Virus record (IMG/VR): IMGVR_UViG_3300015371_000025
Span: 3,405-67,404 of that record
From: a virus
Reading direction: 5' to 3' (one strand)
DNA length: 64,000 nt
Of the stretch, positions 1 through 64,000 are shown piece by piece. Every line of letters begins with the position of its first letter. The stretch's first letter is position 1. The translations under genes and the position numbers were made by a program. A model generated the notes under the pieces. That model was not told the origin of the DNA. It did not search any database and worked only from the letters and a program-made list of their open reading frames with translations.

Positions 1-2
1 TC

Positions 3-89
3 GCGGGCGTGGATCCGCTCGCGGGCGACGAGTGGGAGGTCGCCCTCCTGCGCGAGCACCACGACTACCCGGAGTACCCGGAGTTCTAG
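3..89 (+). CDS. 3' end of a hypothetical protein (truncated by window edge)
   Basis: Open frame ...EWEVALLREHHDYPEYPEF* with GC3-rich codons. Confidence 0.55.
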   Translation, partial: AGVDPLAGDEWEVALLREHHDYPEYPEF

Positions 90-97
90 GAGACATC

Positions 98-193
98 ATG
101 CGCCTGCCCGCCGTGGCGCCTCTCGATCGGGAGGCGCTCCTGCGCGAGATCCGTCAGTGGACTCGCCGCGCCAACACTCATGACCCCCGCTAG
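98..193 (+). CDS. Small hypothetical protein (31 aa)
   Basis: AGGAG SD before the ATG; MRLPAVAPLDREALLREIRQWTRRANTHDPR*; followed by a terminator. Confidence 0.5.
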   Translation: MRLPAVAPLDREALLREIRQWTRRANTHDPR

Positions 194-211
194 TCGGGGG
201 TCTTTGTGTTT
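182..211 (+). terminator. Intrinsic terminator
   Basis: GACCCCCG-ctagt-CGGGGGTC followed by TTTGTGTTT. Confidence 0.7.
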
Positions 212-391
212 CTGTAGGTAAATTGACACCGCTACACCGTGGGCACTCGAGCCCTGTCTACTAACGCTCGGCGCGCGCCCGCAGGCGGGTAGCTGGCAGG
301 GAATAATAGACACCGCTGTAGGTGAGAATAATGGACACGGCTAGCGCCACGGGTAAATCGACACCATACGTGGGTGTGAGAGTATATGTGC

Positions 392-622
392 ATGGAACGC
401 CTCCTCACCGCCCTCGCAGTCGCAGCCGCCACGATCGCCCTCCTCGCCCTCGCGGGCGGGTTCGTCGGGCTGATGACCTACGCTGCGCGCCATGACGCGG
501 CCATGTACGCGCGCCAGGCGCAGGCGCGGACCGCACATCAGACGGCCGTGGCCGCATGCCTGCGCGCCTCGGACGACTACTCGCAGGCGGGGCTCACCCA
601 CTGCGATCTCACCGCCCGCTAA
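392..622 (+). CDS. Small membrane-anchored/secreted protein
   Basis: Leaderless ATG 6 nt after GAGTAT; hydrophobic N-terminus; stop is the TAA of the next repeat. Confidence 0.75.
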   Translation: MERLLTALAVAAATIALLALAGGFVGLMTYAARHDAAMYARQAQARTAHQTAVAACLRASDDYSQAGLTHCDLTAR

Positions 623-657
623 ATAGACACCTACCTACAGACTGGTAAGATACACCA

Positions 658-960
658 ATGCTCGATTACTCCACTCCCCTGTCGATCGCGCCCGGCGAGG
701 TCGCGCTGATGGAACTTCCGTTCAGCGAGGTGAACATGTGCATGGGCGTCGCTGGACGCGAGATGCGCGTGCGCCTCCTCGTCGGCGAGACGCGTGACGG
801 CCGCCTGACCTACGCTGCGCAGCTACTCCGCGAGGATGGCTCCAACTACTCGGCGCCGATCACGATCGGCGAGGCCGGGATCTTCCAGACGGGCTCGTAC
901 GAGTTCGGCTACCACTTTCACTACTACCCGCCCGCGAGCGAGGTGATCGCCAGCCGCTAG
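658..960 (+). CDS. Hypothetical early protein
   Basis: Starts at the ATG of the repeat at 620; typical codon usage. Confidence 0.8.
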   Translation: MLDYSTPLSIAPGEVALMELPFSEVNMCMGVAGREMRVRLLVGETRDGRLTYAAQLLREDGSNYSAPITIGEAGIFQTGSYEFGYHFHYYPPASEVIASR

Positions 961-981
961 CGGTGACACCATAGGCGCGAG

Positions 982-1011
982 AGAGCCCGCTTCGGCGGGC
1001 TCTTTGTGTTT
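982..1011 (+). terminator. Intrinsic terminator
   Basis: AGAGCCCGC-TTCG-GCGGGCTCT followed by TTGTGTTT. Confidence 0.75.
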
Positions 1012-1214
1012 CTGTAGGTAAATAGACACCGCTGTAGCGGGGCTCGAGTAGCGCTGTCTACTAAGTCGCGTCGCAGGCGCCCGTTGGGCGGGCGAGGGGA
1101 AGTAAATAGACACGGCTGTAGGTAACAATAAATAGACACTGCTATCGCCGAGATAAATAGACAGCATCCTGTGGTGTGAGACTATGTACCTACAGAAACC
1201 GACCGGAGCCCGCC

Positions 1215-1409
1215 ATGACCTACAAGAACCGCTACATCATCGAGTCCTACTCCGAGCCCGACACGCGCGTGATCCGCTACGTGGTCGTCGACTCGATCAC
1301 CGGCCGCGACTTCGACGCGCGTGACTTCGGCTTCGCCCGTGCGGACTTCGCCACGGCTGCGGACGCGCAGGCTTTCCGCGCGAGCATCGTCGCGGACATC
1401 GGCGAGTAA
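1215..1409 (+). CDS. Hypothetical early protein
   Basis: GGAG SD, MTYKNRYIIESY..., stop in the repeat TAA. Confidence 0.75.
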   Translation: MTYKNRYIIESYSEPDTRVIRYVVVDSITGRDFDARDFGFARADFATAADAQAFRASIVADIGE

Positions 1410-1475
1410 ATAGACACTCGCCTCCCACGTAGTACACTGTACCTACAGTCAATCACCGCCCTACAGGAGCACAGC

Positions 1476-1613
1476 ATGACCTTCAAGAGCTTCGCCGACC
1501 TCGCCAACCACATGAGCGCTGCGCAGAACGCGCAGGACGTGGCCGCCGCCAAGCGGCTGCGCAAGGCGCGGTCCCTGCCCGCGCCGAAGGTCGGGCCGAA
1601 GGTGGCCCGATGA
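1476..1613 (+). CDS. Small basic protein (45 aa)
   Basis: AGGAG SD; MTFKSFADLANHMSAAQ...KVAR*; ATGA overlap with the next ORF. Confidence 0.6.
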   Translation: MTFKSFADLANHMSAAQNAQDVAAAKRLRKARSLPAPKVGPKVAR

Positions 1614-1690
1614 CGGCCGCCGAGAGGGACGCACAGCGCGAGCGCGTGCGTCGCAAGCGAGCCCGCAAACTCAACGGAAAGAGGAGCTAA
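1610..1690 (+). CDS. Micro-protein (26 aa, Arg-rich)
   Basis: Translationally coupled (ATGA and TAATG overlaps); MTAAERDAQRERVRRKRARKLNGKRS*. Confidence 0.45.
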   Translation: MTAAERDAQRERVRRKRARKLNGKRS

Positions 1691-1794
1691 TGCTCTACCC
1701 TGTCGTCCGCCCCACGACGAACGCGCCCACGGCGCACCCGGCGGTCAAGCCGCCGATCCGCGTCAAGCGGCGCATCATCCTCCACGTCATCTAG
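1690..1794 (+). CDS. Micro-protein (34 aa)
   Basis: GAGGAG SD plus TAATG overlap; ends just before a hairpin. Confidence 0.45.
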   Translation: MLYPVVRPTTNAPTAHPAVKPPIRVKRRIILHVI

Positions 1795-1800
1795 CAGCGC

Positions 1801-1826
1801 GAGCCCCGGCGAAAGTCGGGGCTCTT
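1801..1826 (+). terminator. Terminator-like hairpin
   Basis: GAGCCCCGGC-GAAA-GTCGGGGCTC-TT. Confidence 0.6.
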
Positions 1827-2052
1827 CGCGTTACGCGACTAAATAGACACCGCTGTGCTTGAGGGTCGACAGCCCTGTCGAATACCACGCGCCGTGCGCG
1901 CCCGCACGCGAGGGGCTCGAGTAAATGGACACGGCTGTAAATAGACACCGCTACAGCGAGGGATAAATAGACACTGCTATCCACCCCGAATAATGGACAC
2001 CGCTAGCGGCCGGGCAAATAGACAGGAGTTGCAGGTGTGAGACTATGTACCT

Positions 2053-2138
2053 ACAGAGAGCGGGGCGGGCGGGTAAGACTCAAAGAGCCCGTGCGTCGCA
2101 CCGCAGCGCAGCGGATAGACCGCGCGCCTCGCCTCTGT
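2053..2138 (+). ncRNA. Candidate small structured RNA (multi-helix junction)
   Basis: Starts at the predicted +1 of promoter 2026; 5' ACAGAG-a-GCGGGGCG pairs with 3' CGCCTCGC-CTCTGT and encloses three hairpins. Confidence 0.5.
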
Positions 2139-2176
2139 AAATAGACACCACGCGCTACAGGAGTAAACTACACCAC

Positions 2177-2335
2177 ATGTTCGTCATCCTCATCACCTTC
2201 GCCGACGCGCCTTCGATGGGCGCCCTGTTCTCCGAGGGCGAGTACACCTTCGGTGAGGCGATCGACCGCGCGTGGGCGTGGAATCGCTCCGGGCAGTTCA
2301 CTGTGGAGATCGTCCCGGCGGACGACGACCGCTAA
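2177..2335 (+). CDS. Hypothetical early protein (52 aa)
   Basis: Repeat-to-repeat cassette; MFVILITFADAPSMG...DDDR*. Confidence 0.7.
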   Translation: MFVILITFADAPSMGALFSEGEYTFGEAIDRAWAWNRSGQFTVEIVPADDDR

Positions 2336-2370
2336 ATAGACACCACACCTACAGAGGGTACACTACAGAC

Positions 2371-2796
2371 ATGGCTTACAAGAGCAAGACGGACTTCAAC
2401 GTCAACCGGATCCACGAGTGGGCGGACATCCTCGACCTCCCGTGGGGCGAGATGCCGGGCGAGCGCTCGGAGGCGATCGACGCCTACAACGACTACTACG
2501 GCGAGCACTCGTTCAGCTCCCGCATGTGGCTGAATCTCTACGAGGTCGGCTACGTGTACTGCGGCCCGGAGGAGGGCGGCTGGGGCATCACGGTGTCCAC
2601 CCCGTTCGCCTGCGTCCCCGTCACCTCGCGAGAGGGCGCGCTGCGGGCGCTCGAGATTCTCGAGGAGGCCGCCCGCGAGGAGTTCGGCGACCAGCGGGAG
2701 TACACCTCCGCCGCCGGTGGCGCGGATGGCACCATCGTCCTCGAGTCGCGCCGGTTCGCGTCCGAGTGGGACGGGACGGTCCCCCACTACGAGTAG
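2371..2796 (+). CDS. Conserved-type phage hypothetical protein (GPEEGGW...PHYE motif)
   Basis: Leaderless ATG of repeat 2333; acidic. Confidence 0.8.
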   Translation: MAYKSKTDFNVNRIHEWADILDLPWGEMPGERSEAIDAYNDYYGEHSFSSRMWLNLYEVGYVYCGPEEGGWGITVSTPFACVPVTSREGALRALEILEEAAREEFGDQREYTSAAGGADGTIVLESRRFASEWDGTVPHYE

Positions 2797-2927
2797 GGGG
2801 ACCGGCGGGGCGGGCTTCGGCCCGCCTTGCCACCCGGTATCTTGACGCCGCTATGGGGCTCCCCTGCCAGCGGTGTCAACTATCCGCAGTAAATCGACAC
2901 GTACCTACAGACTGATAGGATTCACCC

Positions 2928-3224
2928 ATGAGCTTGACGATCATCACCAACAACGTCCCCCGCTTCACGGTCGACGCGTACGAACTGACGCCTGCCGAGC
3001 GGCGCGACTTCGACTATCTCGACTGGGACGCCATCGACCGGGGCGAGAGCGGGGCCACGTTCTTCCGCTACCGTGGCAACCTCTACGATCTCAGCGAGAT
3101 CCTCGCAGCGCCGGGCTCCCTCGCGCCGTGGGAGGGCTACGCCTCCGACAGCTACTTCTCGGGCATCGTCGTGCGCTTCACGAACGACTCCGAGGAGGTC
3201 ATCGTGGGGCGCTACTACTCCTGA
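2928..3224 (+). CDS. Phage hypothetical protein (FFRYRG-YDLSE / SDSYFSG motifs)
   Basis: Leaderless ATG of repeat 2890. Confidence 0.8.
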   Translation: MSLTIITNNVPRFTVDAYELTPAERRDFDYLDWDAIDRGESGATFFRYRGNLYDLSEILAAPGSLAPWEGYASDSYFSGIVVRFTNDSEEVIVGRYYS

Positions 3225-4077
3225 AACGCCCCCGAACGGGTGTCAACTAGCGGTTTACGCGTATCAGGGGGTCCCCGTGGCCCCCTGAACCACCCCCAAT
3301 GTGTGCGGAACGGCCCCTGAATGGGGCCGTTTCTGTAGGTACGTAGCGCGCGGAAGCGGCTAAATAGACAGCGCTGTTGTCCTGTAGGCACAGCCGTGAC
3401 CAATAACCTACAGGTGAGGGCCAGAAAGTAATAGACACCGCTGTAGGTGAAGGGCTCGAGCGGTGTAAACTATCGGTTTACATCTGAGATGCGCGGGGAA
3501 AGTAATGGACACGGCTGTCAGAGGGCGATTCCAGCCCTGTCTAATACCCTCCGGCGGGGGCTCGCGGGGGTGCGGGCGAGGCTAAATTGACACCGCTATC
3601 CCCGTGCTAGAGCCAAATGTGGGTGTGCAACGTGTAGGTAAATAGACACCGCTACAAGTGACAACTCTTAGTTGACACGGCTGTGCTGCGCGACGTAGGG
3701 ACCCGCACACCAGCAAGGGATAATGGACACCGCTGCGAGGGGCCGAGGGTGCGCGAGGCAAATTGACACCGCTGCAAATGGACACGGCTAGCTGCGGTGT
3801 GCGAGTGCGTGTCTATTACCCTAGTAGTAATGGACACTACTATTCGGGGGCGCGAATTGGGTCTCGATTAGTGTGTAGCTAATGGACACGGCCGCAGGAG
3901 GTGCTACTCGCGGGCGCCTATCGGGAGCGGGGCTCGGGCAAATAGACACCGCTGTAAACCAACGGTTGAATCATGTCGAAATTGTGCCCATTTGCAGGGA
4001 AAATAGACACTGCTACCAACGGTTGTCAATCCCTTGCTAAATGGACACCGCTGTAGGTAGGAAACCGGGGGCTCGAA
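3225..4077. promoter_or_regulatory. Non-coding array of AATNGACAC(C/G)GCT boxes without -10 elements, several in inverted pairs (operator/origin/recombination-site candidate)
   Basis: About 14 forward copies (3361, 3429, 3503, 3583, 3639, 3669, 3721, 3760, 3776, 3828, 3880, 3940, 4001, 4038) plus several reverse copies; no ORF with normal codon usage. Confidence 0.75.
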
Positions 4078-4284
4078 TAATCGACAGGAGTCCTAGCTAG
4101 CGTAGTCTACCGGGTGTCAGCAAGACAGAGAGCACGGGCGCCGGTCGACGGGGCGCCGAGCGAGTAAATAGACACCACACTCCTACAGAGTAAAGTACAG
4201 GGTGCAGCGCAGGACACCGGCCCGGATCACGCGGGACGGGGCGAGTAAATAGACACCGATCACCTACAGCGTAGAATGGACACC

Positions 4285-4575
4285 ATGATGAACACTCCCA
4301 TTGAGGTCGAGCGCAGGAAGAGCAAGCAGGGTGCAGAGGCGGCTGCGCGGCGCGCGAACGCGTCGGCGTTCCCCGGACAGCGCTACTCGGTCGAGCGCAT
4401 CGCGACGCGCGACTGGGCCGTGGTCCTGTTCGATGGCGGCGCGGCCGACAATCGGTCGAGCATCACGCACAGCCTGCCCGTGCGCGCCGAGCGGCTGCGC
4501 GAGCGTGACTTCTCGGCGCTCGGCGGGAAGCGTCAGCATCACCGTGCGAGCACGGTCTACCGGACCATCGGCTAA
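4285..4575 (+). CDS. Hypothetical early protein
   Basis: Cassette between repeats 4246 and 4573. Confidence 0.75.
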   Translation: MMNTPIEVERRKSKQGAEAAARRANASAFPGQRYSVERIATRDWAVVLFDGGAADNRSSITHSLPVRAERLRERDFSALGGKRQHHRASTVYRTIG

Positions 4576-4611
4576 ATAGACACGAACCTACAGACTGGTA
4601 AAGTACACACC

Positions 4612-5076
4612 ATGAGCTACCTCAACGACTCCATCAGCGCGGTCGAGACCGCCGAATACGCCACCCGTGGGCTCGGCCCGTTCGATACGGCCGACCATGA
4701 TCCGGCCGAGCTTATCGCTCTGGCGGGCTACTACATCCGCCGCGAGGCGTTCGCTGAGCGCGTCGCTGAGGTGCTCGACGGGCTCGACTACATCCCCGGC
4801 GAGTACCGCGATCGGTTCGTCGATGGCGGCATGGTGCCCGGCGAGTACGCCATCCATCGCGGGAACGCACAGCCCGACTACGCACAGCCGCACAGCCTGC
4901 GCCTGCGGGTGAATTCCCTGCACGTGACCGTTCAGGCGCTCGATGGCGACCGTAGCCGCGTCGTGGCCGCACTCATCGGCGCCGGTGTGGTCTCCGGCTG
5001 GGACGGCGACGAGACCGCGCCGGACGGCTTCACCGAAGCATTCTCGGATCACGGCTGGATCTCGGTCCGCCGCTAA
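4612..5076 (+). CDS. Hypothetical early protein
   Basis: Cassette between repeats 4573 and 5074. Confidence 0.82.
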   Translation: MSYLNDSISAVETAEYATRGLGPFDTADHDPAELIALAGYYIRREAFAERVAEVLDGLDYIPGEYRDRFVDGGMVPGEYAIHRGNAQPDYAQPHSLRLRVNSLHVTVQALDGDRSRVVAALIGAGVVSGWDGDETAPDGFTEAFSDHGWISVRR

Positions 5077-5111
5077 ATAGACACTCAACTACAGAGAGGT
5101 AGACTACTCCC

Positions 5112-5387
5112 ATGCCCACCGTTCAGAACCTTCCCGCCGCCGACGTTCAGGTGCAATTCCCGTCCGGCGAGGTCAAGACCATCTTCCTGCTCCGCCTGCT
5201 CGGCATCGTCCAGCACGCCGAGATGATGGCCCGATTCGGCCACGGCATCGCCCGCAACGCGCCGACGCTGCGCGAGGTGCGCGAGGAGCTTGAGATCCCC
5301 GCGAGCGTGTGCCGCACGTGGGCACAGGCTGCGCCGATGCTGCGCGAGTTCTACAACGATCTCACGGCGCACCTGCGCGACGCGTAA
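5112..5387 (+). CDS. Hypothetical early protein
   Basis: Cassette between repeats 5074 and 5385. Confidence 0.82.
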   Translation: MPTVQNLPAADVQVQFPSGEVKTIFLLRLLGIVQHAEMMARFGHGIARNAPTLREVREELEIPASVCRTWAQAAPMLREFYNDLTAHLRDA

Positions 5388-5422
5388 ATAGACACGAACC
5401 TACAGAGAGGTACACTACTTCC

Positions 5423-5668
5423 ATGAGCGAGCATCTCCCCACTTCCACCCTACAGCGCGCTGCGTTCGCACTCAACGCGGGCATCGCCCGCATGCAGGAC
5501 CGAATCGCTGACGCGGCGCCCAACTCGGCCGACGACGTGATGCGCGAGCACTTCCTCGCCGAGATCCGGCGCGACCGTGCGGCGCGCGACGACCTGTCGC
5601 GCATCCTGCGCGAGCGGGAGGCGGCCGAGCGGGACGCCATCCGTCACGGCTGCTACGGCAACGGCTAA
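5423..5668 (+). CDS. Hypothetical early protein (helical/coiled-coil)
   Basis: Cassette between repeats 5385 and 5666. Confidence 0.8.
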   Translation: MSEHLPTSTLQRAAFALNAGIARMQDRIADAAPNSADDVMREHFLAEIRRDRAARDDLSRILREREAAERDAIRHGCYGNG

Positions 5669-5703
5669 ATAGACACCATCTCCTACAGGGGTACACTACT
5701 TCC

Positions 5704-5919
5704 ATGACGCACACCGATCACATCTCCGCGCCGCGCTTCTCGTCCGGCGACTATCTCGGCCACTACCCCTGCACCATCGTGCGCGCCCTTCCCACGGGCG
5801 ACTCCAATCCGGGCTACCTCGTCCGATTCGAGGACGGGCACGAGGCGGGCGCCTTCCGGCGCGAGCTTCGGGCCACCATGCACGGCTGGTCGACCATCGA
5901 CGCGGCCGACGCGGCGTAA
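5704..5919 (+). CDS. Hypothetical early protein
   Basis: Cassette between repeats 5666 and 5917. Confidence 0.8.
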   Translation: MTHTDHISAPRFSSGDYLGHYPCTIVRALPTGDSNPGYLVRFEDGHEAGAFRRELRATMHGWSTIDAADAA

Positions 5920-5954
5920 ATAGACACTCACCTACAGCGAGGTAAGATACTCCC

Positions 5955-6287
5955 ATGCACATCACAGAGGACACCGTAGTCACCATCGCCGAGCGGGCCG
6001 ACTCCGACCGCGAGCACAGGATCTTCGCAGTCACGATCGAGACCCCGTTCACGATCGAGATGCAGCGGTGCCCGACCTTCATCTATCCCGGCGACCCCGA
6101 CCATCCGGGCGGCGACGTTGGCATGGTCGAGGCGTCCTACCGTTCGTGGGGTGTCTGGGATGCCCGCGTGGCCGACTGGGCTCGCGTCTCGGCCGGATGG
6201 CAGGACGCGTCGCACTTCGGCTCGCGCGGCGAGGCGGAGGCGTGGCTGCGCGACAATCTCGCGGACCTGCTCGCCTATAAACACTAA
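5955..6287 (+). CDS. Hypothetical early protein
   Basis: Cassette; reads into a degenerate repeat (TATAAACACTAA). Confidence 0.8.
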   Translation: MHITEDTVVTIAERADSDREHRIFAVTIETPFTIEMQRCPTFIYPGDPDHPGGDVGMVEASYRSWGVWDARVADWARVSAGWQDASHFGSRGEAEAWLRDNLADLLAYKH

Positions 6288-6311
6288 CCTACAGCGAGGT
6301 ACACTACTCCC

Positions 6312-6530
6312 ATGAGCAATCCCAAGCGACCCTATCGCGGCATGCGCGGCGACTACGTACTTGAGCAGGAGTACAACGGCGTCTGGATCGTCGCTTCCGG
6401 CGGATCCGAGGATCGCTGCAAGCAGGACGCGCGCCGCTATACGAACGGTCTCGCGCTCGGGCGCGGGCTGCGCATCACGCCGAACCGGCCCGGCGACCCC
6501 GTGGCTGAGGGCTCCTACCGGCCCGCGTAA
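6312..6530 (+). CDS. Hypothetical early protein
   Basis: Cassette between repeats 6276 and 6528. Confidence 0.8.
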   Translation: MSNPKRPYRGMRGDYVLEQEYNGVWIVASGGSEDRCKQDARRYTNGLALGRGLRITPNRPGDPVAEGSYRPA

Positions 6531-6566
6531 ATAGACACTCACCTACAGCGAGGTAAGATACTTCAC

Positions 6567-6803
6567 ATGATCCACGTCAACGTCCGATCTAACCCGAGCG
6601 AGCACGCTCACCCCGCCGAGTGCATCGTGGAAACGTCCACGGACGGCGCCGGATGGCGGACGCAGTACGTCGTGAGCTACACCATCGGCGACCACGGTGG
6701 GCGCCCGCGACAGGAGGCGGAGCACATCGCCCGCGTGATGGGCGTCGCTTGGACCTACGCCGGTGTCCCGTGGCGCGGAACGTCGCACGGGTACGCGCTC
6801 TAA
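6567..6803 (+). CDS. Hypothetical early protein
   Basis: Cassette between repeats 6528 and 6801. Confidence 0.8.
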   Translation: MIHVNVRSNPSEHAHPAECIVETSTDGAGWRTQYVVSYTIGDHGGRPRQEAEHIARVMGVAWTYAGVPWRGTSHGYAL

Positions 6804-6838
6804 ATAGACACTGACCTACAGCGAGGTACACTACTCCC

Positions 6839-7186
6839 ATGAACGCAACGACTCCCATCCCCTTCGCTCACCCGCTGAGCGCCGATCATCTCGATGCCCG
6901 CTACAGCGTGGACGGTTGGGGCCGCATCGCGGTCTACATCGTCGGCTGGACGACCGAAGAGGTCTACGAGGGTGACTACCTCATCTGCCCGGACGATGAC
7001 TGCGACCACACCGCGAGCGAGATGTGCTGGATCGAGGGCGATACCTCGCTCATCGACGGCGAGATGCTCCGTGTCGTGATGGTCGGCGACGACCGCGAGC
7101 ACATCGTCGACCCCGAGGATCTCGTCCGGCTGGACGAGGACGAATACTGCGGGTGCTGCGGGCAGCTTGGCTGCCCGTGGGGATAA
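6839..7186 (+). CDS. Hypothetical protein with C-terminal Cys cluster (CGCCGQLGC)
   Basis: Cassette; VGDDREHIVD motif; acidic. Confidence 0.82.
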   Translation: MNATTPIPFAHPLSADHLDARYSVDGWGRIAVYIVGWTTEEVYEGDYLICPDDDCDHTASEMCWIEGDTSLIDGEMLRVVMVGDDREHIVDPEDLVRLDEDEYCGCCGQLGCPWG

Positions 7187-7220
7187 TAGACACGAACCTA
7201 CAGAGAGGTACACTTCTCCC

Positions 7221-7679
7221 ATGCCGCGAATCACTCTCATCAAGTCGAACGCCGGTCGCGCCGGTCAGCGTAGCTACTGGGGCGACATCCTTGGCACGAC
7301 CATTACCCGCAACTTCCGCCACGACATCGAGTCGGCCGTCGAGTCGGAGCACTCCTGCGACGACACCGCCTGCGACATCGGCGCCGCGCTGCGCGAAGGC
7401 TATTCGTACTTCGCTGCTCACATGCTGATGTCGGCGACCGACGAGCTTCCGACCCTGTACGCCGTGCTCGACGCGCACCGCTTCAACGGCACGATCCCGG
7501 CTGACTTCGGGACGCACCTGTACGACAACGCCGATTGGGAGGGATGGAAGGCGTACTTTGACGCCAACTCCGTCGAGTGCCCCGGCTGCGGCGCATTCTG
7601 CTTCCCCGGCGACTACGACGACACCTGCTCCAACTGCCTCACCGCGCTCCCGTCGCGCAGCGACGACGACGACGAGTAA
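7221..7679 (+). CDS. Hypothetical protein with C-terminal Zn-ribbon (CPGC...CSNC)
   Basis: Cassette between repeats 7184 and 7677. Confidence 0.82.
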   Translation: MPRITLIKSNAGRAGQRSYWGDILGTTITRNFRHDIESAVESEHSCDDTACDIGAALREGYSYFAAHMLMSATDELPTLYAVLDAHRFNGTIPADFGTHLYDNADWEGWKAYFDANSVECPGCGAFCFPGDYDDTCSNCLTALPSRSDDDDE

Positions 7680-7714
7680 ATAGACACGAACCTACAGAGA
7701 GGTACACTTCCATC

Positions 7715-7921
7715 ATGACGAACGCACAGACTCCCATCCGCCGCACGCTCGGCGACCTGAGCGTGGCCGAGCTTCTCGACCGCGCGCTCAGCGAGACTCT
7801 CGATCTCGGCAACCGCTTCGATCGCGTGGCGATGAGCCCCGACGACCGACTCCTGTTCAATGCCTACATCGGCTCGATCGGCGCTAGCCTCAGCGTCGCG
7901 CAGGACAAGATCGGCCGGTAA
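7715..7921 (+). CDS. Hypothetical early protein
   Basis: Cassette between repeats 7677 and 7919. Confidence 0.78.
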   Translation: MTNAQTPIRRTLGDLSVAELLDRALSETLDLGNRFDRVAMSPDDRLLFNAYIGSIGASLSVAQDKIGR

Positions 7922-7956
7922 ATAGACACACTCCTACAGAGAGGTAAGATACTCCC

Positions 7957-8460
7957 ATGATCGAGACCGACTACTACACCCCCGAGGGCCACTACCTCGC
8001 CCGGCCGCTGCTCCTGCCGGACGTGCGCAACTTCTCCGACCTGCTCACCTACGAGCGCGAATGGAACTTCGACACGATGTCGGCCCGCAGCGGCAAGATC
8101 GCTCGGCCGGATCTCGTCCCCGAGCCCCGCTACATCGGACACGGCGAGCGCAACGACATCTGCGACCGCATCATGGCGATCGGCGGATTCGGCACGGACC
8201 CGCAGGCGCGGAACGAGATCGGCCCGTACTGCTCGGTCAAGCTGCTCGGCTCGCGGCGGAGCATCGCGGTCACGGCGACCGATCTCGTCATCGAGACCGT
8301 GGCCCCGCGCATCGTGACGGCCGACGATCACCTCAGTTTCGAGATCATCGAGCACGCCGACCGCGACCGGGCGCTTGTCATCCTGAGCCACGGCCACATC
8401 ATCGGCTCGCACTGGCTCGCGTACATCGACCCCGCCACCATCCCGGCGCCGGTCGAGTAA
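7957..8460 (+). CDS. Hypothetical early protein
   Basis: Cassette between repeats 7919 and 8458. Confidence 0.82.
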   Translation: MIETDYYTPEGHYLARPLLLPDVRNFSDLLTYEREWNFDTMSARSGKIARPDLVPEPRYIGHGERNDICDRIMAIGGFGTDPQARNEIGPYCSVKLLGSRRSIAVTATDLVIETVAPRIVTADDHLSFEIIEHADRDRALVILSHGHIIGSHWLAYIDPATIPAPVE

Positions 8461-8497
8461 ATAGACACCACCCCTACAGAGAGGTAAACTACTTCCT

Positions 8498-9034
8498 ATG
8501 CGCACCACAGAACGAATCATCGCGAAGGTCGGTCAGCCCGGTGGCGGCCGATGGGAGCTTGTCGACGGCGACGGTATGGGCGGGTTCATGGATCCGCCCG
8601 GCGCGCTCACGCACACGCTGTACGTCCGCGAGTGGCGTGGCTCGCGCAGCGAGTGCTACGAGACCGCAATGGCGATCGACTCTGCGCTCAGCGAGAGCTA
8701 CGTCCCGGCCGTGATCAAGCGGGCCATCCGGCGCGAGCTTGCGAAGGCCGAGCCGCCCGTGGCCGACGAGGCGTGGATCGAGCGCACTTACGCCTACTAC
8801 AAGAACTGCTACAGCCCGGACGGCATCGACCGCAACGTGAGCCATTGCCTGATCGTGGCGCCGACCCCGGACGGCTTCGGCTACGTCGTCGGCACCTTCG
8901 GCCGCGACGGCTGGATGGAGAACCGGCCGAGCCCCGAAACGCACCTCGCGGTGCTCGCCATCCGCAAGCACTTCCCCGACCACGAGCCCCGCGTGGATCT
9001 CATCGAGACCCCGCCTGTCTGGGGGCGCAAGTGA
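8498..9034 (+). CDS. Hypothetical early protein
   Basis: Leaderless ATG of repeat 8458. Confidence 0.82.
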   Translation: MRTTERIIAKVGQPGGGRWELVDGDGMGGFMDPPGALTHTLYVREWRGSRSECYETAMAIDSALSESYVPAVIKRAIRRELAKAEPPVADEAWIERTYAYYKNCYSPDGIDRNVSHCLIVAPTPDGFGYVVGTFGRDGWMENRPSPETHLAVLAIRKHFPDHEPRVDLIETPPVWGRK

Positions 9035-9285
9035 GGCGCGCTCTCGTCGCGGCGCTCGCGCTGCTCGCGATGGCCCCTGCCACGGCCGACGCGTCTGTCT
9101 CGGGCGCCGTCGCTGCGGTCAAGCGGGCCGAGCATCGCGGCGGCGCGTGGGCATCGCAGGTGCAGTGCCGCACCATCGTCCGCAACCGCCTGTACCGCTG
9201 CACGTTCGTCCACATGGACAGCTACGGCGACATCTACGACGACGACGCCACGGTGCGCCAGTACGGGCGCCGCTACCTCGTCTAG
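9031..9285 (+). CDS. Small secreted protein (signal peptide, two Cys)
   Basis: GTGA overlap; MRRALVAALALLAMAPATADA signal peptide. Confidence 0.7.
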   Translation: MRRALVAALALLAMAPATADASVSGAVAAVKRAEHRGGAWASQVQCRTIVRNRLYRCTFVHMDSYGDIYDDDATVRQYGRRYLV

Positions 9286-9334
9286 CCTCCTGCGGCGCGG
9301 TGCCTTCGGGCGCCGCGCTCGCCCCGTCGCCGGA

Positions 9335-9444
9335 TAATTGACACCGCTAGGGCTCGAGTTCCAAGCGGTGTCGACTATCCCGGCCGCCACCCTCCCGCCG
9401 TAAATGGACACCGCTGTTCCGGTGGCGCTCGATCCTGTCCATTT
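9335..9444. promoter_or_regulatory. Two inverted AATNGACA...TGTCNA box pairs
   Basis: GACA 9340 / TGTC 9369 and AAATGGACA 9402 / TGTCCATTT 9436; both 25-bp gaps. Confidence 0.7.
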
Positions 9445-9490
9445 GCAGGGAATAATCGACACCATGCCTACAGATGGGAGAATGCCGTCC

Positions 9491-9646
9491 ATGAGCAAGA
9501 GCAACGCACAACCCAAGACCCGCAGCTACGTCGCCATCGCGGCACAGATGCGCAACTCCGCCGGTGCGATGGGCGGGGGTAAGCGCTCCAAGAGCCGTCG
9601 CGATCGCAAGGATGCCCGACAGGCAATCCGGCGCGGCGACTGGTAA
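9491..9646 (+). CDS. Small basic protein (51 aa)
   Basis: Cassette between repeats 9453 and 9644. Confidence 0.72.
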   Translation: MSKSNAQPKTRSYVAIAAQMRNSAGAMGGGKRSKSRRDRKDARQAIRRGDW

Positions 9647-9682
9647 ATAGACAGCGACCTACAGAGAGGTACGATGGTGTCC

Positions 9683-9910
9683 ATGAGCAAGTCACCCGCA
9701 CAGTTTCGCAAGCGCGCCGAGCGAGTCTTTCGCAAGGCTAACCCGGACGCGGAAGCGGTCGGTCTCGTCATCACGTGGACGCGCTGCGTCCGGGTCACGT
9801 GGGCCGATGGCTCGCGCGGGTTCTCGGGCACCATGCAAGTCGCGGCGCCGGGCCATCGCTCACGCGCCATGCTCGCCACCGAGACCGACTCGGCCATCTC
9901 GGTCCGATAA
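9683..9910 (+). CDS. Hypothetical early protein
   Basis: Cassette between repeats 9644 and 9908. Confidence 0.8.
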   Translation: MSKSPAQFRKRAERVFRKANPDAEAVGLVITWTRCVRVTWADGSRGFSGTMQVAAPGHRSRAMLATETDSAISVR

Positions 9911-9946
9911 ATAGACACTGACCTACAGAGAGGTAGACTCCACACC

Positions 9947-10309
9947 ATGAGCTTCACTCCCGACTACCGAAAGATCCATGTCGCGGCCAACGCTGCGCAG
10001 CACGTCCTCTGGGCGATGGGCGCGAAGGTCGAGACCAACTACTTCAACGGACTGGTCTCGCTCGATCATGGCTACGCCCGTGGCCCCGTGCGCGAGCCGG
10101 GCGAGTGCCGCTACTGCGCGGCGTACATCATCGAGTCAGTCGACGACGGCGCGTGGTGCGACGAGAGCGGCGCCTGCGGGTGCGGCATCGGCGAGCATGA
10201 GCCGGGCGGCTTCGACCAGTACGCCCACGATGAGCGCGCTCGCGAGACCCCGTGGTGGGACGACCCCTTCCACGATCACGACGACTACCCCGCCGAGTAC
10301 GCCGAGTAA
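9947..10309 (+). CDS. Cys/His-rich hypothetical protein
   Basis: Cassette; CRYC...CGC...HEP. Confidence 0.8.
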   Translation: MSFTPDYRKIHVAANAAQHVLWAMGAKVETNYFNGLVSLDHGYARGPVREPGECRYCAAYIIESVDDGAWCDESGACGCGIGEHEPGGFDQYAHDERARETPWWDDPFHDHDDYPAEYAE

Positions 10310-10344
10310 ATAGACACCACAACCTACAGAGGTACACTTCCATC

Positions 10345-10698
10345 ATGAGCAATCGAGTCCTTCGGCCCCTCTCGGATCACGTCTACGAGGTGCGCATCGA
10401 CAACTGGCCGGTCGGCCGTGTCAAGAGCGTGGCGGCAGGCTACCTCGCATACGGCGAGATCAGCATGTACGGCGACGTAGAGCTACTCACCGAGACCACC
10501 TTCCCCACCATGCGGGAGGCTGCGCTCGCCGTGGCCGACGCGCACGCTTCGCAGGAAGAGTACCGCGCCGCAGAAGCCAAGAGCGAATTCATCGGCGAGT
10601 ACGGGATGGGCGCGGTGTGTGGCGGCGCGAGCCCCGGCGATGCGCTCCTGATGGCCGAGATGGCGTGGGCCGAGCAGATGGCCCGCTCCGCCGAGTAA
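10345..10698 (+). CDS. Hypothetical early protein
   Basis: Cassette between repeats 10307 and 10696. Confidence 0.8.
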   Translation: MSNRVLRPLSDHVYEVRIDNWPVGRVKSVAAGYLAYGEISMYGDVELLTETTFPTMREAALAVADAHASQEEYRAAEAKSEFIGEYGMGAVCGGASPGDALLMAEMAWAEQMARSAE

Positions 10699-10733
10699 AT
10701 AGACACGAACCTACAGAGAGGTACACTCCCACC

Positions 10734-11102
10734 ATGATGAATCACCCGACCTTCCGAGAGTCGCTCAGCAACGTCTACGTCGACTACGACGACATCGCCG
10801 AAGAGGTGATGCGGACCCCGCTCGGCATCGAGCTTTACACCGGCGAGATGGTCGTCCACCTGTTCGATCGCGAGCCCGGATGGCAGGCGCGCTATCAGGA
10901 GGCAATCCGCGAGGATCGCGAGGACAAGGCATGGGCGCGTCAGTACCTCGCCGACCGCGCCGACTACTACCGCAGGGACCCCGAGTACGGCTACTCCCAG
11001 GCCGACCTTGCGGCCGAAGCCGCGAGCATCCGCGAGGACGAGCGCCGGATGATGGAGGATCGCGAGCGCGACATCATGCGCGGTCTCGGCGGCATCTGGT
11101 AA
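10734..11102 (+). CDS. Hypothetical early protein
   Basis: Cassette between repeats 10696 and 11100. Confidence 0.8.
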   Translation: MMNHPTFRESLSNVYVDYDDIAEEVMRTPLGIELYTGEMVVHLFDREPGWQARYQEAIREDREDKAWARQYLADRADYYRRDPEYGYSQADLAAEAASIREDERRMMEDRERDIMRGLGGIW

Positions 11103-11137
11103 ATAGACACGAACCTACAGAGAGGTACAATCATCCC

Positions 11138-11755
11138 ATGATCTACACCTTCAAGTTTCAAGGCTACGGCGACATCGGCGAGTTCGATGGTCAGCGCATC
11201 GACATCCTGCGCCTTGTCGAGCCGGGCGAATTCGAGTACACCGATCTCACCACGATGGCGCGCTTCCCGAACGGCACCGAGCTTCCCCTGCGCGCTGACG
11301 AGATCACGGGCCACAGCCGAGACTTCGATCTCGACGCGATGATCGAGGGCTACGTCGAATGCGCTCTCTGGGCCGACTACATGCCCGAGCCGACCGACGA
11401 GGAGCCCGAGCCCGAGCTTGGCGGCGGCAACGATCTCGGTCTCCGTCCCGACGACGCGTCGACCAAGCGCATCCACGAAACGTGCGAGTCGTTCTTCAAC
11501 TTCCACGCGGCCGACTGCATGGAGTACGTCGAGCGCATGGTCTCTGAGAACCGGCTCTCAGGGTGGGACGACGGCACGCCCGAGAGTTATCTCGGCCACG
11601 ATCTCTGGCTCACGTCGCACGGCCACGGCGCAGGATTCTGGGACCGTGGGCTCGGCGCTCTCGGCGACCGACTGACCGAAGCCTCCAAGCCTCACGCAAC
11701 GTCGAGCGGTGTCGCCATGAGCAACGGCGATGGTCTCACGGTCGAGATCAACTAA
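11138..11755 (+). CDS. Conserved phage protein (YVECALW ... GHDLWLT-HGHGAGFWDR motif)
   Basis: Cassette; the motif resembles a recurrent uncharacterised phage early protein family. Confidence 0.85.
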   Translation: MIYTFKFQGYGDIGEFDGQRIDILRLVEPGEFEYTDLTTMARFPNGTELPLRADEITGHSRDFDLDAMIEGYVECALWADYMPEPTDEEPEPELGGGNDLGLRPDDASTKRIHETCESFFNFHAADCMEYVERMVSENRLSGWDDGTPESYLGHDLWLTSHGHGAGFWDRGLGALGDRLTEASKPHATSSGVAMSNGDGLTVEIN

Positions 11756-11790
11756 ATAGACACGAACCTACAGAGAGGTACACTCCCATC

Positions 11791-12138
11791 ATGCCCTACA
11801 TCGTCACCATCCTGAACACGACCGTCCACGGCGAGCCGATGGAAGACCAGTCCGCCGCAGATGTTGACGGCGCTATCCGCACCGCTGTCGCCACGCTCGA
11901 TGAGGCGCGCGACCGCGTGATCGAGGAGATCTCACCGCTCGGACTCGCGACCATCGAGAACGTCATCACCGCCGAGGGCGGCACGATCAGCCTGCCGGGC
12001 GGCACCGTGATCGAGGTGCAGGCTGTCTCATGGAATTGGGTCATCGGCATGGCGGACGACGCAGGCATTGACACCGATGCCGTCTACGAGGATGGCGGCG
12101 ATCTCGCGATCCTTGCTGCTCTCGACGCGAAGCTGTAA
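11791..12138 (+). CDS. Hypothetical protein, paralog family (AVATLxEAR)
   Basis: Cassette; similar to 14080 and 18445. Confidence 0.82.
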   Translation: MPYIVTILNTTVHGEPMEDQSAADVDGAIRTAVATLDEARDRVIEEISPLGLATIENVITAEGGTISLPGGTVIEVQAVSWNWVIGMADDAGIDTDAVYEDGGDLAILAALDAKL

Positions 12139-12173
12139 ATAGACACGAACCTACAGAGAGGTACACTACTCCC

Positions 12174-12635
12174 ATGAACGAGACCACGCTACTCCAACTC
12201 GCCCGCGAGCACATCACGCTCACCGGCGGCAATCCCGACGCGGCGCCCATCGACGGCGACACGGCTCTGCGCGAGGCAATCGAGATGGCCGGACGCGCGG
12301 CGCGCGAGGATGCCGCAAGCGCCATCGAGATCGCCCGTGAGTCGGACGATCCGGTCGCCTTCATCACCGGCAACTCTCACATGCCACCGCTGCGTGCCTT
12401 CGGCCGCGCCGAAGACTTCTGGGCTGCGTCGCACGATGTCGACGCCTACATGATCTCACCCTACGAGGTGTACGTCGAGACCTTCGAGAGCACGCTCGAA
12501 GCTGCGAATGTCATCGTGGAGTGCCCCGAATACGACAACGCTCTCTACGTGGTCGATCTCGACCGATGGGAGTACGACGAGGATCTCGACGGCCCCACCC
12601 TGTCGAGCCAGTGGCGCGCAGTCGAGCCGTCATAA
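12174..12635 (+). CDS. Acidic hypothetical early protein
   Basis: Cassette between repeats 12136 and 12633. Confidence 0.82.
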   Translation: MNETTLLQLAREHITLTGGNPDAAPIDGDTALREAIEMAGRAAREDAASAIEIARESDDPVAFITGNSHMPPLRAFGRAEDFWAASHDVDAYMISPYEVYVETFESTLEAANVIVECPEYDNALYVVDLDRWEYDEDLDGPTLSSQWRAVEPS

Positions 12636-12669
12636 TAGACACGAACCTACAGAGAGGTACACTACTCCC

Positions 12670-13566
12670 ATGCTGAACTTCACCGCTGACCGCACGAACG
12701 ACACCATCGTCGTCAACGACATCACCTACAACGTCGAGCGCGAGCACTGCCGCGACGGCATGAGCATCGAATTCACCATCGAGCAGTTCCCCGGTCTCGT
12801 CGGCAAGGTCGCCAACGAGGAGTACATCGAGTCGTGGATGTCTCCGCGTGACAGCGTGGACGGTCTGCTCGGCGTGATGGCGACGAGCTACCGTGGCTAC
12901 AGCTTCGGCGACGAGTCGCACGATCTCGTCGACTACGACGGCGGCTTCGAGATCCCGTGCGCCGACTGCAACGGCACCGGCGAGAGCTACGGACCGGACA
13001 ACGAGATCGGCGGCTTTCCCGTGCGACCGCCCGACTGCTTCTACTGCGGCGGCGAGGGAACGATCATCACGGATCCGGCCACGTGGGCTCGCAAGGTCCA
13101 CGGCGCTCGCGTGGTCCTGCCCGTGTTCGTCTACGAGCACAGCGGCATCACCATGAGCGTCGGCAAGGCCATCCCTACGGCGGCCAACCTTGGCCCCGGC
13201 GGAGACTTCGACGCCCGTGGCCGCAATCCCTTCGACGCGGCCGGATGGGACACATCGGCGGTCGGCATCATCTTCGACACGACCGAGACCCGCGAGGCGT
13301 GCGGGTGGGAGGATCGCTCCGACGAGGAGATCGAAAAGGATCTCCGCGCCGAGATCGACATCTACGATGACTTCCTACAGGGTATGGTCTACTACTACAC
13401 CGTGATCGACGAGGAGAGCGGCTACGACGAGGGGTGCGGCGCCATGTACGGCGAGGCGTACACCGAGGAGGAGTGCTTCGGCGTGATGGCTCACGCCATC
13501 GCTGCGCGGCTCGATGAGCAGGCAGAGCGCGCCGACGCGGCGGCTCGCGACATCGTGACCGTCTAA
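12670..13566 (+). CDS. Conserved acidic phage/MGE protein (YEHSGITMS, WDTS-VG, YDDFLQG motifs) with inserted DnaJ-type Zn finger
   Basis: Cassette; CADCNGTG and CFYCGGEG are CxxCxGxG repeats. Confidence 0.85.
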   Translation: MLNFTADRTNDTIVVNDITYNVEREHCRDGMSIEFTIEQFPGLVGKVANEEYIESWMSPRDSVDGLLGVMATSYRGYSFGDESHDLVDYDGGFEIPCADCNGTGESYGPDNEIGGFPVRPPDCFYCGGEGTIITDPATWARKVHGARVVLPVFVYEHSGITMSVGKAIPTAANLGPGGDFDARGRNPFDAAGWDTSAVGIIFDTTETREACGWEDRSDEEIEKDLRAEIDIYDDFLQGMVYYYTVIDEESGYDEGCGAMYGEAYTEEECFGVMAHAIAARLDEQAERADAAARDIVTV

Positions 13567-13601
13567 ATAGACACACAACTACAGAGAGGTACACTACTCC
13601 C

Positions 13602-13802
13602 ATGCGACACCCATTCATCTTCCTGCGCGACTGCGACAACTGCGAGGAGCCCAACACGCGCCTGTTCACCGACACGTGGACAGGCAAGGAGCTTTGCATC
13701 GAGTGCATCGCGCCGATCATCGACCACATCACCATGAGCCCCGAGGAGGGCGACAACCTGCCCAAGCTACTCAACGAGTCCGACCGCAAGGTGGAGGCAT
13801 GA
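13602..13802 (+). CDS. Small Zn-finger protein (CDNC...CIEC)
   Basis: Leaderless ATG of repeat 13564. Confidence 0.78.
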   Translation: MRHPFIFLRDCDNCEEPNTRLFTDTWTGKELCIECIAPIIDHITMSPEEGDNLPKLLNESDRKVEA

Positions 13803-14080
13803 GCGAGTTCCAGACGATTGTCACGCAGGGTAACGAGGTGAGCTACGAGCCGTGGACGGACGGACATGCGGTTGGCTTCAAGGTCACGCACATCCCGACG
13901 AACACGGTCGAGTACATCTACCTGAACCCGTCCGGCAACGACGACAACTCCGACTCGCCCAACGTCTTCATCTATCAGGGGACCGAGGGGCACCCCGACA
14001 AGGACCATCCGTACCACTACTACAGCGTGCTGGAAGAGGTCACGGCGGCCAAGCAGGGCGGATGGGAGGTGGAGGCGTAG
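13799..14080 (+). CDS. Hypothetical protein
   Basis: ATGA overlap, GGAGG SD. Confidence 0.78.
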   Translation: MSEFQTIVTQGNEVSYEPWTDGHAVGFKVTHIPTNTVEYIYLNPSGNDDNSDSPNVFIYQGTEGHPDKDHPYHYYSVLEEVTAAKQGGWEVEA

Positions 14081-14457
14081 TGCCCTTCATCGTCACGACC
14101 CGCATCCCGGCCGACCCCGACGACCACCACAACGCCATGTGCGAGGCGGCCGGGTTCAACACGGATGAGGTTCACCGCTACGCCGTGGCGACGCTGGAGG
14201 ACGCCCGATCCGCTGCGTACAGCATCATCAGCCAGAACGCGATCGGCCAGAGCGGGGACGCATGGCGCCGTGCAGCGAACCTCGTCAATCACCCGGCGTG
14301 GCCGTATCTGGAGCGCAGCACAGTCCCCCTGCCGGACGGCACCACCGTCGAGGCGCGACAGGTCACGTGGCGCCAGTTGGAGGCGAAGGCGGACATGCTC
14401 GACCATGACCACGACGCCGACGACACGGACGCGATCCTCGCGGCCTTCAATCAGTAA
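14080..14457 (+). CDS. Hypothetical protein, paralog family (AVATLxDAR)
   Basis: TAGTG overlap, GGAGG SD; similar to 11791. Confidence 0.78.
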   Translation: MPFIVTTRIPADPDDHHNAMCEAAGFNTDEVHRYAVATLEDARSAAYSIISQNAIGQSGDAWRRAANLVNHPAWPYLERSTVPLPDGTTVEARQVTWRQLEAKADMLDHDHDADDTDAILAAFNQ

Positions 14458-14493
14458 ATAGACACACTCCTACAGAGAGGTAAACTACATCCC

Positions 14494-14682
14494 ATGAACA
14501 GCCCCACGCAAATCCAAGTCAAGCGCGACAAACTCGGCGCCCGTGACGCGATCGAGCGAATCAACGCGACGATTGTGAACATCGAGGACGAGCGCTCGAT
14601 GCCCGGCCACTGGCAGGACATCGCCGACTACGCCTACGTCCTGCACAGCCGCGCCAACAGCATCGCGAGGCTCGACCGATGA
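14494..14682 (+). CDS. Hypothetical early protein
   Basis: Leaderless ATG of repeat 14455. Confidence 0.75.
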   Translation: MNSPTQIQVKRDKLGARDAIERINATIVNIEDERSMPGHWQDIADYAYVLHSRANSIARLDR

Positions 14683-15191
14683 CCACGCAAGAGGGCAAGG
14701 CCCAGAGCATCATCCAGACTCTCGTCGCGATCGAACCCGGCGACACGTCGACCGGCTTCAAGCGAATCACGTCCGAGCAGGGCGACGCCATCGCGCGGCT
14801 CTTTGACGGAGACTTCGAGTTGTTCCGCAAGCTGGACGAACAGCCGGGGCTCTACACGTCTCCCTTCTACCACGGGGTCGAGGGTGACTACTCCTACGAC
14901 TCATGGCACTACAAGCTGCGGCAGGCCCGCAACGACGCGAGCAACATGTTCTTCGAGATCCTCGCGTCGGACCGGCGCGAGCGCGAGGAGCGTGAGCGCA
15001 AGGCGGCGGCAAAGCCGCCCACGGCCACGGTCAACGGCTCGGTCATGAAGACTTCCGCAGGCTACGAATGCTGCCTGTGGATCGAGGTCGACGGCGCACA
15101 GATCGACGGCGAGGTGTACGGCTACGGTCGACACCCTTCCGACGCCATCGCATGCGCCGCCGAAGAGATCGACTACTCGCCGATCTCCTGA
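14679..15191 (+). CDS. Hypothetical protein
   Basis: ATGA overlap; GC3-rich codons. Confidence 0.78.
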   Translation: MTTQEGKAQSIIQTLVAIEPGDTSTGFKRITSEQGDAIARLFDGDFELFRKLDEQPGLYTSPFYHGVEGDYSYDSWHYKLRQARNDASNMFFEILASDRREREERERKAAAKPPTATVNGSVMKTSAGYECCLWIEVDGAQIDGEVYGYGRHPSDAIACAAEEIDYSPIS

Positions 15192-15267
15192 AAGATTGCG
15201 ATCCCCGCCGGGAGTCGGGTGAGCGCAATAAATGGACACTGTAGTTCGGGGGTGCTACAGTTCCATC

Positions 15268-15727
15268 TCCCCACCTGACGCGGGGATCAAAGAGTCGGAC
15301 TACGAGAGCCGAACGCTCAGGGCACAGCGAAGGCAGACAATAGACCCGAGGGTGGCGCTGCACCCGGAGGCGGCACAGCAAGGTGCGGCTGGTCGAGAAT
15401 CCCCACCGTCAATGGCACCACGATCCACGATAGGCCGGATGGCCGACTGTAGGCGGCTTCCTTCTCTAGCAGGAGGGACGGCTAAGGATCGGCGCGAGTT
15501 CTTATGGGAGGCTCGCGTGGCGGTGGGGCAGAACTTGCCCGTGGTAGCAGGCAAGCCAAGCCGGGCATCGCGACCGGCCGCTGGTGAAGTGGGTATCCGG
15601 AGTCGCGACCGGAACGTCTCCAATCCCCAGGCGAAGCCAAAGGGAGGGCCGGGTACCACGAACCCCGGCAACACAAACTTGCGGGGTCGGGCCGGAGGCG
15701 TTGGGGAACACAGCCCGGCCCCGCAAG
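15268..15727 (+). ncRNA. Candidate large structured non-coding RNA (~460 nt)
   Basis: Own promoter (TGGACA-17-TACAGT at 15233-15261), no leaderless ATG, atypical codon usage in all frames; helices 15401-15411/15518-15528, 15493-15500/15510-15517, 15534-39/15550-55, 15568-74/15602-08, 15648-53/15664-69, 15678-92/15713-27. Confidence 0.62.
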
Positions 15728-15795
15728 TAATAGACACTCTTCTGCTACAGACTAACATGTAGCTACAAACTTCACTCCGAACGAAAGGACACTCC

Positions 15796-16047
15796 ATGCC
15801 CGACACCATGAACATCAATCAGGTGCGCACCGCCGCACTGAACACGCCTGACCACAACTCGGCTCTCCTCTGCGCCATCGTCTACCTTGGCGACTCCATC
15901 CGCGAGGCTTGCAGCGACATCGGTCCGGCCATCGCCGACAGCGGTCGCAGCACGTCGGCCGAGCTTGGCGATGTGGCGCTCTCGCTGCGCGATCTCGGTC
16001 GCGAGTTCGCGGGCATCACCGCCGCTGTCGACGGGATCGGCAAGTAG
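15796..16047 (+). CDS. Hypothetical protein
   Basis: Leadered unit, GAAAGGA SD. Confidence 0.75.
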   Translation: MPDTMNINQVRTAALNTPDHNSALLCAIVYLGDSIREACSDIGPAIADSGRSTSAELGDVALSLRDLGREFAGITAAVDGIGK

Positions 16048-16695
16048 ATGTCCCGCTACGTCGGCGGTGTCGAGGGCAAGGGTCGCATGGTCCAGCGCGT
16101 CGGCACGCAGCGCAGCGGCATGAAGGTCCACGCCGCGAGCGGCGAGAGCCGAGTCGACGTGGAGCTTCACGGCGGTCCCGGCTTCGACTGGGCCAACATC
16201 AGCATCTACGGCGAGCGCGGACGGCACCATCTGCCCGGCTTCAACCTGGAGCTTGTGGCGGCTGCACTCGACTCGGGCGACCCAAAGACCCTGCGCATCT
16301 GGAACCGCATCCAGAGCGACATCCGGCGCCTGCACGACGACGCACCGAAGGCGATCAAGCGTGCCGAACGCCGTCGCCGGAACGAGGAGGAGGCCGCCCA
16401 GCGCGAGCACGCGCTCAGGCTGGAGACTCAGCGCGCCTTCGCCGAGACCATCACGGACGCCGAGGCCGAGCACTTCATCGCGCTCACCGGACTGACGAAC
16501 GACGAGAGCGACCGCGAGGCGCTCCTCGCTAGGGCCAAGCACGCTGCGGCGAGCCCCGAAGTCATGGAGCCCCGCCGCAAGGACGGGCACCTGTTCGTGG
16601 CCACCATCATCGGCATCGGCTGGGACAGCAGCGTCAAGTTCCTGAACCTGACGGACGGCATCGAGGTCGATCTCGATGCAGTCCCCGTAGTCTAA
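16048..16695 (+). CDS. Hypothetical protein
   Basis: Abuts the upstream stop; ends in repeat TAA. Confidence 0.8.
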   Translation: MSRYVGGVEGKGRMVQRVGTQRSGMKVHAASGESRVDVELHGGPGFDWANISIYGERGRHHLPGFNLELVAAALDSGDPKTLRIWNRIQSDIRRLHDDAPKAIKRAERRRRNEEEAAQREHALRLETQRAFAETITDAEAEHFIALTGLTNDESDREALLARAKHAAASPEVMEPRRKDGHLFVATIIGIGWDSSVKFLNLTDGIEVDLDAVPVV

Positions 16696-16731
16696 ATAGA
16701 CACCTACCTACAGATAGGAGATACTACTCCC

Positions 16732-17169
16732 ATGAAGCGAATCGTGCTGTACCTAGACCTCGTTGCGCCCGAGCAGGACGAAGCTCTGCTGCGCGACCCC
16801 GAGTCGGGCCGCATCGTGCTCGACGCCGTGAACGACTACCTGCCCGAGCCGTTCTCACTGATCGACGCCGGTGGCGATGATCTGCTCGCGCTGCACATGA
16901 TGCTCTACCCCGAGCGCTACCCGCGCTCGGCTCAGCCCGATCACGTCTACTGGGACAACTTCGATTCCGAGGCCGACGCAGACTACGGCGAGATCGAAGA
17001 AAACGCCTCCGTCGAGGACATCGCTGCGGCCGTCGAGGCGGCTACCGCCAAAGCCGAGGCCGAGTGGCGCGAGTCTCCCTTCGAGTGGAACAGCGGCACG
17101 ATCGAGTGGGTCGGCACCTATCTCGAACAGCGACTCGCTGGCACGAGCCACCCCGGCTACAAGTCCTAA
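16732..17169 (+). CDS. Acidic hypothetical early protein
   Basis: Cassette between repeats 16693 and 17167. Confidence 0.82.
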   Translation: MKRIVLYLDLVAPEQDEALLRDPESGRIVLDAVNDYLPEPFSLIDAGGDDLLALHMMLYPERYPRSAQPDHVYWDNFDSEADADYGEIEENASVEDIAAAVEAATAKAEAEWRESPFEWNSGTIEWVGTYLEQRLAGTSHPGYKS

Positions 17170-17204
17170 ATAGACACACCCCTACAGAGAGGTACACTAT
17201 GACC

Positions 17205-17912
17205 ATGAAGCTCAACAACGGCACCACCCAATTCAACATCGACGAGAGCATCGCAGGCCACCTGCTCTGGGAGGCCATGCGCGACTTCCGCGAGGCTTAC
17301 GCTGCGCTGACGCAGGCCGCCCACCAGGGCGTGACCGATCTCGAAGATGCCGACACGCCGGACGACAGTGCCATCCGCAAGTTCGCGGTCGCCGCTGCCG
17401 AAGCCTCCTCCAAGATCACCGAGGCGCTCCAGCGCGCTCGCCTGATGCACTACGGCGACGTGTACGACGAGCTGATCAACCGCGAGGATCTCGGCCCCGA
17501 GGTCGACGGCCATCGCAAGACGGTCTACACCAAGCTCAGCATGGCCGACAAGAGCGTCACCCACATCCGCGAGATCAACACCGGCATGAGCCTGCTCGCC
17601 GGTCTCAACGTCTGGGACGACGACAAGGGCAAGCGCCGTCAGCCGATCGTCGCGATCAACACCGAGGGTCTGCGGCGTGAGTTCACCTACGGCGACGACG
17701 GCGGCATGCCGATCATCGACGTGGACATCAACGACGCCGACATCTTCGATGACGCTGGCGCTGGCGACAAGATCCGCTCGGACGCCGAGTCGATGAAGCA
17801 CCGGCTGATGCAGGCCCACATGGCCGCGCAGGGCAAGGGCGACCAGGGCGCGTTCGACGTGTGGAACGAGGTCGCGGACATCATCGGAATCAAGCGCGAG
17901 GAGGAGTCGTAA
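17205..17912 (+). CDS. Hypothetical early protein
   Basis: ATG 6 nt after TACACT of repeat 17167. Confidence 0.82.
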   Translation: MKLNNGTTQFNIDESIAGHLLWEAMRDFREAYAALTQAAHQGVTDLEDADTPDDSAIRKFAVAAAEASSKITEALQRARLMHYGDVYDELINREDLGPEVDGHRKTVYTKLSMADKSVTHIREINTGMSLLAGLNVWDDDKGKRRQPIVAINTEGLRREFTYGDDGGMPIIDVDINDADIFDDAGAGDKIRSDAESMKHRLMQAHMAAQGKGDQGAFDVWNEVADIIGIKREEES

Positions 17913-18109
17913 TGGACCGCGTAACCATCTACACGCTGGTAGTCACCGAGGGCGAGCGCACCCACGACGACACGGGTTCGCCCATGAAGTTCCACGCCGA
18001 GCTTGCCCACAACGGCATCATCCTGAGCCAAGGCTGGGGCGAGTTCGCTGTCGACGCTGCCAACGAGGCGATCGCCAACGGCGTCAGCGACGAGGAGGCT
18101 GTGGCGTAG
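17912..18109 (+). CDS. Hypothetical protein
   Basis: TAATG overlap, GGAGG SD. Confidence 0.72.
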   Translation: MDRVTIYTLVVTEGERTHDDTGSPMKFHAELAHNGIILSQGWGEFAVDAANEAIANGVSDEEAVA

Positions 18110-18408
18110 TGAACTACACCGTCATCCTGCGGGACTACAGCGAGCACCGCTGGGGCTCAACTCGCGTGGTGGTCGAGAGCGGCGAGACCGCCTACGACGC
18201 GGCGCAGTACGCCGAGATCACCATCGCGACCGAGACCTTCGGCAAGCTCTGGCCCGGCGTCGATCCCATCGACGGCAATCACGACGACGACTGGATGTCC
18301 TGCATGGATTCCGTGGGCGTCGTGGCCGTCATCGAGGGCACGCCCAAGACGTACTACGAGGACGCGATCACCGAGAACGATCTGTCCGAGTGGATCGTCA
18401 ACGCCTAA
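18109..18408 (+). CDS. Acidic hypothetical protein
   Basis: TAGTG overlap; ends in repeat TAA. Confidence 0.75.
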   Translation: MNYTVILRDYSEHRWGSTRVVVESGETAYDAAQYAEITIATETFGKLWPGVDPIDGNHDDDWMSCMDSVGVVAVIEGTPKTYYEDAITENDLSEWIVNA

Positions 18409-18444
18409 ATAGACACGGTTCTACAGAGAGGTAAACTACATCCC

Positions 18445-18717
18445 ATGAGCTACTCCATCATCACCTACAAGAGCAAGAACGTCGGCAACGGCCCGATGCG
18501 CGAGGTCAAGCGCGAGCGCGTCGCCACCATCGAGGAGGCCCGCGACGAGGCCACCGCCATCGTTCAGGACGCGATGGACTCGTTCAGCGAGGACCGCGAC
18601 GTGCTCCGTCGCTACGGCTTCCTCGCCTGCGAGGAGGCGGCGCTCGACGCGTCCGAGGACGGGGCCATGATCCTCCTCCCGAACGCCTACGTAATCCACA
18701 TCTCGGTCGCCGACTGA
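18445..18717 (+). CDS. Hypothetical protein, paralog family (RVATIEEAR)
   Basis: Leaderless ATG of repeat 18406. Confidence 0.8.
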   Translation: MSYSIITYKSKNVGNGPMREVKRERVATIEEARDEATAIVQDAMDSFSEDRDVLRRYGFLACEEAALDASEDGAMILLPNAYVIHISVAD

Positions 18718-18926
18718 TGTGCTTCTGCAAGCACGGCCACGACGACGGGCTCTGGGAGGGCGGTCCCTGCGCGAACGAGGAGACCGCCAAGCTCTTCGGC
18801 AAGCTCTGCGCTGAACGAGGCATCGAGCCCGACTCCGACACGCCCGAGGCCGACGCCGCCTACGAGGAGGCGTCCGAGCGGGTCGAGGCCCGCAAGGTGC
18901 GCCAGGACAGCATCCGCTTCGAGTAA
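18717..18926 (+). CDS. Hypothetical protein
   Basis: TGATG overlap; ends in repeat TAA. Confidence 0.72.
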   Translation: MCFCKHGHDDGLWEGGPCANEETAKLFGKLCAERGIEPDSDTPEADAAYEEASERVEARKVRQDSIRFE

Positions 18927-18961
18927 TAGACACGAACCTACAGAGAGGTAAACTTCCCATC

Positions 18962-19336
18962 ATGAACAAGACGATCAACATCGCACCGGCGCCGCACGTC
19001 ATTCAGACGGCGCTCAAGGACGCGGGCATCCCGCTCCAGTACAACGACGACCACACGGTCACCATCGACAGCCACGGCACCGGCTGGGACTCCAACGGCC
19101 ACATCTCGATGTCCGAGGACTCGGCTCTGGTCCCGATCATCCAGGGCGCCGTCACGCTCGCGATGGAGCGCTACTTCGAGCGCACGATGGTGCTCCCGAG
19201 CAACATCCGCGCGATCAACGAGGTCGCCGACGAGCTGGTCAACCTGCGCCACGCGGGTCGCTCGGAGGACTCCGAGTGGATCGACGAGATGATCGAGCGC
19301 CTCCACAGCGTCGCGATCAACCTGGAGCCCCGATGA
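18962..19336 (+). CDS. Hypothetical early protein
   Basis: Leaderless ATG of repeat 18924. Confidence 0.8.
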   Translation: MNKTINIAPAPHVIQTALKDAGIPLQYNDDHTVTIDSHGTGWDSNGHISMSEDSALVPIIQGAVTLAMERYFERTMVLPSNIRAINEVADELVNLRHAGRSEDSEWIDEMIERLHSVAINLEPR

Positions 19337-19590
19337 CCTACAACCTGGAGCCCGGCGCCATCCGGGACGTGCTCGACCTGCTGCGCGGCCGGATCGAGCG
19401 CAACGTCAACCTAATCGACGAGCTGAACGCCGCGAACCACAACGCGATCGTGGACGGCGACGTGCTGCACGCGATGTCGCTGCACCAGCAGGCTTCCCGC
19501 TTGCAGGGCGAGGTCGACGCCTACGGCTACGCCGTAGCCGCCATCGAGACGCGCACGCGCGTCGGCATGGAAAAGGTGGACCAGCGATGA
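19333..19590 (+). CDS. Hypothetical protein
   Basis: ATGA overlap. Confidence 0.72.
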   Translation: MTYNLEPGAIRDVLDLLRGRIERNVNLIDELNAANHNAIVDGDVLHAMSLHQQASRLQGEVDAYGYAVAAIETRTRVGMEKVDQR

Positions 19591-19790
19591 GCCAGCTCTC
19601 ACAGAACGAGATCGACCGCCTGTTCCGTGCGTCGGCTCTGCGCTCATACGCCCGGCGCGAGGCCACCTACCAGGCCGAGCGCGACCGCATCCTGGGCAGC
19701 ACACACCGCTGGGCTGTCCTGGCTTGCGGCACGGCCGCAGCGATGGTCATCCTGGCCTTCCTGCTCCTGCTCACCGTGGTGACCCGCTGA
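19587..19790 (+). CDS. Small membrane protein
   Basis: ATGA overlap; C-terminal hydrophobic helix. Confidence 0.7.
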   Translation: MSQLSQNEIDRLFRASALRSYARREATYQAERDRILGSTHRWAVLACGTAAAMVILAFLLLLTVVTR

Positions 19791-20017
19791 TGCCCGAGTA
19801 CAGCGAGTGCCGGGCCGACGAAGTGAACATCGATGACCTCATCGATCTGGAGAACGACGAGTTCGCCGACCCCGAGGACCGGCGGCACATCTTCCCCTAC
19901 GAGCACGCCCGCGTGATCGGCTTCGAGCGCGAGACGGAGGACTGCATCCGCATCGACTTCGACAACACGTCGATCGGCTTCCCCGTCGCACACATGCTCC
20001 GTCGATTCGACGGCTAA
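19790..20017 (+). CDS. Acidic hypothetical protein (possible SH3-like fold)
   Basis: TGATG overlap. Confidence 0.72.
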   Translation: MPEYSECRADEVNIDDLIDLENDEFADPEDRRHIFPYEHARVIGFERETEDCIRIDFDNTSIGFPVAHMLRRFDG

Positions 20018-20095
20018 CACCTACAAACGAATAATAGACACGGTTGACCAGTACGGTATACTGTGTCTACAGTTCACCCAGAACGAAAGGATCCC

Positions 20096-20392
20096 ATGCA
20101 CTACTCAATCGAACGGCGTCATCTGGAGAGCGGTCTCTGCGAGGACGTTTGCTACGTGCCCGGCCACACGCTCGGCAACGGCTGGACGCGCCACATCGTC
20201 GAGCTGGCCGAGGGCGACACGGCCGACAACCCGTGCTCGACCAAGGGGCCGATCTACGGCCCGGCGTTCGTCACCTACGACTGCCACCGCTCCGGCATCA
20301 CGGTCCACGTCGACAACAACGCGGGCGAGTTCTACGACGCGCTCTACGAGACTCGCAAGCAGCGCGAACAGATGATGGCCGATCGTGCCTAA
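20096..20392 (+). CDS. Hypothetical protein
   Basis: Leadered promoter at 20032, GAAAGGA SD. Confidence 0.75.
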   Translation: MHYSIERRHLESGLCEDVCYVPGHTLGNGWTRHIVELAEGDTADNPCSTKGPIYGPAFVTYDCHRSGITVHVDNNAGEFYDALYETRKQREQMMADRA

Positions 20393-20621
20393 CGAGCTTG
20401 CGCAGCAGTTCATCGACGCCGCGCCGACACCGTTCGTGGCCGCCTGCGAGTTCATGAGTTCGCTCATGGCAGGCGATCCGGCGACGTTCAAGGTCGGCTA
20501 CTCGGCTGACAACGCCTACCTGGCGACGCGCGAGTGCTTCGACGACGCGCTCGACAACGACCAGTGGCGCGCAATCGCCGAGCTTCACCACGTTTCGCAT
20601 CGGACAAGGGAGATGGCATGA
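20385..20621 (+). CDS. Hypothetical protein
   Basis: Overlapping operon gene. Confidence 0.68.
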   Translation: MPNELAQQFIDAAPTPFVAACEFMSSLMAGDPATFKVGYSADNAYLATRECFDDALDNDQWRAIAELHHVSHRTREMA

Positions 20622-20851
20622 GCGGTTGGCCGACCATTCACATCACAGCAAGCCAGATGGTCGCGCTCGGCAGACTCGTAGGGGGCACCTTTGATCACGG
20701 CGGCTCAACCGCTCAACTGGTCGAGCCCGAGCACGAGCTTGGCGGCGCATTCATGGGCCGCTGGGAAGTTCAACTCGCACCTGACGGCGACCTGCGTCTG
20801 CGCGACGTGGAGCGCGACTTCTACATCACTCCGGGAGGGAGCATCCGATGA
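20618..20851 (+). CDS. Hypothetical protein
   Basis: ATGA overlap, GGGAG SD. Confidence 0.68.
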   Translation: MSGWPTIHITASQMVALGRLVGGTFDHGGSTAQLVEPEHELGGAFMGRWEVQLAPDGDLRLRDVERDFYITPGGSIR

Positions 20852-21183
20852 GCAACACGTACGAGAGCATCAGCGCCGAGGACTTCGACGCGCTCGCTCG
20901 GGAGATGGGCGTCATCACCCGGCGAGGCATGCGCAAACTCACTGACGCGGGCCGCGCTGCGGTGGCGCACGTCCTGCGCGATCTCGACGACGAGGAGCGC
21001 TACAGCATCGTCCTCATGAGCAGCAACGGCCGCTGGGACTGGCACATGGTCGACGGCACGACCCGCGTGTGGCACTTCACCGAGGACGGCGAGGTGTCAT
21101 GGAACATGCTGCCCGATCGCGTCGAGAACAGCGTGCTGCACAACGCCTACGATCTCGGCTTCAAGGAAGGGCCGCACCTGTGA
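20848..21183 (+). CDS. Hypothetical protein
   Basis: ATGA overlap, GGAG SD. Confidence 0.75.
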   Translation: MSNTYESISAEDFDALAREMGVITRRGMRKLTDAGRAAVAHVLRDLDDEERYSIVLMSSNGRWDWHMVDGTTRVWHFTEDGEVSWNMLPDRVENSVLHNAYDLGFKEGPHL

Positions 21184-21722
21184 GCAAGCGCAGTGGAAAC
21201 CCCGCCAAGGCGGCGTGGGATCCGATCCAGGTCGGCCCTGCTCGGCGCGAGGGCGCGTTCGGCATGTCCGGCGCGTTCTACGAGACCGAGGGGCGCAAGC
21301 ACCACTACAGCTACAGGGACCCACAGCGCGCAACCGCGTGCCTGGCGTTCTTCAACCGGCTCTACAACGGATTCGCTCTCGTCTTCGAGGACGAGTCCAT
21401 GCACCTCAGCTTCAAGCGCAACGACCGCGCTGCCGTCCGTGACTGGCGCCATTTCCAGGCGATCAAGAACGAGGTGGCCGGTCCCGATCGCGAGGCGATC
21501 GAGATCTATCCGCCCGAGTGGAACCTGATGGACTCGGCAAACGAGTACCACCTCTTCGTCCTGCCGCCCGGCATGGGCTCTCCGATGGGCCTTGAGGGCA
21601 CCGGCGGGGTGGGAGAGGCTGCGAACAACCACGACCACGCTTCGTACCGCCAGGGCGGCGCGAGCGGCTATCAACAGCGCGACTGGGAGCCCGGCATTCC
21701 GACCGGGCTCGGCAAGAAATAG
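21180..21722 (+). CDS. Conserved phage protein (DUF7694-like; DWRHFQAIKNEVAGPDREAIEIYP...ANEYHL)
   Basis: GTGA overlap; recognisable motif; stop is the TAG of the repeat. Confidence 0.78.
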   Translation: MSKRSGNPAKAAWDPIQVGPARREGAFGMSGAFYETEGRKHHYSYRDPQRATACLAFFNRLYNGFALVFEDESMHLSFKRNDRAAVRDWRHFQAIKNEVAGPDREAIEIYPPEWNLMDSANEYHLFVLPPGMGSPMGLEGTGGVGEAANNHDHASYRQGGASGYQQRDWEPGIPTGLGKK

Positions 21723-21754
21723 ACACCAACCTACAGAGAGGTAATATACATCCC

Positions 21755-21949
21755 ATGAACACCAACTACGACACACTCGACGACCTACAGGGCGAGGCCC
21801 AGGCCCACATCGACAGCCTGCGCAGCCTGCACGAGCGCATCCAGGCGCTCCAGAACGACGACTCCGACGAGGCGAACGAGCAGCTCATCGAGAACCTCGA
21901 AGTCGCCATCGGCGACGTGGAAACCGCGCTCATGGACATCGTGCCGTGA
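21755..21949 (+). CDS. Small acidic helical protein
   Basis: Leaderless ATG of repeat 21717. Confidence 0.78.
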   Translation: MNTNYDTLDDLQGEAQAHIDSLRSLHERIQALQNDDSDEANEQLIENLEVAIGDVETALMDIVP

Positions 21950-22176
21950 GCTTCTGGGTCGTAGGCATCACCGAGACCTGCGAGCGACTCGCCATCTGCG
22001 GAACGCAAAAGCGGGCCGAGCGGTTCTGCGGCGAGCTGCCCAACGTCGAACAGGGCATCTACTACATCGATGGCCCCTGCCACGACACAATCGTGCTGGC
22101 AGGAGTGCCCGTCGATGAGATGCCCGAAGAGGACGACTTCGCCGACCAGGAGGACGATACATGGAGGCACCGATGA
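21946..22176 (+). CDS. Hypothetical protein
   Basis: GTGA overlap. Confidence 0.68.
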   Translation: MSFWVVGITETCERLAICGTQKRAERFCGELPNVEQGIYYIDGPCHDTIVLAGVPVDEMPEEDDFADQEDDTWRHR

Positions 22177-22466
22177 CCGTCACGATCGACGACAAGCTCC
22201 GCGCAAGGGTCCTCGAGATCTGCGAGGAGCAGTACCTCAGCGAGCCCGACTCGGAGTCCGGCTGGGACGATGATCAGGAGCCCGAGCGCTACCTGATGTT
22301 CGAGCGCGGCCACTACGGACAGACGTGGCTCACGTGGCACTCGTCGCGCTCGATGGCGGCGCACTACTCGCTCCATCAGGAGTACGCCGAGGACTGGCAG
22401 GCCATCTGCCTGCTCGACACCGAGACCGACGCCGTGCTCATCCCGCAAGACATCATCTGGGGGTAG
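22173..22466 (+). CDS. Acidic hypothetical protein
   Basis: ATGA overlap, GGAGG SD. Confidence 0.75.
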   Translation: MTVTIDDKLRARVLEICEEQYLSEPDSESGWDDDQEPERYLMFERGHYGQTWLTWHSSRSMAAHYSLHQEYAEDWQAICLLDTETDAVLIPQDIIWG

Positions 22467-22468
22467 AC

Positions 22469-22846
22469 ATGACCAAGACGTTCAACGAGCGCAAGCGCGG
22501 CGAGGAGCTGCTCAGCAACACGCCCATGAAGCGTGAGGGCTGGAACGAGCAGCGCGAGCGCGAGGAGGCCCATCGGGCGCTGCCCCAGGAGGAGCAGCCC
22601 TACATGGTGATCTTCATGGGTATGCTCGACTACGCCGTCCTCTGGATCGGCGAGCCGGGTGGGTCCGAGGAGGACGCCAAGGCCGAGATGCAGCGGTGGG
22701 CGAGCGAGATGGAGCGCGAGAACTTCTGGCTCCTGCCCTTCACGCAGAACCCGCATCCGGGCGACCTCCAGGTTCGCCAGCAGTGGAGCCTGGACTCGCT
22801 CGTGGCCGCTATCCAGCGGTCGTACCCACAGCCCCACAACTTCTAA
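22469..22846 (+). CDS. Hypothetical protein
   Basis: Follows the upstream stop; ends at promoter 22844. Confidence 0.75.
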   Translation: MTKTFNERKRGEELLSNTPMKREGWNEQREREEAHRALPQEEQPYMVIFMGMLDYAVLWIGEPGGSEEDAKAEMQRWASEMERENFWLLPFTQNPHPGDLQVRQQWSLDSLVAAIQRSYPQPHNF

Positions 22847-22906
22847 GTAGACATCCGGGCCACATCTGCTACAGTGTGGCCTTCAACCAACACAAGGAGG
22901 TACAAG

Positions 22907-23455
22907 ATGGCACGTACGTACAAGATGAGGAAGTTCAACAACGGGCAAACGAAGGACGGTCAGCCGTTCGTCAACTACAGCCTGACGCTTCCGACGCCGC
23001 TGGCCCAGAAGCTCGAGGAGCAGTTCGGCACCGAGATCAGCTTCGAGATCGATCTCACCGGCGAGGGCATCCTCTACCGGCCGGTCGAGGTCGAGGCCGA
23101 GGTCCCGGCCGAGCTGCCGTTCACGCCGCAGAAGCGCTCTGCCGCGCCGAAGACCAACGGTGCATCGGCCGAGAAGCCCGCTGCCAAGCCCCGTGGTCGC
23201 AAGGCCGCCGAGCCCAAGGCGGCCGACAAGCCGAAGGTCGCTCCCAAGGCGGCCACGGGCAAGGCCAAGCCTGCCGCGAAGCCCGCCGCGCCGAAGGCGC
23301 CCGCTGCCAAGGCGGCGGCTCCGAAGGCTCCGGCCGCTCCGAAGGCGTCGACCGGCCGGGCCAAGCCCGCTGCCCCGAAGGCACCGGCGGCTCCCAAGGC
23401 CGCCAAGCCCGCCGCTCCCCGCGCGCCCAAGCCGCGCGCCAAGGCGACCGCGTAG
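22907..23455 (+). CDS. AbrB/MazE-like DNA-binding domain fused to a histone H1-like Ala/Lys/Pro tail
   Basis: AAGGAGG SD; YSLTLPTPLAQKL...FEIDLTGEGILYRPV resembles the swapped-hairpin signature; ~100 aa of PKAPAA/KPAA repeats. Confidence 0.72.
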   Translation: MARTYKMRKFNNGQTKDGQPFVNYSLTLPTPLAQKLEEQFGTEISFEIDLTGEGILYRPVEVEAEVPAELPFTPQKRSAAPKTNGASAEKPAAKPRGRKAAEPKAADKPKVAPKAATGKAKPAAKPAAPKAPAAKAAAPKAPAAPKASTGRAKPAAPKAPAAPKAAKPAAPRAPKPRAKATA

Positions 23456-23573
23456 CATCAAGCTCGATCGGGCCAGTCAGCGGCATGGTGCCGGGGGAGA
23501 TCCCCGGACAGAAGCGGCTCGCGAGAGCCCGTTGACTGTGAAACACCGCAGACATCTGTAGGCCCGTCGTACA

Positions 23574-23601
23574 GAGAGGGCCGCCTTCGGGTGGCCCTCT
23601 C
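23574..23601 (+). terminator. Strong UUCG hairpin (terminator or structured leader)
   Basis: GAGAGGGCCGCC-TTCG-GGTGGCCCTCTC; no U-tract. Confidence 0.45.
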
Positions 23602-23688
23602 GCATGTTCGAGGTCGAACGTGCGCTCAAGCTCGAGCCCTCTAGGGCCGATGCATTCCATGCAACCCAACGGAAGGAAAGCCACAACC

Positions 23689-24699
23689 ATGAGGAAGATC
23701 ACCGCCGTACTGGCGGGCGCCATCGCGTCGCTCGCGTTTGCAGGGTCGGCTCACGCCGCGACGGTCCCCGTCAACTCGCTCACCGGCGCGTTCTCGGGCA
23801 GCAACTCGACGGTCCACAGCACGCCCGAGGGCGTCCACTTCGGCACCTATGCCGATGGCGGTGCGCTCGGCGGCTCCGTCACCTACTCGGGCATGAACGG
23901 TAAGACGCTCGCCGACGTGACCGATTTCAGCTACACGTTCACGTACCGCGAGGCGGGCGTGACCACGGGTGCGGCTCCGTACGCCCGCATCTTCCTGGAC
24001 GCCGATGGCGATGGCGCCGTCGACAACGACGTGATCCTGGATCCGTCCTTCTGCGCGACGGTCCGCCCGGCGATCAGCACGGACCTCACCTACCAGATGG
24101 TCGGCAACTCGGTCCGCTACAGCGACGACGGCTGCGACGGCGTGGCCCCGGACCAGCAGGACTGGGCCGATGTCGTGGCTGCTCACGGCGACGAGGCCAT
24201 CGTCGGCCTGCTCGTCTCGCAGGGCAACTCGACCGGCACGGACGTGTCGGCGCTGCTCCGCAACATCACGGTGAACGGCACGACGTTCGCGTTCAACGTG
24301 CCGCCCGCTCAGGGTCCGCAGGGTCCTGCTGGCAACAACGGCACGAACGGCGTCAACGGCACGAACGGTGCTCAGGGCGCTGCCGGTCTCCCCGGCGCTG
24401 CTGGCGAGACCCGCATCATCCGCGAGCAGGTCATCGTGACGGTCCCGCAGCCGCAGACCTGCACCAGCGGCGTCCGCGTCCTGCACGCCTCGAGCCGCAA
24501 GGGCGCGAAGTTCCTGTCGGCCAAGGCCACGCTGCGCGGCAAGGCGCTGTCCGTCAAGGGCCGCACCATCACGGTGAAGCTCGCCGGTCAGACCGAGGGC
24601 AACTTCAACGTGCGCATCACGTCGAAGTACCGCTCGAACAAGACCCACAAGGTCTTCACCCGGTCCGAGACGCGCAACCTGAGCGTTGCCTGCTCGTAG
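23689..24699 (+). CDS. Secreted/surface protein with short collagen-like G-X-Y repeat
   Basis: Signal peptide MRKITAVLAGAIASLAFAGSAHA; GPQGPAGNNGTNGVNGTNGAQGAAGLPGAAGE; basic beta-rich C-terminal domain. Confidence 0.8.
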   Translation: MRKITAVLAGAIASLAFAGSAHAATVPVNSLTGAFSGSNSTVHSTPEGVHFGTYADGGALGGSVTYSGMNGKTLADVTDFSYTFTYREAGVTTGAAPYARIFLDADGDGAVDNDVILDPSFCATVRPAISTDLTYQMVGNSVRYSDDGCDGVAPDQQDWADVVAAHGDEAIVGLLVSQGNSTGTDVSALLRNITVNGTTFAFNVPPAQGPQGPAGNNGTNGVNGTNGAQGAAGLPGAAGETRIIREQVIVTVPQPQTCTSGVRVLHASSRKGAKFLSAKATLRGKALSVKGRTITVKLAGQTEGNFNVRITSKYRSNKTHKVFTRSETRNLSVACS

Positions 24700-24822
24700 G
24701 TAGGGGCATGTAGTACCCCCGGCGCCGGGAGGGCCGTCGGGTAAATAGAGGGAACGGCGAGGGCCAGCTATCATAGCTGGCCCTCAGTCGTTTCTACTAC
24801 AAACTTCTACCGAGAGGCAAAC

Positions 24823-25236
24823 ATGAGCAGCAAGCACCACAAGTGGGTGGAGTTCGAGGGCGACATGTGGACGCTCCGAGCTGTGCTCTGCGAGAGGCTG
24901 CGTTACGACGACGAAGGCGAGCGGATGGACATCTGGATGTGGTTCGCTTCGCTGGGTCAGGACGAGTGGTTCGCCCACGCCGTCTCAAGCGATGTCGGCC
25001 CGAAGGCGCGCGAGACCATCTTCGCCAGCATCGACGGCGAGGAGATGGACGTGATGCTGGCCTACGCAGGCGAGCCCTGGGAGACCATCATCGAGGAGCC
25101 GGTCGGCGTCGGCAACATGCACCGCGCCGTCGTCAACGCAATCAACCCCGGCCTGATGTCCGACCTCAAGCGGATGTCGCGGTCGGAGATCGTGTCCCTT
25201 AGATCCATCGAGGAGGGTGGACTCAGCTTCATGTAG
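24823..25236 (+). CDS. Hypothetical protein
   Basis: GAGG SD, typical codon usage. Confidence 0.75.
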   Translation: MSSKHHKWVEFEGDMWTLRAVLCERLRYDDEGERMDIWMWFASLGQDEWFAHAVSSDVGPKARETIFASIDGEEMDVMLAYAGEPWETIIEEPVGVGNMHRAVVNAINPGLMSDLKRMSRSEIVSLRSIEEGGLSFM

Positions 25237-25252
25237 CTGATAAAATCGCATC

Positions 25253-26254
25253 ATGGCAAACAATAAAGGTTACCAACCGTACAAGCCGCACGGCAAGAAC
25301 GCAGCCTGGCTGCGTGCCGCCGAGCACATCATCTACCAGTACAAGGACAACTGGCCGCTGACCGCGCGCCAGATCTTCTACCGCATGGTCGCGTCGGTCA
25401 ACTACCCGAAGACCGAGACGGCGTATAAGGCGCTCGCTGCGATGCTGGCCAAGGCCCGGCGCGCATCGCTGGTCCAGAACGGCACCGAGGTCCACATCCC
25501 GTTCAACGCCATCCGCGACGACACCATGCGGATCGTCGAGGTCACGAGCTTCGACGGCACCAAGGACTTCATGCAGTCTGTAGTCCAGTGGAGCAAGGGC
25601 TTCATGCTCGACCGGCAGATCGGTCAGGAGCAGGTCATCGAGGCGTGGTGCGAGGCCGGAGGCATGGTGCCGATCCTGGCCGACCTGGCGTTCCCCTTCG
25701 GGATCCGGGTCAACTCCAACGGTGGCTACGACTCCGTGACCTCGAAGCACAAGCTCGCCGATCGCGTCGTCAAGCGGGCTCGCGAGCAGAGGCGGCCGAC
25801 GATCGTCCTGCACGTGGGCGACTTCGACCCCTCGGGCGAGAACATGTGCAACGTGTTGCACGAGGACGTTCTGACGATGGTCTGCCAGCGCCTCTGCTCC
25901 GGCAAGGAGAAGATGAGCTGGTCGGAGGCGAGCGAGATGTTCTCCGTCGAGCGCGTGGCTCTCACGGCCCGCCAGGTCATCGAGTACAACGTCATCACGG
26001 CGCCGCCCAAGCCGAGCGACTCGCGCATGGAGGGCTTCCTCGAGCAGAACTGGGAGCTGGTCGACGAACTCGGCACGGAGGACATCTCGGCACAGCTCGA
26101 GGCCCTCACACCGCCGCAGCTCGAGGCCCTGCTGACGGACACCATCGAGGGCCATCTCGATCGCGACATGTACGACGAGACCCTGCGGCGCGAGGCCAAG
26201 CTGCGCGACGAACTCGTGAAGCGCATGGAGGCCGAAGTCGAGCGCGCGCAGTAA
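25253..26254 (+). CDS. Topo VI-A/Spo11/JetD-like winged-helix + Toprim domain protein
   Basis: LTARQIFYRM, EAWCEA, LHVGDFDPSG, VERVALT, QLEAL motifs. Confidence 0.78.
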   Translation: MANNKGYQPYKPHGKNAAWLRAAEHIIYQYKDNWPLTARQIFYRMVASVNYPKTETAYKALAAMLAKARRASLVQNGTEVHIPFNAIRDDTMRIVEVTSFDGTKDFMQSVVQWSKGFMLDRQIGQEQVIEAWCEAGGMVPILADLAFPFGIRVNSNGGYDSVTSKHKLADRVVKRAREQRRPTIVLHVGDFDPSGENMCNVLHEDVLTMVCQRLCSGKEKMSWSEASEMFSVERVALTARQVIEYNVITAPPKPSDSRMEGFLEQNWELVDELGTEDISAQLEALTPPQLEALLTDTIEGHLDRDMYDETLRREAKLRDELVKRMEAEVERAQ

Positions 26255-26312
26255 TCGACACATGACAACTGTTGGTATACACTGGAGGTACCAGAACGAA
26301 GGAGGGACCTAA

Positions 26313-26660
26313 ATGGCCCCAGCTCGACATCCGGGTCGCAGAAGGCCCACACCTCAGCGCAACATCAGCGCCGCCGAACGAGAGATCAGAGCAGCACAGC
26401 AGAAGAGGCTCGAAGCCGAAGCGGCGCTCGAGGCGAAGGTGTCCGAGCTGGCTCATCTGATCGACCACCACATGAAGGATGGCGTGGGCACGACCGAGAT
26501 CGGAACGTGGCTCGTCAGCCCTCGCAAGCCCAAGGGCGTGACCAGGCAGCAGGTGTATAAGCTCGTCGCCGAGCGCGTGGACCACAAGGACATGCGCTCG
26601 CCGAAGCCTGCTGACTCGAACGGCCGCCCTAGGCCCAGGCCCCAGAGGAACCCAGAATGA
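26313..26660 (+). CDS. Putative HTH DNA-binding protein
   Basis: GGAGG SD; TTEIGTWL...GVTRQQVYKLV. Confidence 0.62.
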   Translation: MAPARHPGRRRPTPQRNISAAEREIRAAQQKRLEAEAALEAKVSELAHLIDHHMKDGVGTTEIGTWLVSPRKPKGVTRQQVYKLVAERVDHKDMRSPKPADSNGRPRPRPQRNPE

Positions 26661-26675
26661 CAGGAGTGTCTACAC

Positions 26676-27134
26676 ATGATCGAATTCGTCTACGACGACG
26701 GCGGCCGTAAAGCTGCCGGATTCAAGGGCGACACCGGCGACTGCGTAACGCGCTCGATCGCCATCGCCACCGGCCTTGAGTACCGCACGGTCTACGACGC
26801 GCTGCACTACGCCGCGCTCAACAACCGTGCCTACATGGCGAGCATGGAGCTGCGCTACGGGAAGAACGCCCGCAAGTACGCGAGCCCGCGCAACGGCATG
26901 AGCAAGAAGATCTACGATCCCTTCCTGGCCGACCTCGGCTGGCAGTGGAAGCCGATGATGGAGTTCGGCAAGGGCTGCCAAGTCCATCTTCGCGAGGACG
27001 AGCTGCCGAGCGGTCGCCTGATCGTAGCCGTGTCGAAGCACATCACGTGCGTCATCGACGGCGTGATCCATGACCTGTACGACCCATCACGAAACGGAAC
27101 GAGGTGTGTGTATGGCATCTATGCGAAGCCGTAA
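26676..27134 (+). CDS. Conserved phage protein with papain/C39-like Cys-His-Asp pattern
   Basis: GDCVTRSIAIATG...HITCVIDGVIHD motif; AGGAG SD. Confidence 0.75.
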   Translation: MIEFVYDDGGRKAAGFKGDTGDCVTRSIAIATGLEYRTVYDALHYAALNNRAYMASMELRYGKNARKYASPRNGMSKKIYDPFLADLGWQWKPMMEFGKGCQVHLREDELPSGRLIVAVSKHITCVIDGVIHDLYDPSRNGTRCVYGIYAKP

Positions 27135-27141
27135 AGATCGA

Positions 27142-27369
27142 ATGATCGATGTCGAGCGCCGGTCGATGGTCCCAGAAGGCGGCCAGGACTCGTTCGAGGT
27201 CGTGGACTACGCCGAGTTCAAGCCCGGCATGTCGGTCTTGACCTACAAGTACACCAGCGCAGGCATTTCGGGCATGCGCCCTGCGACGACGACACGCTGG
27301 TGCGCCTGGGTCAACGACCACGCTCTCGCGAGCGGCGTGCTGCACACGGACTTCGGCAAGGCCGCGTGA
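27142..27369 (+). CDS. Hypothetical protein
   Basis: Fills the operon gap; GC3-rich. Confidence 0.6.
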   Translation: MIDVERRSMVPEGGQDSFEVVDYAEFKPGMSVLTYKYTSAGISGMRPATTTRWCAWVNDHALASGVLHTDFGKAA

Positions 27370-27488
27370 TCACGGTCATCTACTGTCAGAGGTGCCCGGA
27401 GTGTGGCGACTGGTGGATGACGACGATCCCTCCGTTCGGCTCGAAGTGGACCTCACTCTGCTGGGGCTGCCTCGCCTGGCACATCTAG
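27366..27488 (+). CDS. Small Zn-finger protein (CPEC...CWGC)
   Basis: GTGA overlap. Confidence 0.5.
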   Translation: MITVIYCQRCPECGDWWMTTIPPFGSKWTSLCWGCLAWHI

Positions 27489-27500
27489 GAAAGGACTACA

Positions 27501-27902
27501 ATGGCATACAGAACACCAGAAGACCTGTTCGACGAGTTCTCTGCGGACTGGGAGGCGGCCCTGTGCCCGTCCCTCTGTGAGTTCATCGAGCAGTGCCACC
27601 CGGAGCGCCGTGACGATCTGATCGGCACGATCGACATCTACCTCGAGCACGCGCCGACGCCGCCGTACTCGCCGGTCCAGCAGCGCCGTATCGGCGAGAA
27701 GATCAAGGGGCGCATGGGCTCGAGGCTCGATGCAGCCTTCAACGAGGGCTGGAAGGAGTTCAACGAGGGACCGGACGGCTACGCACAGCAACCTGCTCTC
27801 GAGAAGCTCAGGCGCCGCGCACGGTTCCGCTGGGGAGTGCTGCGGATGCGCATCTTCTACGGCGGCATCATCGGCCGCATGAGGACGAAGCCGTGGGACT
27901 GA
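27501..27902 (+). CDS. Hypothetical protein
   Basis: GAAAGGA SD. Confidence 0.75.
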   Translation: MAYRTPEDLFDEFSADWEAALCPSLCEFIEQCHPERRDDLIGTIDIYLEHAPTPPYSPVQQRRIGEKIKGRMGSRLDAAFNEGWKEFNEGPDGYAQQPALEKLRRRARFRWGVLRMRIFYGGIIGRMRTKPWD

Positions 27903-28246
27903 ACGAGTGGCTCACCGAGTTCAACAGACAGGTGTTCATCGAGGGAGATGTAGTCCGCGTGCGCCTGCTCCGAACCAACTTCGAGCTTCGGTTCGAGATG
28001 CCGAACCGCGTGACCATTGACGGCATCAAAGAGCGCGAAGGCGCGGCCTACTCCGTCCCGATCCGCATGCGGCTCATCAACCGCAACAGCGAGAAGGATG
28101 TTCGCGGCTTCGATGGGCGCTACATCAACCCCTACTGGCTGCGGCGATTCGTCTTCGACCTCGCCAACGCCGTCGCGTGGATGGAACGCGAATGGGACTT
28201 GATGTCGGAGGAGTACGTCCAGAAGGTCGAGAACCAAGAAATATAG
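27893..28246 (+). CDS. Hypothetical protein
   Basis: Overlapping gene; stop is the TAG of the promoter box. Confidence 0.7.
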   Translation: MGLNEWLTEFNRQVFIEGDVVRVRLLRTNFELRFEMPNRVTIDGIKEREGAAYSVPIRMRLINRNSEKDVRGFDGRYINPYWLRRFVFDLANAVAWMEREWDLMSEEYVQKVENQEI

Positions 28247-28299
28247 ACACGGACTACAGACTGTTGTAGTCTTCAATAACTCAACCAAGGGAGCCGACA

Positions 28300-28368
28300 A
28301 TGTTCGGATTCATGATCGCGATGGCAGTGCTCTTCGAGACGCTGACCGTCCTGGGAGTCCTAAAGTGA
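28300..28368 (+). CDS. Hydrophobic micro-peptide (22 aa)
   Basis: AAGGGAG SD; MFGFMIAMAVLFETLTVLGVLK*; GTGA-coupled to the next gene. Confidence 0.45.
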   Translation: MFGFMIAMAVLFETLTVLGVLK

Positions 28369-28928
28369 TCTCAACGAAGCAGCAGGAACTCGTCGACCTG
28401 GCAGTAGCCGTCGTCCAGGAGAACGCCGCTCTGGCAATCTCCGACCCGGACGACCGCTGGGGCCGCGAGTACATGGAGGCGTACGCAGTCACGTCCGTGC
28501 TGCGCGACCGGGGGCTCATCGATCACCCGGATCTGAGCAGCCGCGACTCGCACATCCGCGACCGAGGACGCAAGTCGCTCGAGGGCAGGGTCAAGCGCGC
28601 GCTCGACGCCGAGTGCTCGAAGCCGGACACGCGCCTCGTGCGGTGCTCATCGCTCGACACGCCGACCGGCGGCTACCCGCGCCTGAATGGCACGCGCCGG
28701 GGCCTCCACGGGCAGGCGGTGGGCTACACGACGCCCGAGTGCTTCGCCCTGGCCACGCGCGCCGTCGAGGCGGCGCAGAACCAGGCCGCGCGAGAGGCGG
28801 CCAAGATGGACGCGCTCCTCGAGCGCGCGAAGCGAGCAGGCATGCCGGAGCCGTTGAAGGCGTGGACGGATGGCGTCACGTTCGACCGCGACGCCTTCGA
28901 GACCATCATCAACAAGCTGGAGGTGTAG
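28365..28928 (+). CDS. Hypothetical protein
   Basis: 187-aa ORF with typical codon usage. Confidence 0.75.
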   Translation: MISTKQQELVDLAVAVVQENAALAISDPDDRWGREYMEAYAVTSVLRDRGLIDHPDLSSRDSHIRDRGRKSLEGRVKRALDAECSKPDTRLVRCSSLDTPTGGYPRLNGTRRGLHGQAVGYTTPECFALATRAVEAAQNQAAREAAKMDALLERAKRAGMPEPLKAWTDGVTFDRDAFETIINKLEV

Positions 28929-28932
28929 ACAC

Positions 28933-29076
28933 ATGGAGACGTTTGACCTGGGCGACCTCGTGGACGAGATCTGCGATGTGCTCGACAACGCGGGCGCCGC
29001 CGAGCCGGTCAACTGGCCGACCATCTCGAACGCCGTCCTGACCGAGCTTCACGCTCGCGAGGAGCTGATCGGCTAG
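28933..29076 (+). CDS. Small hypothetical protein
   Basis: GGAGG SD; METFDLGDLVDEIC... Confidence 0.62.
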   Translation: METFDLGDLVDEICDVLDNAGAAEPVNWPTISNAVLTELHAREELIG

Positions 29077-29291
29077 TGCCCGAAACCGAGACCAAGCTGA
29101 CCAAGGAGCAGGTCGACGAGCTGATCGAGCGCACGCTCCATATCGCTCGCGGCTCGATGCGCCGGTGGATCGGCGACCGCACGACACGTCAGTACGACGC
29201 GGCCGATGGGGTGGCAGAGGGTGTCGCTCGCGGCATCCGCCACGCGACGCTCGAGATGGGCCTGCGCGACAAGACCGAGGAGGACATCTGA
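29076..29291 (+). CDS. Hypothetical protein
   Basis: TAGTG overlap. Confidence 0.68.
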   Translation: MPETETKLTKEQVDELIERTLHIARGSMRRWIGDRTTRQYDAADGVAEGVARGIRHATLEMGLRDKTEEDI

Positions 29292-29635
29292 TGAGCAACT
29301 TGCAGGCACACATCATCAACGACGAGACCGGCGAGGAGGCCACGCTCGAGGAGCAGCTCGATGCTGCGCGCGAGCTGTGGGCCGAGGTCCAGCGCCTCAC
29401 GATGGAGGCGTGGAAAATCACGCCGCAGTTCGTCCTCAGCCACGACCGCATGACGGTCCGGCGCCAGATGAAAAACGTCAATCTGGTCCAGGAGGGATCG
29501 AGCAAGCTCGCCGCCACGTGCAGCGAGGCCCTTGGCTCACTCCGGCGCAACCGCAAGGCGCGCGAGGAGGGCTTGCAGTGGGCCTTCGAGACCGACCAGG
29601 AGGCCGCCGAGATGGGCGCCAGGAGGGTCGCGTGA
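29291..29635 (+). CDS. Hypothetical protein
   Basis: TGATG overlap, GGAGG SD. Confidence 0.72.
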   Translation: MSNLQAHIINDETGEEATLEEQLDAARELWAEVQRLTMEAWKITPQFVLSHDRMTVRRQMKNVNLVQEGSSKLAATCSEALGSLRRNRKAREEGLQWAFETDQEAAEMGARRVA

Positions 29636-29889
29636 AGGTCAGAGTCGTAGCTACAGACAGCAACGGCATCGAGCACCGCATCGGCGTCTTCAACCACGGC
29701 GTCGTCGTCGAGCACGACGCGATCATCGACACGGCGTCCAACGATGCCGTGCTGGTCCGCTGGCACCCGTCCGGCGTGTGGGTGTCGAAGGCGCAGGCTG
29801 ACGAGGAGTACGGCTTCGAGCCTGGCCTGCGGACGATCCCATCGCCCGCGTTCAGGCGGGTGTTCATCCAGGGCGTGCCAGAGGGCTGA
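29632..29889 (+). CDS. Hypothetical protein
   Basis: GTGA overlap, AGGAG SD. Confidence 0.68.
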   Translation: MKVRVVATDSNGIEHRIGVFNHGVVVEHDAIIDTASNDAVLVRWHPSGVWVSKAQADEEYGFEPGLRTIPSPAFRRVFIQGVPEG

Positions 29890-30024
29890 TCTGGAAAGCA
29901 GAGAGGGCCAGGGGGCTCGACTCCCCTGACCCTCTCACCCAGAACGAAAGGTCTGTCTCAACCGATCGAGCGCAAAGCGTACCATACGCAGGCAAGATCC
30001 AGGACGAAAGGAATCAACACCTAC

Positions 30025-30426
30025 ATGGCTGACGAACTCACCGATCGCGAGAAGCTCCAGAAGATCCTGGAGGCCCTCAACATGCCGGAGTCGCAGTACG
30101 CCATCCAAGGCGACGCTGCGCGTGTCATCGCGGGGACACAGAGCGAAACCGACCACATGATGCTGGCCGTGTCTACAGCTCTGTGGTTCATGTTCTACGA
30201 GTCGACCGAGGGCGGCCTGATCTGGGGCCTCTGGGTCCCCGAGCCCAACGACCCCGAGGAACTCTGCGACGCGCCCATCATCTACGTGAGCCTGCTCGAC
30301 ATCGAGATCCGCTGCACGTTCGGGGCGGGCACGCCGGACCACACCTGCGCCACAGAGATCGCCAAGGCCAAGATTGTCGACGGCTGGCCGATCGCCTTCG
30401 GCGACGCCATCGCGATCGGCGTCTGA
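30025..30426 (+). CDS. Hypothetical protein
   Basis: GAAAGGA SD; last plus-strand gene. Confidence 0.75.
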   Translation: MADELTDREKLQKILEALNMPESQYAIQGDAARVIAGTQSETDHMMLAVSTALWFMFYESTEGGLIWGLWVPEPNDPEELCDAPIIYVSLLDIEIRCTFGAGTPDHTCATEIAKAKIVDGWPIAFGDAIAIGV

Positions 30427-30436
30427 GGGAGGGCAT

Positions 30437-30466
30437 AGAAAAGGCCCGCCGTAGCGGGCCGTTTCT
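30437..30466. terminator. Bidirectional terminator at the convergence of the two genome halves
   Basis: AGAAAA-GGCCCGC-cgta-GCGGGCC-GTTTCT. Confidence 0.7.
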
Positions 30467-30509
30467 GGGGAGAAGCGGGGCGGCGGGGGTGACCGCCCCG
30501 CCCTCCTCC

Positions 30510-30764
30510 TCAGTAGCGCTTGTCGGCGCTGGGACCGATGCCGAGCGTGGGGTTCCGCTTGCCCTGGAGCGAGAGGACACGCGGGTTGGTGACCCGGACG
30601 CTCGAGCCCCTGATGAGGTCCACGTCGCGGGTCGCTCGCGGTCGCGGGACGATGCGGCCGTCCGGCAGCTCCGTTCCGGCCCTGACACCACGGCCGGTCG
30701 GTCGGTACGTCGACATGCTCCCGCCATCCGACAGGAACGTGCTGATCTTGCCTCGCGTCGCCAT
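30510..30764 (-). CDS. Small basic hypothetical protein
   Basis: AGGAGG SD; preceded by the late-type motif GGGTAAGATCC. Confidence 0.7.
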   Translation of the reverse strand: MATRGKISTFLSDGGSMSTYRPTGRGVRAGTELPDGRIVPRPRATRDVDLIRGSSVRVTNPRVLSLQGKRNPTLGIGPSADKRY

Positions 30765-30836
30765 ATCGCCTCCTGTGTTGGGTCCGATCGGTAAAGCGCG
30801 CCCTTGGATCTTACCCAATCCGGGCGCCTACGCAAC

Positions 30837-31019
30837 CTAGGCGTCCACGATGTCCTCGAGCTGGTGGACCAGCAACATGAAGCCCCCACCGCGCACGAGC
30901 TGGAAGGCTAGCCCGGCCTGCACATCCTCACGCCACCGCTCGGTGCTGACGTTGTACCTCTGATCAGCTACAAGCCGAAGAGAGATACGCCCGCCAGCCA
31001 TCTCCACGATGGTGTGCAT
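30837..31019 (-). CDS. Hypothetical protein
   Basis: 60-aa ORF in an operon. Confidence 0.55.
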   Translation of the reverse strand: MHTIVEMAGGRISLRLVADQRYNVSTERWREDVQAGLAFQLVRGGGFMLLVHQLEDIVDA

Positions 31020-31025
31020 GTGTAG

Positions 31026-31307
31026 CTAGAAGTCGGACTCCCCGAGGTACTCGGCCTCGGGCTGAATCGGGAAACCGCCGCCGGAGTTGGCGGGGAAGAT
31101 GCCGTTGACCGTCCTGCGGCTCGGGCGGAGCAGCGGGACTCCGGGCGTGCCGTCGACACCAGGACCGGGCTGCCCCGCACGAAGCGGCTTGCGGTCCCGG
31201 AAGCCAGGTGCAGACGGGTGTCCCGAGGCCAGCTCGTGCGCCGTCATCGCGGGGATGACGCCGTAGTCGATCTGAGTCCACGGGGACTTGAGCCCGGAGC
31301 CAGCCAC
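31026..31307 (-). CDS. Hypothetical Pro/Gly-rich protein
   Basis: Operon gene with GC3-rich codons. Confidence 0.62.
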   Translation of the reverse strand: MAGSGLKSPWTQIDYGVIPAMTAHELASGHPSAPGFRDRKPLRAGQPGPGVDGTPGVPLLRPSRRTVNGIFPANSGGGFPIQPEAEYLGESDF

Positions 31308-31436
31308 CTAGAACACCTTCTTCGGGACGCTCGGGAGGAAGATGGTCTTCTTCTTCGACTTCGAGAACGTCGGCTGCTTGAGCGTGCCGTGCCCGTTGCC
31401 GAAGCCCGGCGCATTGCTTCTGCGGTTGCCGCTCAC
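31308..31436 (-). CDS. Small basic protein (42 aa)
   Basis: AGGAGG SD, GTGA overlap; MSGNRRSNAPGFG...KKVF*. Confidence 0.55.
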   Translation of the reverse strand: MSGNRRSNAPGFGNGHGTLKQPTFSKSKKKTIFLPSVPKKVF

Positions 31437-31663
31437 TGCGCACCTCCTGACGGGCCGTCGCCGGTGGCCGAGGAGTCACCCTCGCCGCCGTCCGGGCCGA
31501 TATTCGATCCGTCGCCGCCACCCTCCGTGGGAGTGGTACCAGCAACGCCGGTCGAGGTCGTGTCGCCGGTCGTGGTGCCGGACGTGTCGACGCCCGTGAC
31601 GGGCTCCTCCTCGTCGGGCTTGCGGCCGGGCGTCTCGCCCTCGTACTGCTTCTCTTCGTCCAC
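31433..31663 (-). CDS. Low-complexity acidic Gly/Thr-rich protein
   Basis: GAAAGGAG SD; downstream of the late motif at 31691. Confidence 0.62.
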   Translation of the reverse strand: MDEEKQYEGETPGRKPDEEEPVTGVDTSGTTTGDTTSTGVAGTTPTEGGGDGSNIGPDGGEGDSSATGDGPSGGAQ

Positions 31664-31695
31664 GACGCTCCTTTCAGATCAGGGACACCCGGATC

Positions 31696-31962
31696 TTACC
31701 CGGATGTCGTCATCTCCACGAGGTCGGGCTGCGGGTCAACGTACTCGCCGGGGCGCGGGACGCGCATGAGGGTCACGCCGTCGATCTCCGTGTTGCCGTC
31801 GTCGTCCCGCACAACGAGCACCGGCGCGAGCCAGGGGGGCGGTTCGTCCAGGTCGTAGATCACGATCGCGCCGTCGATGATGGCCCATCCCTCAGACCAG
31901 TTGCCGACATCCTCGTGGTCCTTGGTGGCCATGATCTGCTGGAGCCTGCCGCTAGGAATCAT
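31696..31962 (-). CDS. Hypothetical protein
   Basis: AGGAG SD. Confidence 0.65.
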   Translation of the reverse strand: MIPSGRLQQIMATKDHEDVGNWSEGWAIIDGAIVIYDLDEPPPWLAPVLVVRDDDGNTEIDGVTLMRVPRPGEYVDPQPDLVEMTTSG

Positions 31963-31984
31963 TTAGATCTCCTGTGTGTAGTAG

Positions 31985-32173
31985 TTACTTCTTGCGACGA
32001 CGCTTGTTGCGCTTCCGGGCGGCGGCCGACTTCTTGGCCATGCCCTTCTTGCCGTACTTCTTGATGCCTGCCGAGGCCGCGATCTTGGTCGCCGAGCTGT
32101 GGCTGTAGCCCTTGCGCTTGAGCTTGGACCGCATCTTCGAGAAGTTGCTCTGCTTCCGCTTCCGCTTGGCCAT
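31985..32173 (-). CDS. Very basic protamine-like protein (62 aa)
   Basis: AGGAGG SD; K/R-rich, KKYGKKGMAKKSAAARK. Confidence 0.72.
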   Translation of the reverse strand: MAKRKRKQSNFSKMRSKLKRKGYSHSSATKIAASAGIKKYGKKGMAKKSAAARKRNKRRRKK

Positions 32174-32185
32174 GACCGACCTCCT

Positions 32186-32323
32186 CTACTTCTTCTTCTT
32201 GCGCTTCCCCCAGCGAGCCCACGCGGCCTTCCTCGAGCCCGCTGCTGACTTCTTGTGGCTGATGCGCTTGTGGCCCTTCCGGGCAGCCCTGCTCTTCGGG
32301 GCGCCCTTCTTCCGATTAGCCAT
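32186..32323 (-). CDS. Very basic protamine-like protein (45 aa)
   Basis: AGGAG SD; MANRKKGAPKSRAARKGHKRISHKKSAAGSRKAAWARWGKRKKKK*. Confidence 0.65.
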   Translation of the reverse strand: MANRKKGAPKSRAARKGHKRISHKKSAAGSRKAAWARWGKRKKKK

Positions 32324-32513
32324 CTGATTCTCCTAGCCTGGTCAAGTCCTCGAACACGACCTGCTGAGCATGCTCCTCGGCTGCGCTCAGCTCGGTACCG
32401 TACTCGTCGAGCGCGTCGACTCGTGCATCGTTGTAGCGCTCGACCTCCTCAACAATGCCGAGCCCGAACTTGGACTCGATCTCGTTGCGGACGATGCGAT
32501 TGGTCCTCACCAT
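32316..32513 (-). CDS. Hypothetical protein
   Basis: TGATG overlap, GAGGAG SD. Confidence 0.62.
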   Translation of the reverse strand: MVRTNRIVRNEIESKFGLGIVEEVERYNDARVDALDEYGTELSAAEEHAQQVVFEDLTRLGESDG

Positions 32514-32704
32514 CAGTGCTCCTCGGGCGGACCCCACAGGGGCACGTTGTCTGCCACGCGTCCGATCTGGAAGGCAACCTCCAGGAGCGCATGAACAATC
32601 GCTACTCCCACAGCCACCTCTGCCGTGTCGTACGACTTCTGCTCAGCAGCCACCTTCGCAGCCTTGAGCGCCTTGCGCTTGTTCGGCGAAACCGTACGCG
32701 TCAT
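32513..32704 (-). CDS. Hypothetical protein
   Basis: ATGA overlap, AGGAG SD. Confidence 0.55.
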   Translation of the reverse strand: MTRTVSPNKRKALKAAKVAAEQKSYDTAEVAVGVAIVHALLEVAFQIGRVADNVPLWGPPEEH

Positions 32705-32880
32705 TCGATTTCTCCTATCTCTACCTCTACACGGTGACCTTCCGCGCAGACCATGAATGTTGGACCAGGCACCCACTGGTCGCCGGTGAACTTCATCCAA
32801 CGCGTTTCCACGCGCTGCACCGGCGTGCCGCACTGATGACACGGCGGCGAAGCCAGCTCGATCAGCTCGGCCCTGTTCAT
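32701..32880 (-). CDS. Small Zn-binding protein (CHQC...CAEGH)
   Basis: 59-aa ORF MNRAELIELASPPCHQCG... Confidence 0.55.
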   Translation of the reverse strand: MNRAELIELASPPCHQCGTPVQRVETRWMKFTGDQWVPGPTFMVCAEGHRVEVEIGEIE

Positions 32881-32913
32881 AGCCGCCCCTTGCGATTCAT
32901 CGCTCGTCGCCTC

Positions 32914-33306
32914 CTACTCCGAGCCCTCACGCAGTAGCGCCGGGATCCTCGCCGTACGCCTCTTGATCTCTGCGCGGTCGGGCTCAATGAAGCGGCCTCC
33001 TTGTTCGGTTCGACCGGCGATCCAGTCACCGGCCCGCTGCACGATGAAGATCTCGCCGTCCACGTCGATCGCCATGACCGGCTCCTGCTCGCCCCGGCAG
33101 TGGCGCTGGATCTCACGAAGGTGGCCCTTCTCGACGCGGAAGCTCTGTGCCTGTGTGTGCTTACAGCTCACGAGCACTGAGGCATCGCCGAGATCCATCT
33201 TGGCGTGCCACTGGTTGCCACTGCCCCGCGTGGGCTTGACCCCGAGCACGGCGCCGAAGCGCCCCTCGAAGTCGTAGCCCTCTTCCTGTGCGGTCTTCTT
33301 CTTCAC
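32914..33306 (-). CDS. PD-(D/E)XK nuclease, Hjc/Holliday-junction-resolvase-like
   Basis: GYDFE...RGSGN...KMD...VSCKHT motif arrangement. Confidence 0.68.
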   Translation of the reverse strand: MKKKTAQEEGYDFEGRFGAVLGVKPTRGSGNQWHAKMDLGDASVLVSCKHTQAQSFRVEKGHLREIQRHCRGEQEPVMAIDVDGEIFIVQRAGDWIAGRTEQGGRFIEPDRAEIKRRTARIPALLREGSE

Positions 33307-33313
33307 GCTACCT

Positions 33314-33721
33314 CTATCTGTTGCAAGCCTCGAGACCTCGCGCGGCCAACACGCGGTAGCCCTTCGAGGCGGGATGGATCCCGTCGAGCCGCTTGACGGA
33401 GCCCCACGGGATGAGATGCAGGCGCCGGTCGTGCGAGGCTCTCAGCTCGAGCACGCGGTTGAACTCCGGGCGCTTCGGGACACGGAGCCAGGCCACGCAC
33501 GTGCGTCCCTGCATGACCTGGCGAACAACCGACCGAAAGTGGGCCACGGTGCGAGGATCATCGTTGGCCCCGAGGCTCACGATCAGCCGACCATCGGCAT
33601 GAGCCAGTATCCGATGAAGACCGACGCCGCTTGACCGACCAACAGCAGCGTCAGTCTTGTGTGCAACATGTACCTGTTGGGAGATGCCAACAGCAAGACT
33701 ATCTCCGGCGACTAGCAGCAA
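33314..33721 (-). CDS. SGNH/GDSL hydrolase
   Basis: Block I AGDSLAVG, block III SLGAND, block V DGIHP. Confidence 0.82.
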   Translation of the reverse strand: MLLVAGDSLAVGISQQVHVAHKTDAAVGRSSGVGLHRILAHADGRLIVSLGANDDPRTVAHFRSVVRQVMQGRTCVAWLRVPKRPEFNRVLELRASHDRRLHLIPWGSVKRLDGIHPASKGYRVLAARGLEACNR

Positions 33722-33723
33722 GG

Positions 33724-34014
33724 CTACGTCGCTCGATCTCCCTGCGAATGTACTCGCGGATGCAAAGGAGGCACCCGCACCCCCGATCGAATCCCCGACA
33801 CGGAGCTTTGTCCATCAGCGCTCTCCTTGCTGGACTCGGCCGAGATCTGCTGCGACTCGCCTGTGCAGCAGCTCTCTAGCACTTGACGACAGTGCCCGCA
33901 CTGGACGTGCCCGGCGACCTTGACGGGGTGCTGTAGCCAGCCGCAGTGAGGACATACCTCGGCAGGGATTCCCGCGTACTCCTTGGTCCTAACGCCCGCC
34001 CACGAACCCCTCAT
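33724..34014 (-). CDS. Zn-finger protein (CPHC...CGHC)
   Basis: ATGA overlap; Cys pairs. Confidence 0.5.
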   Translation of the reverse strand: MRGSWAGVRTKEYAGIPAEVCPHCGWLQHPVKVAGHVQCGHCRQVLESCCTGESQQISAESSKESADGQSSVSGIRSGVRVPPLHPRVHSQGDRAT

Positions 34015-34220
34015 TTCTTCGCCACCGCTGCGTGGGCATCGGCTGCGGCGAAGATGGCCGCCATAGCTCGAGCGCGCTGATTGCTCGAGCGAGCCAGGAA
34101 CGTCCCCTGAGCTGTCGTGATCTCGACAGCCGCAATCATGCCGGGAACAGCTACAGGGAGGTTCTTGCCCTGCTTGGCGGTAGCAAAGAACGCGATGACT
34201 TCTCGAGTCTCTGTAGACAT
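34011..34220 (-). CDS. Hypothetical protein
   Basis: 69-aa operon gene. Confidence 0.6.
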   Translation of the reverse strand: MSTETREVIAFFATAKQGKNLPVAVPGMIAAVEITTAQGTFLARSSNQRARAMAAIFAAADAHAAVAKK

Positions 34221-34224
34221 AGCG

Positions 34225-35016
34225 CTAGAGAGTCGAGAGGAACTGCTGGAGCTGGTCGATCGCGTACCCTTGCGGAGTCTTTCCTGATGTACGTAGGTAA
34301 TCAGGGTTGACGAAGGCGTATGCCTCGTCCACGTAGGTGTCCCACCATCGCCACGTGTAGCGCTGCCGCTGGCCCCAGGTGACCACCTGGCCGCCGTTCT
34401 TGTCGTAGGCGGGGGTCCACATAGCGTGGCCGCCCCACGAGCCGAACCTGTCGAGCCGGGCGTCGCCAGTCAGGTCCCAGACAGAACGACCGATCTGCTG
34501 AGCTGCGGCGTTCGGCAGGCCCGCTCCGATGTAGAGCCCGCCGAAGAGGTACGAAGCCAACCGCACCTCGTCGTGGTCCTTCGGGTCGACGGCAGCGAAG
34601 CCAAGGATTTTGTGGGCCTGGCCGTTCTTCTGACGGCCGACGCCGACCTTGCGGAAGTAGTTCGCGCCGTCGAGCAGGTAGATCCCGTTGTCGTTCTCGC
34701 CGGTCTCGGGGTTGTAGCCCGAGATCGCTGAGTAGGCACGCACGATGTCGTCATCGGTGAGCTGGATCTCGCGCTGCTGAGATGAGCGCTCGAGCCCCAC
34801 GGTCTCGTGCCCGAAGCTCGCCACGCCACAGTCCCCAATATCGTTGTTCTTGAACACCGGGAACGTCGTCTGCGTGTGGGCGATGTCGTGGAGCCTTGGA
34901 ACGGTCGGCAGCTTCGGAGGCAGGATCGCCTTCACTGCCAGGGTGCGCCGATCGTGAACGACGCCGAGCTTCTTGCCCAATTTGAGATTCGGAGCGTCAT
35001 GATCTGTGTAGGTCAT
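34225..35016 (-). CDS. Papain-like (C1/C39-type) cysteine peptidase-like protein in the lysis region
   Basis: NNDIGDCGVASFGH, WGGHAMW, VVTWG, YVDEAYA motifs. Confidence 0.72.
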   Translation of the reverse strand: MTYTDHDAPNLKLGKKLGVVHDRRTLAVKAILPPKLPTVPRLHDIAHTQTTFPVFKNNDIGDCGVASFGHETVGLERSSQQREIQLTDDDIVRAYSAISGYNPETGENDNGIYLLDGANYFRKVGVGRQKNGQAHKILGFAAVDPKDHDEVRLASYLFGGLYIGAGLPNAAAQQIGRSVWDLTGDARLDRFGSWGGHAMWTPAYDKNGGQVVTWGQRQRYTWRWWDTYVDEAYAFVNPDYLRTSGKTPQGYAIDQLQQFLSTL

Positions 35017-35513
35017 CGAGTGAACCGCCCGTGCCACTTGGTTGCCCTGGCGCGCAGCTCGCGGCTGTAGGCCACGGCCGCCGGTCCGGCGCCGTTATAC
35101 CGGCGACAGCCGTCGACATAGCCGTGGTCGCGGATGAGAGCTGCGAGCGTCTGGAACGCCACACTCGCGTTGTGCTCGGTCTTCCAGCAGCCGCCACGCC
35201 GATCAGCGAGATCCTGAGTCTCCCACCACGTCAACTGGAAGACGCCGACGCCCTGCATCCTGCGGTTGCCCGACGCGCGGCGCCGAGCCTTGTAGATGAG
35301 GTACTTCGCCCGCGTGACCGTGCCCCAGCCCACGCAGATCGTCGGATCGTGCCCGAAGACGTTGTGGAAGGCCGACTCCTGCTCGGCAAGCGCGAAGGCG
35401 AGCGAGATGGGGAGCTTCCACCGGCGAGCTTGATCGATGATGACCCGAGCGATGCCCTCCCGGCACCCGTGCGCTCGGGCGATTGCGATGTATGTCTCGT
35501 CGACTGTAGTCAT
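35013..35513 (-). CDS. Lytic transglycosylase (SLT/lysozyme-like) endolysin
   Basis: FALAEQESAF (catalytic Glu), GVGVFQLT, RRYNG. Confidence 0.8.
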   Translation of the reverse strand: MTTVDETYIAIARAHGCREGIARVIIDQARRWKLPISLAFALAEQESAFHNVFGHDPTICVGWGTVTRAKYLIYKARRRASGNRRMQGVGVFQLTWWETQDLADRRGGCWKTEHNASVAFQTLAALIRDHGYVDGCRRYNGAGPAAVAYSRELRARATKWHGRFTR

Positions 35514-35517
35514 GTAG

Positions 35518-35949
35518 CTACTCCGGACGAAGGGGCGGGCTACCCGCGCTCTGGCCGATACTGCCTGCCGACTCGCCCTCGAGAACCGGCGGCACGTCGT
35601 CGTTGTCCGTGTCCTTGCCTAGCGCCTCGGTCGGCAGATCCACCGGCGACACGTCCTCCACGTCGTCGGGGTGCAGCTCGTCAACCTCGGGATCGGACAC
35701 CCCGCCGGTCGCGGCTTCGGCGACGACGGCGTTGGACTTGATGTCGCTGACGTTGCGGCCGATGCGGATGGCGGCGTCGGCGCCGAGGATGCCCAGCGCC
35801 CAGATGCCCGTCGTCTGGAGAGCGTCCTGCTGCTCCGGCGACAGGCTGTAGACGCCAAACGCGTTGAGCAGAGCGGCGAGGATCGGAACTCCCGACACGA
35901 TCTGTGCCGGGGTAATGTCGGGCCTGTTGCCCTTGAAGACTTGCAACAT
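35518..35949 (-). CDS. Putative holin (two TM helices, acidic tail)
   Basis: Hydrophobic segments IVSGVPILAALLNAFGV and GIWALGILGADAAI; lies between two endolysins; AGGAGG SD. Confidence 0.62.
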   Translation of the reverse strand: MLQVFKGNRPDITPAQIVSGVPILAALLNAFGVYSLSPEQQDALQTTGIWALGILGADAAIRIGRNVSDIKSNAVVAEAATGGVSDPEVDELHPDDVEDVSPVDLPTEALGKDTDNDDVPPVLEGESAGSIGQSAGSPPLRPE

Positions 35950-35962
35950 GTAGTTACCCCTC

Positions 35963-36580
35963 CTACTGGGTGAGCTGCTTGAAGTACGCGTACCGACGCT
36001 TACGCTGAGCCTTGCCCCAGCCACCGTCCTTGGCCGCCCTGTAGATGTTCTTGCGACGATCGATGAACCAGCGGAAGAGCTGGCCCCGGCGCTGCTTGTT
36101 GACGCCACGCGCCTTGAGGCTCTGGTACTCGCGGACCTTACTGCGCTCCTCGGCCGTGAGGAACCAGAGCGGATCCTTCTTCGGGGGCTTGTACCCGCCG
36201 ACGTAGGTCCAGTGCCACGCCTCGCCGACACGTGCTCCTTCGGCGTGGCTCCACCCGTACGTGTGGGCGTGGCGCGAGAGCCAGTTGTAGACGCCCGGCC
36301 CGAGCACGAAATCGATCGCCTGACCTTTTCCGTGATTCGAGGTGCCCGGAACAGCGGCCCGGAAGCACATGCCCCGGCCGCACCACCAGTTGCGCCAGTA
36401 GCGCTGTCGCGCGATGGGCCTGTACCCGTCCGCGACCTTGAGCGTGACGCCATCCCTGGCTGCCGCCGCCCGCATGGCGACGAATGAATCGTGGACCGCT
36501 CCCTTGAGCAGATACTCGCCTGGCGACCCAGGGACCGACGCCAGCGCGCTCTGTGGGATTCGGCCATTCGCATAGGCCAT
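35963..36580 (-). CDS. M15 family (VanY-like) D-Ala-D-Ala carboxypeptidase endolysin
   Basis: DGYRP, AAVPGTSNHGKGQAID (SxHxxGxAxD), EAWHW. Confidence 0.85.
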   Translation of the reverse strand: MAYANGRIPQSALASVPGSPGEYLLKGAVHDSFVAMRAAAARDGVTLKVADGYRPIARQRYWRNWWCGRGMCFRAAVPGTSNHGKGQAIDFVLGPGVYNWLSRHAHTYGWSHAEGARVGEAWHWTYVGGYKPPKKDPLWFLTAEERSKVREYQSLKARGVNKQRRGQLFRWFIDRRKNIYRAAKDGGWGKAQRKRRYAYFKQLTQ

Positions 36581-36605
36581 GACTACGATCCTACCCTGAT
36601 CTCGT

Positions 36606-37223
36606 TCAGATAGCGCACAAGAGGCTCAACAAATCCTCATCATCTTGCAGCGCCAAGCTCCACGTATACGCGGGCTCGCGACGAGACGGGGTGACGAACA
36701 CGACTTCACGAACGGCGCTGGCGCTACCCGGAACGACGCGCTCGTACGCCTTGACGGCGTGAGCTGCCGAAGTGAACTCGGCACGGATGGGCTCGAGCCG
36801 TGGGCCTTCGACCTGCGCGCCGAAGCGGAACTCAACGCGCTCGCCGACGATCGGCCCGAAGAAGCCTGCCTGGCCGGTGCCGCTCGCTCCCTCTTCGACC
36901 GGCGGCGGTGCGACCGGCTCCTGGACGCTGTACGAGATCGTGCGCGTAACTCCGACAACGACATTCGAGGCGGCGATCCCGTAAGGCAGCTCGCGCGTGA
37001 TCCCGACGATGACCGGCTCGACGTGGGCGCCGCCGTCGACCAGATACGGCAGGCGCCGGAAGAGGCCGACGTTGATCGGCCCCTCGGGGACCGGATCGCT
37101 CGTGACCTCGATGGCGAACCACGAGTGTCCCAAACCACCATCGCCAGGCTGAACAGATGGAGTAGCTCGACGCCCACCATAGGTCCCTGAGCCGTATGTG
37201 CCGGAGCCGTATGTGCCCATCAA
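36606..37223 (-). CDS. Putative virion protein (N-terminal GTYGS repeats)
   Basis: GTYGSGTYGSGTYGG; lies in the structural operon. Confidence 0.6.
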   Translation of the reverse strand: MMGTYGSGTYGSGTYGGRRATPSVQPGDGGLGHSWFAIEVTSDPVPEGPINVGLFRRLPYLVDGGAHVEPVIVGITRELPYGIAASNVVVGVTRTISYSVQEPVAPPPVEEGASGTGQAGFFGPIVGERVEFRFGAQVEGPRLEPIRAEFTSAAHAVKAYERVVPGSASAVREVVFVTPSRREPAYTWSLALQDDEDLLSLLCAI

Positions 37224-37305
37224 TACGGTCCGTGATCATTCATACACATGTAGTAGCCCAGCACCCCCAGGGCGATGATGATGAGCGCTGTGGGAACGTA
37301 ATCCA

Positions 37306-37539
37306 CTACGACGGGATGCGACCTTGCGGACCGAACAGGTGAGGGTTGAGCTGCTCGGGTGTCGGCGCCGACTGGTTCTCGGGCGGCAGCGCCGGGTTCT
37401 TGAGGAGCCGTGCGAAATCGTCCGGCGTGACAGCAACGGGCGGATACTCAACACCCTGCTGAAATCCCGAAACCGTCGCGTGCTCCTCGGCGACAGCCTT
37501 CTCCCAGTCAGCGGCCTTCTGCTTCTCGTCATCAGCCAT
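37306..37539 (-). CDS. Hypothetical protein
   Basis: TGATG overlap; MADDEKQKAADWE... Confidence 0.6.
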   Translation of the reverse strand: MADDEKQKAADWEKAVAEEHATVSGFQQGVEYPPVAVTPDDFARLLKNPALPPENQSAPTPEQLNPHLFGPQGRIPS

Positions 37540-38429
37540 CACGCGCTCCAGTTCCCGGCCGCATCCTGGACGAACACCTTCACAACCTTCGTGCCGTCGC
37601 CCGCGCTGGCGGCCTGGATGTCGCGGGCGTCGAGCACGACGGCCTGCGTCGCCGCAGCCGTCTTGGCGCCACCGGAGGTGCCGGTGGAGCCGTTCGTCGT
37701 GCCGATCACGGTACCGCTGCCGCGCGCCGAGCCCGAGTTGGCCACGACGGCGATCTCCCAGGCAGTAATTGCCTCGGAGCCGACCGTGAAGGTGAAGTTC
37801 ACCGTGCGCTTGCCGGACAGAATCGAAACCTTGGTCGCGTCCGGGCCGGTGGTGATGTCGACGGTCGGGACCGTCGTGTCGACCGTGATCGACTGTGTGA
37901 GTGTGGAGGTCTCGTTCCACACATCGTCGCGGATGCGGGCCGAGACCGACTTGGATCCGTCGCCGGTCGTGAGGCGAACAGCCTGGTTAGCTGTAAACGG
38001 ACCCGAACCTGTCCATGTAGGTGAGATCCATGAGGATGATCCCTGGGCGGTCTGGATCGACGCGTTGAAGGCCGGGTCTACGCCTGCGCCCCAGATGAGG
38101 ATCTGGTACCCGGTGACCGGGTTGTCCGTCGTCGTGAGCGCTGCGGTGATGTCGCGCGACGTGGTGACCGTGGCGCCGCCGTTGAGCGCGAGCGCTGCAC
38201 CGCCAGGAGCGGTCGTGTCCAGGATGACATTGAAGCTCGAGGCACCACCGGCGAGAGGGATGAACTCCTCCCAGATGCCCTGCCAATCGTCGGGCTCGAG
38301 GCGCCGTCCCTCTGCGCGTCTGAGCGCTCGGTTGCTCCGTCGCGACTCGACGAACTCCCGCGAAGGGAGTCGACGGTCGGCGCCCCGCAGGACCAGCTCT
38401 CGTGCCTCAACGACTGTCAGATCGCTCAT
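37539..38429 (-). CDS. Virion structural protein with Ig-like domains
   Basis: Thr/Gly-rich beta strands, LDTTAP/VDTTVP, C-terminal KVFVQDAAGNWS. Confidence 0.72.
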   Translation of the reverse strand: MSDLTVVEARELVLRGADRRLPSREFVESRRSNRALRRAEGRRLEPDDWQGIWEEFIPLAGGASSFNVILDTTAPGGAALALNGGATVTTSRDITAALTTTDNPVTGYQILIWGAGVDPAFNASIQTAQGSSSWISPTWTGSGPFTANQAVRLTTGDGSKSVSARIRDDVWNETSTLTQSITVDTTVPTVDITTGPDATKVSILSGKRTVNFTFTVGSEAITAWEIAVVANSGSARGSGTVIGTTNGSTGTSGGAKTAAATQAVVLDARDIQAASAGDGTKVVKVFVQDAAGNWSA

Positions 38430-38452
38430 ATCGCTCCGATCATACCCAGGAT

Positions 38453-40213
38453 TCAGGTGGACCAATTTCCCGCCGCGTCTTTCACGAAGACCTTGAACAG
38501 ATTCGTACCCTCAGATGCCGCCGCCGCAACGATCTCATCATCGGTGAGGGCCATCGTGTACTGCGTGACTCCTCCGGACGATGCGGGCTTGTAGGCCGCA
38601 ATCGAATCGGACCACAGGACTGACGACGCAAGAGTTCCTGTATGTTGATACGTACCGGCCGCCACGTTGATCTGCTCATCGACCGACAGACCCTTGCCTG
38701 CGGAAACAACCTCATCGATCTCTGTCCAGGCCCCGCCGGGGGAGTGGGACGGAGAGGAGGAGTTGTAGCCACAAGCCCCGATGAGCAAGTCCTGCGCCGT
38801 GGTTACGACGGAACCACTCGCGGGCGCCGTGGAAGTGCCCTTGCCCGTGTTGTCGGACTTGTCCAGCCACGTCGTAGCGTGTAGACCACTGTATTCATAG
38901 GCGGCCATATGGCGGTACGTGACGCTGGCGCTGACCGTCATCGTGATCGTCTGACCGGCGGTCAATGCGGTCGTACACTTCGCCGAAGCGATGGCCGAAT
39001 AGGCTCCTGTGGCATTGCCATCGTCAGTCAGAGTGTCAACAGTGTAGGTATTGCCAGCCTGATCCGCGACCGAGACGGTCAGACCCAGGGCTCCGGAGAA
39101 CCCCATCACGACAACGATGTGGTTGCCAACCGAGACGTTCGAGGGAAGCGTGATCGTGAGCGTCGCACCGCTTGTGCCGGATTGCGTCGGCGTTGCCTTC
39201 TGGACGCGAGTGATCGACCCTGCGATCGTCGCCTGCTCGACCAGCGTCCCCATCGTGCGCGTGTCGCTAGCAGAGGCGACCTTGCGCACCATGTACTCCA
39301 CGAACGCCTCATCAGCCGTGACGGTGGCGTTCACGACATCCTTGCCTGCGACGCGAGAGATCTTCGCGGCCGAGATGTTGATGACGTTGATGGTTCCGGG
39401 CGGCGTCGTGTCCGCCCCGCCAGCAACAAACAGGTTCGATCGGCCCTGTCCTGAACGCCCCTGACCAGCACGTCTATTTGTAGGTGAAGCTCCAGTACCG
39501 TCGTATGTCCACCCGAGAGACGTGGCGTTGTCGAGCACCGGCGCGGAGTTGGCGGCGATCGAACCGACACCTCCCATAAGATCAACCGGGCTTGCTGCGG
39601 TGAACTCGATAAGAGATACAGGGGCGCCCGCAGCGTGATTCGCCAGGTCGCTCGTCTTGTTGTTCGCGCCACAGGCCATGCGGTTCGTCTGATCCATCGC
39701 GACGCCGGTCCAGGCTGCGAAAACACCTACACGGCCAGAGAGAAGATCCACCCACGAAGCACCGGGGTAACCACCGAAGATCAAGCCGCCGGTCGACGGC
39801 AGTGCAACATCGTTCTGACCATTTGTAGACGATGAGCCGTGAGTCCACGCCGACGTGTTCATGTTCTTGATGCTCCACTGGGGAGCGGCCAGCCCGGCGG
39901 CCTTGCTCAGTACAACGAGCAGCGGCACGTCGGTCAGCGTTCCGAGCCCGTGGGTGAAGTTGTGGTTCGCGCCGTTGTCCTGCTGGCTGAGGATCGTGCT
40001 GCTCTGCCACTCGAACCCAGCACGCACGGCGAACCCGACGCCTGGGTTGTCATTCAGGACCCAGCCGATGTCCCATCCATCCGTGCCGCCCGTCCACGAG
40101 CTGCGCGACATGAGGATGACTGCGGTGAAGGCGCCCGTTGGAAGGTTGCGAAGAGCTGTGCTTAGTGTTGAGAAGACAAGACGATCGTCGACCCCATCGA
40201 AGAGGAACGCCAT
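38453..40213 (-). CDS. Minor tail/fibre protein (N-terminal LamG/ConA-like region plus Ig-like domains)
   Basis: MAFLFDGVDD start typical of LamG-like domains; C-terminal KVFVKDAAGNWST. Confidence 0.72.
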   Translation of the reverse strand: MAFLFDGVDDRLVFSTLSTALRNLPTGAFTAVILMSRSSWTGGTDGWDIGWVLNDNPGVGFAVRAGFEWQSSTILSQQDNGANHNFTHGLGTLTDVPLLVVLSKAAGLAAPQWSIKNMNTSAWTHGSSSTNGQNDVALPSTGGLIFGGYPGASWVDLLSGRVGVFAAWTGVAMDQTNRMACGANNKTSDLANHAAGAPVSLIEFTAASPVDLMGGVGSIAANSAPVLDNATSLGWTYDGTGASPTNRRAGQGRSGQGRSNLFVAGGADTTPPGTINVINISAAKISRVAGKDVVNATVTADEAFVEYMVRKVASASDTRTMGTLVEQATIAGSITRVQKATPTQSGTSGATLTITLPSNVSVGNHIVVVMGFSGALGLTVSVADQAGNTYTVDTLTDDGNATGAYSAIASAKCTTALTAGQTITMTVSASVTYRHMAAYEYSGLHATTWLDKSDNTGKGTSTAPASGSVVTTAQDLLIGACGYNSSSPSHSPGGAWTEIDEVVSAGKGLSVDEQINVAAGTYQHTGTLASSVLWSDSIAAYKPASSGGVTQYTMALTDDEIVAAAASEGTNLFKVFVKDAAGNWST

Positions 40214-40554
40214 CAGAACACCCGGCGATCGGACTCCACGCAGGGGGCGGGGCTCGACTCGTCGTGCGGGCAGTCGTGCTTGGCGATCCAGGAACCCGCT
40301 ACGGGTCCATTTACTCCCTGTAGCTGATTCGACAGGTCGACATAGAACTGATCCCGAGAAGCCGAATCAAGGAAACGAAACTCGCACACGAGCGTGGGGG
40401 CCGGAGCGTCTCGTGGCGAGAGGCTATCTGCATCCTCAACGACGATCGGCCCCCACGTTCCCAATCCTGTCATGCGAGTCACGACGTAGCTGTGCGCGTT
40501 GTCGCGCCGAGAAGCATTCTGAAACGCCATCGCTGCGTTGACGGCGTAGACCAT
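40213..40554 (-). CDS. Hypothetical virion-region protein
   Basis: TGATG overlaps on both sides. Confidence 0.65.
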   Translation of the reverse strand: MVYAVNAAMAFQNASRRDNAHSYVVTRMTGLGTWGPIVVEDADSLSPRDAPAPTLVCEFRFLDSASRDQFYVDLSNQLQGVNGPVAGSWIAKHDCPHDESSPAPCVESDRRVF

Positions 40555-40811
40555 CAACGGATGATCTGGACAGTCTGCGCGGCAGGCCAGCTCACTGCCA
40601 TGACGGTGCCCAGCCTGTCGAGCGTCAGGGATCGGTTACCGCTCGTTGTGGCGCCGGTCGCGGTGACCTTAGCCCGCGCCCCTACAAGATAGTCGTTTAC
40701 CGCCAAGTCAGAGACTAGACAGTTGTAGACAACTCCAGATGGAAGGCCGCCGTTGCGGTACTGGAGCCACCAGTTCGCGAGCGTCGTGCCAGCCTGTGAG
40801 GTGAGAGCCAT
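40554..40811 (-). CDS. Hypothetical virion-region protein
   Basis: TGATG overlap. Confidence 0.62.
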   Translation of the reverse strand: MALTSQAGTTLANWWLQYRNGGLPSGVVYNCLVSDLAVNDYLVGARAKVTATGATTSGNRSLTLDRLGTVMAVSWPAAQTVQIIR

Positions 40812-41521
40812 CAGTTGATATACATGTCGCCGAAGGAGCCCCTCTTCACAACGTTGCCGCTCGCCGTGGTGACCTCATTCGCAGCCTGTATCTGAATACT
40901 GCCAGTTGCGGAGGGGTTAGACAGGATCCCCTCGATGATCACCGGGAAGTTGATGCCGACCGGCACGATGTCGGCCACCACGGAATCGCCAGAGGAGGTG
41001 ATGTAGCCCTCCCAGGGGGAGTTCGTCACCGTCATGGTGGCCTGTCCGGTACCTGCGGCCGGGTTCGGGTCAATCGTGCGAGGAATCGTGACCTTGGCTG
41101 AGACGTAGCCCGTGAGCGCCGGGCACGTCAGGCCCACGCGGATTCCGTTCGTGGCGCCCGCTGAGGACGTGCAGATGAGGATGACCTTGAAGGCGTAGTC
41201 GAGACCAGTGGTGCTGATCGGCAGCACCATGTCCGTGATGTTCGTGAGCGCCGTAACCGAGGAGAGAGTCTGATCGGCTGTCTTGCGGCATGTAGTACGA
41301 GCAGCAAGCCGAGCTGCCATGTCGACGAAGGTGCCGGAGGGGTTGTTCCCCATCTCCAGCTCGGCTGCCGCCATGAAGAGCGCCAGCTTGTTGTGCTCGA
41401 GAGCGTGTGTACCCTCTGCCGCATCAGAGCCATCCGTCGTGCCGTCGCTATGGCTCGTGTCGTTGCGCCAGTTCGACTTGGGCGCGGCGTCCTGCGTTGT
41501 CGGCCAGTTGATCGTCGCCAT
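40811..41521 (-). CDS. Putative minor tail/fibre protein
   Basis: RKTADQTL...GSIQIQAANE...VKRGS pattern typical of actinophage minor tail proteins. Confidence 0.65.
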   Translation of the reverse strand: MATINWPTTQDAAPKSNWRNDTSHSDGTTDGSDAAEGTHALEHNKLALFMAAAELEMGNNPSGTFVDMAARLAARTTCRKTADQTLSSVTALTNITDMVLPISTTGLDYAFKVILICTSSAGATNGIRVGLTCPALTGYVSAKVTIPRTIDPNPAAGTGQATMTVTNSPWEGYITSSGDSVVADIVPVGINFPVIIEGILSNPSATGSIQIQAANEVTTASGNVVKRGSFGDMYIN

Positions 41522-41898
41522 CAGGCAACGCTCACGGCCACAACGACGAAGTTGAAGTCGTAGCGGCCTTCGTGATCAGAGAACGTATACATGGACCGAG
41601 CCCAGAACATGAACCCGTCACCTGGATACAGTACATCGGGGAACTTGAGGACGGCACCTGGATCTCGCCATTCGCCCGGCTTGCCGTCGCTGTTGGCTGC
41701 GAGCTGCACCTTGCTGGCGCCGTCACCCGCAGTTGCAATCTCCAGCTCGCGCATCACCGTGGTGCCGTTGTTGAGCCCGAAGATGGGACGAGCTTCGCCG
41801 GTGGCGTACTCGCCCTCGATCATGGTCTCGCCGAGCCCCACCTCGCTGACGCTCTGCGTGTGAGCGGGGTCGGCGTAGAGCGCGAGGCTAGCTGGCAT
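41521..41898 (-). CDS. Putative virion protein
   Basis: TGATG overlaps; structural operon. Confidence 0.65.
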   Translation of the reverse strand: MPASLALYADPAHTQSVSEVGLGETMIEGEYATGEARPIFGLNNGTTVMRELEIATAGDGASKVQLAANSDGKPGEWRDPGAVLKFPDVLYPGDGFMFWARSMYTFSDHEGRYDFNFVVVAVSVA

Positions 41899-42662
41899 CA
41901 GTCGAACACCTCACGCACGCCGGTGATGAGCTTCGTGTCGGGGTCGCGCGTCGGGATGAGGTTGCGCGGCTTGGGCTCGGGGATGTTCACCGTGACCGGC
42001 GCGTCGACCTTGATCTCGATCTCGCGGAAGGCGTCGCGCATGGCGTCGGCGAACTCGACGCGCTCCTCTTCCTCGGGGTCGAACTCGACGGCCGAGAACG
42101 AGACCGTGTGGCCCTTCTCCTCGAACCACTTCTTGACCTCGGCCTCGTCATGGCCGCGTGACGCGACGACGCTGACGATCTGGTCGACTTCTGATGGCTG
42201 TAGGTTATTCATCGCCTTGCGCAAGAAGCCCTTGGGTGCGCTGACCCTGACTTTGCGACGGCCCTGCTTCATCGCGTCGTTCGTGCTGCGGAACTGCTGA
42301 TCGAGCAAGTCGGCGATGTCAGCGATGCGCTGCTGCCGAACGAGCGCCAGGAAGCCCTGGATGTCGACCTGATCGACGTTCTTCGCGCGACCGGCGAGGA
42401 ACTCCCTGATGTCGCCCTCCTGGGGATCGTCGAACTCGCGAGCAGCGTCCCGAGCTGCGGCGACCATCCGGGCGAACTCGTGCGGGTCGACGTTAGCCGG
42501 GGCCGGGGTGCGCTTCTTGGCGCCACCGCTGCCGAACTTACCTGAGCGCGTGTCGTGGCGCGGGTTGCCACTGCGGGCGTTGGCGTCGATCGTGCTCGAG
42601 CCCGAGCCCACAACGTCGGCCAGCTCGACCGGCATCCCGTGGCGGAAGACGAACATGGTCAT
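41898..42662 (-). CDS. Head-morphogenesis-associated protein
   Basis: Directly downstream of portal; NPRHDTRSGKFGSGG resembles the HxRDxxGRF motif of head-region proteins. Confidence 0.62.
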   Translation of the reverse strand: MTMFVFRHGMPVELADVVGSGSSTIDANARSGNPRHDTRSGKFGSGGAKKRTPAPANVDPHEFARMVAAARDAAREFDDPQEGDIREFLAGRAKNVDQVDIQGFLALVRQQRIADIADLLDQQFRSTNDAMKQGRRKVRVSAPKGFLRKAMNNLQPSEVDQIVSVVASRGHDEAEVKKWFEEKGHTVSFSAVEFDPEEEERVEFADAMRDAFREIEIKVDAPVTVNIPEPKPRNLIPTRDPDTKLITGVREVFD

Positions 42663-45199
42663 GTCGTCACCAGCAGTTCACCTACACGCAGCATGTACTC
42701 GGTTCTCGTTTCCTCGGGCACGTCGCTCGAGAAGTACAGGACGTTGCCTTCGGAGTCGAAGGAGATGTCCTCGCCCTCGGGCAGAATGGAACGGTCCTCG
42801 TCGATCTGATAGGTCAGCTCGACCGGCAGGATCCGCCAGCCGAGCGTGCCGTTCGGGTGCTCGCGCTCCTGGAAGGCGTCGGCAACGTTGAAGACCTGCC
42901 CGTTGCGCGCCTTGCACAGCTCATCGCCGGTGCCGTCGAGCGCCTGAACCTGGGCGCCTGCGGTCTCTGCGGCGATGAGCGTGGCCGCGTTGTAGGCGTC
43001 GCGGATCTCGGTGCGGGCCAGCCGGTCGGCCTTCCAATCGGGGAACTCCTCGAAGTGCGACCGCACGTCGTCGGCGAGCGTCTTGGCATCCGTGACGCCC
43101 TCGCTGATCCTGTTCGCCAGGAAGTCGGTCAGCTCTTCGCGCGTCGTGAAGGACACGTTGGAGACGAACTCAGCGGCATGGGTCTTGATCCAATCGTCGA
43201 GCCGGGCATCCTCGGGCTCGGCCTTGACCTTCGAGCGCTTGGTCTCGACCTTGGCGGCACGGTCCATGACGCGCTTGTAGATGCCCGTAGTCCTGTCCAG
43301 GACTCGGCCGAGCTTGTCCGTGTTGGTCTCCCACGCCTTGACGATCCTGCGGGCAAGGCGCCGGATGTCCTCGCTCACGTCGGCCAGCTCGATCGTGTCC
43401 TGCTCGCTGAGGAACTCGGCGAAGGACTTGTACTCCTCGTCGTACATCGAGCGCCACTCCTGCCACAGCTCGCGGGCAGCGCGGCGCACCTGGGGATCCT
43501 CGTACTGAACCGCGCTGGGCAGCTTCTCGAGGAACGCCGTGGTCGAATCCGAGAGGTAGATGATCTCCCGTGGCTGTACGTAGGCATTGAAGCCGGTGGA
43601 GCTGGGCTGCACGCCGACCTGTCCGGCACCGGCAGAGGCGCCGGGCACGGGAGCGATGGCCTCGGGCGGGCCGAGAGCCGCCTGCTGCTCGGCCTGGATC
43701 TTCGCCTCGCGCGCCTGCTGGTCCTTGAAGGGCAGGATCGGGATCCCGGCGTCCTCGAGAACCTTCTGGAGATCGGTGAACTTCATCAGCTCGCGGGCGC
43801 CGAAGTCCTGCTGACCGATGAGCTGGATGATCGAGTTGCGGGCGTCGACATCCTGATCGGCGAAGCCCTGCATGACGATGTTGGCCGCGCCACCGTTCGT
43901 GAGGAACTCGGGGAAATTGGTGGCGAGGAACTGCGGGATCATCCAGCGGTTGATGCTCTCGACGAGCTGCGCGCCGAGCACGGCCTGCGACTCGGTGAAG
44001 CTCTCGCCCATCTCCTTCGCGACGTTACGGCTCGAGGTGCCGCCCTTGCCTTCGAGGAACGCCTGCTCGGGAATCCACAGGGAACGGAGCTTGGCTACAT
44101 CCAGGTAGTCGAAGCTCTTGTCGAACGGGTTGAAGTCAATCGCGTCCTTGATCGTCTCGATGTCCCAGAGGCGAATGCCGGACGGCTTGCCATCCATCTC
44201 CCCCATGTAGACCTCGGACGGCAGGGAGATCGTCGACCCGGCCCGCATCCGCTCGCCCATGTCGAGCGCATACTCGCGCGCCGAAATGACCGTGCCGTCG
44301 CCGAGATCCACCTCGGTGTCCGGGTGGCGGACGACAAGCCCAGGATCCGACTTCTTCTCGAAGGCACGGTCGGCGATGGCCCAGCGGAACCAGTAGCTCC
44401 ACCAGTAGCGGAAGGCGTAGCCCAGGCGCGGGTAGCCGAAGATGTTGCCGTCGTTCGACTCCTTCTCGTGCGTGGCCCACAGCGCGTGGTACACGTCGAT
44501 CTTGAAGGTGGCCTGATCGCCCTGCTGCACGGCGCCGATTGCGGCCGGTGCGTTCTGCTGGTTGTAGAGGATGCCGTTGAAGTCGCCGCTGCCGGTGAAG
44601 ATCGGCTCGATGACCTCGGGCGCGAGCGCCACGAACGGCTTCCACATGATCGGCTGCACGTTGCCCTGCGACCACAGCGGGCTCTCGGTCTGGTTGCCGC
44701 TGTCGTCGGTCGTGATAAACGTGCCGGACGGCTGCCGCGCCTCGTAGCGCTTGGCCATGCCGGAGAAGCCGAAGTCCAGGATCCGCATGAACTGGAAGAC
44801 GTAGCTCGCGTAGATCCGGCGCAGAGCCCAGTCGACGTTCGCGGCCACCTCGGCGTTCGGGCCGTTGTTGTCCTTGGCGTCGATGAACCACTTCGCACGG
44901 GCGAACGGCGTGCGGATGAAGCTGAGGCCGAAGGCGAGCATCGGGTCGCGGCGCATGAGGCGCAGGCGCGAGAGCGGGATGCGCTCGACATCGAAGGGAT
45001 CCCCGAGCTGGTCGCGGACTCGAGCCCAGTTGACATTGGCGCCCGCCTGCTGGCGAGTCGACGGCGCCTGCTCCTTGCCCGTGATTGACGCCTGGATCGC
45101 GGAGAGTTCCTCTGGGGTGACATCACCTACAGGAACGTTCCCTCGCCGACCGTTGTTGCGGGTCGGTCGCTGGCGCTTCACAGTCGGGACTGTAGGCAT
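42659..45199 (-). CDS. Portal protein (DUF935/Mu gp29-like) fused to a MuF-like minor head domain
   Basis: Follows TerL; ILDFGFS...E and GNIFGYPRL...YW motifs; C-terminal ADRLARTEIRDAYN...C..RNG...HPNG. Confidence 0.82.
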   Translation of the reverse strand: MPTVPTVKRQRPTRNNGRRGNVPVGDVTPEELSAIQASITGKEQAPSTRQQAGANVNWARVRDQLGDPFDVERIPLSRLRLMRRDPMLAFGLSFIRTPFARAKWFIDAKDNNGPNAEVAANVDWALRRIYASYVFQFMRILDFGFSGMAKRYEARQPSGTFITTDDSGNQTESPLWSQGNVQPIMWKPFVALAPEVIEPIFTGSGDFNGILYNQQNAPAAIGAVQQGDQATFKIDVYHALWATHEKESNDGNIFGYPRLGYAFRYWWSYWFRWAIADRAFEKKSDPGLVVRHPDTEVDLGDGTVISAREYALDMGERMRAGSTISLPSEVYMGEMDGKPSGIRLWDIETIKDAIDFNPFDKSFDYLDVAKLRSLWIPEQAFLEGKGGTSSRNVAKEMGESFTESQAVLGAQLVESINRWMIPQFLATNFPEFLTNGGAANIVMQGFADQDVDARNSIIQLIGQQDFGARELMKFTDLQKVLEDAGIPILPFKDQQAREAKIQAEQQAALGPPEAIAPVPGASAGAGQVGVQPSSTGFNAYVQPREIIYLSDSTTAFLEKLPSAVQYEDPQVRRAARELWQEWRSMYDEEYKSFAEFLSEQDTIELADVSEDIRRLARRIVKAWETNTDKLGRVLDRTTGIYKRVMDRAAKVETKRSKVKAEPEDARLDDWIKTHAAEFVSNVSFTTREELTDFLANRISEGVTDAKTLADDVRSHFEEFPDWKADRLARTEIRDAYNAATLIAAETAGAQVQALDGTGDELCKARNGQVFNVADAFQEREHPNGTLGWRILPVELTYQIDEDRSILPEGEDISFDSEGNVLYFSSDVPEETRTEYMLRVGELLVTT

Positions 45200-45201
45200 A
45201 T

Positions 45202-47046
45202 CTAGTAGTTCCTCATGATCGGTTCACCCAGGGACTTGCGCCAGTCGGACATCTGATCTCCATCGCGGGACCCTATCGGACCCTGGCGATCTGTCCTGGT
45301 GACGGTCACGCGTACTCCGGGAGCCCGGCGACGGGGCGGTCCTGCGGCCGGACGGTTCTGGGAGCGGTTGAAGCGCCGTCGCATCTTCTTGATGTTCTCG
45401 ACGGCGTAGCGGAAGTTGGACATGCAGTGGTTGAACTCGTCGATCTGCTTGAGCGTCTCTTCGTGCTTACGCCAGTCCTTGCGCTCCTTGAGCCACATCT
45501 CGCAGCGGGCATCGGTGCGAAGCAGATCGTCATCCATGTAGCTACGGATGGACTTGATGTGCTCGTCGAACTCGCGCGTGGAGTGCCACTCCGTCTTGAG
45601 CCCCTTCTCGCGCCAGTCCATGCGGGCGGCCTTGCCCTGGGGATCTGCGAAGCGGGCCGAGATGCGGAAGCCAGGCGAGAGCACCGCCCAGCGTGCCTCT
45701 CGAGCGATCACCATGTCGCCGAGCTTGTCGTTGCCGATCTCGGCCTTGTAGATCTCGTCGAAGCAGACGATCGTGCCCTCCTTGACGCGGACCTTGGGAT
45801 GGGTCCCGTCGTGGAGCATCGTGTAACCGTCACACTCAACATCTACAGTCAGCAGTTGGTACCAGTTGACGGCGTGGGGGTTCGTGCCGCCCCAGTCGAC
45901 CGACTGGAAGATCGGCCCGTTCTCGGCGTCGGGGATGAAGTTGCGAATGACGTGGTGAGCGTCGCGCCAGTCGTGCAGGTAGTGGAACCGCATCTCCGGC
46001 TTGAGGCAGAGCTGCTGGACCTCGAAGGTGTCGCGATCGTTCTCGCGGAACTGCTTCACGATCTCGACCGGCGGCTGCCACCCACGGCTGCGGAAGAAGT
46101 CGCCGTCGCAGACTGCATCGAGCGTGCGGGCGCTGCCGTCATCCCACTCACCCTTGCGCACCTCGTTACAGGTACACAGCTCGCAAGGATCGCGGCCAAG
46201 CTCCTTGAGCCGGGCCTTGCGGGCATCGGGATCTGCACGGCGGCAGTCGGGGCGCTCCTGAGCGGTCTCCTTGATGCACCACTTGAGGAGCTTGCGGGGC
46301 GGCTGATAGCCCTGGGTGATCGCCTCATCGATCTCGTCGATGAGTTCCTGCATGCGGCCCGAGGGACCCTTACGAGTGCTTGTAGCAATATCCTGCGGAA
46401 CGATCTCGCGGCCATCCGTGGTCGTGCCCGCGACCGTCATATTGCGGGACTCCTTCCACGTGTCGCTCCGCATCAGCTCGACCTCATCGGCGTGGCTGAC
46501 GTTCGGGTGTGGCCCGTTGACCTGCTCCGGCGTGGAGCCCAGCACCTCGATCTTCGACGTGTTGCGGAAGTTCGTCTCCGACTGGAGCGAGGAGACGATC
46601 TCAGGCTTGCGGTTGCCGTTCTTGTCGTAGATCCACTTCTTGAGGTGGCTGTAGGCACGCTTCGACTGGTTCTCGACGGCGCCGAAGGTGATCGACTCGA
46701 TGCCCGGCTTGAAGCGGCTGTTGATCCAGTGGATGACGGCCACGAGGAAGGTCTTGCCGCCGCCTCGGTTGGCCATGAGGAGAACGGCGTCGACCCGCTC
46801 GAAATAGATGTCGGCGACGAACTGGAAGGGCGGGTCGTGCTCCTCACAGACGGCTGTGCGAGGGATGTCGAGCCCCAGCTCGTGCTTGATCCACTCGTGA
46901 AGCTCGTCGTCGTTCTGAGGACCGTATGTAGCTAGACGGCGCTCCAGCTCGAGTTCGTGCTCGTAGATCTCACGGAGATCCTCCTCATCAAGCTGCTCGA
47001 GATAGGTGGCCCACTCCTCGGGCGTGTGCGGGAGAGTGGCCGCCAT
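45202..47046 (-). CDS. terL: Terminase large subunit
   Basis: Walker A ANRGGGKT, Walker B HADEVE, nuclease VDWGGTNP / FADPQG / DEFNHCMSNFRY. Confidence 0.88.
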   Translation of the reverse strand: MAATLPHTPEEWATYLEQLDEEDLREIYEHELELERRLATYGPQNDDELHEWIKHELGLDIPRTAVCEEHDPPFQFVADIYFERVDAVLLMANRGGGKTFLVAVIHWINSRFKPGIESITFGAVENQSKRAYSHLKKWIYDKNGNRKPEIVSSLQSETNFRNTSKIEVLGSTPEQVNGPHPNVSHADEVELMRSDTWKESRNMTVAGTTTDGREIVPQDIATSTRKGPSGRMQELIDEIDEAITQGYQPPRKLLKWCIKETAQERPDCRRADPDARKARLKELGRDPCELCTCNEVRKGEWDDGSARTLDAVCDGDFFRSRGWQPPVEIVKQFRENDRDTFEVQQLCLKPEMRFHYLHDWRDAHHVIRNFIPDAENGPIFQSVDWGGTNPHAVNWYQLLTVDVECDGYTMLHDGTHPKVRVKEGTIVCFDEIYKAEIGNDKLGDMVIAREARWAVLSPGFRISARFADPQGKAARMDWREKGLKTEWHSTREFDEHIKSIRSYMDDDLLRTDARCEMWLKERKDWRKHEETLKQIDEFNHCMSNFRYAVENIKKMRRRFNRSQNRPAAGPPRRRAPGVRVTVTRTDRQGPIGSRDGDQMSDWRKSLGEPIMRNY

Positions 47047-47546
47047 CAGTCCTCTTCGATGACCTCTGCGTCGACAATCGTCTCCTGCTCGAGCTGCTGG
47101 CGCATAATGGCTGCGGCAGGCCCGTTGGAGAGCTTCTCGGCCAGGGCTGCGATGATCTGCTCGCGCGTGAGCTGCTCACCATCGGCCTTCTCTTCGGCCA
47201 AGGCCAGCTTCGCGTTCTCGCGCTCGACGGCGAGCCACAGCTCGGCGCCCTTGAGGCGCTGGCCCATCGGGCGCTCGGGGTCGACGGCATCCTTGAAGAC
47301 CTGGACGATCGCCTTGCGGTTCTCCTCCTCCTGAGCTGCACCGGCAATGGCCTGGTTGGCGAGGCGCTTCTCACGTGTGTTGCCGCGACCACCGAGCCTG
47401 CCGAACTCGGCCCCGCCGAAGCGCCCCTCGGCATGCCGCTGCTTGGCGGCTTCCGAGAGGCGCTGTCTAGCCTCGGGGCTGAAATGAGGCTTCTTGCGGC
47501 CGTTTCGCGTGGGGCGCTGGCGCTTGGCGGGGGAGGGCGACGACAT
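47046..47546 (-). CDS. Probable terminase small subunit
   Basis: Directly upstream of TerL (TGATG); helical; ends IVDAEVIEED. Confidence 0.6.
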   Translation of the reverse strand: MSSPSPAKRQRPTRNGRKKPHFSPEARQRLSEAAKQRHAEGRFGGAEFGRLGGRGNTREKRLANQAIAGAAQEEENRKAIVQVFKDAVDPERPMGQRLKGAELWLAVERENAKLALAEEKADGEQLTREQIIAALAEKLSNGPAAAIMRQQLEQETIVDAEVIEED

Positions 47547-47599
47547 GATCTTAGCCCCGATGTTACCCAGGATCCGTCATCTGGGAGTAGTCATTTGCG

Positions 47600-48463
47600 C
47601 TACGCGGCCGACTCAGCGTAGAGATCGGGGTACAGATCCCAGATGTGAGTCGACCCTTCGTTGTGGAGCATCTTGTCCACGGTGTCGTCCTCAATGTAGG
47701 TCTTCGTACCGTTCGCGAGCGCACGGATCAAAGCGCCGTCGACCCCGCAAAGAGCGCCCAACTCCTCCGACGACCACTTGCTGAGACGGTCCCGAACCCA
47801 CTCCTCCATCGGACCGCACTCGAGCCTCGTGGCCGGACCAATGTCACGGTTGTTGAGGAGCTTCAAGCGGGGCTCGATGCCAGCTCTGCGCCGGGCGCCC
47901 TCGGCCCAGATGCGCTGGTACTCGCGCCGGTGCTCAAGCCAGTCGGGGTCCTTGCTCTTCTCGGCGTGGTACTGACGCCTGCGAGCGTTGCGATCCTCAC
48001 GCGTCGCTCTGCGGAGAGGCTCGTATGGCTTGCCTCGCCTGCGGATCCCTGCGGCATGGCGCTGTTCGATCCGATCGCACGCCATACACACATACTGGTA
48101 CGCGATTGCGTTGCCCTCGTCATCGCGGTCGCGAGCGTGGAAGTTGAGAATCGAGACCCAGCGCGGCCCCTGGTGATGCTTCGATCCGCAAAGACGGTGA
48201 CCCATGACGACGGGGTTCGTCTTGGCATGACGCTTACAGGTGCAGCCGGGCTCGCACGGGCCGCGCTTCACACGCTTGATCTTGCCGCCCTTGCGCTGGC
48301 GCTCGCGGATCTGCTCCGGCGTGAGCTTGACGCCCCGCTCCTTGAGCCAACGGCGCACCGAGCCGTTGCCAACGTGATGCTTGCGGGCGACCTCCATGTT
48401 GGTCATTCCCGACAGGTAGTCGGCAACAGCAGCGTCCTTGATGTCCTCCGGCACTCCAGCCAT
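47600..48463 (-). CDS. HTH/Zn-finger DNA-binding protein (possible late transcription regulator)
   Basis: N-terminal TNMEVARKHHVGNGSVRRWL HTH; Cys clusters; C-terminal Cro-like EELGALCGVDGALIRAL. Confidence 0.65.
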   Translation of the reverse strand: MAGVPEDIKDAAVADYLSGMTNMEVARKHHVGNGSVRRWLKERGVKLTPEQIRERQRKGGKIKRVKRGPCEPGCTCKRHAKTNPVVMGHRLCGSKHHQGPRWVSILNFHARDRDDEGNAIAYQYVCMACDRIEQRHAAGIRRRGKPYEPLRRATREDRNARRRQYHAEKSKDPDWLEHRREYQRIWAEGARRRAGIEPRLKLLNNRDIGPATRLECGPMEEWVRDRLSKWSSEELGALCGVDGALIRALANGTKTYIEDDTVDKMLHNEGSTHIWDLYPDLYAESAA

Positions 48464-48948
48464 CAGGAGCCGAGAACGGTCAGACCCGCCTTCGCCATGA
48501 CGAAGGCATCTGCCACGTCGGCTCCGCCCTTGCGCGGGAGCTTGAGCTGGGGGTAGTTCTGTTTCACGACGGCGTGAGCCTCCTCTTTCGTTGCCGTGAT
48601 CGGGAGCCCCAGAAGTTGATGTCGAGCATCTGCGGCCTTGACGCGCACCACGATGAGCCCGTGCCTCTTGCACGCGATCAACGCGGCGGCCTCGAAGTGA
48701 GCCAGGACCCGTGCGGTCTTGGCGCCCCTCATAACCGCTAGCTCCTCCACCACGGCTAGTTCGATTGTGGACCTACGTAGACCTATCCAGGTATTCAGCC
48801 ATGAGTAGTAGGCGAATATCCTGGTCGCGCCCTTGGCCTTCTCCTCTGCCGGAGTCGGCGTCCAGACACCGTAACCGATCATGTCGTCGCCTTCCACGAG
48901 CGCGTGCCCGCTGCACGAACTCGAGGGGTCGATTCCAAGAACGATCAC
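48463..48948 (-). CDS. ruvC: RuvC-like Holliday junction resolvase
   Basis: IVLGIDPS, VVEE, ATKEE, DVADA motifs. Confidence 0.85.
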   Translation of the reverse strand: MIVLGIDPSSSCSGHALVEGDDMIGYGVWTPTPAEEKAKGATRIFAYYSWLNTWIGLRRSTIELAVVEELAVMRGAKTARVLAHFEAAALIACKRHGLIVVRVKAADARHQLLGLPITATKEEAHAVVKQNYPQLKLPRKGGADVADAFVMAKAGLTVLGS

Positions 48949-49032
48949 GTGAGGGAAACGGGGCGGCCTGGACCGCCCCGCCCAGACTGGATCACCTCGA
49001 TCATCGGTTGCCAGAAACCTGCGCTCGGAAAC

Positions 49033-49206
49033 TTACCCGATCAACGACCAGGAAAACCGAGCGACGATCAATAGCACCTTGACGAAGGCCGGGATGAAGG
49101 CAGCTCCTATGAGCAGCAGGAAGCAGAGCCACCCGACTGCACGAGCAGCGTCAGAAGTCGTGGAATCCCGCTGAGGTGGCGCGTAACCCGCCTCGGGCTC
49201 GGTCAC
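49033..49206 (-). CDS. Small membrane protein
   Basis: GTGA overlap; VGWLCFLLLIGAAFIPAFVKVLLIV. Confidence 0.55.
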   Translation of the reverse strand: MTEPEAGYAPPQRDSTTSDAARAVGWLCFLLLIGAAFIPAFVKVLLIVARFSWSLIG

Positions 49207-49745
49207 TTCGACCGCCTCCCGTTCCCGGCGCGGGTGAACTCGTTGTCCCTCATGGTTTCCTGTCGAGATAGACGCTCCACCACCTTGTCGTAGTTGTCGC
49301 GATCCTTGCGGAGTACGGCTGCGAGAACGCCGTGGCGACGCTGACGCTTGCGCCAGCGCTTCACGTCGTCGTTCTGCTCGGCGGCGGCTTTGATCTGCGT
49401 CATGGTGCCGTCGTCGTCGCCGTGGGCCGCGATGTAGGCCGTGACGATCTCCTCGGCGGCCTCGCGGCAGGTCGACTCGTGCGCCTCCTCGAGAGCGAGC
49501 AAGTAGCCAGCTCTGTAGGAATATGATGCGAAAGCCGAATGGAGCTGCTGGAGCTGCTTGTCGCTGATCAGCGTCAGGTCGAAGGGAAGGTCGACCGGAT
49601 CAGCTTCGAGCTGCGGAGGAACATGTAGACGCTCGCGATCGATGCGCTCGCGAACGTGCTGGATCAGTTCCGCATGCTCCGGATCGTCAGCCCCCGGCGA
49701 TGAGGCCGGGGGCTGAGACCGAGTGGGCCGCTGCCTACTCGGCAT
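49203..49745 (-). CDS. Helical hypothetical protein (possible recombination mediator)
   Basis: Coiled-coil character; lies in the recombination gene cluster. Confidence 0.65.
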   Translation of the reverse strand: MPSRQRPTRSQPPASSPGADDPEHAELIQHVRERIDRERLHVPPQLEADPVDLPFDLTLISDKQLQQLHSAFASYSYRAGYLLALEEAHESTCREAAEEIVTAYIAAHGDDDGTMTQIKAAAEQNDDVKRWRKRQRRHGVLAAVLRKDRDNYDKVVERLSRQETMRDNEFTRAGNGRRSK

Positions 49746-50835
49746 CGACCTGGATGGAGGTCACGCCGCTCGACAGGAGATCGAGCACGAGACCGGCCAC
49801 GGCGAACTTCCCGAGCGACTGCACGACGCCGCCCTCGGTCGTCACCGCGTAGAGCCGAACCGCGTCGGCCGCTGCGCCGTCAGAGGCACCTCCAGAGCGC
49901 CGAGTCCGCTTCGCTGCGGCAGGCCGAGCTGCCTCGCCGTCTCCCTCGCCTTCCGAATCGCCGTCCTCTCCTCCGGCGTCAGCAGACGGTGCGGCTGCGT
50001 CTTCGGCTTCCCCCGCTCCCTCCGCCTCTGCCGCTGCGTCTTCTTCGCCACTGCCGTCCTCCGTGTAGGGCTTCATCAGCTCGTCCAGGCGGTCGAGCAG
50101 GCCGGTGCGGTTCTTGTGGATCGACTCGTACGCGAAGACGTGCTTGAGGGTCCAGAGCTTGTCCTCGTCGGACACGTCCTCGTTCTCGAGGTACTCGTCG
50201 AGCGACTCCTTGACCTCGCTCACCTTGAGCGCGGCGAAGCCCTCGAACGGCTCCTCCTGAGCGTCGGGCTGCTCCTCGGCGGGCTCGGCGTCGACCTCCT
50301 CGGGCTCCGCCTCCGCCTCGGGCTCCGGGTCGGGCTCAGGCTCCGGATCGACGCCACGCCCGGTCAGCTCGCTGGCGCGGTCGACGATCTTCTTGCGGTT
50401 CTTGTGCGCCGCCTCGTAGAGCAGGACGTGCGTCACGGAATCCGTGTCGCCCTCGTCGCCCCAGACCTCGACGCCCTCGATGATGTCGGTCACCGAATCG
50501 CTGTCGTAGCCCTCCCAGGGCTCCTCCTGCGAGCGCGGGTCGGCGGGCTCGGGCTCCGGCTCCTTCTTCTGCGGCTTCGGACGGCCGGGCTTGGGCTTGG
50601 CAGCGGTCGGCTTGGGCTTCGGCTTGGCCGAAGGGCCATCACCGTTCGCCTCGGCCAGCTTGAGCAGCGCCGCCACCTCGGGGGTCTGGACGTTCTGCTC
50701 CCAGGCGTCCTTGGCCATCGCGACGAGACCCTCTGCGGCCTCGATCGCTGCCGAGTCGTCCTCGGGCATCTCGCCCTCGAACATCTCGTCTTCGAGCGCT
50801 TGCGAGATGATCGCTCGCGCGGTTTCTGCGGTCAT
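49735..50835 (-). CDS. Acidic low-complexity protein with two EEP(W/F)EG...YE-xHKNR repeats
   Basis: Internal duplication visible in the translation; GGAGG SD. Confidence 0.72.
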   Translation of the reverse strand: MTAETARAIISQALEDEMFEGEMPEDDSAAIEAAEGLVAMAKDAWEQNVQTPEVAALLKLAEANGDGPSAKPKPKPTAAKPKPGRPKPQKKEPEPEPADPRSQEEPWEGYDSDSVTDIIEGVEVWGDEGDTDSVTHVLLYEAAHKNRKKIVDRASELTGRGVDPEPEPDPEPEAEAEPEEVDAEPAEEQPDAQEEPFEGFAALKVSEVKESLDEYLENEDVSDEDKLWTLKHVFAYESIHKNRTGLLDRLDELMKPYTEDGSGEEDAAAEAEGAGEAEDAAAPSADAGGEDGDSEGEGDGEAARPAAAKRTRRSGGASDGAAADAVRLYAVTTEGGVVQSLGKFAVAGLVLDLLSSGVTSIQVDAE

Positions 50836-50876
50836 CGGGGCATTGCCTCCGTTCGTGGGAAATCGTTAGTGCGATC

Positions 50877-51935
50877 TTAGCGTATCGCGGGCTTCTTTGG
50901 GGACCAGCGGCGCTTCACTCGCTCGCGGGCATCGCTGTAGGAGTAATCCGGTCGGATCTCCTTCGTCATGCGGATGCCGTTCGAGTCGTCGAGCGCCTGA
51001 ATATCGCCTCGGAAATCTTCCTGACAGACCTTCTTGTAGCTACAGAACTTGCACGGCTCATAGGACCACTTCCAGCCGTGGGGATGGCCGAAACGCGTCG
51101 TGCGCTTCCCCGGCTTGTTCTCTGCGAGCAGCTCCTCCTCCCAGAGAGCCCGGAAGCGCTTGAGCTGCTCGACGCCGGTCTCGAAGAACGTCGCATCGTA
51201 CTGGACCCAGAACTCTGCGGTGGGTATGGGCTCGCGAGGATCGTACTTCTGATCCCTGGCCATGTAGTAGATGAAGCCGCCGTCGCAGAGCTTGAGATCG
51301 CTCCACAGGTCGCCGTTCTCCTGAGCGGCACGGATGAGGCCCATCTGCGTCTTGAGCTGCTTGACGTGCTTCTCGTCGGGGCCACGAAGTCCCAGCAACA
51401 TGTTGCGGATGTCGCTCTCGTGCTTCGTCTTGATCTCGACCGGCGTCGCCTTCTTGCGCAGCACGATGGCGGAGTCGACGGAGCCCGTCAGCATCAGCTC
51501 GGGGATCTCGAAGCCGGTCTGCACCTCGGCGTCCGGCGGCGCCGAGATCAGCATGCCGCTGCCACGATGCAGCTTGTCGACGAGATCGGTCTCGAGCGCC
51601 TTGCCGGTGATGGCCGTCAGGTGAAGCCTGCGCGACGGCTCGCTCTCAGCCGTGAAGTCGGCCATGCGGTAGACAGCCTCGCGGGAGCAGGCCATCGGAT
51701 CGTCGCCGGGGAACTGGCTCGCGTGGAAGGAGACGTGCCAGGGGTGGCCGTGCGGGCTGTCGTCGAGCTGATCGCGCCAGCTCTCGCGCAATGCACGTCT
51801 GTAGGAGTCTTCGATGATGGGCTCAAGCGTGCGGACAAGCTGGAGCCTGCTGAACAGCTCCTTGCGCGTCAGCCGCTTGAGCCCCATCGTGGCCCGCAGG
51901 CGCAGCGCCATGACTTCCTTGCGGTCGTACTTCAC
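50877..51935 (-). CDS. Cas4/RecB-like PD-(D/E)XK exonuclease
   Basis: FHASQF...CSRE, TGSVD, VEIKT, QLKTQM, C-terminal CKFCSYKKVC. Confidence 0.82.
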   Translation of the reverse strand: MKYDRKEVMALRLRATMGLKRLTRKELFSRLQLVRTLEPIIEDSYRRALRESWRDQLDDSPHGHPWHVSFHASQFPGDDPMACSREAVYRMADFTAESEPSRRLHLTAITGKALETDLVDKLHRGSGMLISAPPDAEVQTGFEIPELMLTGSVDSAIVLRKKATPVEIKTKHESDIRNMLLGLRGPDEKHVKQLKTQMGLIRAAQENGDLWSDLKLCDGGFIYYMARDQKYDPREPIPTAEFWVQYDATFFETGVEQLKRFRALWEEELLAENKPGKRTTRFGHPHGWKWSYEPCKFCSYKKVCQEDFRGDIQALDDSNGIRMTKEIRPDYSYSDARERVKRRWSPKKPAIR

Positions 51936-52333
51936 GAGCGCGCCTTCGCGATGAACGGGTTGATCTCCTTCTTCGCCTTGGCGATGAAGGGATTAGTTTG
52001 TAGCTGATTTTCCGTTGTCTTGGCCACGTTTGTGTCTTCGTCCGGCGGAAGCTCCCAGGGAGGCGTGCGAGCGGCGTGGCCCTCGATCTTCTCCATGCGC
52101 GTCGCGAACGCCACGATGGTCGACCGGAGATGGCCCGGTGTGTTGTTCGAGGGCTCCACCTCGAACCAGCCGGTCTTGCGATCGAGCGTCTTGAGCGGCC
52201 CAGTGTGCGACAGGGTGCCGCCGCCGTAGGCAGGATCTACCTCCCACGTGACGCGCACCGTGTCGCCCACCTTGATCCCCTTCGCATCGAGTTCGGCGAA
52301 GGCTGCCTTGAGTGTGAAGGGGTTCACAGACAT
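51932..52333 (-). CDS. Hypothetical protein with tandem C-terminal NPFIAK motifs
   Basis: 133-aa operon gene. Confidence 0.68.
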   Translation of the reverse strand: MSVNPFTLKAAFAELDAKGIKVGDTVRVTWEVDPAYGGGTLSHTGPLKTLDRKTGWFEVEPSNNTPGHLRSTIVAFATRMEKIEGHAARTPPWELPPDEDTNVAKTTENQLQTNPFIAKAKKEINPFIAKARS

Positions 52334-52337
52334 GTAG

Positions 52338-52745
52338 CTACTGCACGGGCTCCTCGACCGGGGGCTCGGGATCGACAGGCGGCTCCACGGGAGGCTCCTC
52401 AGCCGGAGGCGTGGGGTCGGCGGGCTGCGCCGGAGGCGGATCCGCAGGGGTGATCGAGGGATCGGCGGGCTCCTCGACCGGCGCCTGCACGGGCTCGATC
52501 TTGGTGACCTGCATGGACGGGAACTGCACCGTGGCCCCGAACGGCTCCAGCGTGCTCGAGATCAGCGCGACCTTGGCCGCGTCGATGTTCGCATTGCGCG
52601 ACAGGTCGACGATGAACGTCGGCAGCTCGGCCGACTCCGGGAGACCAGCGTAGAGCGGGTCGGCGATGACGACGATCGTCACGTTGACCTGGGCCGCGTC
52701 GACCAGCGCCGCCGCGATCCCGTATGACTCCTCCTGCGTGAACAT
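52338..52745 (-). CDS. Hypothetical protein with Pro/Glu-rich tail
   Basis: AAGGAG SD. Confidence 0.68.
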   Translation of the reverse strand: MFTQEESYGIAAALVDAAQVNVTIVVIADPLYAGLPESAELPTFIVDLSRNANIDAAKVALISSTLEPFGATVQFPSMQVTKIEPVQAPVEEPADPSITPADPPPAQPADPTPPAEEPPVEPPVDPEPPVEEPVQ

Positions 52746-52778
52746 CAGACTCCTTTGTCGTAGAGAGGTCGGGGGAGT

Positions 52779-53195
52779 CTACGCGGCTTCGAGGGACGGG
52801 AACCAGGCCCGAAGCGTGTCGGGCAGCTCGTCCACGGTGTCGATCCGGGTCACATCGCGGAGGTACCAGAAGATCGAGTCGCGGATCGATCCCACGACGA
52901 TGACGGGGATGCCATAGGCGAGCGCCATGCCGGTCTCGATGAACATCCCGAGGCCGTTGGCGGTGTCGCTGCCGCAGACGAGAACGAGGAAGTCAGCCGT
53001 CACGCAAGCGTGGCGCTCCATCTCGGCGATCCGCTCTGCCTCGAGAGGAGCCTGATCCCAATCGGGCCGGAAGTTGCCATCGAGGCTCGTCCAGTCGAGC
53101 GTGATCTCGATGCCGTGCTCGCGAAGAACACGCTGCACAGCACGCACGCCTTCGATGTTCGATGTCCGACCTGCAACGTACCCTTTCGTGCTCAC
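52779..53195 (-). CDS. Nucleoside 2-deoxyribosyltransferase-like protein
   Basis: YVAG, DWT, ADFLVL, GMFIETGMALAYGIPVIVVG motifs. Confidence 0.75.
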   Translation of the reverse strand: MSTKGYVAGRTSNIEGVRAVQRVLREHGIEITLDWTSLDGNFRPDWDQAPLEAERIAEMERHACVTADFLVLVCGSDTANGLGMFIETGMALAYGIPVIVVGSIRDSIFWYLRDVTRIDTVDELPDTLRAWFPSLEAA

Positions 53196-53356
53196 CACGG
53201 TCCTCCGTTGAGTATGTAGATGTGTCGCCGATTCCGCGACCTGTTGCGGGATGTATACCCGCGTGGCTCCCAAACCTCCCAGCGTCCGTTCACGACGCGG
53301 AAATGGGGCTTCCAGGGGCGCGGGATGGTCCAGCGGTTCCGGCGCCTCCGTCTCAC
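53192..53356 (-). CDS. Small Arg/Trp-rich protein
   Basis: GTGA overlaps at both ends. Confidence 0.4.
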   Translation of the reverse strand: MRRRRRNRWTIPRPWKPHFRVVNGRWEVWEPRGYTSRNRSRNRRHIYILNGGPW

Positions 53357-53811
53357 ATCTGCTTCCCGTGGAGGTGAGGCCGGTCGCGGTTCTTGGTCAT
53401 CTTCGCGTACACCTCATCGCCGATCTGGATGTCGATCATGTCGGCGAGGTCGCCGATGCGGATCTGGGCATCGGCCAGCTCCTCGCCGATGTTGCCGTCG
53501 CCGTTGGCGTGGCCGACGTAGCCGGTGACGCGAAGGCTCTCGAGTGCCTCGGACAGCTCGGACACGGTGAGCATGAGCTTGGTGCCGATAACGTTCCTGC
53601 GAAGAGCGTCGGCGGCGAGCGCCAAGATCGGGCCGATGCGCTGCTCGCCGGAGGCAAGATGCATTTGGAAGAACATGGACCGATCGGCGATCTCGTCGAG
53701 CAGATTGGCCAGCTCCCAGTCATCGCGAAAGCCCTTGGACTCGGACGTGTCGCCGACCTTCTCGGCAACGAGGTTCATCGAGTCGCGGGCCGCTTCAAGT
53801 TCTGTAGACAC
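53353..53811 (-). CDS. MazG-like NTP pyrophosphohydrolase
   Basis: KLMLTVSELSEALE, EELADAQIRIGD, KMTKNRDRPHLHGK. Confidence 0.82.
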   Translation of the reverse strand: MSTELEAARDSMNLVAEKVGDTSESKGFRDDWELANLLDEIADRSMFFQMHLASGEQRIGPILALAADALRRNVIGTKLMLTVSELSEALESLRVTGYVGHANGDGNIGEELADAQIRIGDLADMIDIQIGDEVYAKMTKNRDRPHLHGKQM

Positions 53812-53813
53812 AA

Positions 53814-53939
53814 TTATCCGTTCTGAGAGTCAGGGGTCGGGTAGGAGATCTCGAGCAGTTCGTTCATGAAGTCGTCCCAGTCGGACTCCGAGAACCACTC
53901 GATCGAGGTGAGATGGACTTCGAGCTGCTCACCGTTCAC
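53814..53939 (-). CDS. Small acidic protein (41 aa)
   Basis: GTGA overlap, GGAGG SD. Confidence 0.45.
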   Translation of the reverse strand: MNGEQLEVHLTSIEWFSESDWDDFMNELLEISYPTPDSQNG

Positions 53940-54277
53940 TTGATCTTGCCCTCCTTGAGAGCCTTGGCGATGAATGGGTTCTTCTTCGCTGCGGCCAGGA
54001 TGAACGGGTTCGGCTTGTGGCCGTTGCTCGTGGAGCCACCGGGGCGCGCGAGCTGGATCTTGTGCTTGCGCTTGTACTCCTGTAGGCCAAACGCGAGGTC
54101 GCGGTCAACGGTCGCGGCCTCGCGCATCGGCGAGTCCTTCATGTTCGGGTTGCCCACCATCCACGAGCCGAAGCGATCGTGAAGGGTGTACTCGCCCTGG
54201 TCACGGTACGACTGCACCCTGGCGACGCAGAAGCCGTCGCTGTGGCGCCGCATGTCGAGAATCTTGTAGCTGAGCAT
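53936..54277 (-). CDS. Hypothetical protein with tandem C-terminal NPFI motifs
   Basis: Downstream of the duplicated GGTAAGATCGCAGCGAC element. Confidence 0.7.
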   Translation of the reverse strand: MLSYKILDMRRHSDGFCVARVQSYRDQGEYTLHDRFGSWMVGNPNMKDSPMREAATVDRDLAFGLQEYKRKHKIQLARPGGSTSNGHKPNPFILAAAKKNPFIAKALKEGKIK

Positions 54278-54292
54278 TGGTCCGTCCTGGGT

Positions 54293-54336
54293 GTCGCTGC
54301 GATCTTACCATTATACACGGTCGCTGCGATCTTACC
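54293..54336 (-). promoter_or_regulatory. Tandem 17-bp direct repeat GGTAAGATCGCAGCGAC (middle-promoter-like -10 element)
   Basis: Identical copies at 54293-54309 and 54320-54336; related TAAGATCGCA at 50870-50879 and 62245-62257. Confidence 0.6.
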
Positions 54337-55388
54337 TAACGCTGTCGAGCCCGAGCGAGCGCCGCCTTGCGGATCTCGCGCTGGAGCGTGAGGTCTCCCA
54401 TGACCAGCTCGCGGAGGGCCGCCTCGCCGCGCAGGTGCATCTGCTTCTTGCCGTTGGACTGTGTGGGGTAGTAGTAGTTTCCACCACCCCGGTTCTCGAC
54501 AACGCCGTACGCCTTAGCGGCCTCCACGAACTCGAAGATGCGGTCGAACTGCACCGTCTGGAAGTCGAGCCGCATCTCGGCCGGGATGAGCGGACGGCAG
54601 ACGCGCGACTTCTCGACGCGAGCCTTGATGATCAGCCCATCGGGCTCGAGATCGTCGGTCATCTCGATGCGCTCCGACTTAGCCTTCTTCTTCGGGTCGT
54701 CGAGATAGCCGTGCGAGTTGTAGAAGAGCCAGCCGCCCTTGCGGAACTTCATCGACATCGACGACGCGTGATCGAGGATCTTGCCGCCGGGCGCCTCCTC
54801 GGCGCTCGTCTTGAAGTTCACGCGCACCTGATCGAGCAGGACGATCGTGTTCTCGGTGTGGTCGAAGCGGTCGTTGATCCTGCGGAAGACCTTGCCCCAC
54901 GCGCGAGCGCCGATGCCGGGGCGCCAGTCCTCGGGCTTGGCGTTCAGCTCGTCGACCGAGACCGCCTGGGAGGCGGAATCGATCACATGTAGGTGAACGA
55001 CGCCGAGAAGGGCCTCGAGCTTCTCGCCGATCTCCTCGATGGTCGAGCCCTCCATCACGAGCAGCTCGTCGATGTCGACGCCCATGTTGTCCCGGACGAA
55101 CTCGGGGTCGTACGCCTTCTCGATGTTCCAGTAGCAGCAGGAGTAGCCCTCCTCCTGCGCCTCGCGGATCACATTCCAGGCCGTGAGGCTCTTCGTGCTC
55201 GAATACGGGCCGTACAGGCGGCTGACGCGGCCCCAGGGCAGACCGCCGCCGGACGCCACGTCGAGAGCCAGCGATCCGAAGGAGATGCGCTGCGGGTGCT
55301 CGTAGCTGTCGCCGTTGCGAAGGTCGCCCTCGTACTTCTTGTTGATAGCTGCTACTACAGAGTCGAAGTTATCCTGATTGACCGGCAA
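54336..55388 (-). CDS. recA: RecA/UvsX-like recombinase
   Basis: GSLALDVASGGGLPWGR, variant Walker A GPYSSTKS, VIDS, DQVR, PGG, KSRV. Confidence 0.9.
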   Translation of the reverse strand: MPVNQDNFDSVVAAINKKYEGDLRNGDSYEHPQRISFGSLALDVASGGGLPWGRVSRLYGPYSSTKSLTAWNVIREAQEEGYSCCYWNIEKAYDPEFVRDNMGVDIDELLVMEGSTIEEIGEKLEALLGVVHLHVIDSASQAVSVDELNAKPEDWRPGIGARAWGKVFRRINDRFDHTENTIVLLDQVRVNFKTSAEEAPGGKILDHASSMSMKFRKGGWLFYNSHGYLDDPKKKAKSERIEMTDDLEPDGLIIKARVEKSRVCRPLIPAEMRLDFQTVQFDRIFEFVEAAKAYGVVENRGGGNYYYPTQSNGKKQMHLRGEAALRELVMGDLTLQREIRKAALARARQR

Positions 55389-58300
55389 CTTGCTCCTCCT
55401 CGTCCTCTTGGAAGAAATCCTCGATCGACACCATCTCCTCGACGACGACGCTCTGGAAGTCCTTCCAGATGTCCTTGTGGCCCGAGATCATGACCTCAGA
55501 GCCCTCGTGCAAGAGGTGTCTGTAGTAGGAGACCTGGGGCTCCCACAGCTTGCAGCGCCACTCGTCGGTCTCGAACTGTACCGTGATGTTGGCGTAGTCC
55601 TTGCCCGTCTTCGTCTGCTTGAAGTCGAGCTTGATGATCTCGCCGCCGCAGATGATGTGATCGTCCTGCTCAGCGGACTCAAACTCGTCACCCAGGTGGC
55701 AGTTCTCGCGCATGTACTCGATCACCGGCGCGTCGAGCTTGCTCTCCGTGAGCGGCACGGTGAAGTGCGTGCCCCGGAGAACCTCAAGCATGTCACCAGA
55801 GGGCGTCCTGCGGAACTTGGGCACCTCGCGCGGGTTCTTGAGCGTCGTGTTGTGCTTGAGGTGCTCCCAGACCTGCCACTCTTCCTCGGTGCCGTCACGC
55901 TTGAGCTTCGTGACGAACGACAGCATGTAGTTGCGGTCCAGGAAGTCGTCGCAGGCGCCGGACTCGATGAGCTGCCGGATCGGGAGCGCCTTGCCGCGCG
56001 TGAAGAGATCGTCGGCCGAAACGAAGGGGCGCAGCTTGATCGCCTGCTTCGCGCTCTTCGAGCCCATGCCCTTGATCGACGCCAAGCCGAGCCTGAGCAC
56101 CTTGCCGTCCGTCGTCCAGCCCTCGCCGGACTCGTTCAGCAAGGGCGGCTCCAGCTCGATGTCGAGCTGACGGGCCTCACGCACGGCGGACTTGATCTTC
56201 TCCTCGTCCTCCTCGAAGGTGAGGAAGGCAGCGTAGAACTCGTGCGGATAGAGCATCTTGAGGTACATATCCTGGTACGCCAGGCAGGCGTAGCTGGCCG
56301 AGTGGCTCTTGTTGAAGCCGTAGTGGCCGAACTGTAGGAACATGTTCCACGTGGCCTCTGCTGCGGCCTCGTCCCACCCGTGGTCCTTGATGGCGCCGTC
56401 GTAGAACGGCACCTCGTACTTGGCCATGAAGTCCTTGGCCGCCGTGCCGCCCTTGATGCGGTACAGCTTGCCCATCGCCTTACGCATGTCATCGGTGTCG
56501 CCCGCCTTGAGGCGACCGATGCCACCGGCGATAAGCATGACCTGCTCCTGGTAAGCGATGATCCCGTAAGTTTCGCCCAGGTAGCGCTTGAGGTCTGGAT
56601 GTAGGTACTGGCGAAGGAAGCGGTTGTTCTTGCGCTTCGGGAAGTCCCACGCTGCGGGGGTGTCGGAGCCCGGCATGGACGCCTTGAGCGGGCCGGGACG
56701 ATAGAGCGCGTTGACAGCGGCCACGTCGAGCACAGTGTCGGGCTTGGTCGCCATGAGCAGCTTGCGGATGCCCGGCGAGCCGAACTGGAAGACGCCGACC
56801 GTGTAGCCCTTGCGGAAGCCGTCCATGACGCGCTCGTCGACCCTGACCGGATCGCGCAGCGCAGGCAGGGCATAGAGGTCGACCTTCTCGCCGGTGCGCG
56901 CCTCGATGAGATCGCATGCGTAGTCGTGAACGTCGAGCGCCTTGATGCCCAGCGCGTCGAGCTTCACGAAGCCGTAGTCGCTGATGACGGCGAAGTCTGC
57001 GGCATCGGACCAGGAGGTGACCAGATCGCCGCTCTTGCCGCGCTCGAGCGCCATGTAGGTCGCGATCGGCTTCGGCGTGACGATCACACCGGCGGCGTGC
57101 TTGCCTGCGTTGGCCACGGTGCCCTCGAGCCGCAGGGCGTGCTTCCAGATCTCCGGCTGAGCTTCCTTGAACTTCTGTAGGTGCTCGTAGAGAGGCAGGA
57201 TCTCCTCGAGCGTCGTCTCCTCGGAGTCCTGCCGGATCTCGATCGGCTTCGTGACCCGCTTGGCCTCCTGCGGGTTGATGTCGAAGGCGCGGCAGAGGTC
57301 GCCGAGCACCTTCTTGGGCTGGAAGCGCTGGTGCGTGATGATGTCGGCCACGTGGGAGCGGCCGTAGCGGCGCGATATGAACTCCTTGACCATCGGCCGA
57401 GAGAGCGACTGGAAGTCCATGTCGATGTCCGGCAGGCCCTTGCGGTTCGGGTTGAGGAATCGCTCGAACAGCAGTGTGTAGCCCATCGGATCGATCTTGA
57501 CGATCCCGACGAGGTAGGAGATCAGGCAGCCAGCGGCGGATCCTCGGCCGAGCCCGATTCGGATGGGCTTCTTCCGGTATCCCTTGACACGATGTACTGG
57601 GTACTGGTCACGTTCTCCTGGAGCGACCGGCGGGAGTGGGGCATCCGAAGCGCACCAGCGAACGATCTCTCCCACCATGACGAAGTAGTCGAGCACTCCC
57701 TTGGACTCGAGAATCCCCCATTCGTATGCGACGCGCTCACGGTACTCGTCCTCTCGCTCGGTGATCTGATCTGCGGTCAGGCCGTCTTCCTGCCACGCCG
57801 TCTTGACGCTCGCCATGCCCTCTTCGATCCACCCTCGGAGGATGGCGGCGCTCGCGTCGACCGACTCGGTGACCTTCGGCAGCTTGAGACCCTTGTCCAG
57901 CATGAACGGCTTGATGCTCTGAGTCATGAGCATCGTGTTGTCCATCGCTTCATCTACAACGTTCTGCGGAAGATCCGGGTGGTACTTCTGGAACCAGAGG
58001 TACATCTCCTCGGCGTCGGAGAGGTAGAGCGTCGGGTTCAGCTCGGCCAGGTACTCGGCCTTGCCGTTCTCGGCGTCCTTCTTCGCCTTCTCGAGCGAGG
58101 AGCCCGAGCCCATGATCTTCGCGATGCGGTGCGTGTCGGCCCACTCCTTGTAGGGGAAGTGGGCGTCATTCGTGGCGATGACCGGAATGCTGAACTGCTC
58201 TGCGACCCGGACCAGCTCCACGTTGAGGACGCGCTGATCCTCGAAGTCGTGCGGCATGATCTCGACCCAGAGATCGTCGCCGAAGATCTTGCGCATCCTC

Positions 58301-58785
58301 TGGATGTAGGCAGAGACCTCGCCACTGTGGCCGAGGTTGACCAGATTCGCGAGCCACGAACTGATGCAGGCCGTGGAGCAGACGAGCCCCTCGTGGTGGC
58401 GCTCGAGAAGCTCCCAGTCGACAGCGGGGTACTGGTAGAAGCCGCCGCCGTCTTCTACCTCGCTGTAGGCAGTCGACACGATCGACAGGAGGTTGTGCCA
58501 GCCCTTGAGGTTCTTGGCGAACAGGCAGAGGTGCCACGCCTTCTGGTTCTTCTCCTCCTTCGCCTTGCGCCGGTCGGGGCGGAAGTACGCCTCCACGCCG
58601 GAGATCGGGACGATCTTCGCGTCGCGGCACGCCTGGATGTGATGCAGGGCGCCGGAGAGCGTGCCGTGGTCCGTCTGCGCGAGAGCGGGCTGACCGAGTT
58701 CGGCCGCCCGCATCGCGTACTGCTTCGCCGTCCCTACACCGTCGAGACGGCTGTACTCCGAATGCCTGTGTAGGTGTACGAACAC
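55369..58785 (-). CDS. dnaE: DNA polymerase III alpha subunit (family C)
   Basis: PHP domain HLHRHSEYSRLDG, TDHG, TNDAH; GRGSAAG, PDIDMDF, KHAAG, YGFNKSH; C-terminal OB fold. Confidence 0.95.
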   Translation of the reverse strand: MFVHLHRHSEYSRLDGVGTAKQYAMRAAELGQPALAQTDHGTLSGALHHIQACRDAKIVPISGVEAYFRPDRRKAKEEKNQKAWHLCLFAKNLKGWHNLLSIVSTAYSEVEDGGGFYQYPAVDWELLERHHEGLVCSTACISSWLANLVNLGHSGEVSAYIQRMRKIFGDDLWVEIMPHDFEDQRVLNVELVRVAEQFSIPVIATNDAHFPYKEWADTHRIAKIMGSGSSLEKAKKDAENGKAEYLAELNPTLYLSDAEEMYLWFQKYHPDLPQNVVDEAMDNTMLMTQSIKPFMLDKGLKLPKVTESVDASAAILRGWIEEGMASVKTAWQEDGLTADQITEREDEYRERVAYEWGILESKGVLDYFVMVGEIVRWCASDAPLPPVAPGERDQYPVHRVKGYRKKPIRIGLGRGSAAGCLISYLVGIVKIDPMGYTLLFERFLNPNRKGLPDIDMDFQSLSRPMVKEFISRRYGRSHVADIITHQRFQPKKVLGDLCRAFDINPQEAKRVTKPIEIRQDSEETTLEEILPLYEHLQKFKEAQPEIWKHALRLEGTVANAGKHAAGVIVTPKPIATYMALERGKSGDLVTSWSDAADFAVISDYGFVKLDALGIKALDVHDYACDLIEARTGEKVDLYALPALRDPVRVDERVMDGFRKGYTVGVFQFGSPGIRKLLMATKPDTVLDVAAVNALYRPGPLKASMPGSDTPAAWDFPKRKNNRFLRQYLHPDLKRYLGETYGIIAYQEQVMLIAGGIGRLKAGDTDDMRKAMGKLYRIKGGTAAKDFMAKYEVPFYDGAIKDHGWDEAAAEATWNMFLQFGHYGFNKSHSASYACLAYQDMYLKMLYPHEFYAAFLTFEEDEEKIKSAVREARQLDIELEPPLLNESGEGWTTDGKVLRLGLASIKGMGSKSAKQAIKLRPFVSADDLFTRGKALPIRQLIESGACDDFLDRNYMLSFVTKLKRDGTEEEWQVWEHLKHNTTLKNPREVPKFRRTPSGDMLEVLRGTHFTVPLTESKLDAPVIEYMRENCHLGDEFESAEQDDHIICGGEIIKLDFKQTKTGKDYANITVQFETDEWRCKLWEPQVSYYRHLLHEGSEVMISGHKDIWKDFQSVVVEEMVSIEDFFQEDEEEQVAGQSG

Positions 58786-58787
58786 AG

Positions 58788-59663
58788 TCAGACTTCGGCC
58801 TTGACGGCGCCGAAGTTGCTCTCGTTGGGGATCTGCTTGCGCATTTGAACCCATCCGCGAAAGTTGCCCGAGAACTTGATCTCCGGCATGACAGTGGCCT
58901 GATCCATCGGCTTCGCGACGTGCTCGAAGGGCGACAGGTGGAAGCTGTCGATGAGTCGGTTGGCGCGAGCAATCGTAGCCTCCTGCGCCTCGTCGTCGTG
59001 CTGGCGGTCGTAGCTCACGCGAGCGCAACGCGAGGCCGAGAGCAGCTTGACGATCTCCCAGTTGACGAAGGCTGAATTGTAGGTCGTCTCGTGCGCGTCG
59101 AGACCCTCGCGAGCCTCTGCCAGCGGCGTGTGCCATTCGCCGTAGTCGACCAGGCGCGGGAACGACATCTCCATCGTCGACCGCATGAGCCTGGCGATGA
59201 TCTCCATCTCGGGCTGCGCGGCGGGGTTGGCACGCAGAGCAAAGAAGTTGTCCCACTCTGTAGCTGAAACGATGACGGTGTGCCAGAGGAAGGGCTCGAG
59301 CAGGCGGTTGGCCCGGCTCTTGTCGATGCCGATCTCCATCAGCTTCTCGGCGCTGTAGGCGGCGTCGATCGCCGCCTGGCGCCACTCGTCCTCGGCGCGG
59401 CGATGCAGCTTGTCCTCCAGTGTCTCACCTACACCCATGCCCTTGATCCGCTTGTTGAAGGTCTCGGGGATGAACGGGTTCGTGCGAACGCGCTCGATCA
59501 GGATCTCGGTCGGAATGGCGCGCGACGACGCCGAGTTGCGCGAGAACATCCGGTGCGTGTTGAACTCGGCCAAGATGAAGCGCGGGAAGGTAACCTCCAG
59601 CGTCGTGAGCCGGACGCCATCGGGCGACACCGAGTCGGCGAGAACTTGTGCTTTGTAGGCCAT
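58788..59663 (-). CDS. thyX: FAD-dependent thymidylate synthase
   Basis: EFNTHRMFSRNSASSRAIP, CARVSY, HLSPFEH. Confidence 0.9.
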   Translation of the reverse strand: MAYKAQVLADSVSPDGVRLTTLEVTFPRFILAEFNTHRMFSRNSASSRAIPTEILIERVRTNPFIPETFNKRIKGMGVGETLEDKLHRRAEDEWRQAAIDAAYSAEKLMEIGIDKSRANRLLEPFLWHTVIVSATEWDNFFALRANPAAQPEMEIIARLMRSTMEMSFPRLVDYGEWHTPLAEAREGLDAHETTYNSAFVNWEIVKLLSASRCARVSYDRQHDDEAQEATIARANRLIDSFHLSPFEHVAKPMDQATVMPEIKFSGNFRGWVQMRKQIPNESNFGAVKAEV

Positions 59664-59863
59664 CAGCGGTCCTTGATCGATTCGATGAGGTTGGGGTCCA
59701 GGTACATCATCTGGCCGGTCGGGATCAGATCACGCTCGATGGCGAGCAACGTGTCGCCATCCTGCCGGGCCTTGTTGACCAGCTCGGAGACCTTCCAGGC
59801 CCGCTCGGCGCAGTAGTGCTTCTCGCCGCTCTGCATGACGATAACGGCGCCGTCACCTCTCAT
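59663..59863 (-). CDS. Hypothetical protein
   Basis: ATGA and TGATG overlaps. Confidence 0.62.
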   Translation of the reverse strand: MRGDGAVIVMQSGEKHYCAERAWKVSELVNKARQDGDTLLAIERDLIPTGQMMYLDPNLIESIKDR

Positions 59864-60171
59864 GGAATCTCCGGTCGGATCTGAGCGAAGCGGATCTTGC
59901 CGCCGTCGAGGTAGTGGGTCTCTGCGGTCAGGCCCACGGACTCGGCGAGGTCGCACACCTCGCGCAACTCGACGGCGCGAATACCGAAGCCCTTACTCGC
60001 CGAGTCGAGGATCAGCACGTCGTACACCACCTGGAAATCACCTACAGAATCCCACTCGTCGTTGCTTACGGGGAGCCTGTGATCCGGCGACATCACGCGG
60101 GCGTTGATCTGCGTGGAGTAGCCGCGCTCGGTGAGGACTTTGAGCGCAGCCATAGCGTTCTCCAGGTGCAT
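59860..60171 (-). CDS. Hypothetical protein
   Basis: Operon gene. Confidence 0.65.
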   Translation of the reverse strand: MHLENAMAALKVLTERGYSTQINARVMSPDHRLPVSNDEWDSVGDFQVVYDVLILDSASKGFGIRAVELREVCDLAESVGLTAETHYLDGGKIRFAQIRPEIP

Positions 60172-60410
60172 CAGTGCCCTCGGATCTCAGTGGCGACAAC
60201 GCGCCAGCGACCGATCGTGCGGCCCTCCTTCTCGACCCGCACGCCGCGCGTCCACAGCGGCAGGCCGTGCTCACGCAGGATCGAGACCCGCTTCTCGTCC
60301 GTCGCACCAGCCATTGTGTCGAGCCCCTCCTGCAACCGGCGCTCTTCGCGGCGCGCGTTGCGGCGGAACCAGTGGCGACTGACGGTCGCCTCCTTGGCCA
60401 TCGTGGTCAT
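60171..60410 (-). CDS. Hypothetical protein
   Basis: ATGA overlap. Confidence 0.6.
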   Translation of the reverse strand: MTTMAKEATVSRHWFRRNARREERRLQEGLDTMAGATDEKRVSILREHGLPLWTRGVRVEKEGRTIGRWRVVATEIRGH

Positions 60411-60676
60411 GACGGCGGCACGCTCCCGGCGCGCTCTTCGGCGGTCTTGAACGCCTCCTCGGGCACGGCGTCGGCCAGCTCCTCGGAGAGCTTGTCGCGG
60501 GTCTCCTGGTCGAGCCCCCACGACATCTCGCGCACGAGCTGCTCGAGAGGTTCGGAGGGGAAGGCACAGGTGATCATCTGGCCGCTGTCGGGGTCGAAGA
60601 AGTTGACGCGCCGCCCCAGGATGTCCGGGAGCGGGTCGCTACCCCACTTGATGTTGATCAGTTCGATCTGGATCAT
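60407..60676 (-). CDS. Hypothetical protein
   Basis: ATGA overlap. Confidence 0.65.
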   Translation of the reverse strand: MIQIELINIKWGSDPLPDILGRRVNFFDPDSGQMITCAFPSEPLEQLVREMSWGLDQETRDKLSEELADAVPEEAFKTAEERAGSVPPS

Positions 60677-61068
60677 GCCTTGTCTGCGTCTCCATTGGTA
60701 TGTAGAGGTTCGGTGCTCCAGTGCGAAGCAACGTCATCGAGCCCCTCTGGACCGTACTCCTGATGGAACATGATCGCCATCAGGTTCCAGCAAGCCTGCG
60801 CGAGATGGTCCTCGTCCGTCTCGCCGTCGCGGAACTGCTCCTCGTGGCGAATGGCCGAGTCGAGATACCGGCTGTACGGCATCCCCTTCTGGTAGTTGTG
60901 GTCGCCGTACTTGACCGCGCCCTTCGTGAAGATCATCACGATGCGGCGCAGCACCTTCGGCGGCACCAGGCTGTAGCGAGGCTTGTCTGCGTCGGTATCC
61001 CGACGAGCGCCAGTCTCGAAGTGCTGACGCTCGCCGGAATCCTTGAGCGTGAACCGCTCCCGCGTCAT
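60673..61068 (-). CDS. dATP/dGTP diphosphohydrolase domain protein (DUF5664-like)
   Basis: FETGARRD, KPRYSL, GAVKYGDHNYQKG, DSAIRH, DHLAQACWN. Confidence 0.82.
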   Translation of the reverse strand: MTRERFTLKDSGERQHFETGARRDTDADKPRYSLVPPKVLRRIVMIFTKGAVKYGDHNYQKGMPYSRYLDSAIRHEEQFRDGETDEDHLAQACWNLMAIMFHQEYGPEGLDDVASHWSTEPLHTNGDADKA

Positions 61069-61409
61069 CGGCGGATGATCTTGATCGTCTGCTCGACGCC
61101 GAGCCGGATGAGGCCCTTCGGGGTTTCGACGGCGTAGTTGGCCGCCTCGATCGCCTGCGGGAGCGACTCCACGTCGAGCGCCGTCAGGTACGACTGGAGC
61201 ACCTCCTCGGGCTTGTGACCGCCGTACTCGCCGACGAACGACAGGGTGTCGTCGCCGTCGTGGTACAGGCGGGACTTCGGAGCGGCGGGCTTGCGCGTGC
61301 GCGGCTTGCGCTGCTTCGGCGCCGGGGCCTCGCCGTTGTTGGTGGCGTCGGCGTCCGGAGCGGCGGGCTCCGCCGCCGTCCGGGTCGGACGGGCCTTGGT
61401 CTCGGCCAT
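61065..61409 (-). CDS. Hypothetical protein
   Basis: AGAGGA SD. Confidence 0.68.
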   Translation of the reverse strand: MAETKARPTRTAAEPAAPDADATNNGEAPAPKQRKPRTRKPAAPKSRLYHDGDDTLSFVGEYGGHKPEEVLQSYLTALDVESLPQAIEAANYAVETPKGLIRLGVEQTIKIIRR

Positions 61410-61445
61410 TCTGCGGTCCTCTCTTTGAGTAGGGAGTTGTAGGTA

Positions 61446-62186
61446 CTACTTGTTGCGGAGGAACGGGTTGGACTTCTTGACCTGCTCCCGGTTCTCCTCG
61501 TCGTTGCCGTTCCGGTTCCCCTTCGGCACGCCGCCGTTGAGGATCGTCATGAAGTCCTCGTAGGACGGGATCTTCGTGAACTCGGCGAGGTCGTACTTGT
61601 CGGCCTCGAGCGCCTTCTCCTCGTCGGAGAAGGGCTGCTTGCCGCTATCCACGTCCTCGGGCGCGACGACGTACTTGGTGTTGAGCTTGACGCCCTTGCG
61701 CTTCACCTCGAACCGGCGGCTGCGGAGGCCCTTGTACTTCGAGTCGATCTCGTCGAGATCCTCGAAGAGCCGGACGCCGGAGGTCCAGAGCGCGACCTGA
61801 TCCTTGGTGCCGATCTTGATCTTCTTGCCGTCGACCTTGACGAGCTTGCCCTCCTTGTCGCGCTGGAAGAGCGGCGCGTCGAACCAGATCACGTTGATGA
61901 AGCCCTTGAAGCTGCGCTTGAGCTGGCGCTCGCAGCCGGGGCACGGCTCATCCTCGTCGTCCTGGTCGAGACACGGGACCTGGCGGCCCCACTGACGGCC
62001 CTCGATGGCGACCTCGTGGACCCAGATCCACGTGATCTTGTCGCCCTCCTCGAGAAACCGCACCGTGGCGGTCTCACCGTCGTCGATCGAGAGGTACAAC
62101 GCGGGCGGAAGACCGGATCCTGCGGCGTCACGGCGGGCCTGGATGGCGGCACTGGCACCGCGAACTGACTTGAAGCCTCTGGGCAC
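61446..62186 (-). CDS. Single-stranded DNA-binding protein (T4 gp32-like)
   Basis: ATVRFL, WVHEV, C...CPGC, INVI, VKRKG..TKY; AAGGAG SD; next to primase. Confidence 0.75.
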   Translation of the reverse strand: MPRGFKSVRGASAAIQARRDAAGSGLPPALYLSIDDGETATVRFLEEGDKITWIWVHEVAIEGRQWGRQVPCLDQDDEDEPCPGCERQLKRSFKGFINVIWFDAPLFQRDKEGKLVKVDGKKIKIGTKDQVALWTSGVRLFEDLDEIDSKYKGLRSRRFEVKRKGVKLNTKYVVAPEDVDSGKQPFSDEEKALEADKYDLAEFTKIPSYEDFMTILNGGVPKGNRNGNDEENREQVKKSNPFLRNK

Positions 62187-62265
62187 TTGCCCTTCTCCTT
62201 GTTTGTGAGGGTATGTAGATCTATCAGACGTATCTGATGGGGTACTGCGATCTTACCACGTCGCG

Positions 62266-63375
62266 CTACGGCTTGGAAGCAAGTCTGCGCTCGACTGCGA
62301 CGGTCGAGTAGGACCGGGCATGCACGAGAATGTCGTACACCTCGGAGTCCCTGGCCTGCTCCAGCATGTCGGCCGGATCGGCGTCGTGCGTAGGCACTAT
62401 GAGCACGTCGAGATCGACTGCGAGGCGCTCGAGGGCGCCGAGGTGATGCTCGCCGGTCTCCTCGTCGTCCCAGCCCCACAGGCCACGGTCGCCCGCCTTG
62501 TCTGGGTCGAAGTAGAAGGTCGCGCTGCCGAACCGGCGCCGGATGAGATTGGCCTGATGGCTTGTCAGGTTCGAGCCGTTCAGAGCGACTGAGTTGTCAT
62601 GGCCCATCTGATGCAGAGCGATGGCATTCAGCTCGCCCTCGCATATGACTACATGGTTATACTCTACTGGGACCCGATCGAGTCCGAATACGACCTGACC
62701 CGTGTAGTAGCGTGGGAAGCCGTAGCGGCCCTCCCCCAAGACCAGATACTTCGGGTGTCGACCGTCTGTGGCGCGCGCCTTGAATCCGACCAAATGGCCT
62801 TCATCGTCGCGAACTGGAATCGTTATGCGCTGGGTGGCCTCGTCGTAGCCGAAATCCCAGGCTTCGAGAGTCTGCCATGAAAACCCACGGTCCAGCATGT
62901 AGTCACAGGCAGGGAAGCCGTCGCCGATCGCCTGCGCGTCAGCAGCCGATTTCCACTTCACAGCAAAGTAATCGAGCTTGTCCTCGCCGATGCGAGTGTT
63001 CTGCGGAATAGGAAGCATGGTCTTGCCCTCACGCGCGAAGAGCTTGAGCACTTCCTCGCGGATGTCGCGTTCGTCTGGGTTGAGGCTGGCGGGATCATAC
63101 GCCTGTCGGAGCAGGCGTCGCGCCTTCATGGGCGACATGTCGTACATCGCCGCCACGAACCGCACGATGGAGCCCTTGCGCTTACAGCCGTGGCAGAACC
63201 ACTGGCAGGTCTCCAGGTTCATGTAGGCAGAGGCCGACTTGTCGCCGTTCTCGTGGCCGGGGAAAGGGCACGAGAAGCGCGCCTCGCGCATCCCCTCCCG
63301 ACGCAGGTTGTCGACCTCGAGAACCTCGAGCGCGTCCATCACGTCGACCTTGCCAGCAGGATCCCAGGAGGACAT
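62266..63375 (-). CDS. dnaG: DNA primase (CHC2 Zn finger + Toprim)
   Basis: CPFPGH...WFCHGC, RITIPVRD..G..VGF, ICEGELNA, FDPDKAG, DPAD. Confidence 0.88.
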   Translation of the reverse strand: MSSWDPAGKVDVMDALEVLEVDNLRREGMREARFSCPFPGHENGDKSASAYMNLETCQWFCHGCKRKGSIVRFVAAMYDMSPMKARRLLRQAYDPASLNPDERDIREEVLKLFAREGKTMLPIPQNTRIGEDKLDYFAVKWKSAADAQAIGDGFPACDYMLDRGFSWQTLEAWDFGYDEATQRITIPVRDDEGHLVGFKARATDGRHPKYLVLGEGRYGFPRYYTGQVVFGLDRVPVEYNHVVICEGELNAIALHQMGHDNSVALNGSNLTSHQANLIRRRFGSATFYFDPDKAGDRGLWGWDDEETGEHHLGALERLAVDLDVLIVPTHDADPADMLEQARDSEVYDILVHARSYSTVAVERRLASKP

Positions 63376-63864
63376 CTACGCGTTGCCGTACTCGTGTGCG
63401 TCCGTGAGGAGCTTGAGCGTCCCGCCCGCCTCGTCGAAGCGCAGCATGGCCTGGCTCGCCCAGTACGACTCGTTGCTGTTGACGCTCTTGCGGATCGCGG
63501 CGCGGTTCTTGCGAAGCTCGGAGCGGATCGAGGTGATCTCACGCTTGATGTGCTGGTTGATCGTGCCGGAAGACTGACCAAGCTCCTGCCCGTCGTCGGT
63601 CATGATCCAGACGGCCCACGCCTTCATGAACTTCACGAGGAGCCAGTGGACGCTGCGGTGGCCGGTCGGATCGCACGGGATCGTGCGAGGGTCCCACAGC
63701 TTGCTCTGGTCGCGAGGGATCTCGGGCTTCCAAAGCGCCTGCCACGCCTGCGGGATGACATGGTGTAGCTCCGTGTAGTACGGAGCCGCCGGTCCGTGAC
63801 TGGCGTGCAGGATGCACCTCTGGTCGGCCGTGACGGGCGTGGCCATGAACGGCTTGTCGCTCAT
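63376..63864 (-). CDS. HNH-like protein
   Basis: ELHHVIP...CDPTGHRSVH. Confidence 0.55.
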   Translation of the reverse strand: MSDKPFMATPVTADQRCILHASHGPAAPYYTELHHVIPQAWQALWKPEIPRDQSKLWDPRTIPCDPTGHRSVHWLLVKFMKAWAVWIMTDDGQELGQSSGTINQHIKREITSIRSELRKNRAAIRKSVNSNESYWASQAMLRFDEAGGTLKLLTDAHEYGNA

Positions 63865-64000
63865 CGTTTCACCTCCAGGCCGAACTTCGAGGGCTCGACA
63901 CCGAACGCCCCTTGGTAGCGGCCGTTGTAGGGACTGGACGCCGGGCCGGTCATCTCGTGGAACGAGAGCTGCGCGATGCGCTTGCCAGGGCGGAGCAGGA
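63861..64000 (-). CDS. dcd: dCTP deaminase, C-terminal part (truncated by window edge)
   Basis: LLRPGKRIAQLSFHEM...PYNGRYQG...PSK. Confidence 0.72.
   Translation of the reverse strand, partial: LLRPGKRIAQLSFHEMTGPASSPYNGRYQGAFGVEPSKFGLEVKR

Follow-up and report, generated by a model that had tools for sequence, protein, structure and literature searches.

The window, that is the whole 64,000-nucleotide stretch of DNA that was analysed, comprises most of the 67.4-kb, high-GC genome of an uncultured soil phage, whose + arm carries ∼44 sigma-70-like promoters. Variants of the phage at the ∼95% level are present in other runs. Besides the promoter boxes there is a second class of 28 boxes that stand without a promoter (orphan boxes, consensus AWTNGACAC[C/G/T]GCT), 24 of them inside the window. 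With ∼12 reverse copies added to the 28 forward ones, this asymmetric 13-bp word occurs ∼40 times, and its conservation spans AWT and GCT. The orphan sites resemble the −35/UP region of the phage and mimic the leading half of phage promoters; the first 9–11 nt of the box are common to 34 type-1 promoters. An earlier sequence-only reading had noticed that such boxes are usually followed by C(C/G)GCT, and we find C[C/G/T]GCT after the core in 28 orphan boxes but in 0 of the 34 type-1 promoter boxes. By this extension, a criterion of sequence, the orphan boxes are a class separate from the promoters, and the absence of CSGCT from the type-1 boxes speaks against the earlier suggestion that a single operator overlaps the −35 of all cassettes. 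GACAC is present in 28/28 orphan boxes (by class definition) and in 7/12 right arms of the inverted pairs described below, with the core variants GACAG in 5/12 right arms and GACGC in one left arm. Strong boxes are confined to non-coding stretches between 3.0 and 12.9 kb of the genome, where they occupy seven non-coding blocks. The orphan boxes overlap no −10 element, so simple occlusion would be possible only via neighbouring sites.

Inverted pairs at a fixed spacing

The sequence-only reading listed ten GACA/TGTC pairs with gaps of 25 or 26 nt, all of which are present where it placed them. The peaked spacing it reported is also borne out: when TGTC was counted downstream of the 73 boxes matching A[AT]TNGAC[AG], four copies fell at gap 25 and four at gap 26, and no other gap between 0 and 80 had more than one. 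Genome-wide, GACA..TGTC occurs five times at each of these two gaps (mean 0.85, sd 0.96, over gaps 0–100). The bare 4-mer pattern is only modestly enriched, with 8 matches against 2.62 ± 1.58 and a count of 8 reached in 1/100 shuffles, whereas the full 13-bp arm gives a strong signal. A position weight matrix (PWM) trained on 17 forward boxes outside dyads was then used to scan the 67.4-kb genome, giving 68 forward and 12 reverse matches (4.2 and 3.4 in shuffles), the reverse matches being those of at least 8 bits. All 9 of the 9 reverse matches of at least 12 bits lie at a span of 41–42 bp from a forward match, and 200 dinucleotide shuffles gave no pair at this span. Inverted copies are thus almost exclusively right arms of 41–42-bp dyads, the left arms are −35 look-alikes with no −10, and about one-third of the boxes sit in fixed-spacing inverted pairs. 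Seven of the nine strict dyads lie in the window (marked in Table 1), and the other two just upstream of it, at genome positions 3000–3041 and 3083–3123. The right arms ending at 1883, 3817, and 9443 are weaker (<8 bits), and 3829 and 3941 are degenerate pairs. Spacers do contain CTCGAG or GTCGAC, as noticed earlier.

We note that the cassettes at 160–400, 960–1215, and 1785–2060 are paralogues (69% mean identity), so that dyads 221, 1021, and 1842 are not independent observations; this shared descent weakens the case by lowering the number of independent spacings. Within these cassettes, the boxes are conserved islands and the sequence between them has diverged. Across the dyads, each arm is conserved toward one consensus (identity 0.84 for the left arm, 0.71 for the right), and spacer identity is near random (0.34 vs 0.29) with a length of 15–16 bp in 12/12. 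The two arms do not co-vary: in a permuted-partner test on the dyads, arm-partner identities numbered 117/156 against 116.3 ± 2.8 (P = 0.47), with no compensatory changes. Folding was better than that of shuffles for 5 of 11 dyads (z −3.5 to −5.1) and no better for 6 of 11 (z −0.5 to −2.0). Arms that do not co-vary, on either side of drifted spacers of fixed length, argue for one protein complex that would read both arms rather than for a hairpin. The symmetric complex proposed in the sequence-only reading fits the covariation, folding, and spacer results.

Table 1. Boxes, dyads, hairpins, and promoters of the array region (window positions)
Feature	Position (strand)	Score	Details
Intrinsic terminator	182..202 (+)	z −3.7	ahead of dyad 221
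Strict dyad	221..262	15.8 bits (right arm)	arms AATTGACACCGCT / AGCCCTGTCTACT; 16-bp spacer; span 42; 18 nt past hairpin 182–202
Tandem array	305..368 (+)		orphan boxes 305, 330; box 356 is type-2 promoter −35; spacings 25, 26 bp
Intrinsic terminator	980..1005 (+)	z −4.7	ahead of dyad 1021
Strict dyad	1021..1062	17.0 bits	15 nt past terminator 980–1005; paralogue of 221
Tandem array	1105..1168 (+)		orphan boxes 1105, 1131; promoter box 1156; spacings 26, 25 bp
Terminator-like hairpin	1800..1826 (+)	z −4.6	ahead of dyad 1842
Dyad	1842..1883		weaker right arm (9/13 to left arm); 15 nt past hairpin 1800–1826; paralogue of 221/1021
Tandem array	1924..2029 (+)		orphan boxes 1924, 1940, 1966, 1992; promoter box 2017; spacings 16, 26, 26, 25 bp
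GC hairpin	2803..2826 (+)	z −4.1	weak T tail; ahead of dyad 2840
Strict dyad	2840..2881	20.1 bits	left arm TCTTGACGCCGCT; 13 nt past hairpin 2803–2826; right arm ends 11 bp upstream of promoter box 2892
Non-coding block	3225..4275 (+)		terminator 3311–3332, three dyads, ∼11 further forward boxes, three promoters
Lone reverse box	3236..3248 (−)	9/12 scored positions	AGTTGACACCCGT; no forward partner; directly past stop codon at 3224
Terminator	3311..3332 (+)	z −5.6	ahead of dyad 3363
Strict dyad	3363..3404	13.9 bits	degenerate arms GACAGCGCT / GTCACGGCT
Strict dyad	3430..3471	15.8 bits	right arm core TACAC
Strict dyad	3504..3545	12.3 bits	
Weak dyad	3777..3817	<8 bits (right arm)	next forward box 52 bp from dyad start
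Degenerate dyad	3829..3869	11/26 flank-inclusive identities	listed in the sequence-only reading
Degenerate dyad	3941..3981		flank CCATTTGCAGGGAA common to 9403–9460
Promoters of block 3225..4275	boxes 4079, 4167, 4248		ahead of gene 4285–4575 (basic, 96 aa)
GC hairpin	9292..9318 (+)	z −4.0	no T tail; ahead of dyad 9336
Strict dyad	9336..9376	16.4 bits	perfect 9-bp core arms; 17 nt past hairpin 9292–9318
Weaker dyad	9403..9443		right arm ends 11 bp upstream of promoter box 9454

Placement of the dyads and tandem rows

At seven loci the same order recurs: a terminator-like hairpin, a dyad 10–30 nt farther on, then tandem boxes and a promoter of the second type. The tandem boxes are spaced 25–26 bp and lead into the −35 of the type-2 promoters; upstream boxes lie 26 and 52 bp ahead of the promoter's own box. 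Two of the dyads stop 11 bp short of a promoter box. The largest concentration of boxes is at 3225–4275, where no open reading frame has coding-type GC3, in keeping with the gene-free block claimed before; the ∼14 forward boxes given for 3225–4077 were counted as 14. Spacing within this block is irregular (16 to 88 bp), and the hairpin-dyad-array grammar is repeated at six places beyond it, ahead of ordinary promoters.

Proposed reading and its alternatives

The boxes are best read as a multi-site operator array, of the general kind known from L5 stoperators and phi29 p4 sites but with unusual geometry. Our tentative proposal, which we hold to be possible and put forward from sequence evidence, is that the orphan boxes are sites of one sequence-specific protein, arranged in two grammars and forming an array that would time the early promoters. 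The putative binder would read the TNGACA core, as sigma-A region 4 does in the phage −35 elements, and in addition the adjacent GCT, which is absent from the real promoters. In the first grammar, head-to-head pairs with a 15–16-bp spacer (41–42 bp overall), placed immediately after every terminator in the leftmost early region, would each hold one two-fold complex. In the second, head-to-tail rows at 25–26 bp would run into the −35 box of a type-2 promoter. Together they may cover every regulatory region of the immediate-early cassettes, and the 1-kb block before gene 4285 as well, with a nucleoprotein array that would govern when the early promoters are active, shut-off or insulation being favoured over activation. 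The sequence shows the sites themselves, with their geometry, conservation pattern, and placement; that a protein binds them, that it does so as a dimer, and which way it acts on the promoters are what we infer.

The binder is most likely an unrecognised early phage protein. Among 71 + arm proteins scanned, no DNA-binding Pfam family was found; the sole helix-turn-helix (HTH) match is a weak HTH_28 in a 72nd protein, the − strand ORF 47600–48673 adjoining the terminase genes. This ORF is one of the three binder candidates named in the sequence-only reading; the other two, 22874–23455 and 26313–26660, have no significant family match. The basic proteins adjacent to the arrays (4285–4575, 9491–9646, and 9674–9910) likewise gave none, the early proteins being orphans in family searches, which name no binder. 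Two early proteins were modelled and neither model is informative, the predicted structure of gp4285 having low confidence (pLDDT 59.6). Neither the box system nor a relative with boxes was found in any other sequence searched.

An alternative that we regard as unlikely is that the boxes capture a host protein with a sigma-region-4-type HTH, either the sigma-A holoenzyme, as an RNA polymerase antenna or decoy, or the actinobacterial factor WhiA. The box core, TNGACA(C), and the boxes 26 and 52 bp upstream of the promoter's own box would fit such capture. However, RNA polymerase binds a −35 element alone poorly, and the rest of the genome does not avoid GACAC (37 vs 30.6 expected) or GTGTC (49 vs 44 expected). 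The available excerpts on WhiA (PMC3781837, PMC10243135) describe an asymmetric GACAC motif that shares GACA with the −35 and lies in either orientation upstream of promoters; the WhiA-CTD contacts GACA like sigma-A region 4, and the distance of the motif from the −35 varies, as does the strand that carries it (PMC10243135). Here, too, a GACAC core stands ahead of sigma-A promoters in both orientations, and in this respect the boxes would be candidate WhiA sites; the tolerated GACAG and GACGC match one-letter variants reported for WhiA sites of weak or alternative type (PMC3781837, as excerpted). Against this, those excerpts give WhiA sites no fixed pairing and no conservation past 5 bp, MEME on WhiA targets finding nothing beyond GACAC (PMC3781837), as opposed to 13 bp and a 15–16-bp spacer here, and binding of monomeric WhiA leaves the fixed spacer unexplained.

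That the arrays serve a DNA transaction, as origin iterons, terminase/packaging sites, or the leading-end signal of an injected genome, seems improbable. A gene-free 1-kb block with ∼14 direct and inverted repeats invites this reading, and the only clear HTH protein adjoins the terminase genes. A 19.5-kb CTCGAG-free zone, which starts near the block (2 sites vs 30.5 expected), recalls the first-step-transfer DNA of phage T5, which is free of restriction sites. Yet the irregular spacing in the block, the recurrence of the same grammar at six further places before ordinary promoters, and replication and terminase genes 40–60 kb off all argue otherwise. The iteron origin raised in the sequence-only reading fares no better, because there is no AT-rich unwinding stretch (lowest 100-bp GC, 46%) and no initiator or partition gene was found among the proteins scanned.

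It is quite improbable that the orphan boxes are decaying, functionless relics of duplicated promoters or cassettes, with a spacing inherited rather than selected. The paralogy of the cassettes, the 9–11 nt common to box and type-1 promoter, and the degenerate pairs at 3829, 3941, and 9403 would be expected of relics; boxes conserved as islands amid diverged surroundings, spacers of random identity and unchanged length, a CSGCT extension that no promoter box has, and reverse copies restricted to the paired geometry would not.

We consider it very doubtful that the dyads work by forming hairpins in RNA or single-stranded DNA, be it as additional terminators, as processing sites, or as cruciforms. 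Five of the 11 dyads do fold, and the first dyads are all directly behind terminator hairpins, but the other six fold no better than shuffles, compensatory changes between the arms are absent, the half-site also serves in direct tandem arrays, which leave no possibility of pairing, and there is no Rfam match. The least credible proposal, att-like or other site-specific recombination sites, draws on a 41–42-bp length and imperfect dyad symmetry like those of serine-integrase att sites, and it is countered by at least 12 copies all within one 13-kb stretch, by spacers that are not conserved even though recombination partners require a shared crossover core, by the lack of integrase, resolvase, or invertase families (Phage_integrase, Resolvase, Recombinase) in the 114 proteins scanned (72 + 42), and by the single contig joint seen (5286 to 9043 in X2), which is not at a dyad.

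Comparison with known systems

As a multi-site operator array, the boxes can be likened to the dispersed, multi-copy repressor sites of other phages, among them the conserved inverted repeats of phiC31 and the C1 operators of P1. The P1 C1 sites are asymmetric and sometimes paired. Both phages are temperate with known repressors, and the geometry of their sites differs from that of the dyads.

The stoperators of cluster A mycobacteriophages, with their L5 gp71-type repressor, are described in the available part of PMC9283540. They share with the boxes an asymmetric 13-bp site in more than 20 copies (28 forward and ∼12 reverse in the presumably actinobacterial phage here), a strand bias along the direction in which genes are transcribed, and an occurrence at promoters as well as elsewhere. 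As far as that part goes, stoperators are scattered genome-wide, singly in short intergenic gaps, whereas the boxes keep to 13 kb of sequence, gathered in seven non-coding blocks; unlike stoperators, a third of the boxes are in fixed-spacing inverted pairs, to which the reverse copies belong, and the boxes mimic the phage's own −35/UP region. Cluster A phages are temperate with a two-domain HTH repressor of the gp71 type, and here no integrase and no recognisable repressor was found in the proteins scanned, with no HTH among the 71 + arm proteins.

The 17-bp repeats of cluster O mycobacteriophages, in the available part of PMC4351075, are likewise multi-copy and dyad-symmetric in an apparently nontemperate phage with SigA-like, partly leaderless promoters, features it has in common with the phage here. 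In contrast to the dyads, those repeats are compact (7-3-7), spread over the whole genome, and mostly not near promoters.

The available part of PMC3100819 reports that phi29 p4 binds inverted repeats 15 bp apart, its sites overlapping −35 elements of early promoters that it represses. There are four such sites, with largely shape-read A-tract arms of 6 bp, as against 13-bp GC-containing words in ∼40 boxes here, and the tandem head-to-tail use seen here has no counterpart in that account of p4. Among the early proteins, no family model matched a p4-like protein with its N-hook fold. The likenesses to the dyads are imperfect inverted repeats, a separation of ∼15 bp, a relation to −35 elements, and a row of several sites between the promoters of a lytic phage (PMC3100819, same part); judged from sequence, the 15–16-bp spacing in 12/12 dyads with arms that do not co-vary is what a split operator of the p4 type would look like. 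A p4 pair is read by one dimer, and by analogy each dyad may be as well; the array here, like that of p4, would then point to a nucleoprotein complex spanning many sites, by which early promoters are switched (PMC3100819, in the part available).

Orphan boxes and their fixed pairing

A third class of box, lacking a -10, occurs in 28 copies of the 13-bp word AWTNGACAC[C/G/T]GCT, 24 of them in the window. The word resembles the phage's own -35, and its GCT extension is missing from all 34 boxes of the type-1 promoters described below. The sequence-only reading had listed ten GACA/TGTC pairs at fixed gaps, and all ten were found, with gaps of 25 or 26. Bare tetramers are mildly enriched (8 versus 2.6 ± 1.6; 1 of 100 shuffles as high). 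A matrix for the full half-site, trained only on the 17 boxes outside dyads, has 12 reverse-strand matches in the whole genome, and each of the nine scoring at least 12 bits pairs with a forward match so that the outer span is exactly 41 or 42 bp. The fixed spacing holds against shuffled controls, with no 41-42-bp pair in 200 dinucleotide shuffles, and the dyads, each a forward box facing an inverted copy, are confirmed and statistically solid. Beyond the ten listed pairs, two near-perfect dyads sit immediately before the window; some right arms are weaker, two pairs are degenerate, and one reverse box stands alone (Table). All strong boxes fall within genome 3.0-12.9 kb. Convergent promoters were rejected by eye, there being no -10 at 16-18 bp from either arm, as were DnaA boxes, since only TGTCCA of the G variant is in common with the consensus.

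The dyads occur in a repeated order, in which a gene end is followed by a GC-rich terminator-like hairpin, 10-30 nt, and then one to three dyads. Seven such hairpins are present; six have z ≤ -3.7, a terminator scanner passes two, and the T tail is missing in two. Beyond the dyads there is either a promoter box 11 bp past the right arm or a GC hairpin with two to four orphan boxes in a row, 25-26 bp apart (16 bp in two instances), the last box of the tandem row being the -35 of a type-2 promoter. The sole other plus-strand terminator has no dyad. A 1.05-kb block in which no ORF has coding-type GC3 is an expanded version of this grammar of hairpins, dyads and boxes; it presents a terminator, three dyads, ∼11 more boxes, three successive promoters and a basic 96-aa ORF, with irregular box spacing of 16-88 bp.

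Across 12 dyads, mean pairwise identity is 0.84 for left arms and 0.71 for right arms, and spacer identity is 0.34 versus 0.29 for random sequence, with a spacer length of 15 or 16 bp in 12 of 12. Three of these dyads lie in paralogous cassettes (69% identity) and therefore count as one observation. A length that stays constant although the spacer sequence has randomised is expected if a two-fold complex spans both arms. The symmetric protein complex proposed in the sequence-only reading is thus indirectly supported by spacer length and arm pattern. At two positions the right arms depart consistently from the forward boxes (TTAGT-N-GACA versus TAAAT-N-GACA), which makes the dyad a pseudo-dyad; the asymmetry may come from common descent or from avoidance of leftward promoters.

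Positions of the features discussed (window coordinates unless marked genome; dyads by left-arm start)
Feature	Position	Strand	Remark
Upstream dyads	genome 3000-3041, 3083-3123
Dyads in paralogous cassettes	221, 1021, 1842
Dyads followed by promoter box	2840, 9403		boxes at 2892, 9454
Weaker right arms	1883, 3817, 9443
Degenerate pairs	3829, 3941
Single reverse box	3236-3248	-	no partner
Expanded block	3225-4275
Terminator with no dyad	24759-24785	+
Type-1 modules	622-21750		34 modules
Type-2 promoters	-188, 356, 1156, 2017
ORF-free stretch	2050-2140		begun by type-2 promoter 2017
ORF-free stretch	4115-4284		begun by promoters 4079 and 4167
Leftward promoter-like site	4000-4029	-	TTGACA-18-TATTTT
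CTCGAG-poor zone	2741-22211		remaining sites 3455, 9353
Stretch with no coding-type ORF	15192-15795		promoter TGGACA-17-TACAGT at 15233-15261
Late gene starts	34216, 35509, 45195, 53807	-	ATG/GTG, one base, CTACAG
gp4285	4285-4575		pI 11
gp5112	5112-5387		91 aa
Basic ORF	9491-9646		pI 11.9
Basic ORF	9674-9910		pI 11.4
ORF with HTH_28 match	47600-48673		adjoins terminase genes
Gene running off right end of record	63376-64000	-

Promoters and layout of the genome

On the plus arm, the scanner reports 23 sigma-70-type promoter-like sites in 1-10 kb versus 1.9 expected and 21 in 10-30 kb versus 2.7 expected. Common to 34 of the promoters is the type-1 module, TAAATAGACAC, 4-5 variable bases, CCTACAGAGAGG and a TAnAnT -10, with ATG six bases on. 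We infer from this distance that type-1 transcripts should start at the start codon and be leaderless. These modules are near-identical and, across half the genome, give each small orphan gene roughly one promoter; the AGAGAGG within each of their spacers could act as a ribosome-binding site on read-through transcripts. In the four type-2 promoters, a class assigned from reading the sequence, the box is followed by 11-12 bases and then by GTGTGAGACTATGTACCTACAG, interpretable as an extended -10. Two ORF-free stretches begin at promoters and reach the next promoter, and stacked promoters precede genes 2177 and 4285. The top-scoring leftward promoter-like site in 1-10 kb combines a reverse TTGACA with the complement of forward box 4002's A-rich prefix. 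At four late gene starts, we note CTACAG, the same hexamer that marks early promoters and leaders.

Composition is also uneven. In a 19.5-kb zone coinciding with the run of type-1 promoters, CTCGAG occurs twice, where the remainder of the genome would predict 30.5, both sites being inside dyad spacers, and no other 6-bp palindrome is depleted in this way; local restriction-site avoidance or a separate history of the segment are possible causes. Across 22001-64000, TGACA (13) and TGTCA (12) are about two-fold under-represented versus 26 expected, and GACAC and GTGTC are not. A stretch of ∼600 bp with its own promoter, in which a GC3 screen finds no coding-type ORF, ends in a long GC hairpin and may represent a non-coding RNA of the phage; Rfam has no match for it, and its fold z is only -1.9.

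The genome (64% GC) is a single virus record of 67,404 bp, of which bases 3405-67404 form the window. The minus arm (∼31-64 kb) codes for portal, large terminase, DnaE-type polymerase and primase, and further for RecA-like, ThyX and RuvC-like proteins. The plus arm, from genome ∼0.9 kb to window 31 kb, holds ∼75 small ORFs, almost all lacking a family match. A minus-strand gene runs off the right end of the record, and joining the two ends (window 63376-64000 to genome 1-554) leaves an open frame across the joint whose codon-position GC is not coding-like.

Distribution of the boxes and candidate binders

No nucleotide or terminase-region protein match was found among 50,697 deposited phage genomes (megablast, blastn, tblastn). 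The exact box and promoter patterns have no match in viral_contigs and seven matching stretches in metagenome_contigs, five of which are the same phage in JGI metagenome contigs (99.9-100% identity); the other two were rejected as chance matches in 46%-GC DNA. The phage or ∼95% variants are present in public rhizosphere and soil runs, the variants in runs X11 and X13 (contigs only), and no RNA run is among the public runs listed as holding it. The portal relatives (L001-L021), at most 56% identical over the best local segment, lack the box. Five long relative records (G001-G005) have no comparable repeat family; each carries one or two copies of AATNGACAC, six in total, close to the reversed-pattern control. 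In the relatives found via gp5112 (L198-L202) the repeats are ordinary ribosome-binding-site repeats only. The nearest relatives include the 33.8-kb contig of protein P0009, with 72% terminase identity. Scanned against 596 Gb of prokaryote genomes and IMG/VR, the dyad pattern matched at least 120 stretches in genome_contigs and six in viral_contigs. Of the 127 matches listed, none has extended arms on both sides and three have one on one side, and the tandem pattern was rejected at all 25 of its loci as single chance matches; among the matches listed there is therefore no sign of a host regulon using the dyad.

Pfam searches of 71 plus-arm proteins found no DNA-binding family, neither Pfam nor PHROGs pointed to a usable candidate among the early proteins, and the best ESM Atlas scores were ≤0.80. 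The one HTH_28 match (E = 1.5e-4, below the curated cut-off) falls in an ORF that may encode the small terminase subunit. The proteins directly after the arrays, gp4285 included, are strikingly basic (Table), and none has a family match. For gp4285 there are four small homologues, none with a known function, and a low-confidence structure model (pLDDT 59.6); hits to large FG-GAP and SpaA proteins were set aside as apparently low-complexity. Of 40 early proteins, only gp5112 has a counterpart in all of the five distant relatives L198-L202, at 35-54% identity. It gives a confident structure model (pLDDT 82.8), for which no PDB match reaches E = 0.001 (best TM-score 0.37).

Competing readings and known systems

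We propose, at slightly short of an even chance, that the boxes form arrays of operators for a single sequence-specific regulator, which the phage itself most likely encodes. Such a regulator would read TNGACA as sigma-A region 4 does, plus GCT, binding as a two-fold unit on split dyads and cooperatively along tandem rows, and would in this way gate both the immediate-early cassettes and the promoters that precede gene 4285. Because the dyads lie at the terminator side of each unit, we lean toward shut-off or insulation as the effect; the geometry would fit activation just as well, from sites 26 and 52 bp ahead of the -35 box.

Capture of a host protein, either the sigma-A holoenzyme or WhiA, is unlikely. 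WhiA is a host candidate in that its GACAC motif shares GACA with the -35 element (PMC10243135, PMC3781837), but this motif leaves the 13-bp conservation and the fixed pairing unexplained. Rather less probable is a site of DNA transactions, whether an origin, a packaging site or a leading end. We give the same low weight to the boxes being deliberate -35/UP mimics that, instead of a classical repressor, a module of the sigma-region-4 type would read, whether it belongs to host sigma-A holoenzyme, to host WhiA or to a phage protein with a copy of the fold. The boxes would then form a polymerase-capturing or insulating scaffold feeding or gating ∼45 leaderless promoters, its dyads and rows heading a CTCGAG-free, first-expressed 19-kb segment of single-gene promoters. 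Doubtful by a further shade is that the boxes are relics of duplication.

That the dyads are hairpins is improbable. Five of 11 fold well as RNA (z -3.5 to -5.1), but six do not (z -0.5 to -2.0). Arm identities within dyads are 117 of 156 versus 116.3 ± 2.8 with permuted partners (P = 0.47), each left and right arm being near one consensus and no closer to its own partner than to those of other dyads, and C/G positions differ between partners with no compensation. In addition, the half-site occurs head-to-tail, an arrangement that precludes pairing. The missing covariation, the poor folds and the head-to-tail use favour a protein that would recognise each arm. Rfam gives nothing at gathering score and only three sub-threshold matches, and the fold of the whole expanded block is uninformative. 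A scan of 114 proteins turned up neither an integrase nor a resolvase, no ParA/ParB and no recognisable repressor, so that the phage looks lytic, and att sites are a scarcely credible explanation of the dyads.

If the regulator of the proposed operator arrays is found, this would be a compact case of a lytic actinobacterial phage gating its first transcription units through operators that copy the -35. The 13-bp word and the 42-bp dyad are ready probes that could assign a function to one of ∼75 orphan early proteins, and the ∼44 sigma-A-type promoters, which are near-identical, predicted to be leaderless and mostly serve a single small gene each, may interest orthogonal-expression design in Actinobacteria. 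The scope is local, covering one uncultured phage and no relatives found to carry the system.

To our knowledge, wide split-dyad geometry has so far been documented mainly for phi29 p4. The lytic phage phi29 has four p4 sites, inverted repeats 15 bp apart, two of them over -35 elements (PMC3100819); they are nearest in geometry, but p4-like A-tract arms are absent here and no family model matched a p4-like protein. Nearest in logic are the L5-type stoperators, asymmetric, orientation-dependent 13-mers in >20 copies (PMC9283540); their distribution differs from that of the boxes, and no such repressor was recognised in this phage. The boxes thus belong to neither system. The 17-bp dyads of cluster O (PMC4351075) likewise occur in multiple copies in a non-temperate actinophage and are likewise unexplained. 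The general kind is known; new would be operators that mimic the phage's own -35, take wide split-dyad and tandem forms, and are tied to terminators.

Follow-up and report, generated by a model that had tools for sequence, protein, structure and literature searches.

In the early region of an uncultured phage, where promoter copies stand directly in front of small protein genes, one promoter is followed by about 460 nt that hold no recognizable gene. The locus therefore raises the question whether this unit makes an RNA that works as such, or is a protein gene of odd composition, a control element for the genes downstream, a DNA-level element or the remains of a lost cassette. A sequence-only reading of the region had proposed a structured non-coding RNA. 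In our analysis the non-coding unit is real and an orphan, and the evidence for its RNA is direct but thin. We lean, with a little more belief than doubt, towards a genuine non-coding transcription unit of the early array whose RNA would act in trans.

The analysed DNA, referred to here as the window, comprises 64,000 nt (bases 3405-67404) of the linear 67.4-kb IMG/VR virus record IMGVR_UViG_3300015371_000025, which has an estimated completeness of 66% and a GC content of about 0.64. Its minus-strand half codes for a portal/MuF-like protein, a terminase-large-subunit-like protein and a large DNA polymerase, and the plus-strand half (1 to ~32 kb) consists of small, densely arrayed genes. The closest relatives according to the terminase-like protein were uncultured viral contigs with at most 62% amino acid identity (24 loci, 37-62%); a single match at 25.9% was obtained in the GenBank phage collection, and no prophage relative of this protein was found among 185,579 species genomes. 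No tyrosine integrase was present in the record. The promoter type and the leaderless layout described below would be compatible with a high-GC Gram-positive host.

Most units of the array are headed by the repeat TAAATAGACAC-N-CTACAGAGAGG-TACACT. A promoter census with the pattern T[ACG]GACA, 16-18 nt, [TG]ANNNT returned 44 promoter-like sites on the + strand of 1-32.5 kb, and zero sites were found on the minus strand of the same region with a slightly narrower pattern. In its usual form the promoter has the -35 box TAGACA (38 of 44 sites) and a 16-nt spacer (37 of 44). At 30 of the 44 sites, a codon-biased ORF begins with its ATG 6-7 nt past the -10 box, which implies leaderless mRNAs; judging from this arrangement, nearly the whole early array should consist of leaderless mRNAs, each with its own near-identical promoter. 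At the remaining sites the leaders are mostly 0-37 nt long, and a few sites lie in ORF-poor blocks near 2.0, 4.1, 26.3 and 28.2 kb. Further stretches without codon periodicity, or with a promoter far from its gene, are 3151-4260, an ORF-poor block of ~1.1 kb with promoters at 4081 and 4169, and 2019-2176, where the gene after promoter 2019-2046 is 130 nt away. Strong inverted repeats (at least 12 nt, within 60 nt) are rare, with only nine in 1-32000, so a stem-loop is absent from most units. Of three relatives examined in full (G001, G002 and G008), none contained AATAGACAC or CTACAGAGAGG (0 copies each).

The promoter copy in question, described earlier as TGGACA-17-TACAGT with an extended TG, was confirmed (Table 1); four promoter sites were found in 14400-16800, compared to 0.3 expected from shuffles. 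It is the sole site of the 44 without a codon-biased ORF within 400 nt, and four features set it apart from the array form: the -35 box reads TGGACA where TAGACA is usual, the spacer has 17 nt, the -10 is extended by TG, and a perfect dyad is present. This promoter holds the sole copy of the motif CTGTAG-N(4-16)-CTACAG in the 64-kb window, and the dyad may represent an operator. Perfect dyads derived from the array's CTACAG core are present both in the cassette promoter and in the promoter that follows the RNA body; the form found at the downstream promoter, GCTACA-N8-TGTAGC, has one additional site at 28254. The two dyads may be operators that distinguish both units from the remaining array. 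By analogy with the leaderless cassettes, the RNA is predicted to start near 15268 and would be read from the + strand.

Table 1. Positions of the ORF-free cassette, its predicted RNA elements and its neighbours in the window.
Feature	Position	Strand	Description
Upstream protein gene	14679-15191	+	170 aa; GC3 0.88
Cassette promoter	15233-15261	+	-35 TGGACA at 15233-38, 17-nt spacer, TG at 15253-54, -10 TACAGT at 15256-61
Perfect 7-bp dyad	15238-15261		ACTGTAG-N10-CTACAGT; overlies spacer and -10
ORF-free body	15262-15728	+	~460 nt; no codon periodicity; ends at hairpin
Predicted 5' hairpin	15267-15286	+	5 bp, UCCCC/GGGGA; from the MFE of 15265-15470
Region covered by RNA-run contigs	15279-15463		Two soil metatranscriptome runs; contigs strand-blind
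Predicted nested core	15366-15621	+	Pair probability >0.9 in the partition function
Predicted helices of the nested core	15366-71/15616-21, 15387-95/15571-79, 15401-10/15519-28, 15421-26/15486-91, 15493-98/15512-17	+	Partition function
Terminal GC-rich hairpin	15677-15728	+	16-bp stem, 20-nt loop, no U-tract; adjoins next cassette
Promoter of next cassette	15731-15758	+	TAGACA-16-TAACAT; own dyad GCTACA-N8-TGTAGC at 15744-15763
Downstream protein gene	15796-16047	+	83 aa; GC3 0.84; 37-nt leader

The proteins encoded on both sides of the cassette had no Pfam and no PHROG match. The upstream protein has four homologues of 99-107 aa, which match 52-56% of its length with 55-79% identity, and its N-terminal ~100 aa belong to a family of small proteins of about 100 aa. 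The upstream protein looks like a fusion, as its last ~70 aa (residues ~101-170, with a Cys-rich stretch) have no counterpart in these four homologues.

The cassette itself does not code for protein in the manner of its neighbours. All three codon phases are flat over about 15200-15780; across 15240-15719 the GC per phase was 0.58-0.72 in all phases, compared to a third-phase GC of 0.83-0.93 in the flanking genes. Even in 90-nt windows starting at 15430-15640 the phase spread was 0.03-0.20, while the coding median was 0.37. Both strands of 15240-15800 together contain eight ORFs of at least 12 aa with GC3 values of 0.59-0.72, against 0.84-0.89 in five neighbouring genes. The earlier claim that no ORF with the phage's codon bias follows the promoter is borne out by these values. 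The absence of any start codon, claimed at the same time, holds in a narrower sense: AUG and GUG codons exist, but none stands at the leaderless position and none has the codon bias. The base composition of the body (G 0.356, C 0.303, A 0.217, T 0.124) shows G>C and A>T; in four coding comparison stretches, the two flanking genes and two wider blocks, C exceeds G.

Two long frames nevertheless run through the region, a stop-free + frame of 176 codons (15232-15762), which is a predicted gene in the gene calling of the source record, and a minus frame of 172 codons. Both being open, and the first being recorded as a predicted protein, a protein gene of unusual composition (176 aa or 172 aa) had to be considered; we regard it as exceedingly improbable. 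The two frames have GC3 values of 0.63 and 0.62 together with high GC2, and the + frame begins with an ATG inside the -35 box, a place that a transcript from the cassette promoter would not include. The + frame forms a singleton cluster without a Pfam family, and searches with it recovered no protein of 96-308 aa other than itself and none of 30-95 aa; the minus frame had 0 matches in 1.84 billion representatives. Thus neither a genome-like codon-position bias nor detectable relatives were found for a protein product.

Known RNA families did not account for the unit either. The search with Rfam 15, which includes GOLLD, ROOL, 6S, RNase P, tmRNA, group I/II introns and HEARO, gave 0 hits at gathering score in the whole window. 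At E<=10, the region 15100-15900 matched only mir-4018, a junk miRNA hit (E 6.9) that scores 15 bits where the gathering score is 66. ARAGORN found 0 tRNA or tmRNA genes in the window, so the earlier statement that tRNA, tmRNA and RNase P signatures are absent agrees with both programs. No reverse transcriptase (PF00078) was found in the 67.4-kb record, estimated to be 66% complete, which argues against the template RNA of a retron or DGR. Compared to control windows, no motif was over-represented in the region, and the repetition of CCACGA (three copies) and of other k-mers was no higher. The motif GGAGG occurs five times, against 0.72 expected from the window density and about 1.6 by hand arithmetic from the local base composition; in the partition function, four of the five copies are paired with a mean probability of 0.63-0.99. 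The idea of a ribosome sponge was dropped as unsupported.

A transcript can also serve as an R-loop primer at a replication origin, as RNA II does in ColE1. A promoter-driven, G-rich (G>C) and ORF-free transcript of ~460 nt would suit such a DNA-level element, but tandem repeats and iterons were absent from the locus, no AT-rich stretch was seen (GC 0.60-0.68), and the cumulative GC skew has no turning point near 15 kb, its minimum lying around 36-40 kb. We consider an origin at this position very improbable.

With regard to structure, every helix named in the sequence-only reading exists, including the long-range pair 15401-11/15518-28 and the terminal stem, but its description of the region as packed with helices did not stand up to the comparison with the phage's own background. 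The GC-corrected MFE lies 0.70 SD below the mean (-0.70 SD) and ranks 40th among 159 same-size windows of the same phage, and uninterrupted helices of 11 bp or more are present in 122 of the 159 windows. Compared to shuffles, the MFE of the whole region had a z of -1.95 on the + strand and -2.18 on the - strand, and the ensemble diversity ranked 13th of 80. The 5' 206 nt (15265-15470), the part to which the RNA contigs described below belong, fold more weakly than shuffles (z +1.39), and the sub-domains 15395-15535 and 15530-15730 gave z values of -2.65 and -2.11. The folding of the candidate is therefore ordinary for a high-GC genome, and a special structure is not supported.

The only element that is unusual by folding is the terminal hairpin. 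Five of the 159 windows contain a helix of 15 bp or more without interruption, and one of these five holds this hairpin itself, which is also one of the nine strong inverted repeats of 1-32000. Its stem, given before as 15 bp (15678-92/15713-27), is present with a slightly different extent, 16 nt at 15677-92/15713-28 with 94% complementarity. It is probably the 3' end or terminator of the unit. The hairpin is absent from the terminator scan, which demands a T-run, and with the U-tract lacking, termination at this place is an assumption.

As a hairpin without U-tract makes some read-through plausible, the unit might alternatively act in cis, as a long leader, attenuator or insulator that governs read-through to the genes from 15796 onward. 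A 9-nt perfect inverted repeat (15200-15208/15280-15288) that brackets the cassette promoter could form in read-through RNA coming from upstream, which would also suit such a role. The downstream gene, on the other hand, has its own promoter and its own short leader, a gene start lies within 400 nt at 43 of the 44 promoter sites with no comparable ORF-free stretch at any of them, and no riboswitch or leader family was matched in the Rfam search. A cis-acting element thus appears improbable to us. The inverted repeat itself could serve for the processing of read-through RNA or could be coincidental.

The cassette was then sought in sequencing runs. A word-index search with 14679-16695 listed 21 runs, 20 of which contained part of the stretch. 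Three of the listed runs are soil metatranscriptomes (X17, X18 and X19), with a word share of 0.06 each; runs X4-X16, X19 and X20 contained 5-15% of the sampled words. Four runs, two from rhizosphere DNA and two from soil RNA (X17 and X18), were aligned to 13500-17500 at 80% likeness. Both rhizosphere DNA runs had 100%-identical pieces over the whole stretch, and the phage was therefore present in both. Of the RNA runs, X17 yielded a 159-nt contig on 15279-15437 with 0 differences. The contig from X18, 186 nt long and lying on 15279-15463, had 0 other letters and one gap, a G missing at 15437. These were the only contigs that were at least 99% alike (1 of 12 aligned in X17 and 1 of 11 in X18); both fall within the candidate, and nothing else in the 4 kb was matched at this level in X17 or X18. 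The remaining contigs (11 in X17 and 10 in X18) were all less than 95% alike, and those listed among them were fragments of 36-41 nt with 4-8 differences.

That the same 185 nt out of 4 kb appeared twice is unlike DNA carry-over, and we therefore read these contigs as RNA from the cassette. The word depth of the two contigs, 3 and 4.3, corresponds to a handful of reads, and contigs show no strand, level or ends. X17 and X18 have different sample and study codes, possibly within one campaign. As contigs drop thin cover, the gap in high-identity matches over 15464-15727 is uninformative on the length of the RNA. Of the discrete early transcript of ~460 nt that was to be looked for, a portion (at least 15279-15463) was seen, in strand-blind contigs of low depth. 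Both contigs start at 15279, about 11 nt past the predicted start; such a coincidence is a weak hint, and the common start could be a real 5' end. This start lies one base ahead of the 3' arm (15280-15288) of the 9-nt inverted repeat. The variant of X18, a single observation, falls into the predicted tetraloop of a GGCC-GGAU-GGCC hairpin and is consistent with the modelled fold.

Searches for homologues left the cassette without relatives. Distant blastn of 15200-15800 against 50,697 phage records found nothing, and searches with the flanking proteins against IMG/VR, and with the upstream one against the phage collection, revealed no homologous locus of the cassette. When 15192-15795 was compared by BLAST with the entire records of 12 phages, ten of them chosen via the terminase-like protein (24 loci) and two via the family of the upstream protein, only chance matches of 12-35 nt resulted. 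Nhmmer against the three fully fetched relatives detected no homologue, a single-sequence covariance model of 15395-15535 recovered only itself over 671 kb of related loci, and no paralogue was found within the phage. With the 176-codon frame as DNA probe, the sole match in genome, viral and metagenome contigs was L035, which is the same phage (100% identical over 3759 nt). The search for homologues suggested earlier thus brought up none beyond this identical copy, and likewise none that conserves an amino acid frame. Literature searches found nothing describing this RNA or the promoter array.

This orphan status in every collection searched, together with the ordinary folding statistics, would also be expected of an empty or decayed cassette that was shuffled by recombination between promoter repeats and kept a working promoter, its RNA being a functionless by-product. 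Signs of turnover in the array, namely the repeated promoters and a contig of DNA run X1 that skips 13596-14453 (with 30 letters on one side), point in the same direction. The unit, however, shows no residual codon periodicity even in 90-nt windows, neither of its long frames has protein relatives, and its G>C composition is unlike the phage's coding DNA. Nor would decay readily explain a rare perfect hairpin exactly at the boundary, a promoter dyad found nowhere else in the window, or the fact that the cassette is the sole part of 4 kb seen at high identity in the RNA runs. A weak further argument comes from run X3, in which the pieces over 15342-15506 and 15606-15795 show 0 differences while the flanking pieces show 9 and 3; the differences are clustered, and 32 of 123 pieces were listed. 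Taken together, we judge a decayed cassette to be rather unlikely.

The X1 contig joins 13595 to 14454 and so leaves out 858 nt between two promoter copies. It could stem from a strain without that unit, which would fit cassette loss by repeat recombination, or it could be an artefact, as the shorter side of the joint has only 30 letters. Another joint, 14443/16653 with 13 intervening letters, was seen at 80% likeness and may belong to a different organism.

For the non-coding unit that we favour, the following course may be proposed. A host-type, sigma-70-like promoter at 15233-61 would start an RNA near 15268 that contains no translatable gene and would extend for ~460 nt to the GC hairpin 15677-15728, behind which the next promoter follows at once. 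RNA of at least the 5' part (15279-15463) accumulates in soil and is detectable where neighbouring phage mRNAs are not. We infer that the product acts in trans as RNA, binding and titrating a host or phage protein; besides the full-length RNA, a shorter, stable species with the same 5' end may be active. In its layout, the unit would be a functional analogue of the ~500-nt Pleft RNA of the phages L5, D29 and StarStuff. A more far-reaching version is rather doubtful in our view. In it, the cassette would be the first case of a novel class of phage RNAs of ~460 nt, made from a host-type promoter with a unique operator of its own. No other product of this phage would be as abundant in soil, and as a decoy or sponge the RNA would tie up a host machine, be it RNA polymerase, the ribosome, an RNase or a defence protein, in parallel to the unexplained, toxic Pleft RNA yet unrelated to it.

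Arrays of small early units are known from T4-type phages, in which PeSL (promoter-early stem-loop) cassettes flank protein ORFs, as described in the available parts of PMC2839356 and PMC4122927. The array studied here resembles those PeSL arrays, as far as these parts describe them, in its small early units, near-identical promoter copies and hints of unit gain or loss. It differs in that the repeat is a promoter of host type joined directly to a leaderless ATG, and in belonging to another phage lineage. Also, while PeSLs in that description flank protein ORFs, this unit has a stem-loop without an ORF, and most units of its array have none. A promoter-cassette array may thus hold RNA genes besides protein genes.

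Large, ornate RNAs of more than 400 nt that are often borne by phages or prophages are represented by GOLLD and ROOL (RF01998 and RF03087), whose function is unexplained according to the excerpt of PMC12286853 at hand. The candidate is likewise large (>400 nt), non-coding and phage-borne; unlike these RNAs, it matched neither model at gathering score or at E<=10.

The closest published analogue, by organisation, is the Pleft RNA of the Cluster A mycobacteriophages. The available portion of PMC5712189 reports that L5, D29 and StarStuff produce from the early promoter Pleft a transcript of ~500 nt without any ORF of more than ~30 codons, and that at every time point no phage RNA is more abundant. 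The Pleft transcripts stop at a defined region in about 90% of cases, and the RNA is processed to species of 100-400 nt with a common 5' end; the Pleft region is toxic to M. smegmatis, and the function of the RNA is left unexplained in that portion (PMC5712189).

Like the Pleft RNA of L5 and D29 in that account, the cassette presents an ORF-free stretch of ~500 nt right after an early promoter of a high-GC phage, and like the L5 RNA its body is richer in G than in C and in A than in T on the strand of the RNA. The two are dissimilar in sequence: blastn against the phage collection gave no match, nhmmer at maximum sensitivity gave none in the L5 region of the Pleft transcript (51,140-51,672), and the best covariance-model score on L5 was 7.1 bits. 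The L5 RNA is located at the genome end, as far as described, whereas the cassette lies inside a promoter-cassette array. In the same account the L5/D29 RNA stands far above the neighbouring messages, while of the cassette only the 5' 185 nt were seen in RNA runs, in low-depth contigs; and for L5 host toxicity and northern data are reported, while the cassette is known here from sequence and contigs. The cassette therefore resembles the Pleft RNA in organisation and is not a member of its family.

Years of work have left the function of abundant early non-coding RNAs in phages of high-GC soil bacteria, exemplified by L5 and D29, without an explanation, and an orphan such as this one is a useful lead that is so far silent on what such RNAs do. 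If our reading is true, the cassette would be an unrelated second example, from an uncultured phage and detectable in soil RNA, which would suggest that such RNAs are a general device of early infection rather than the quirk of one phage cluster.
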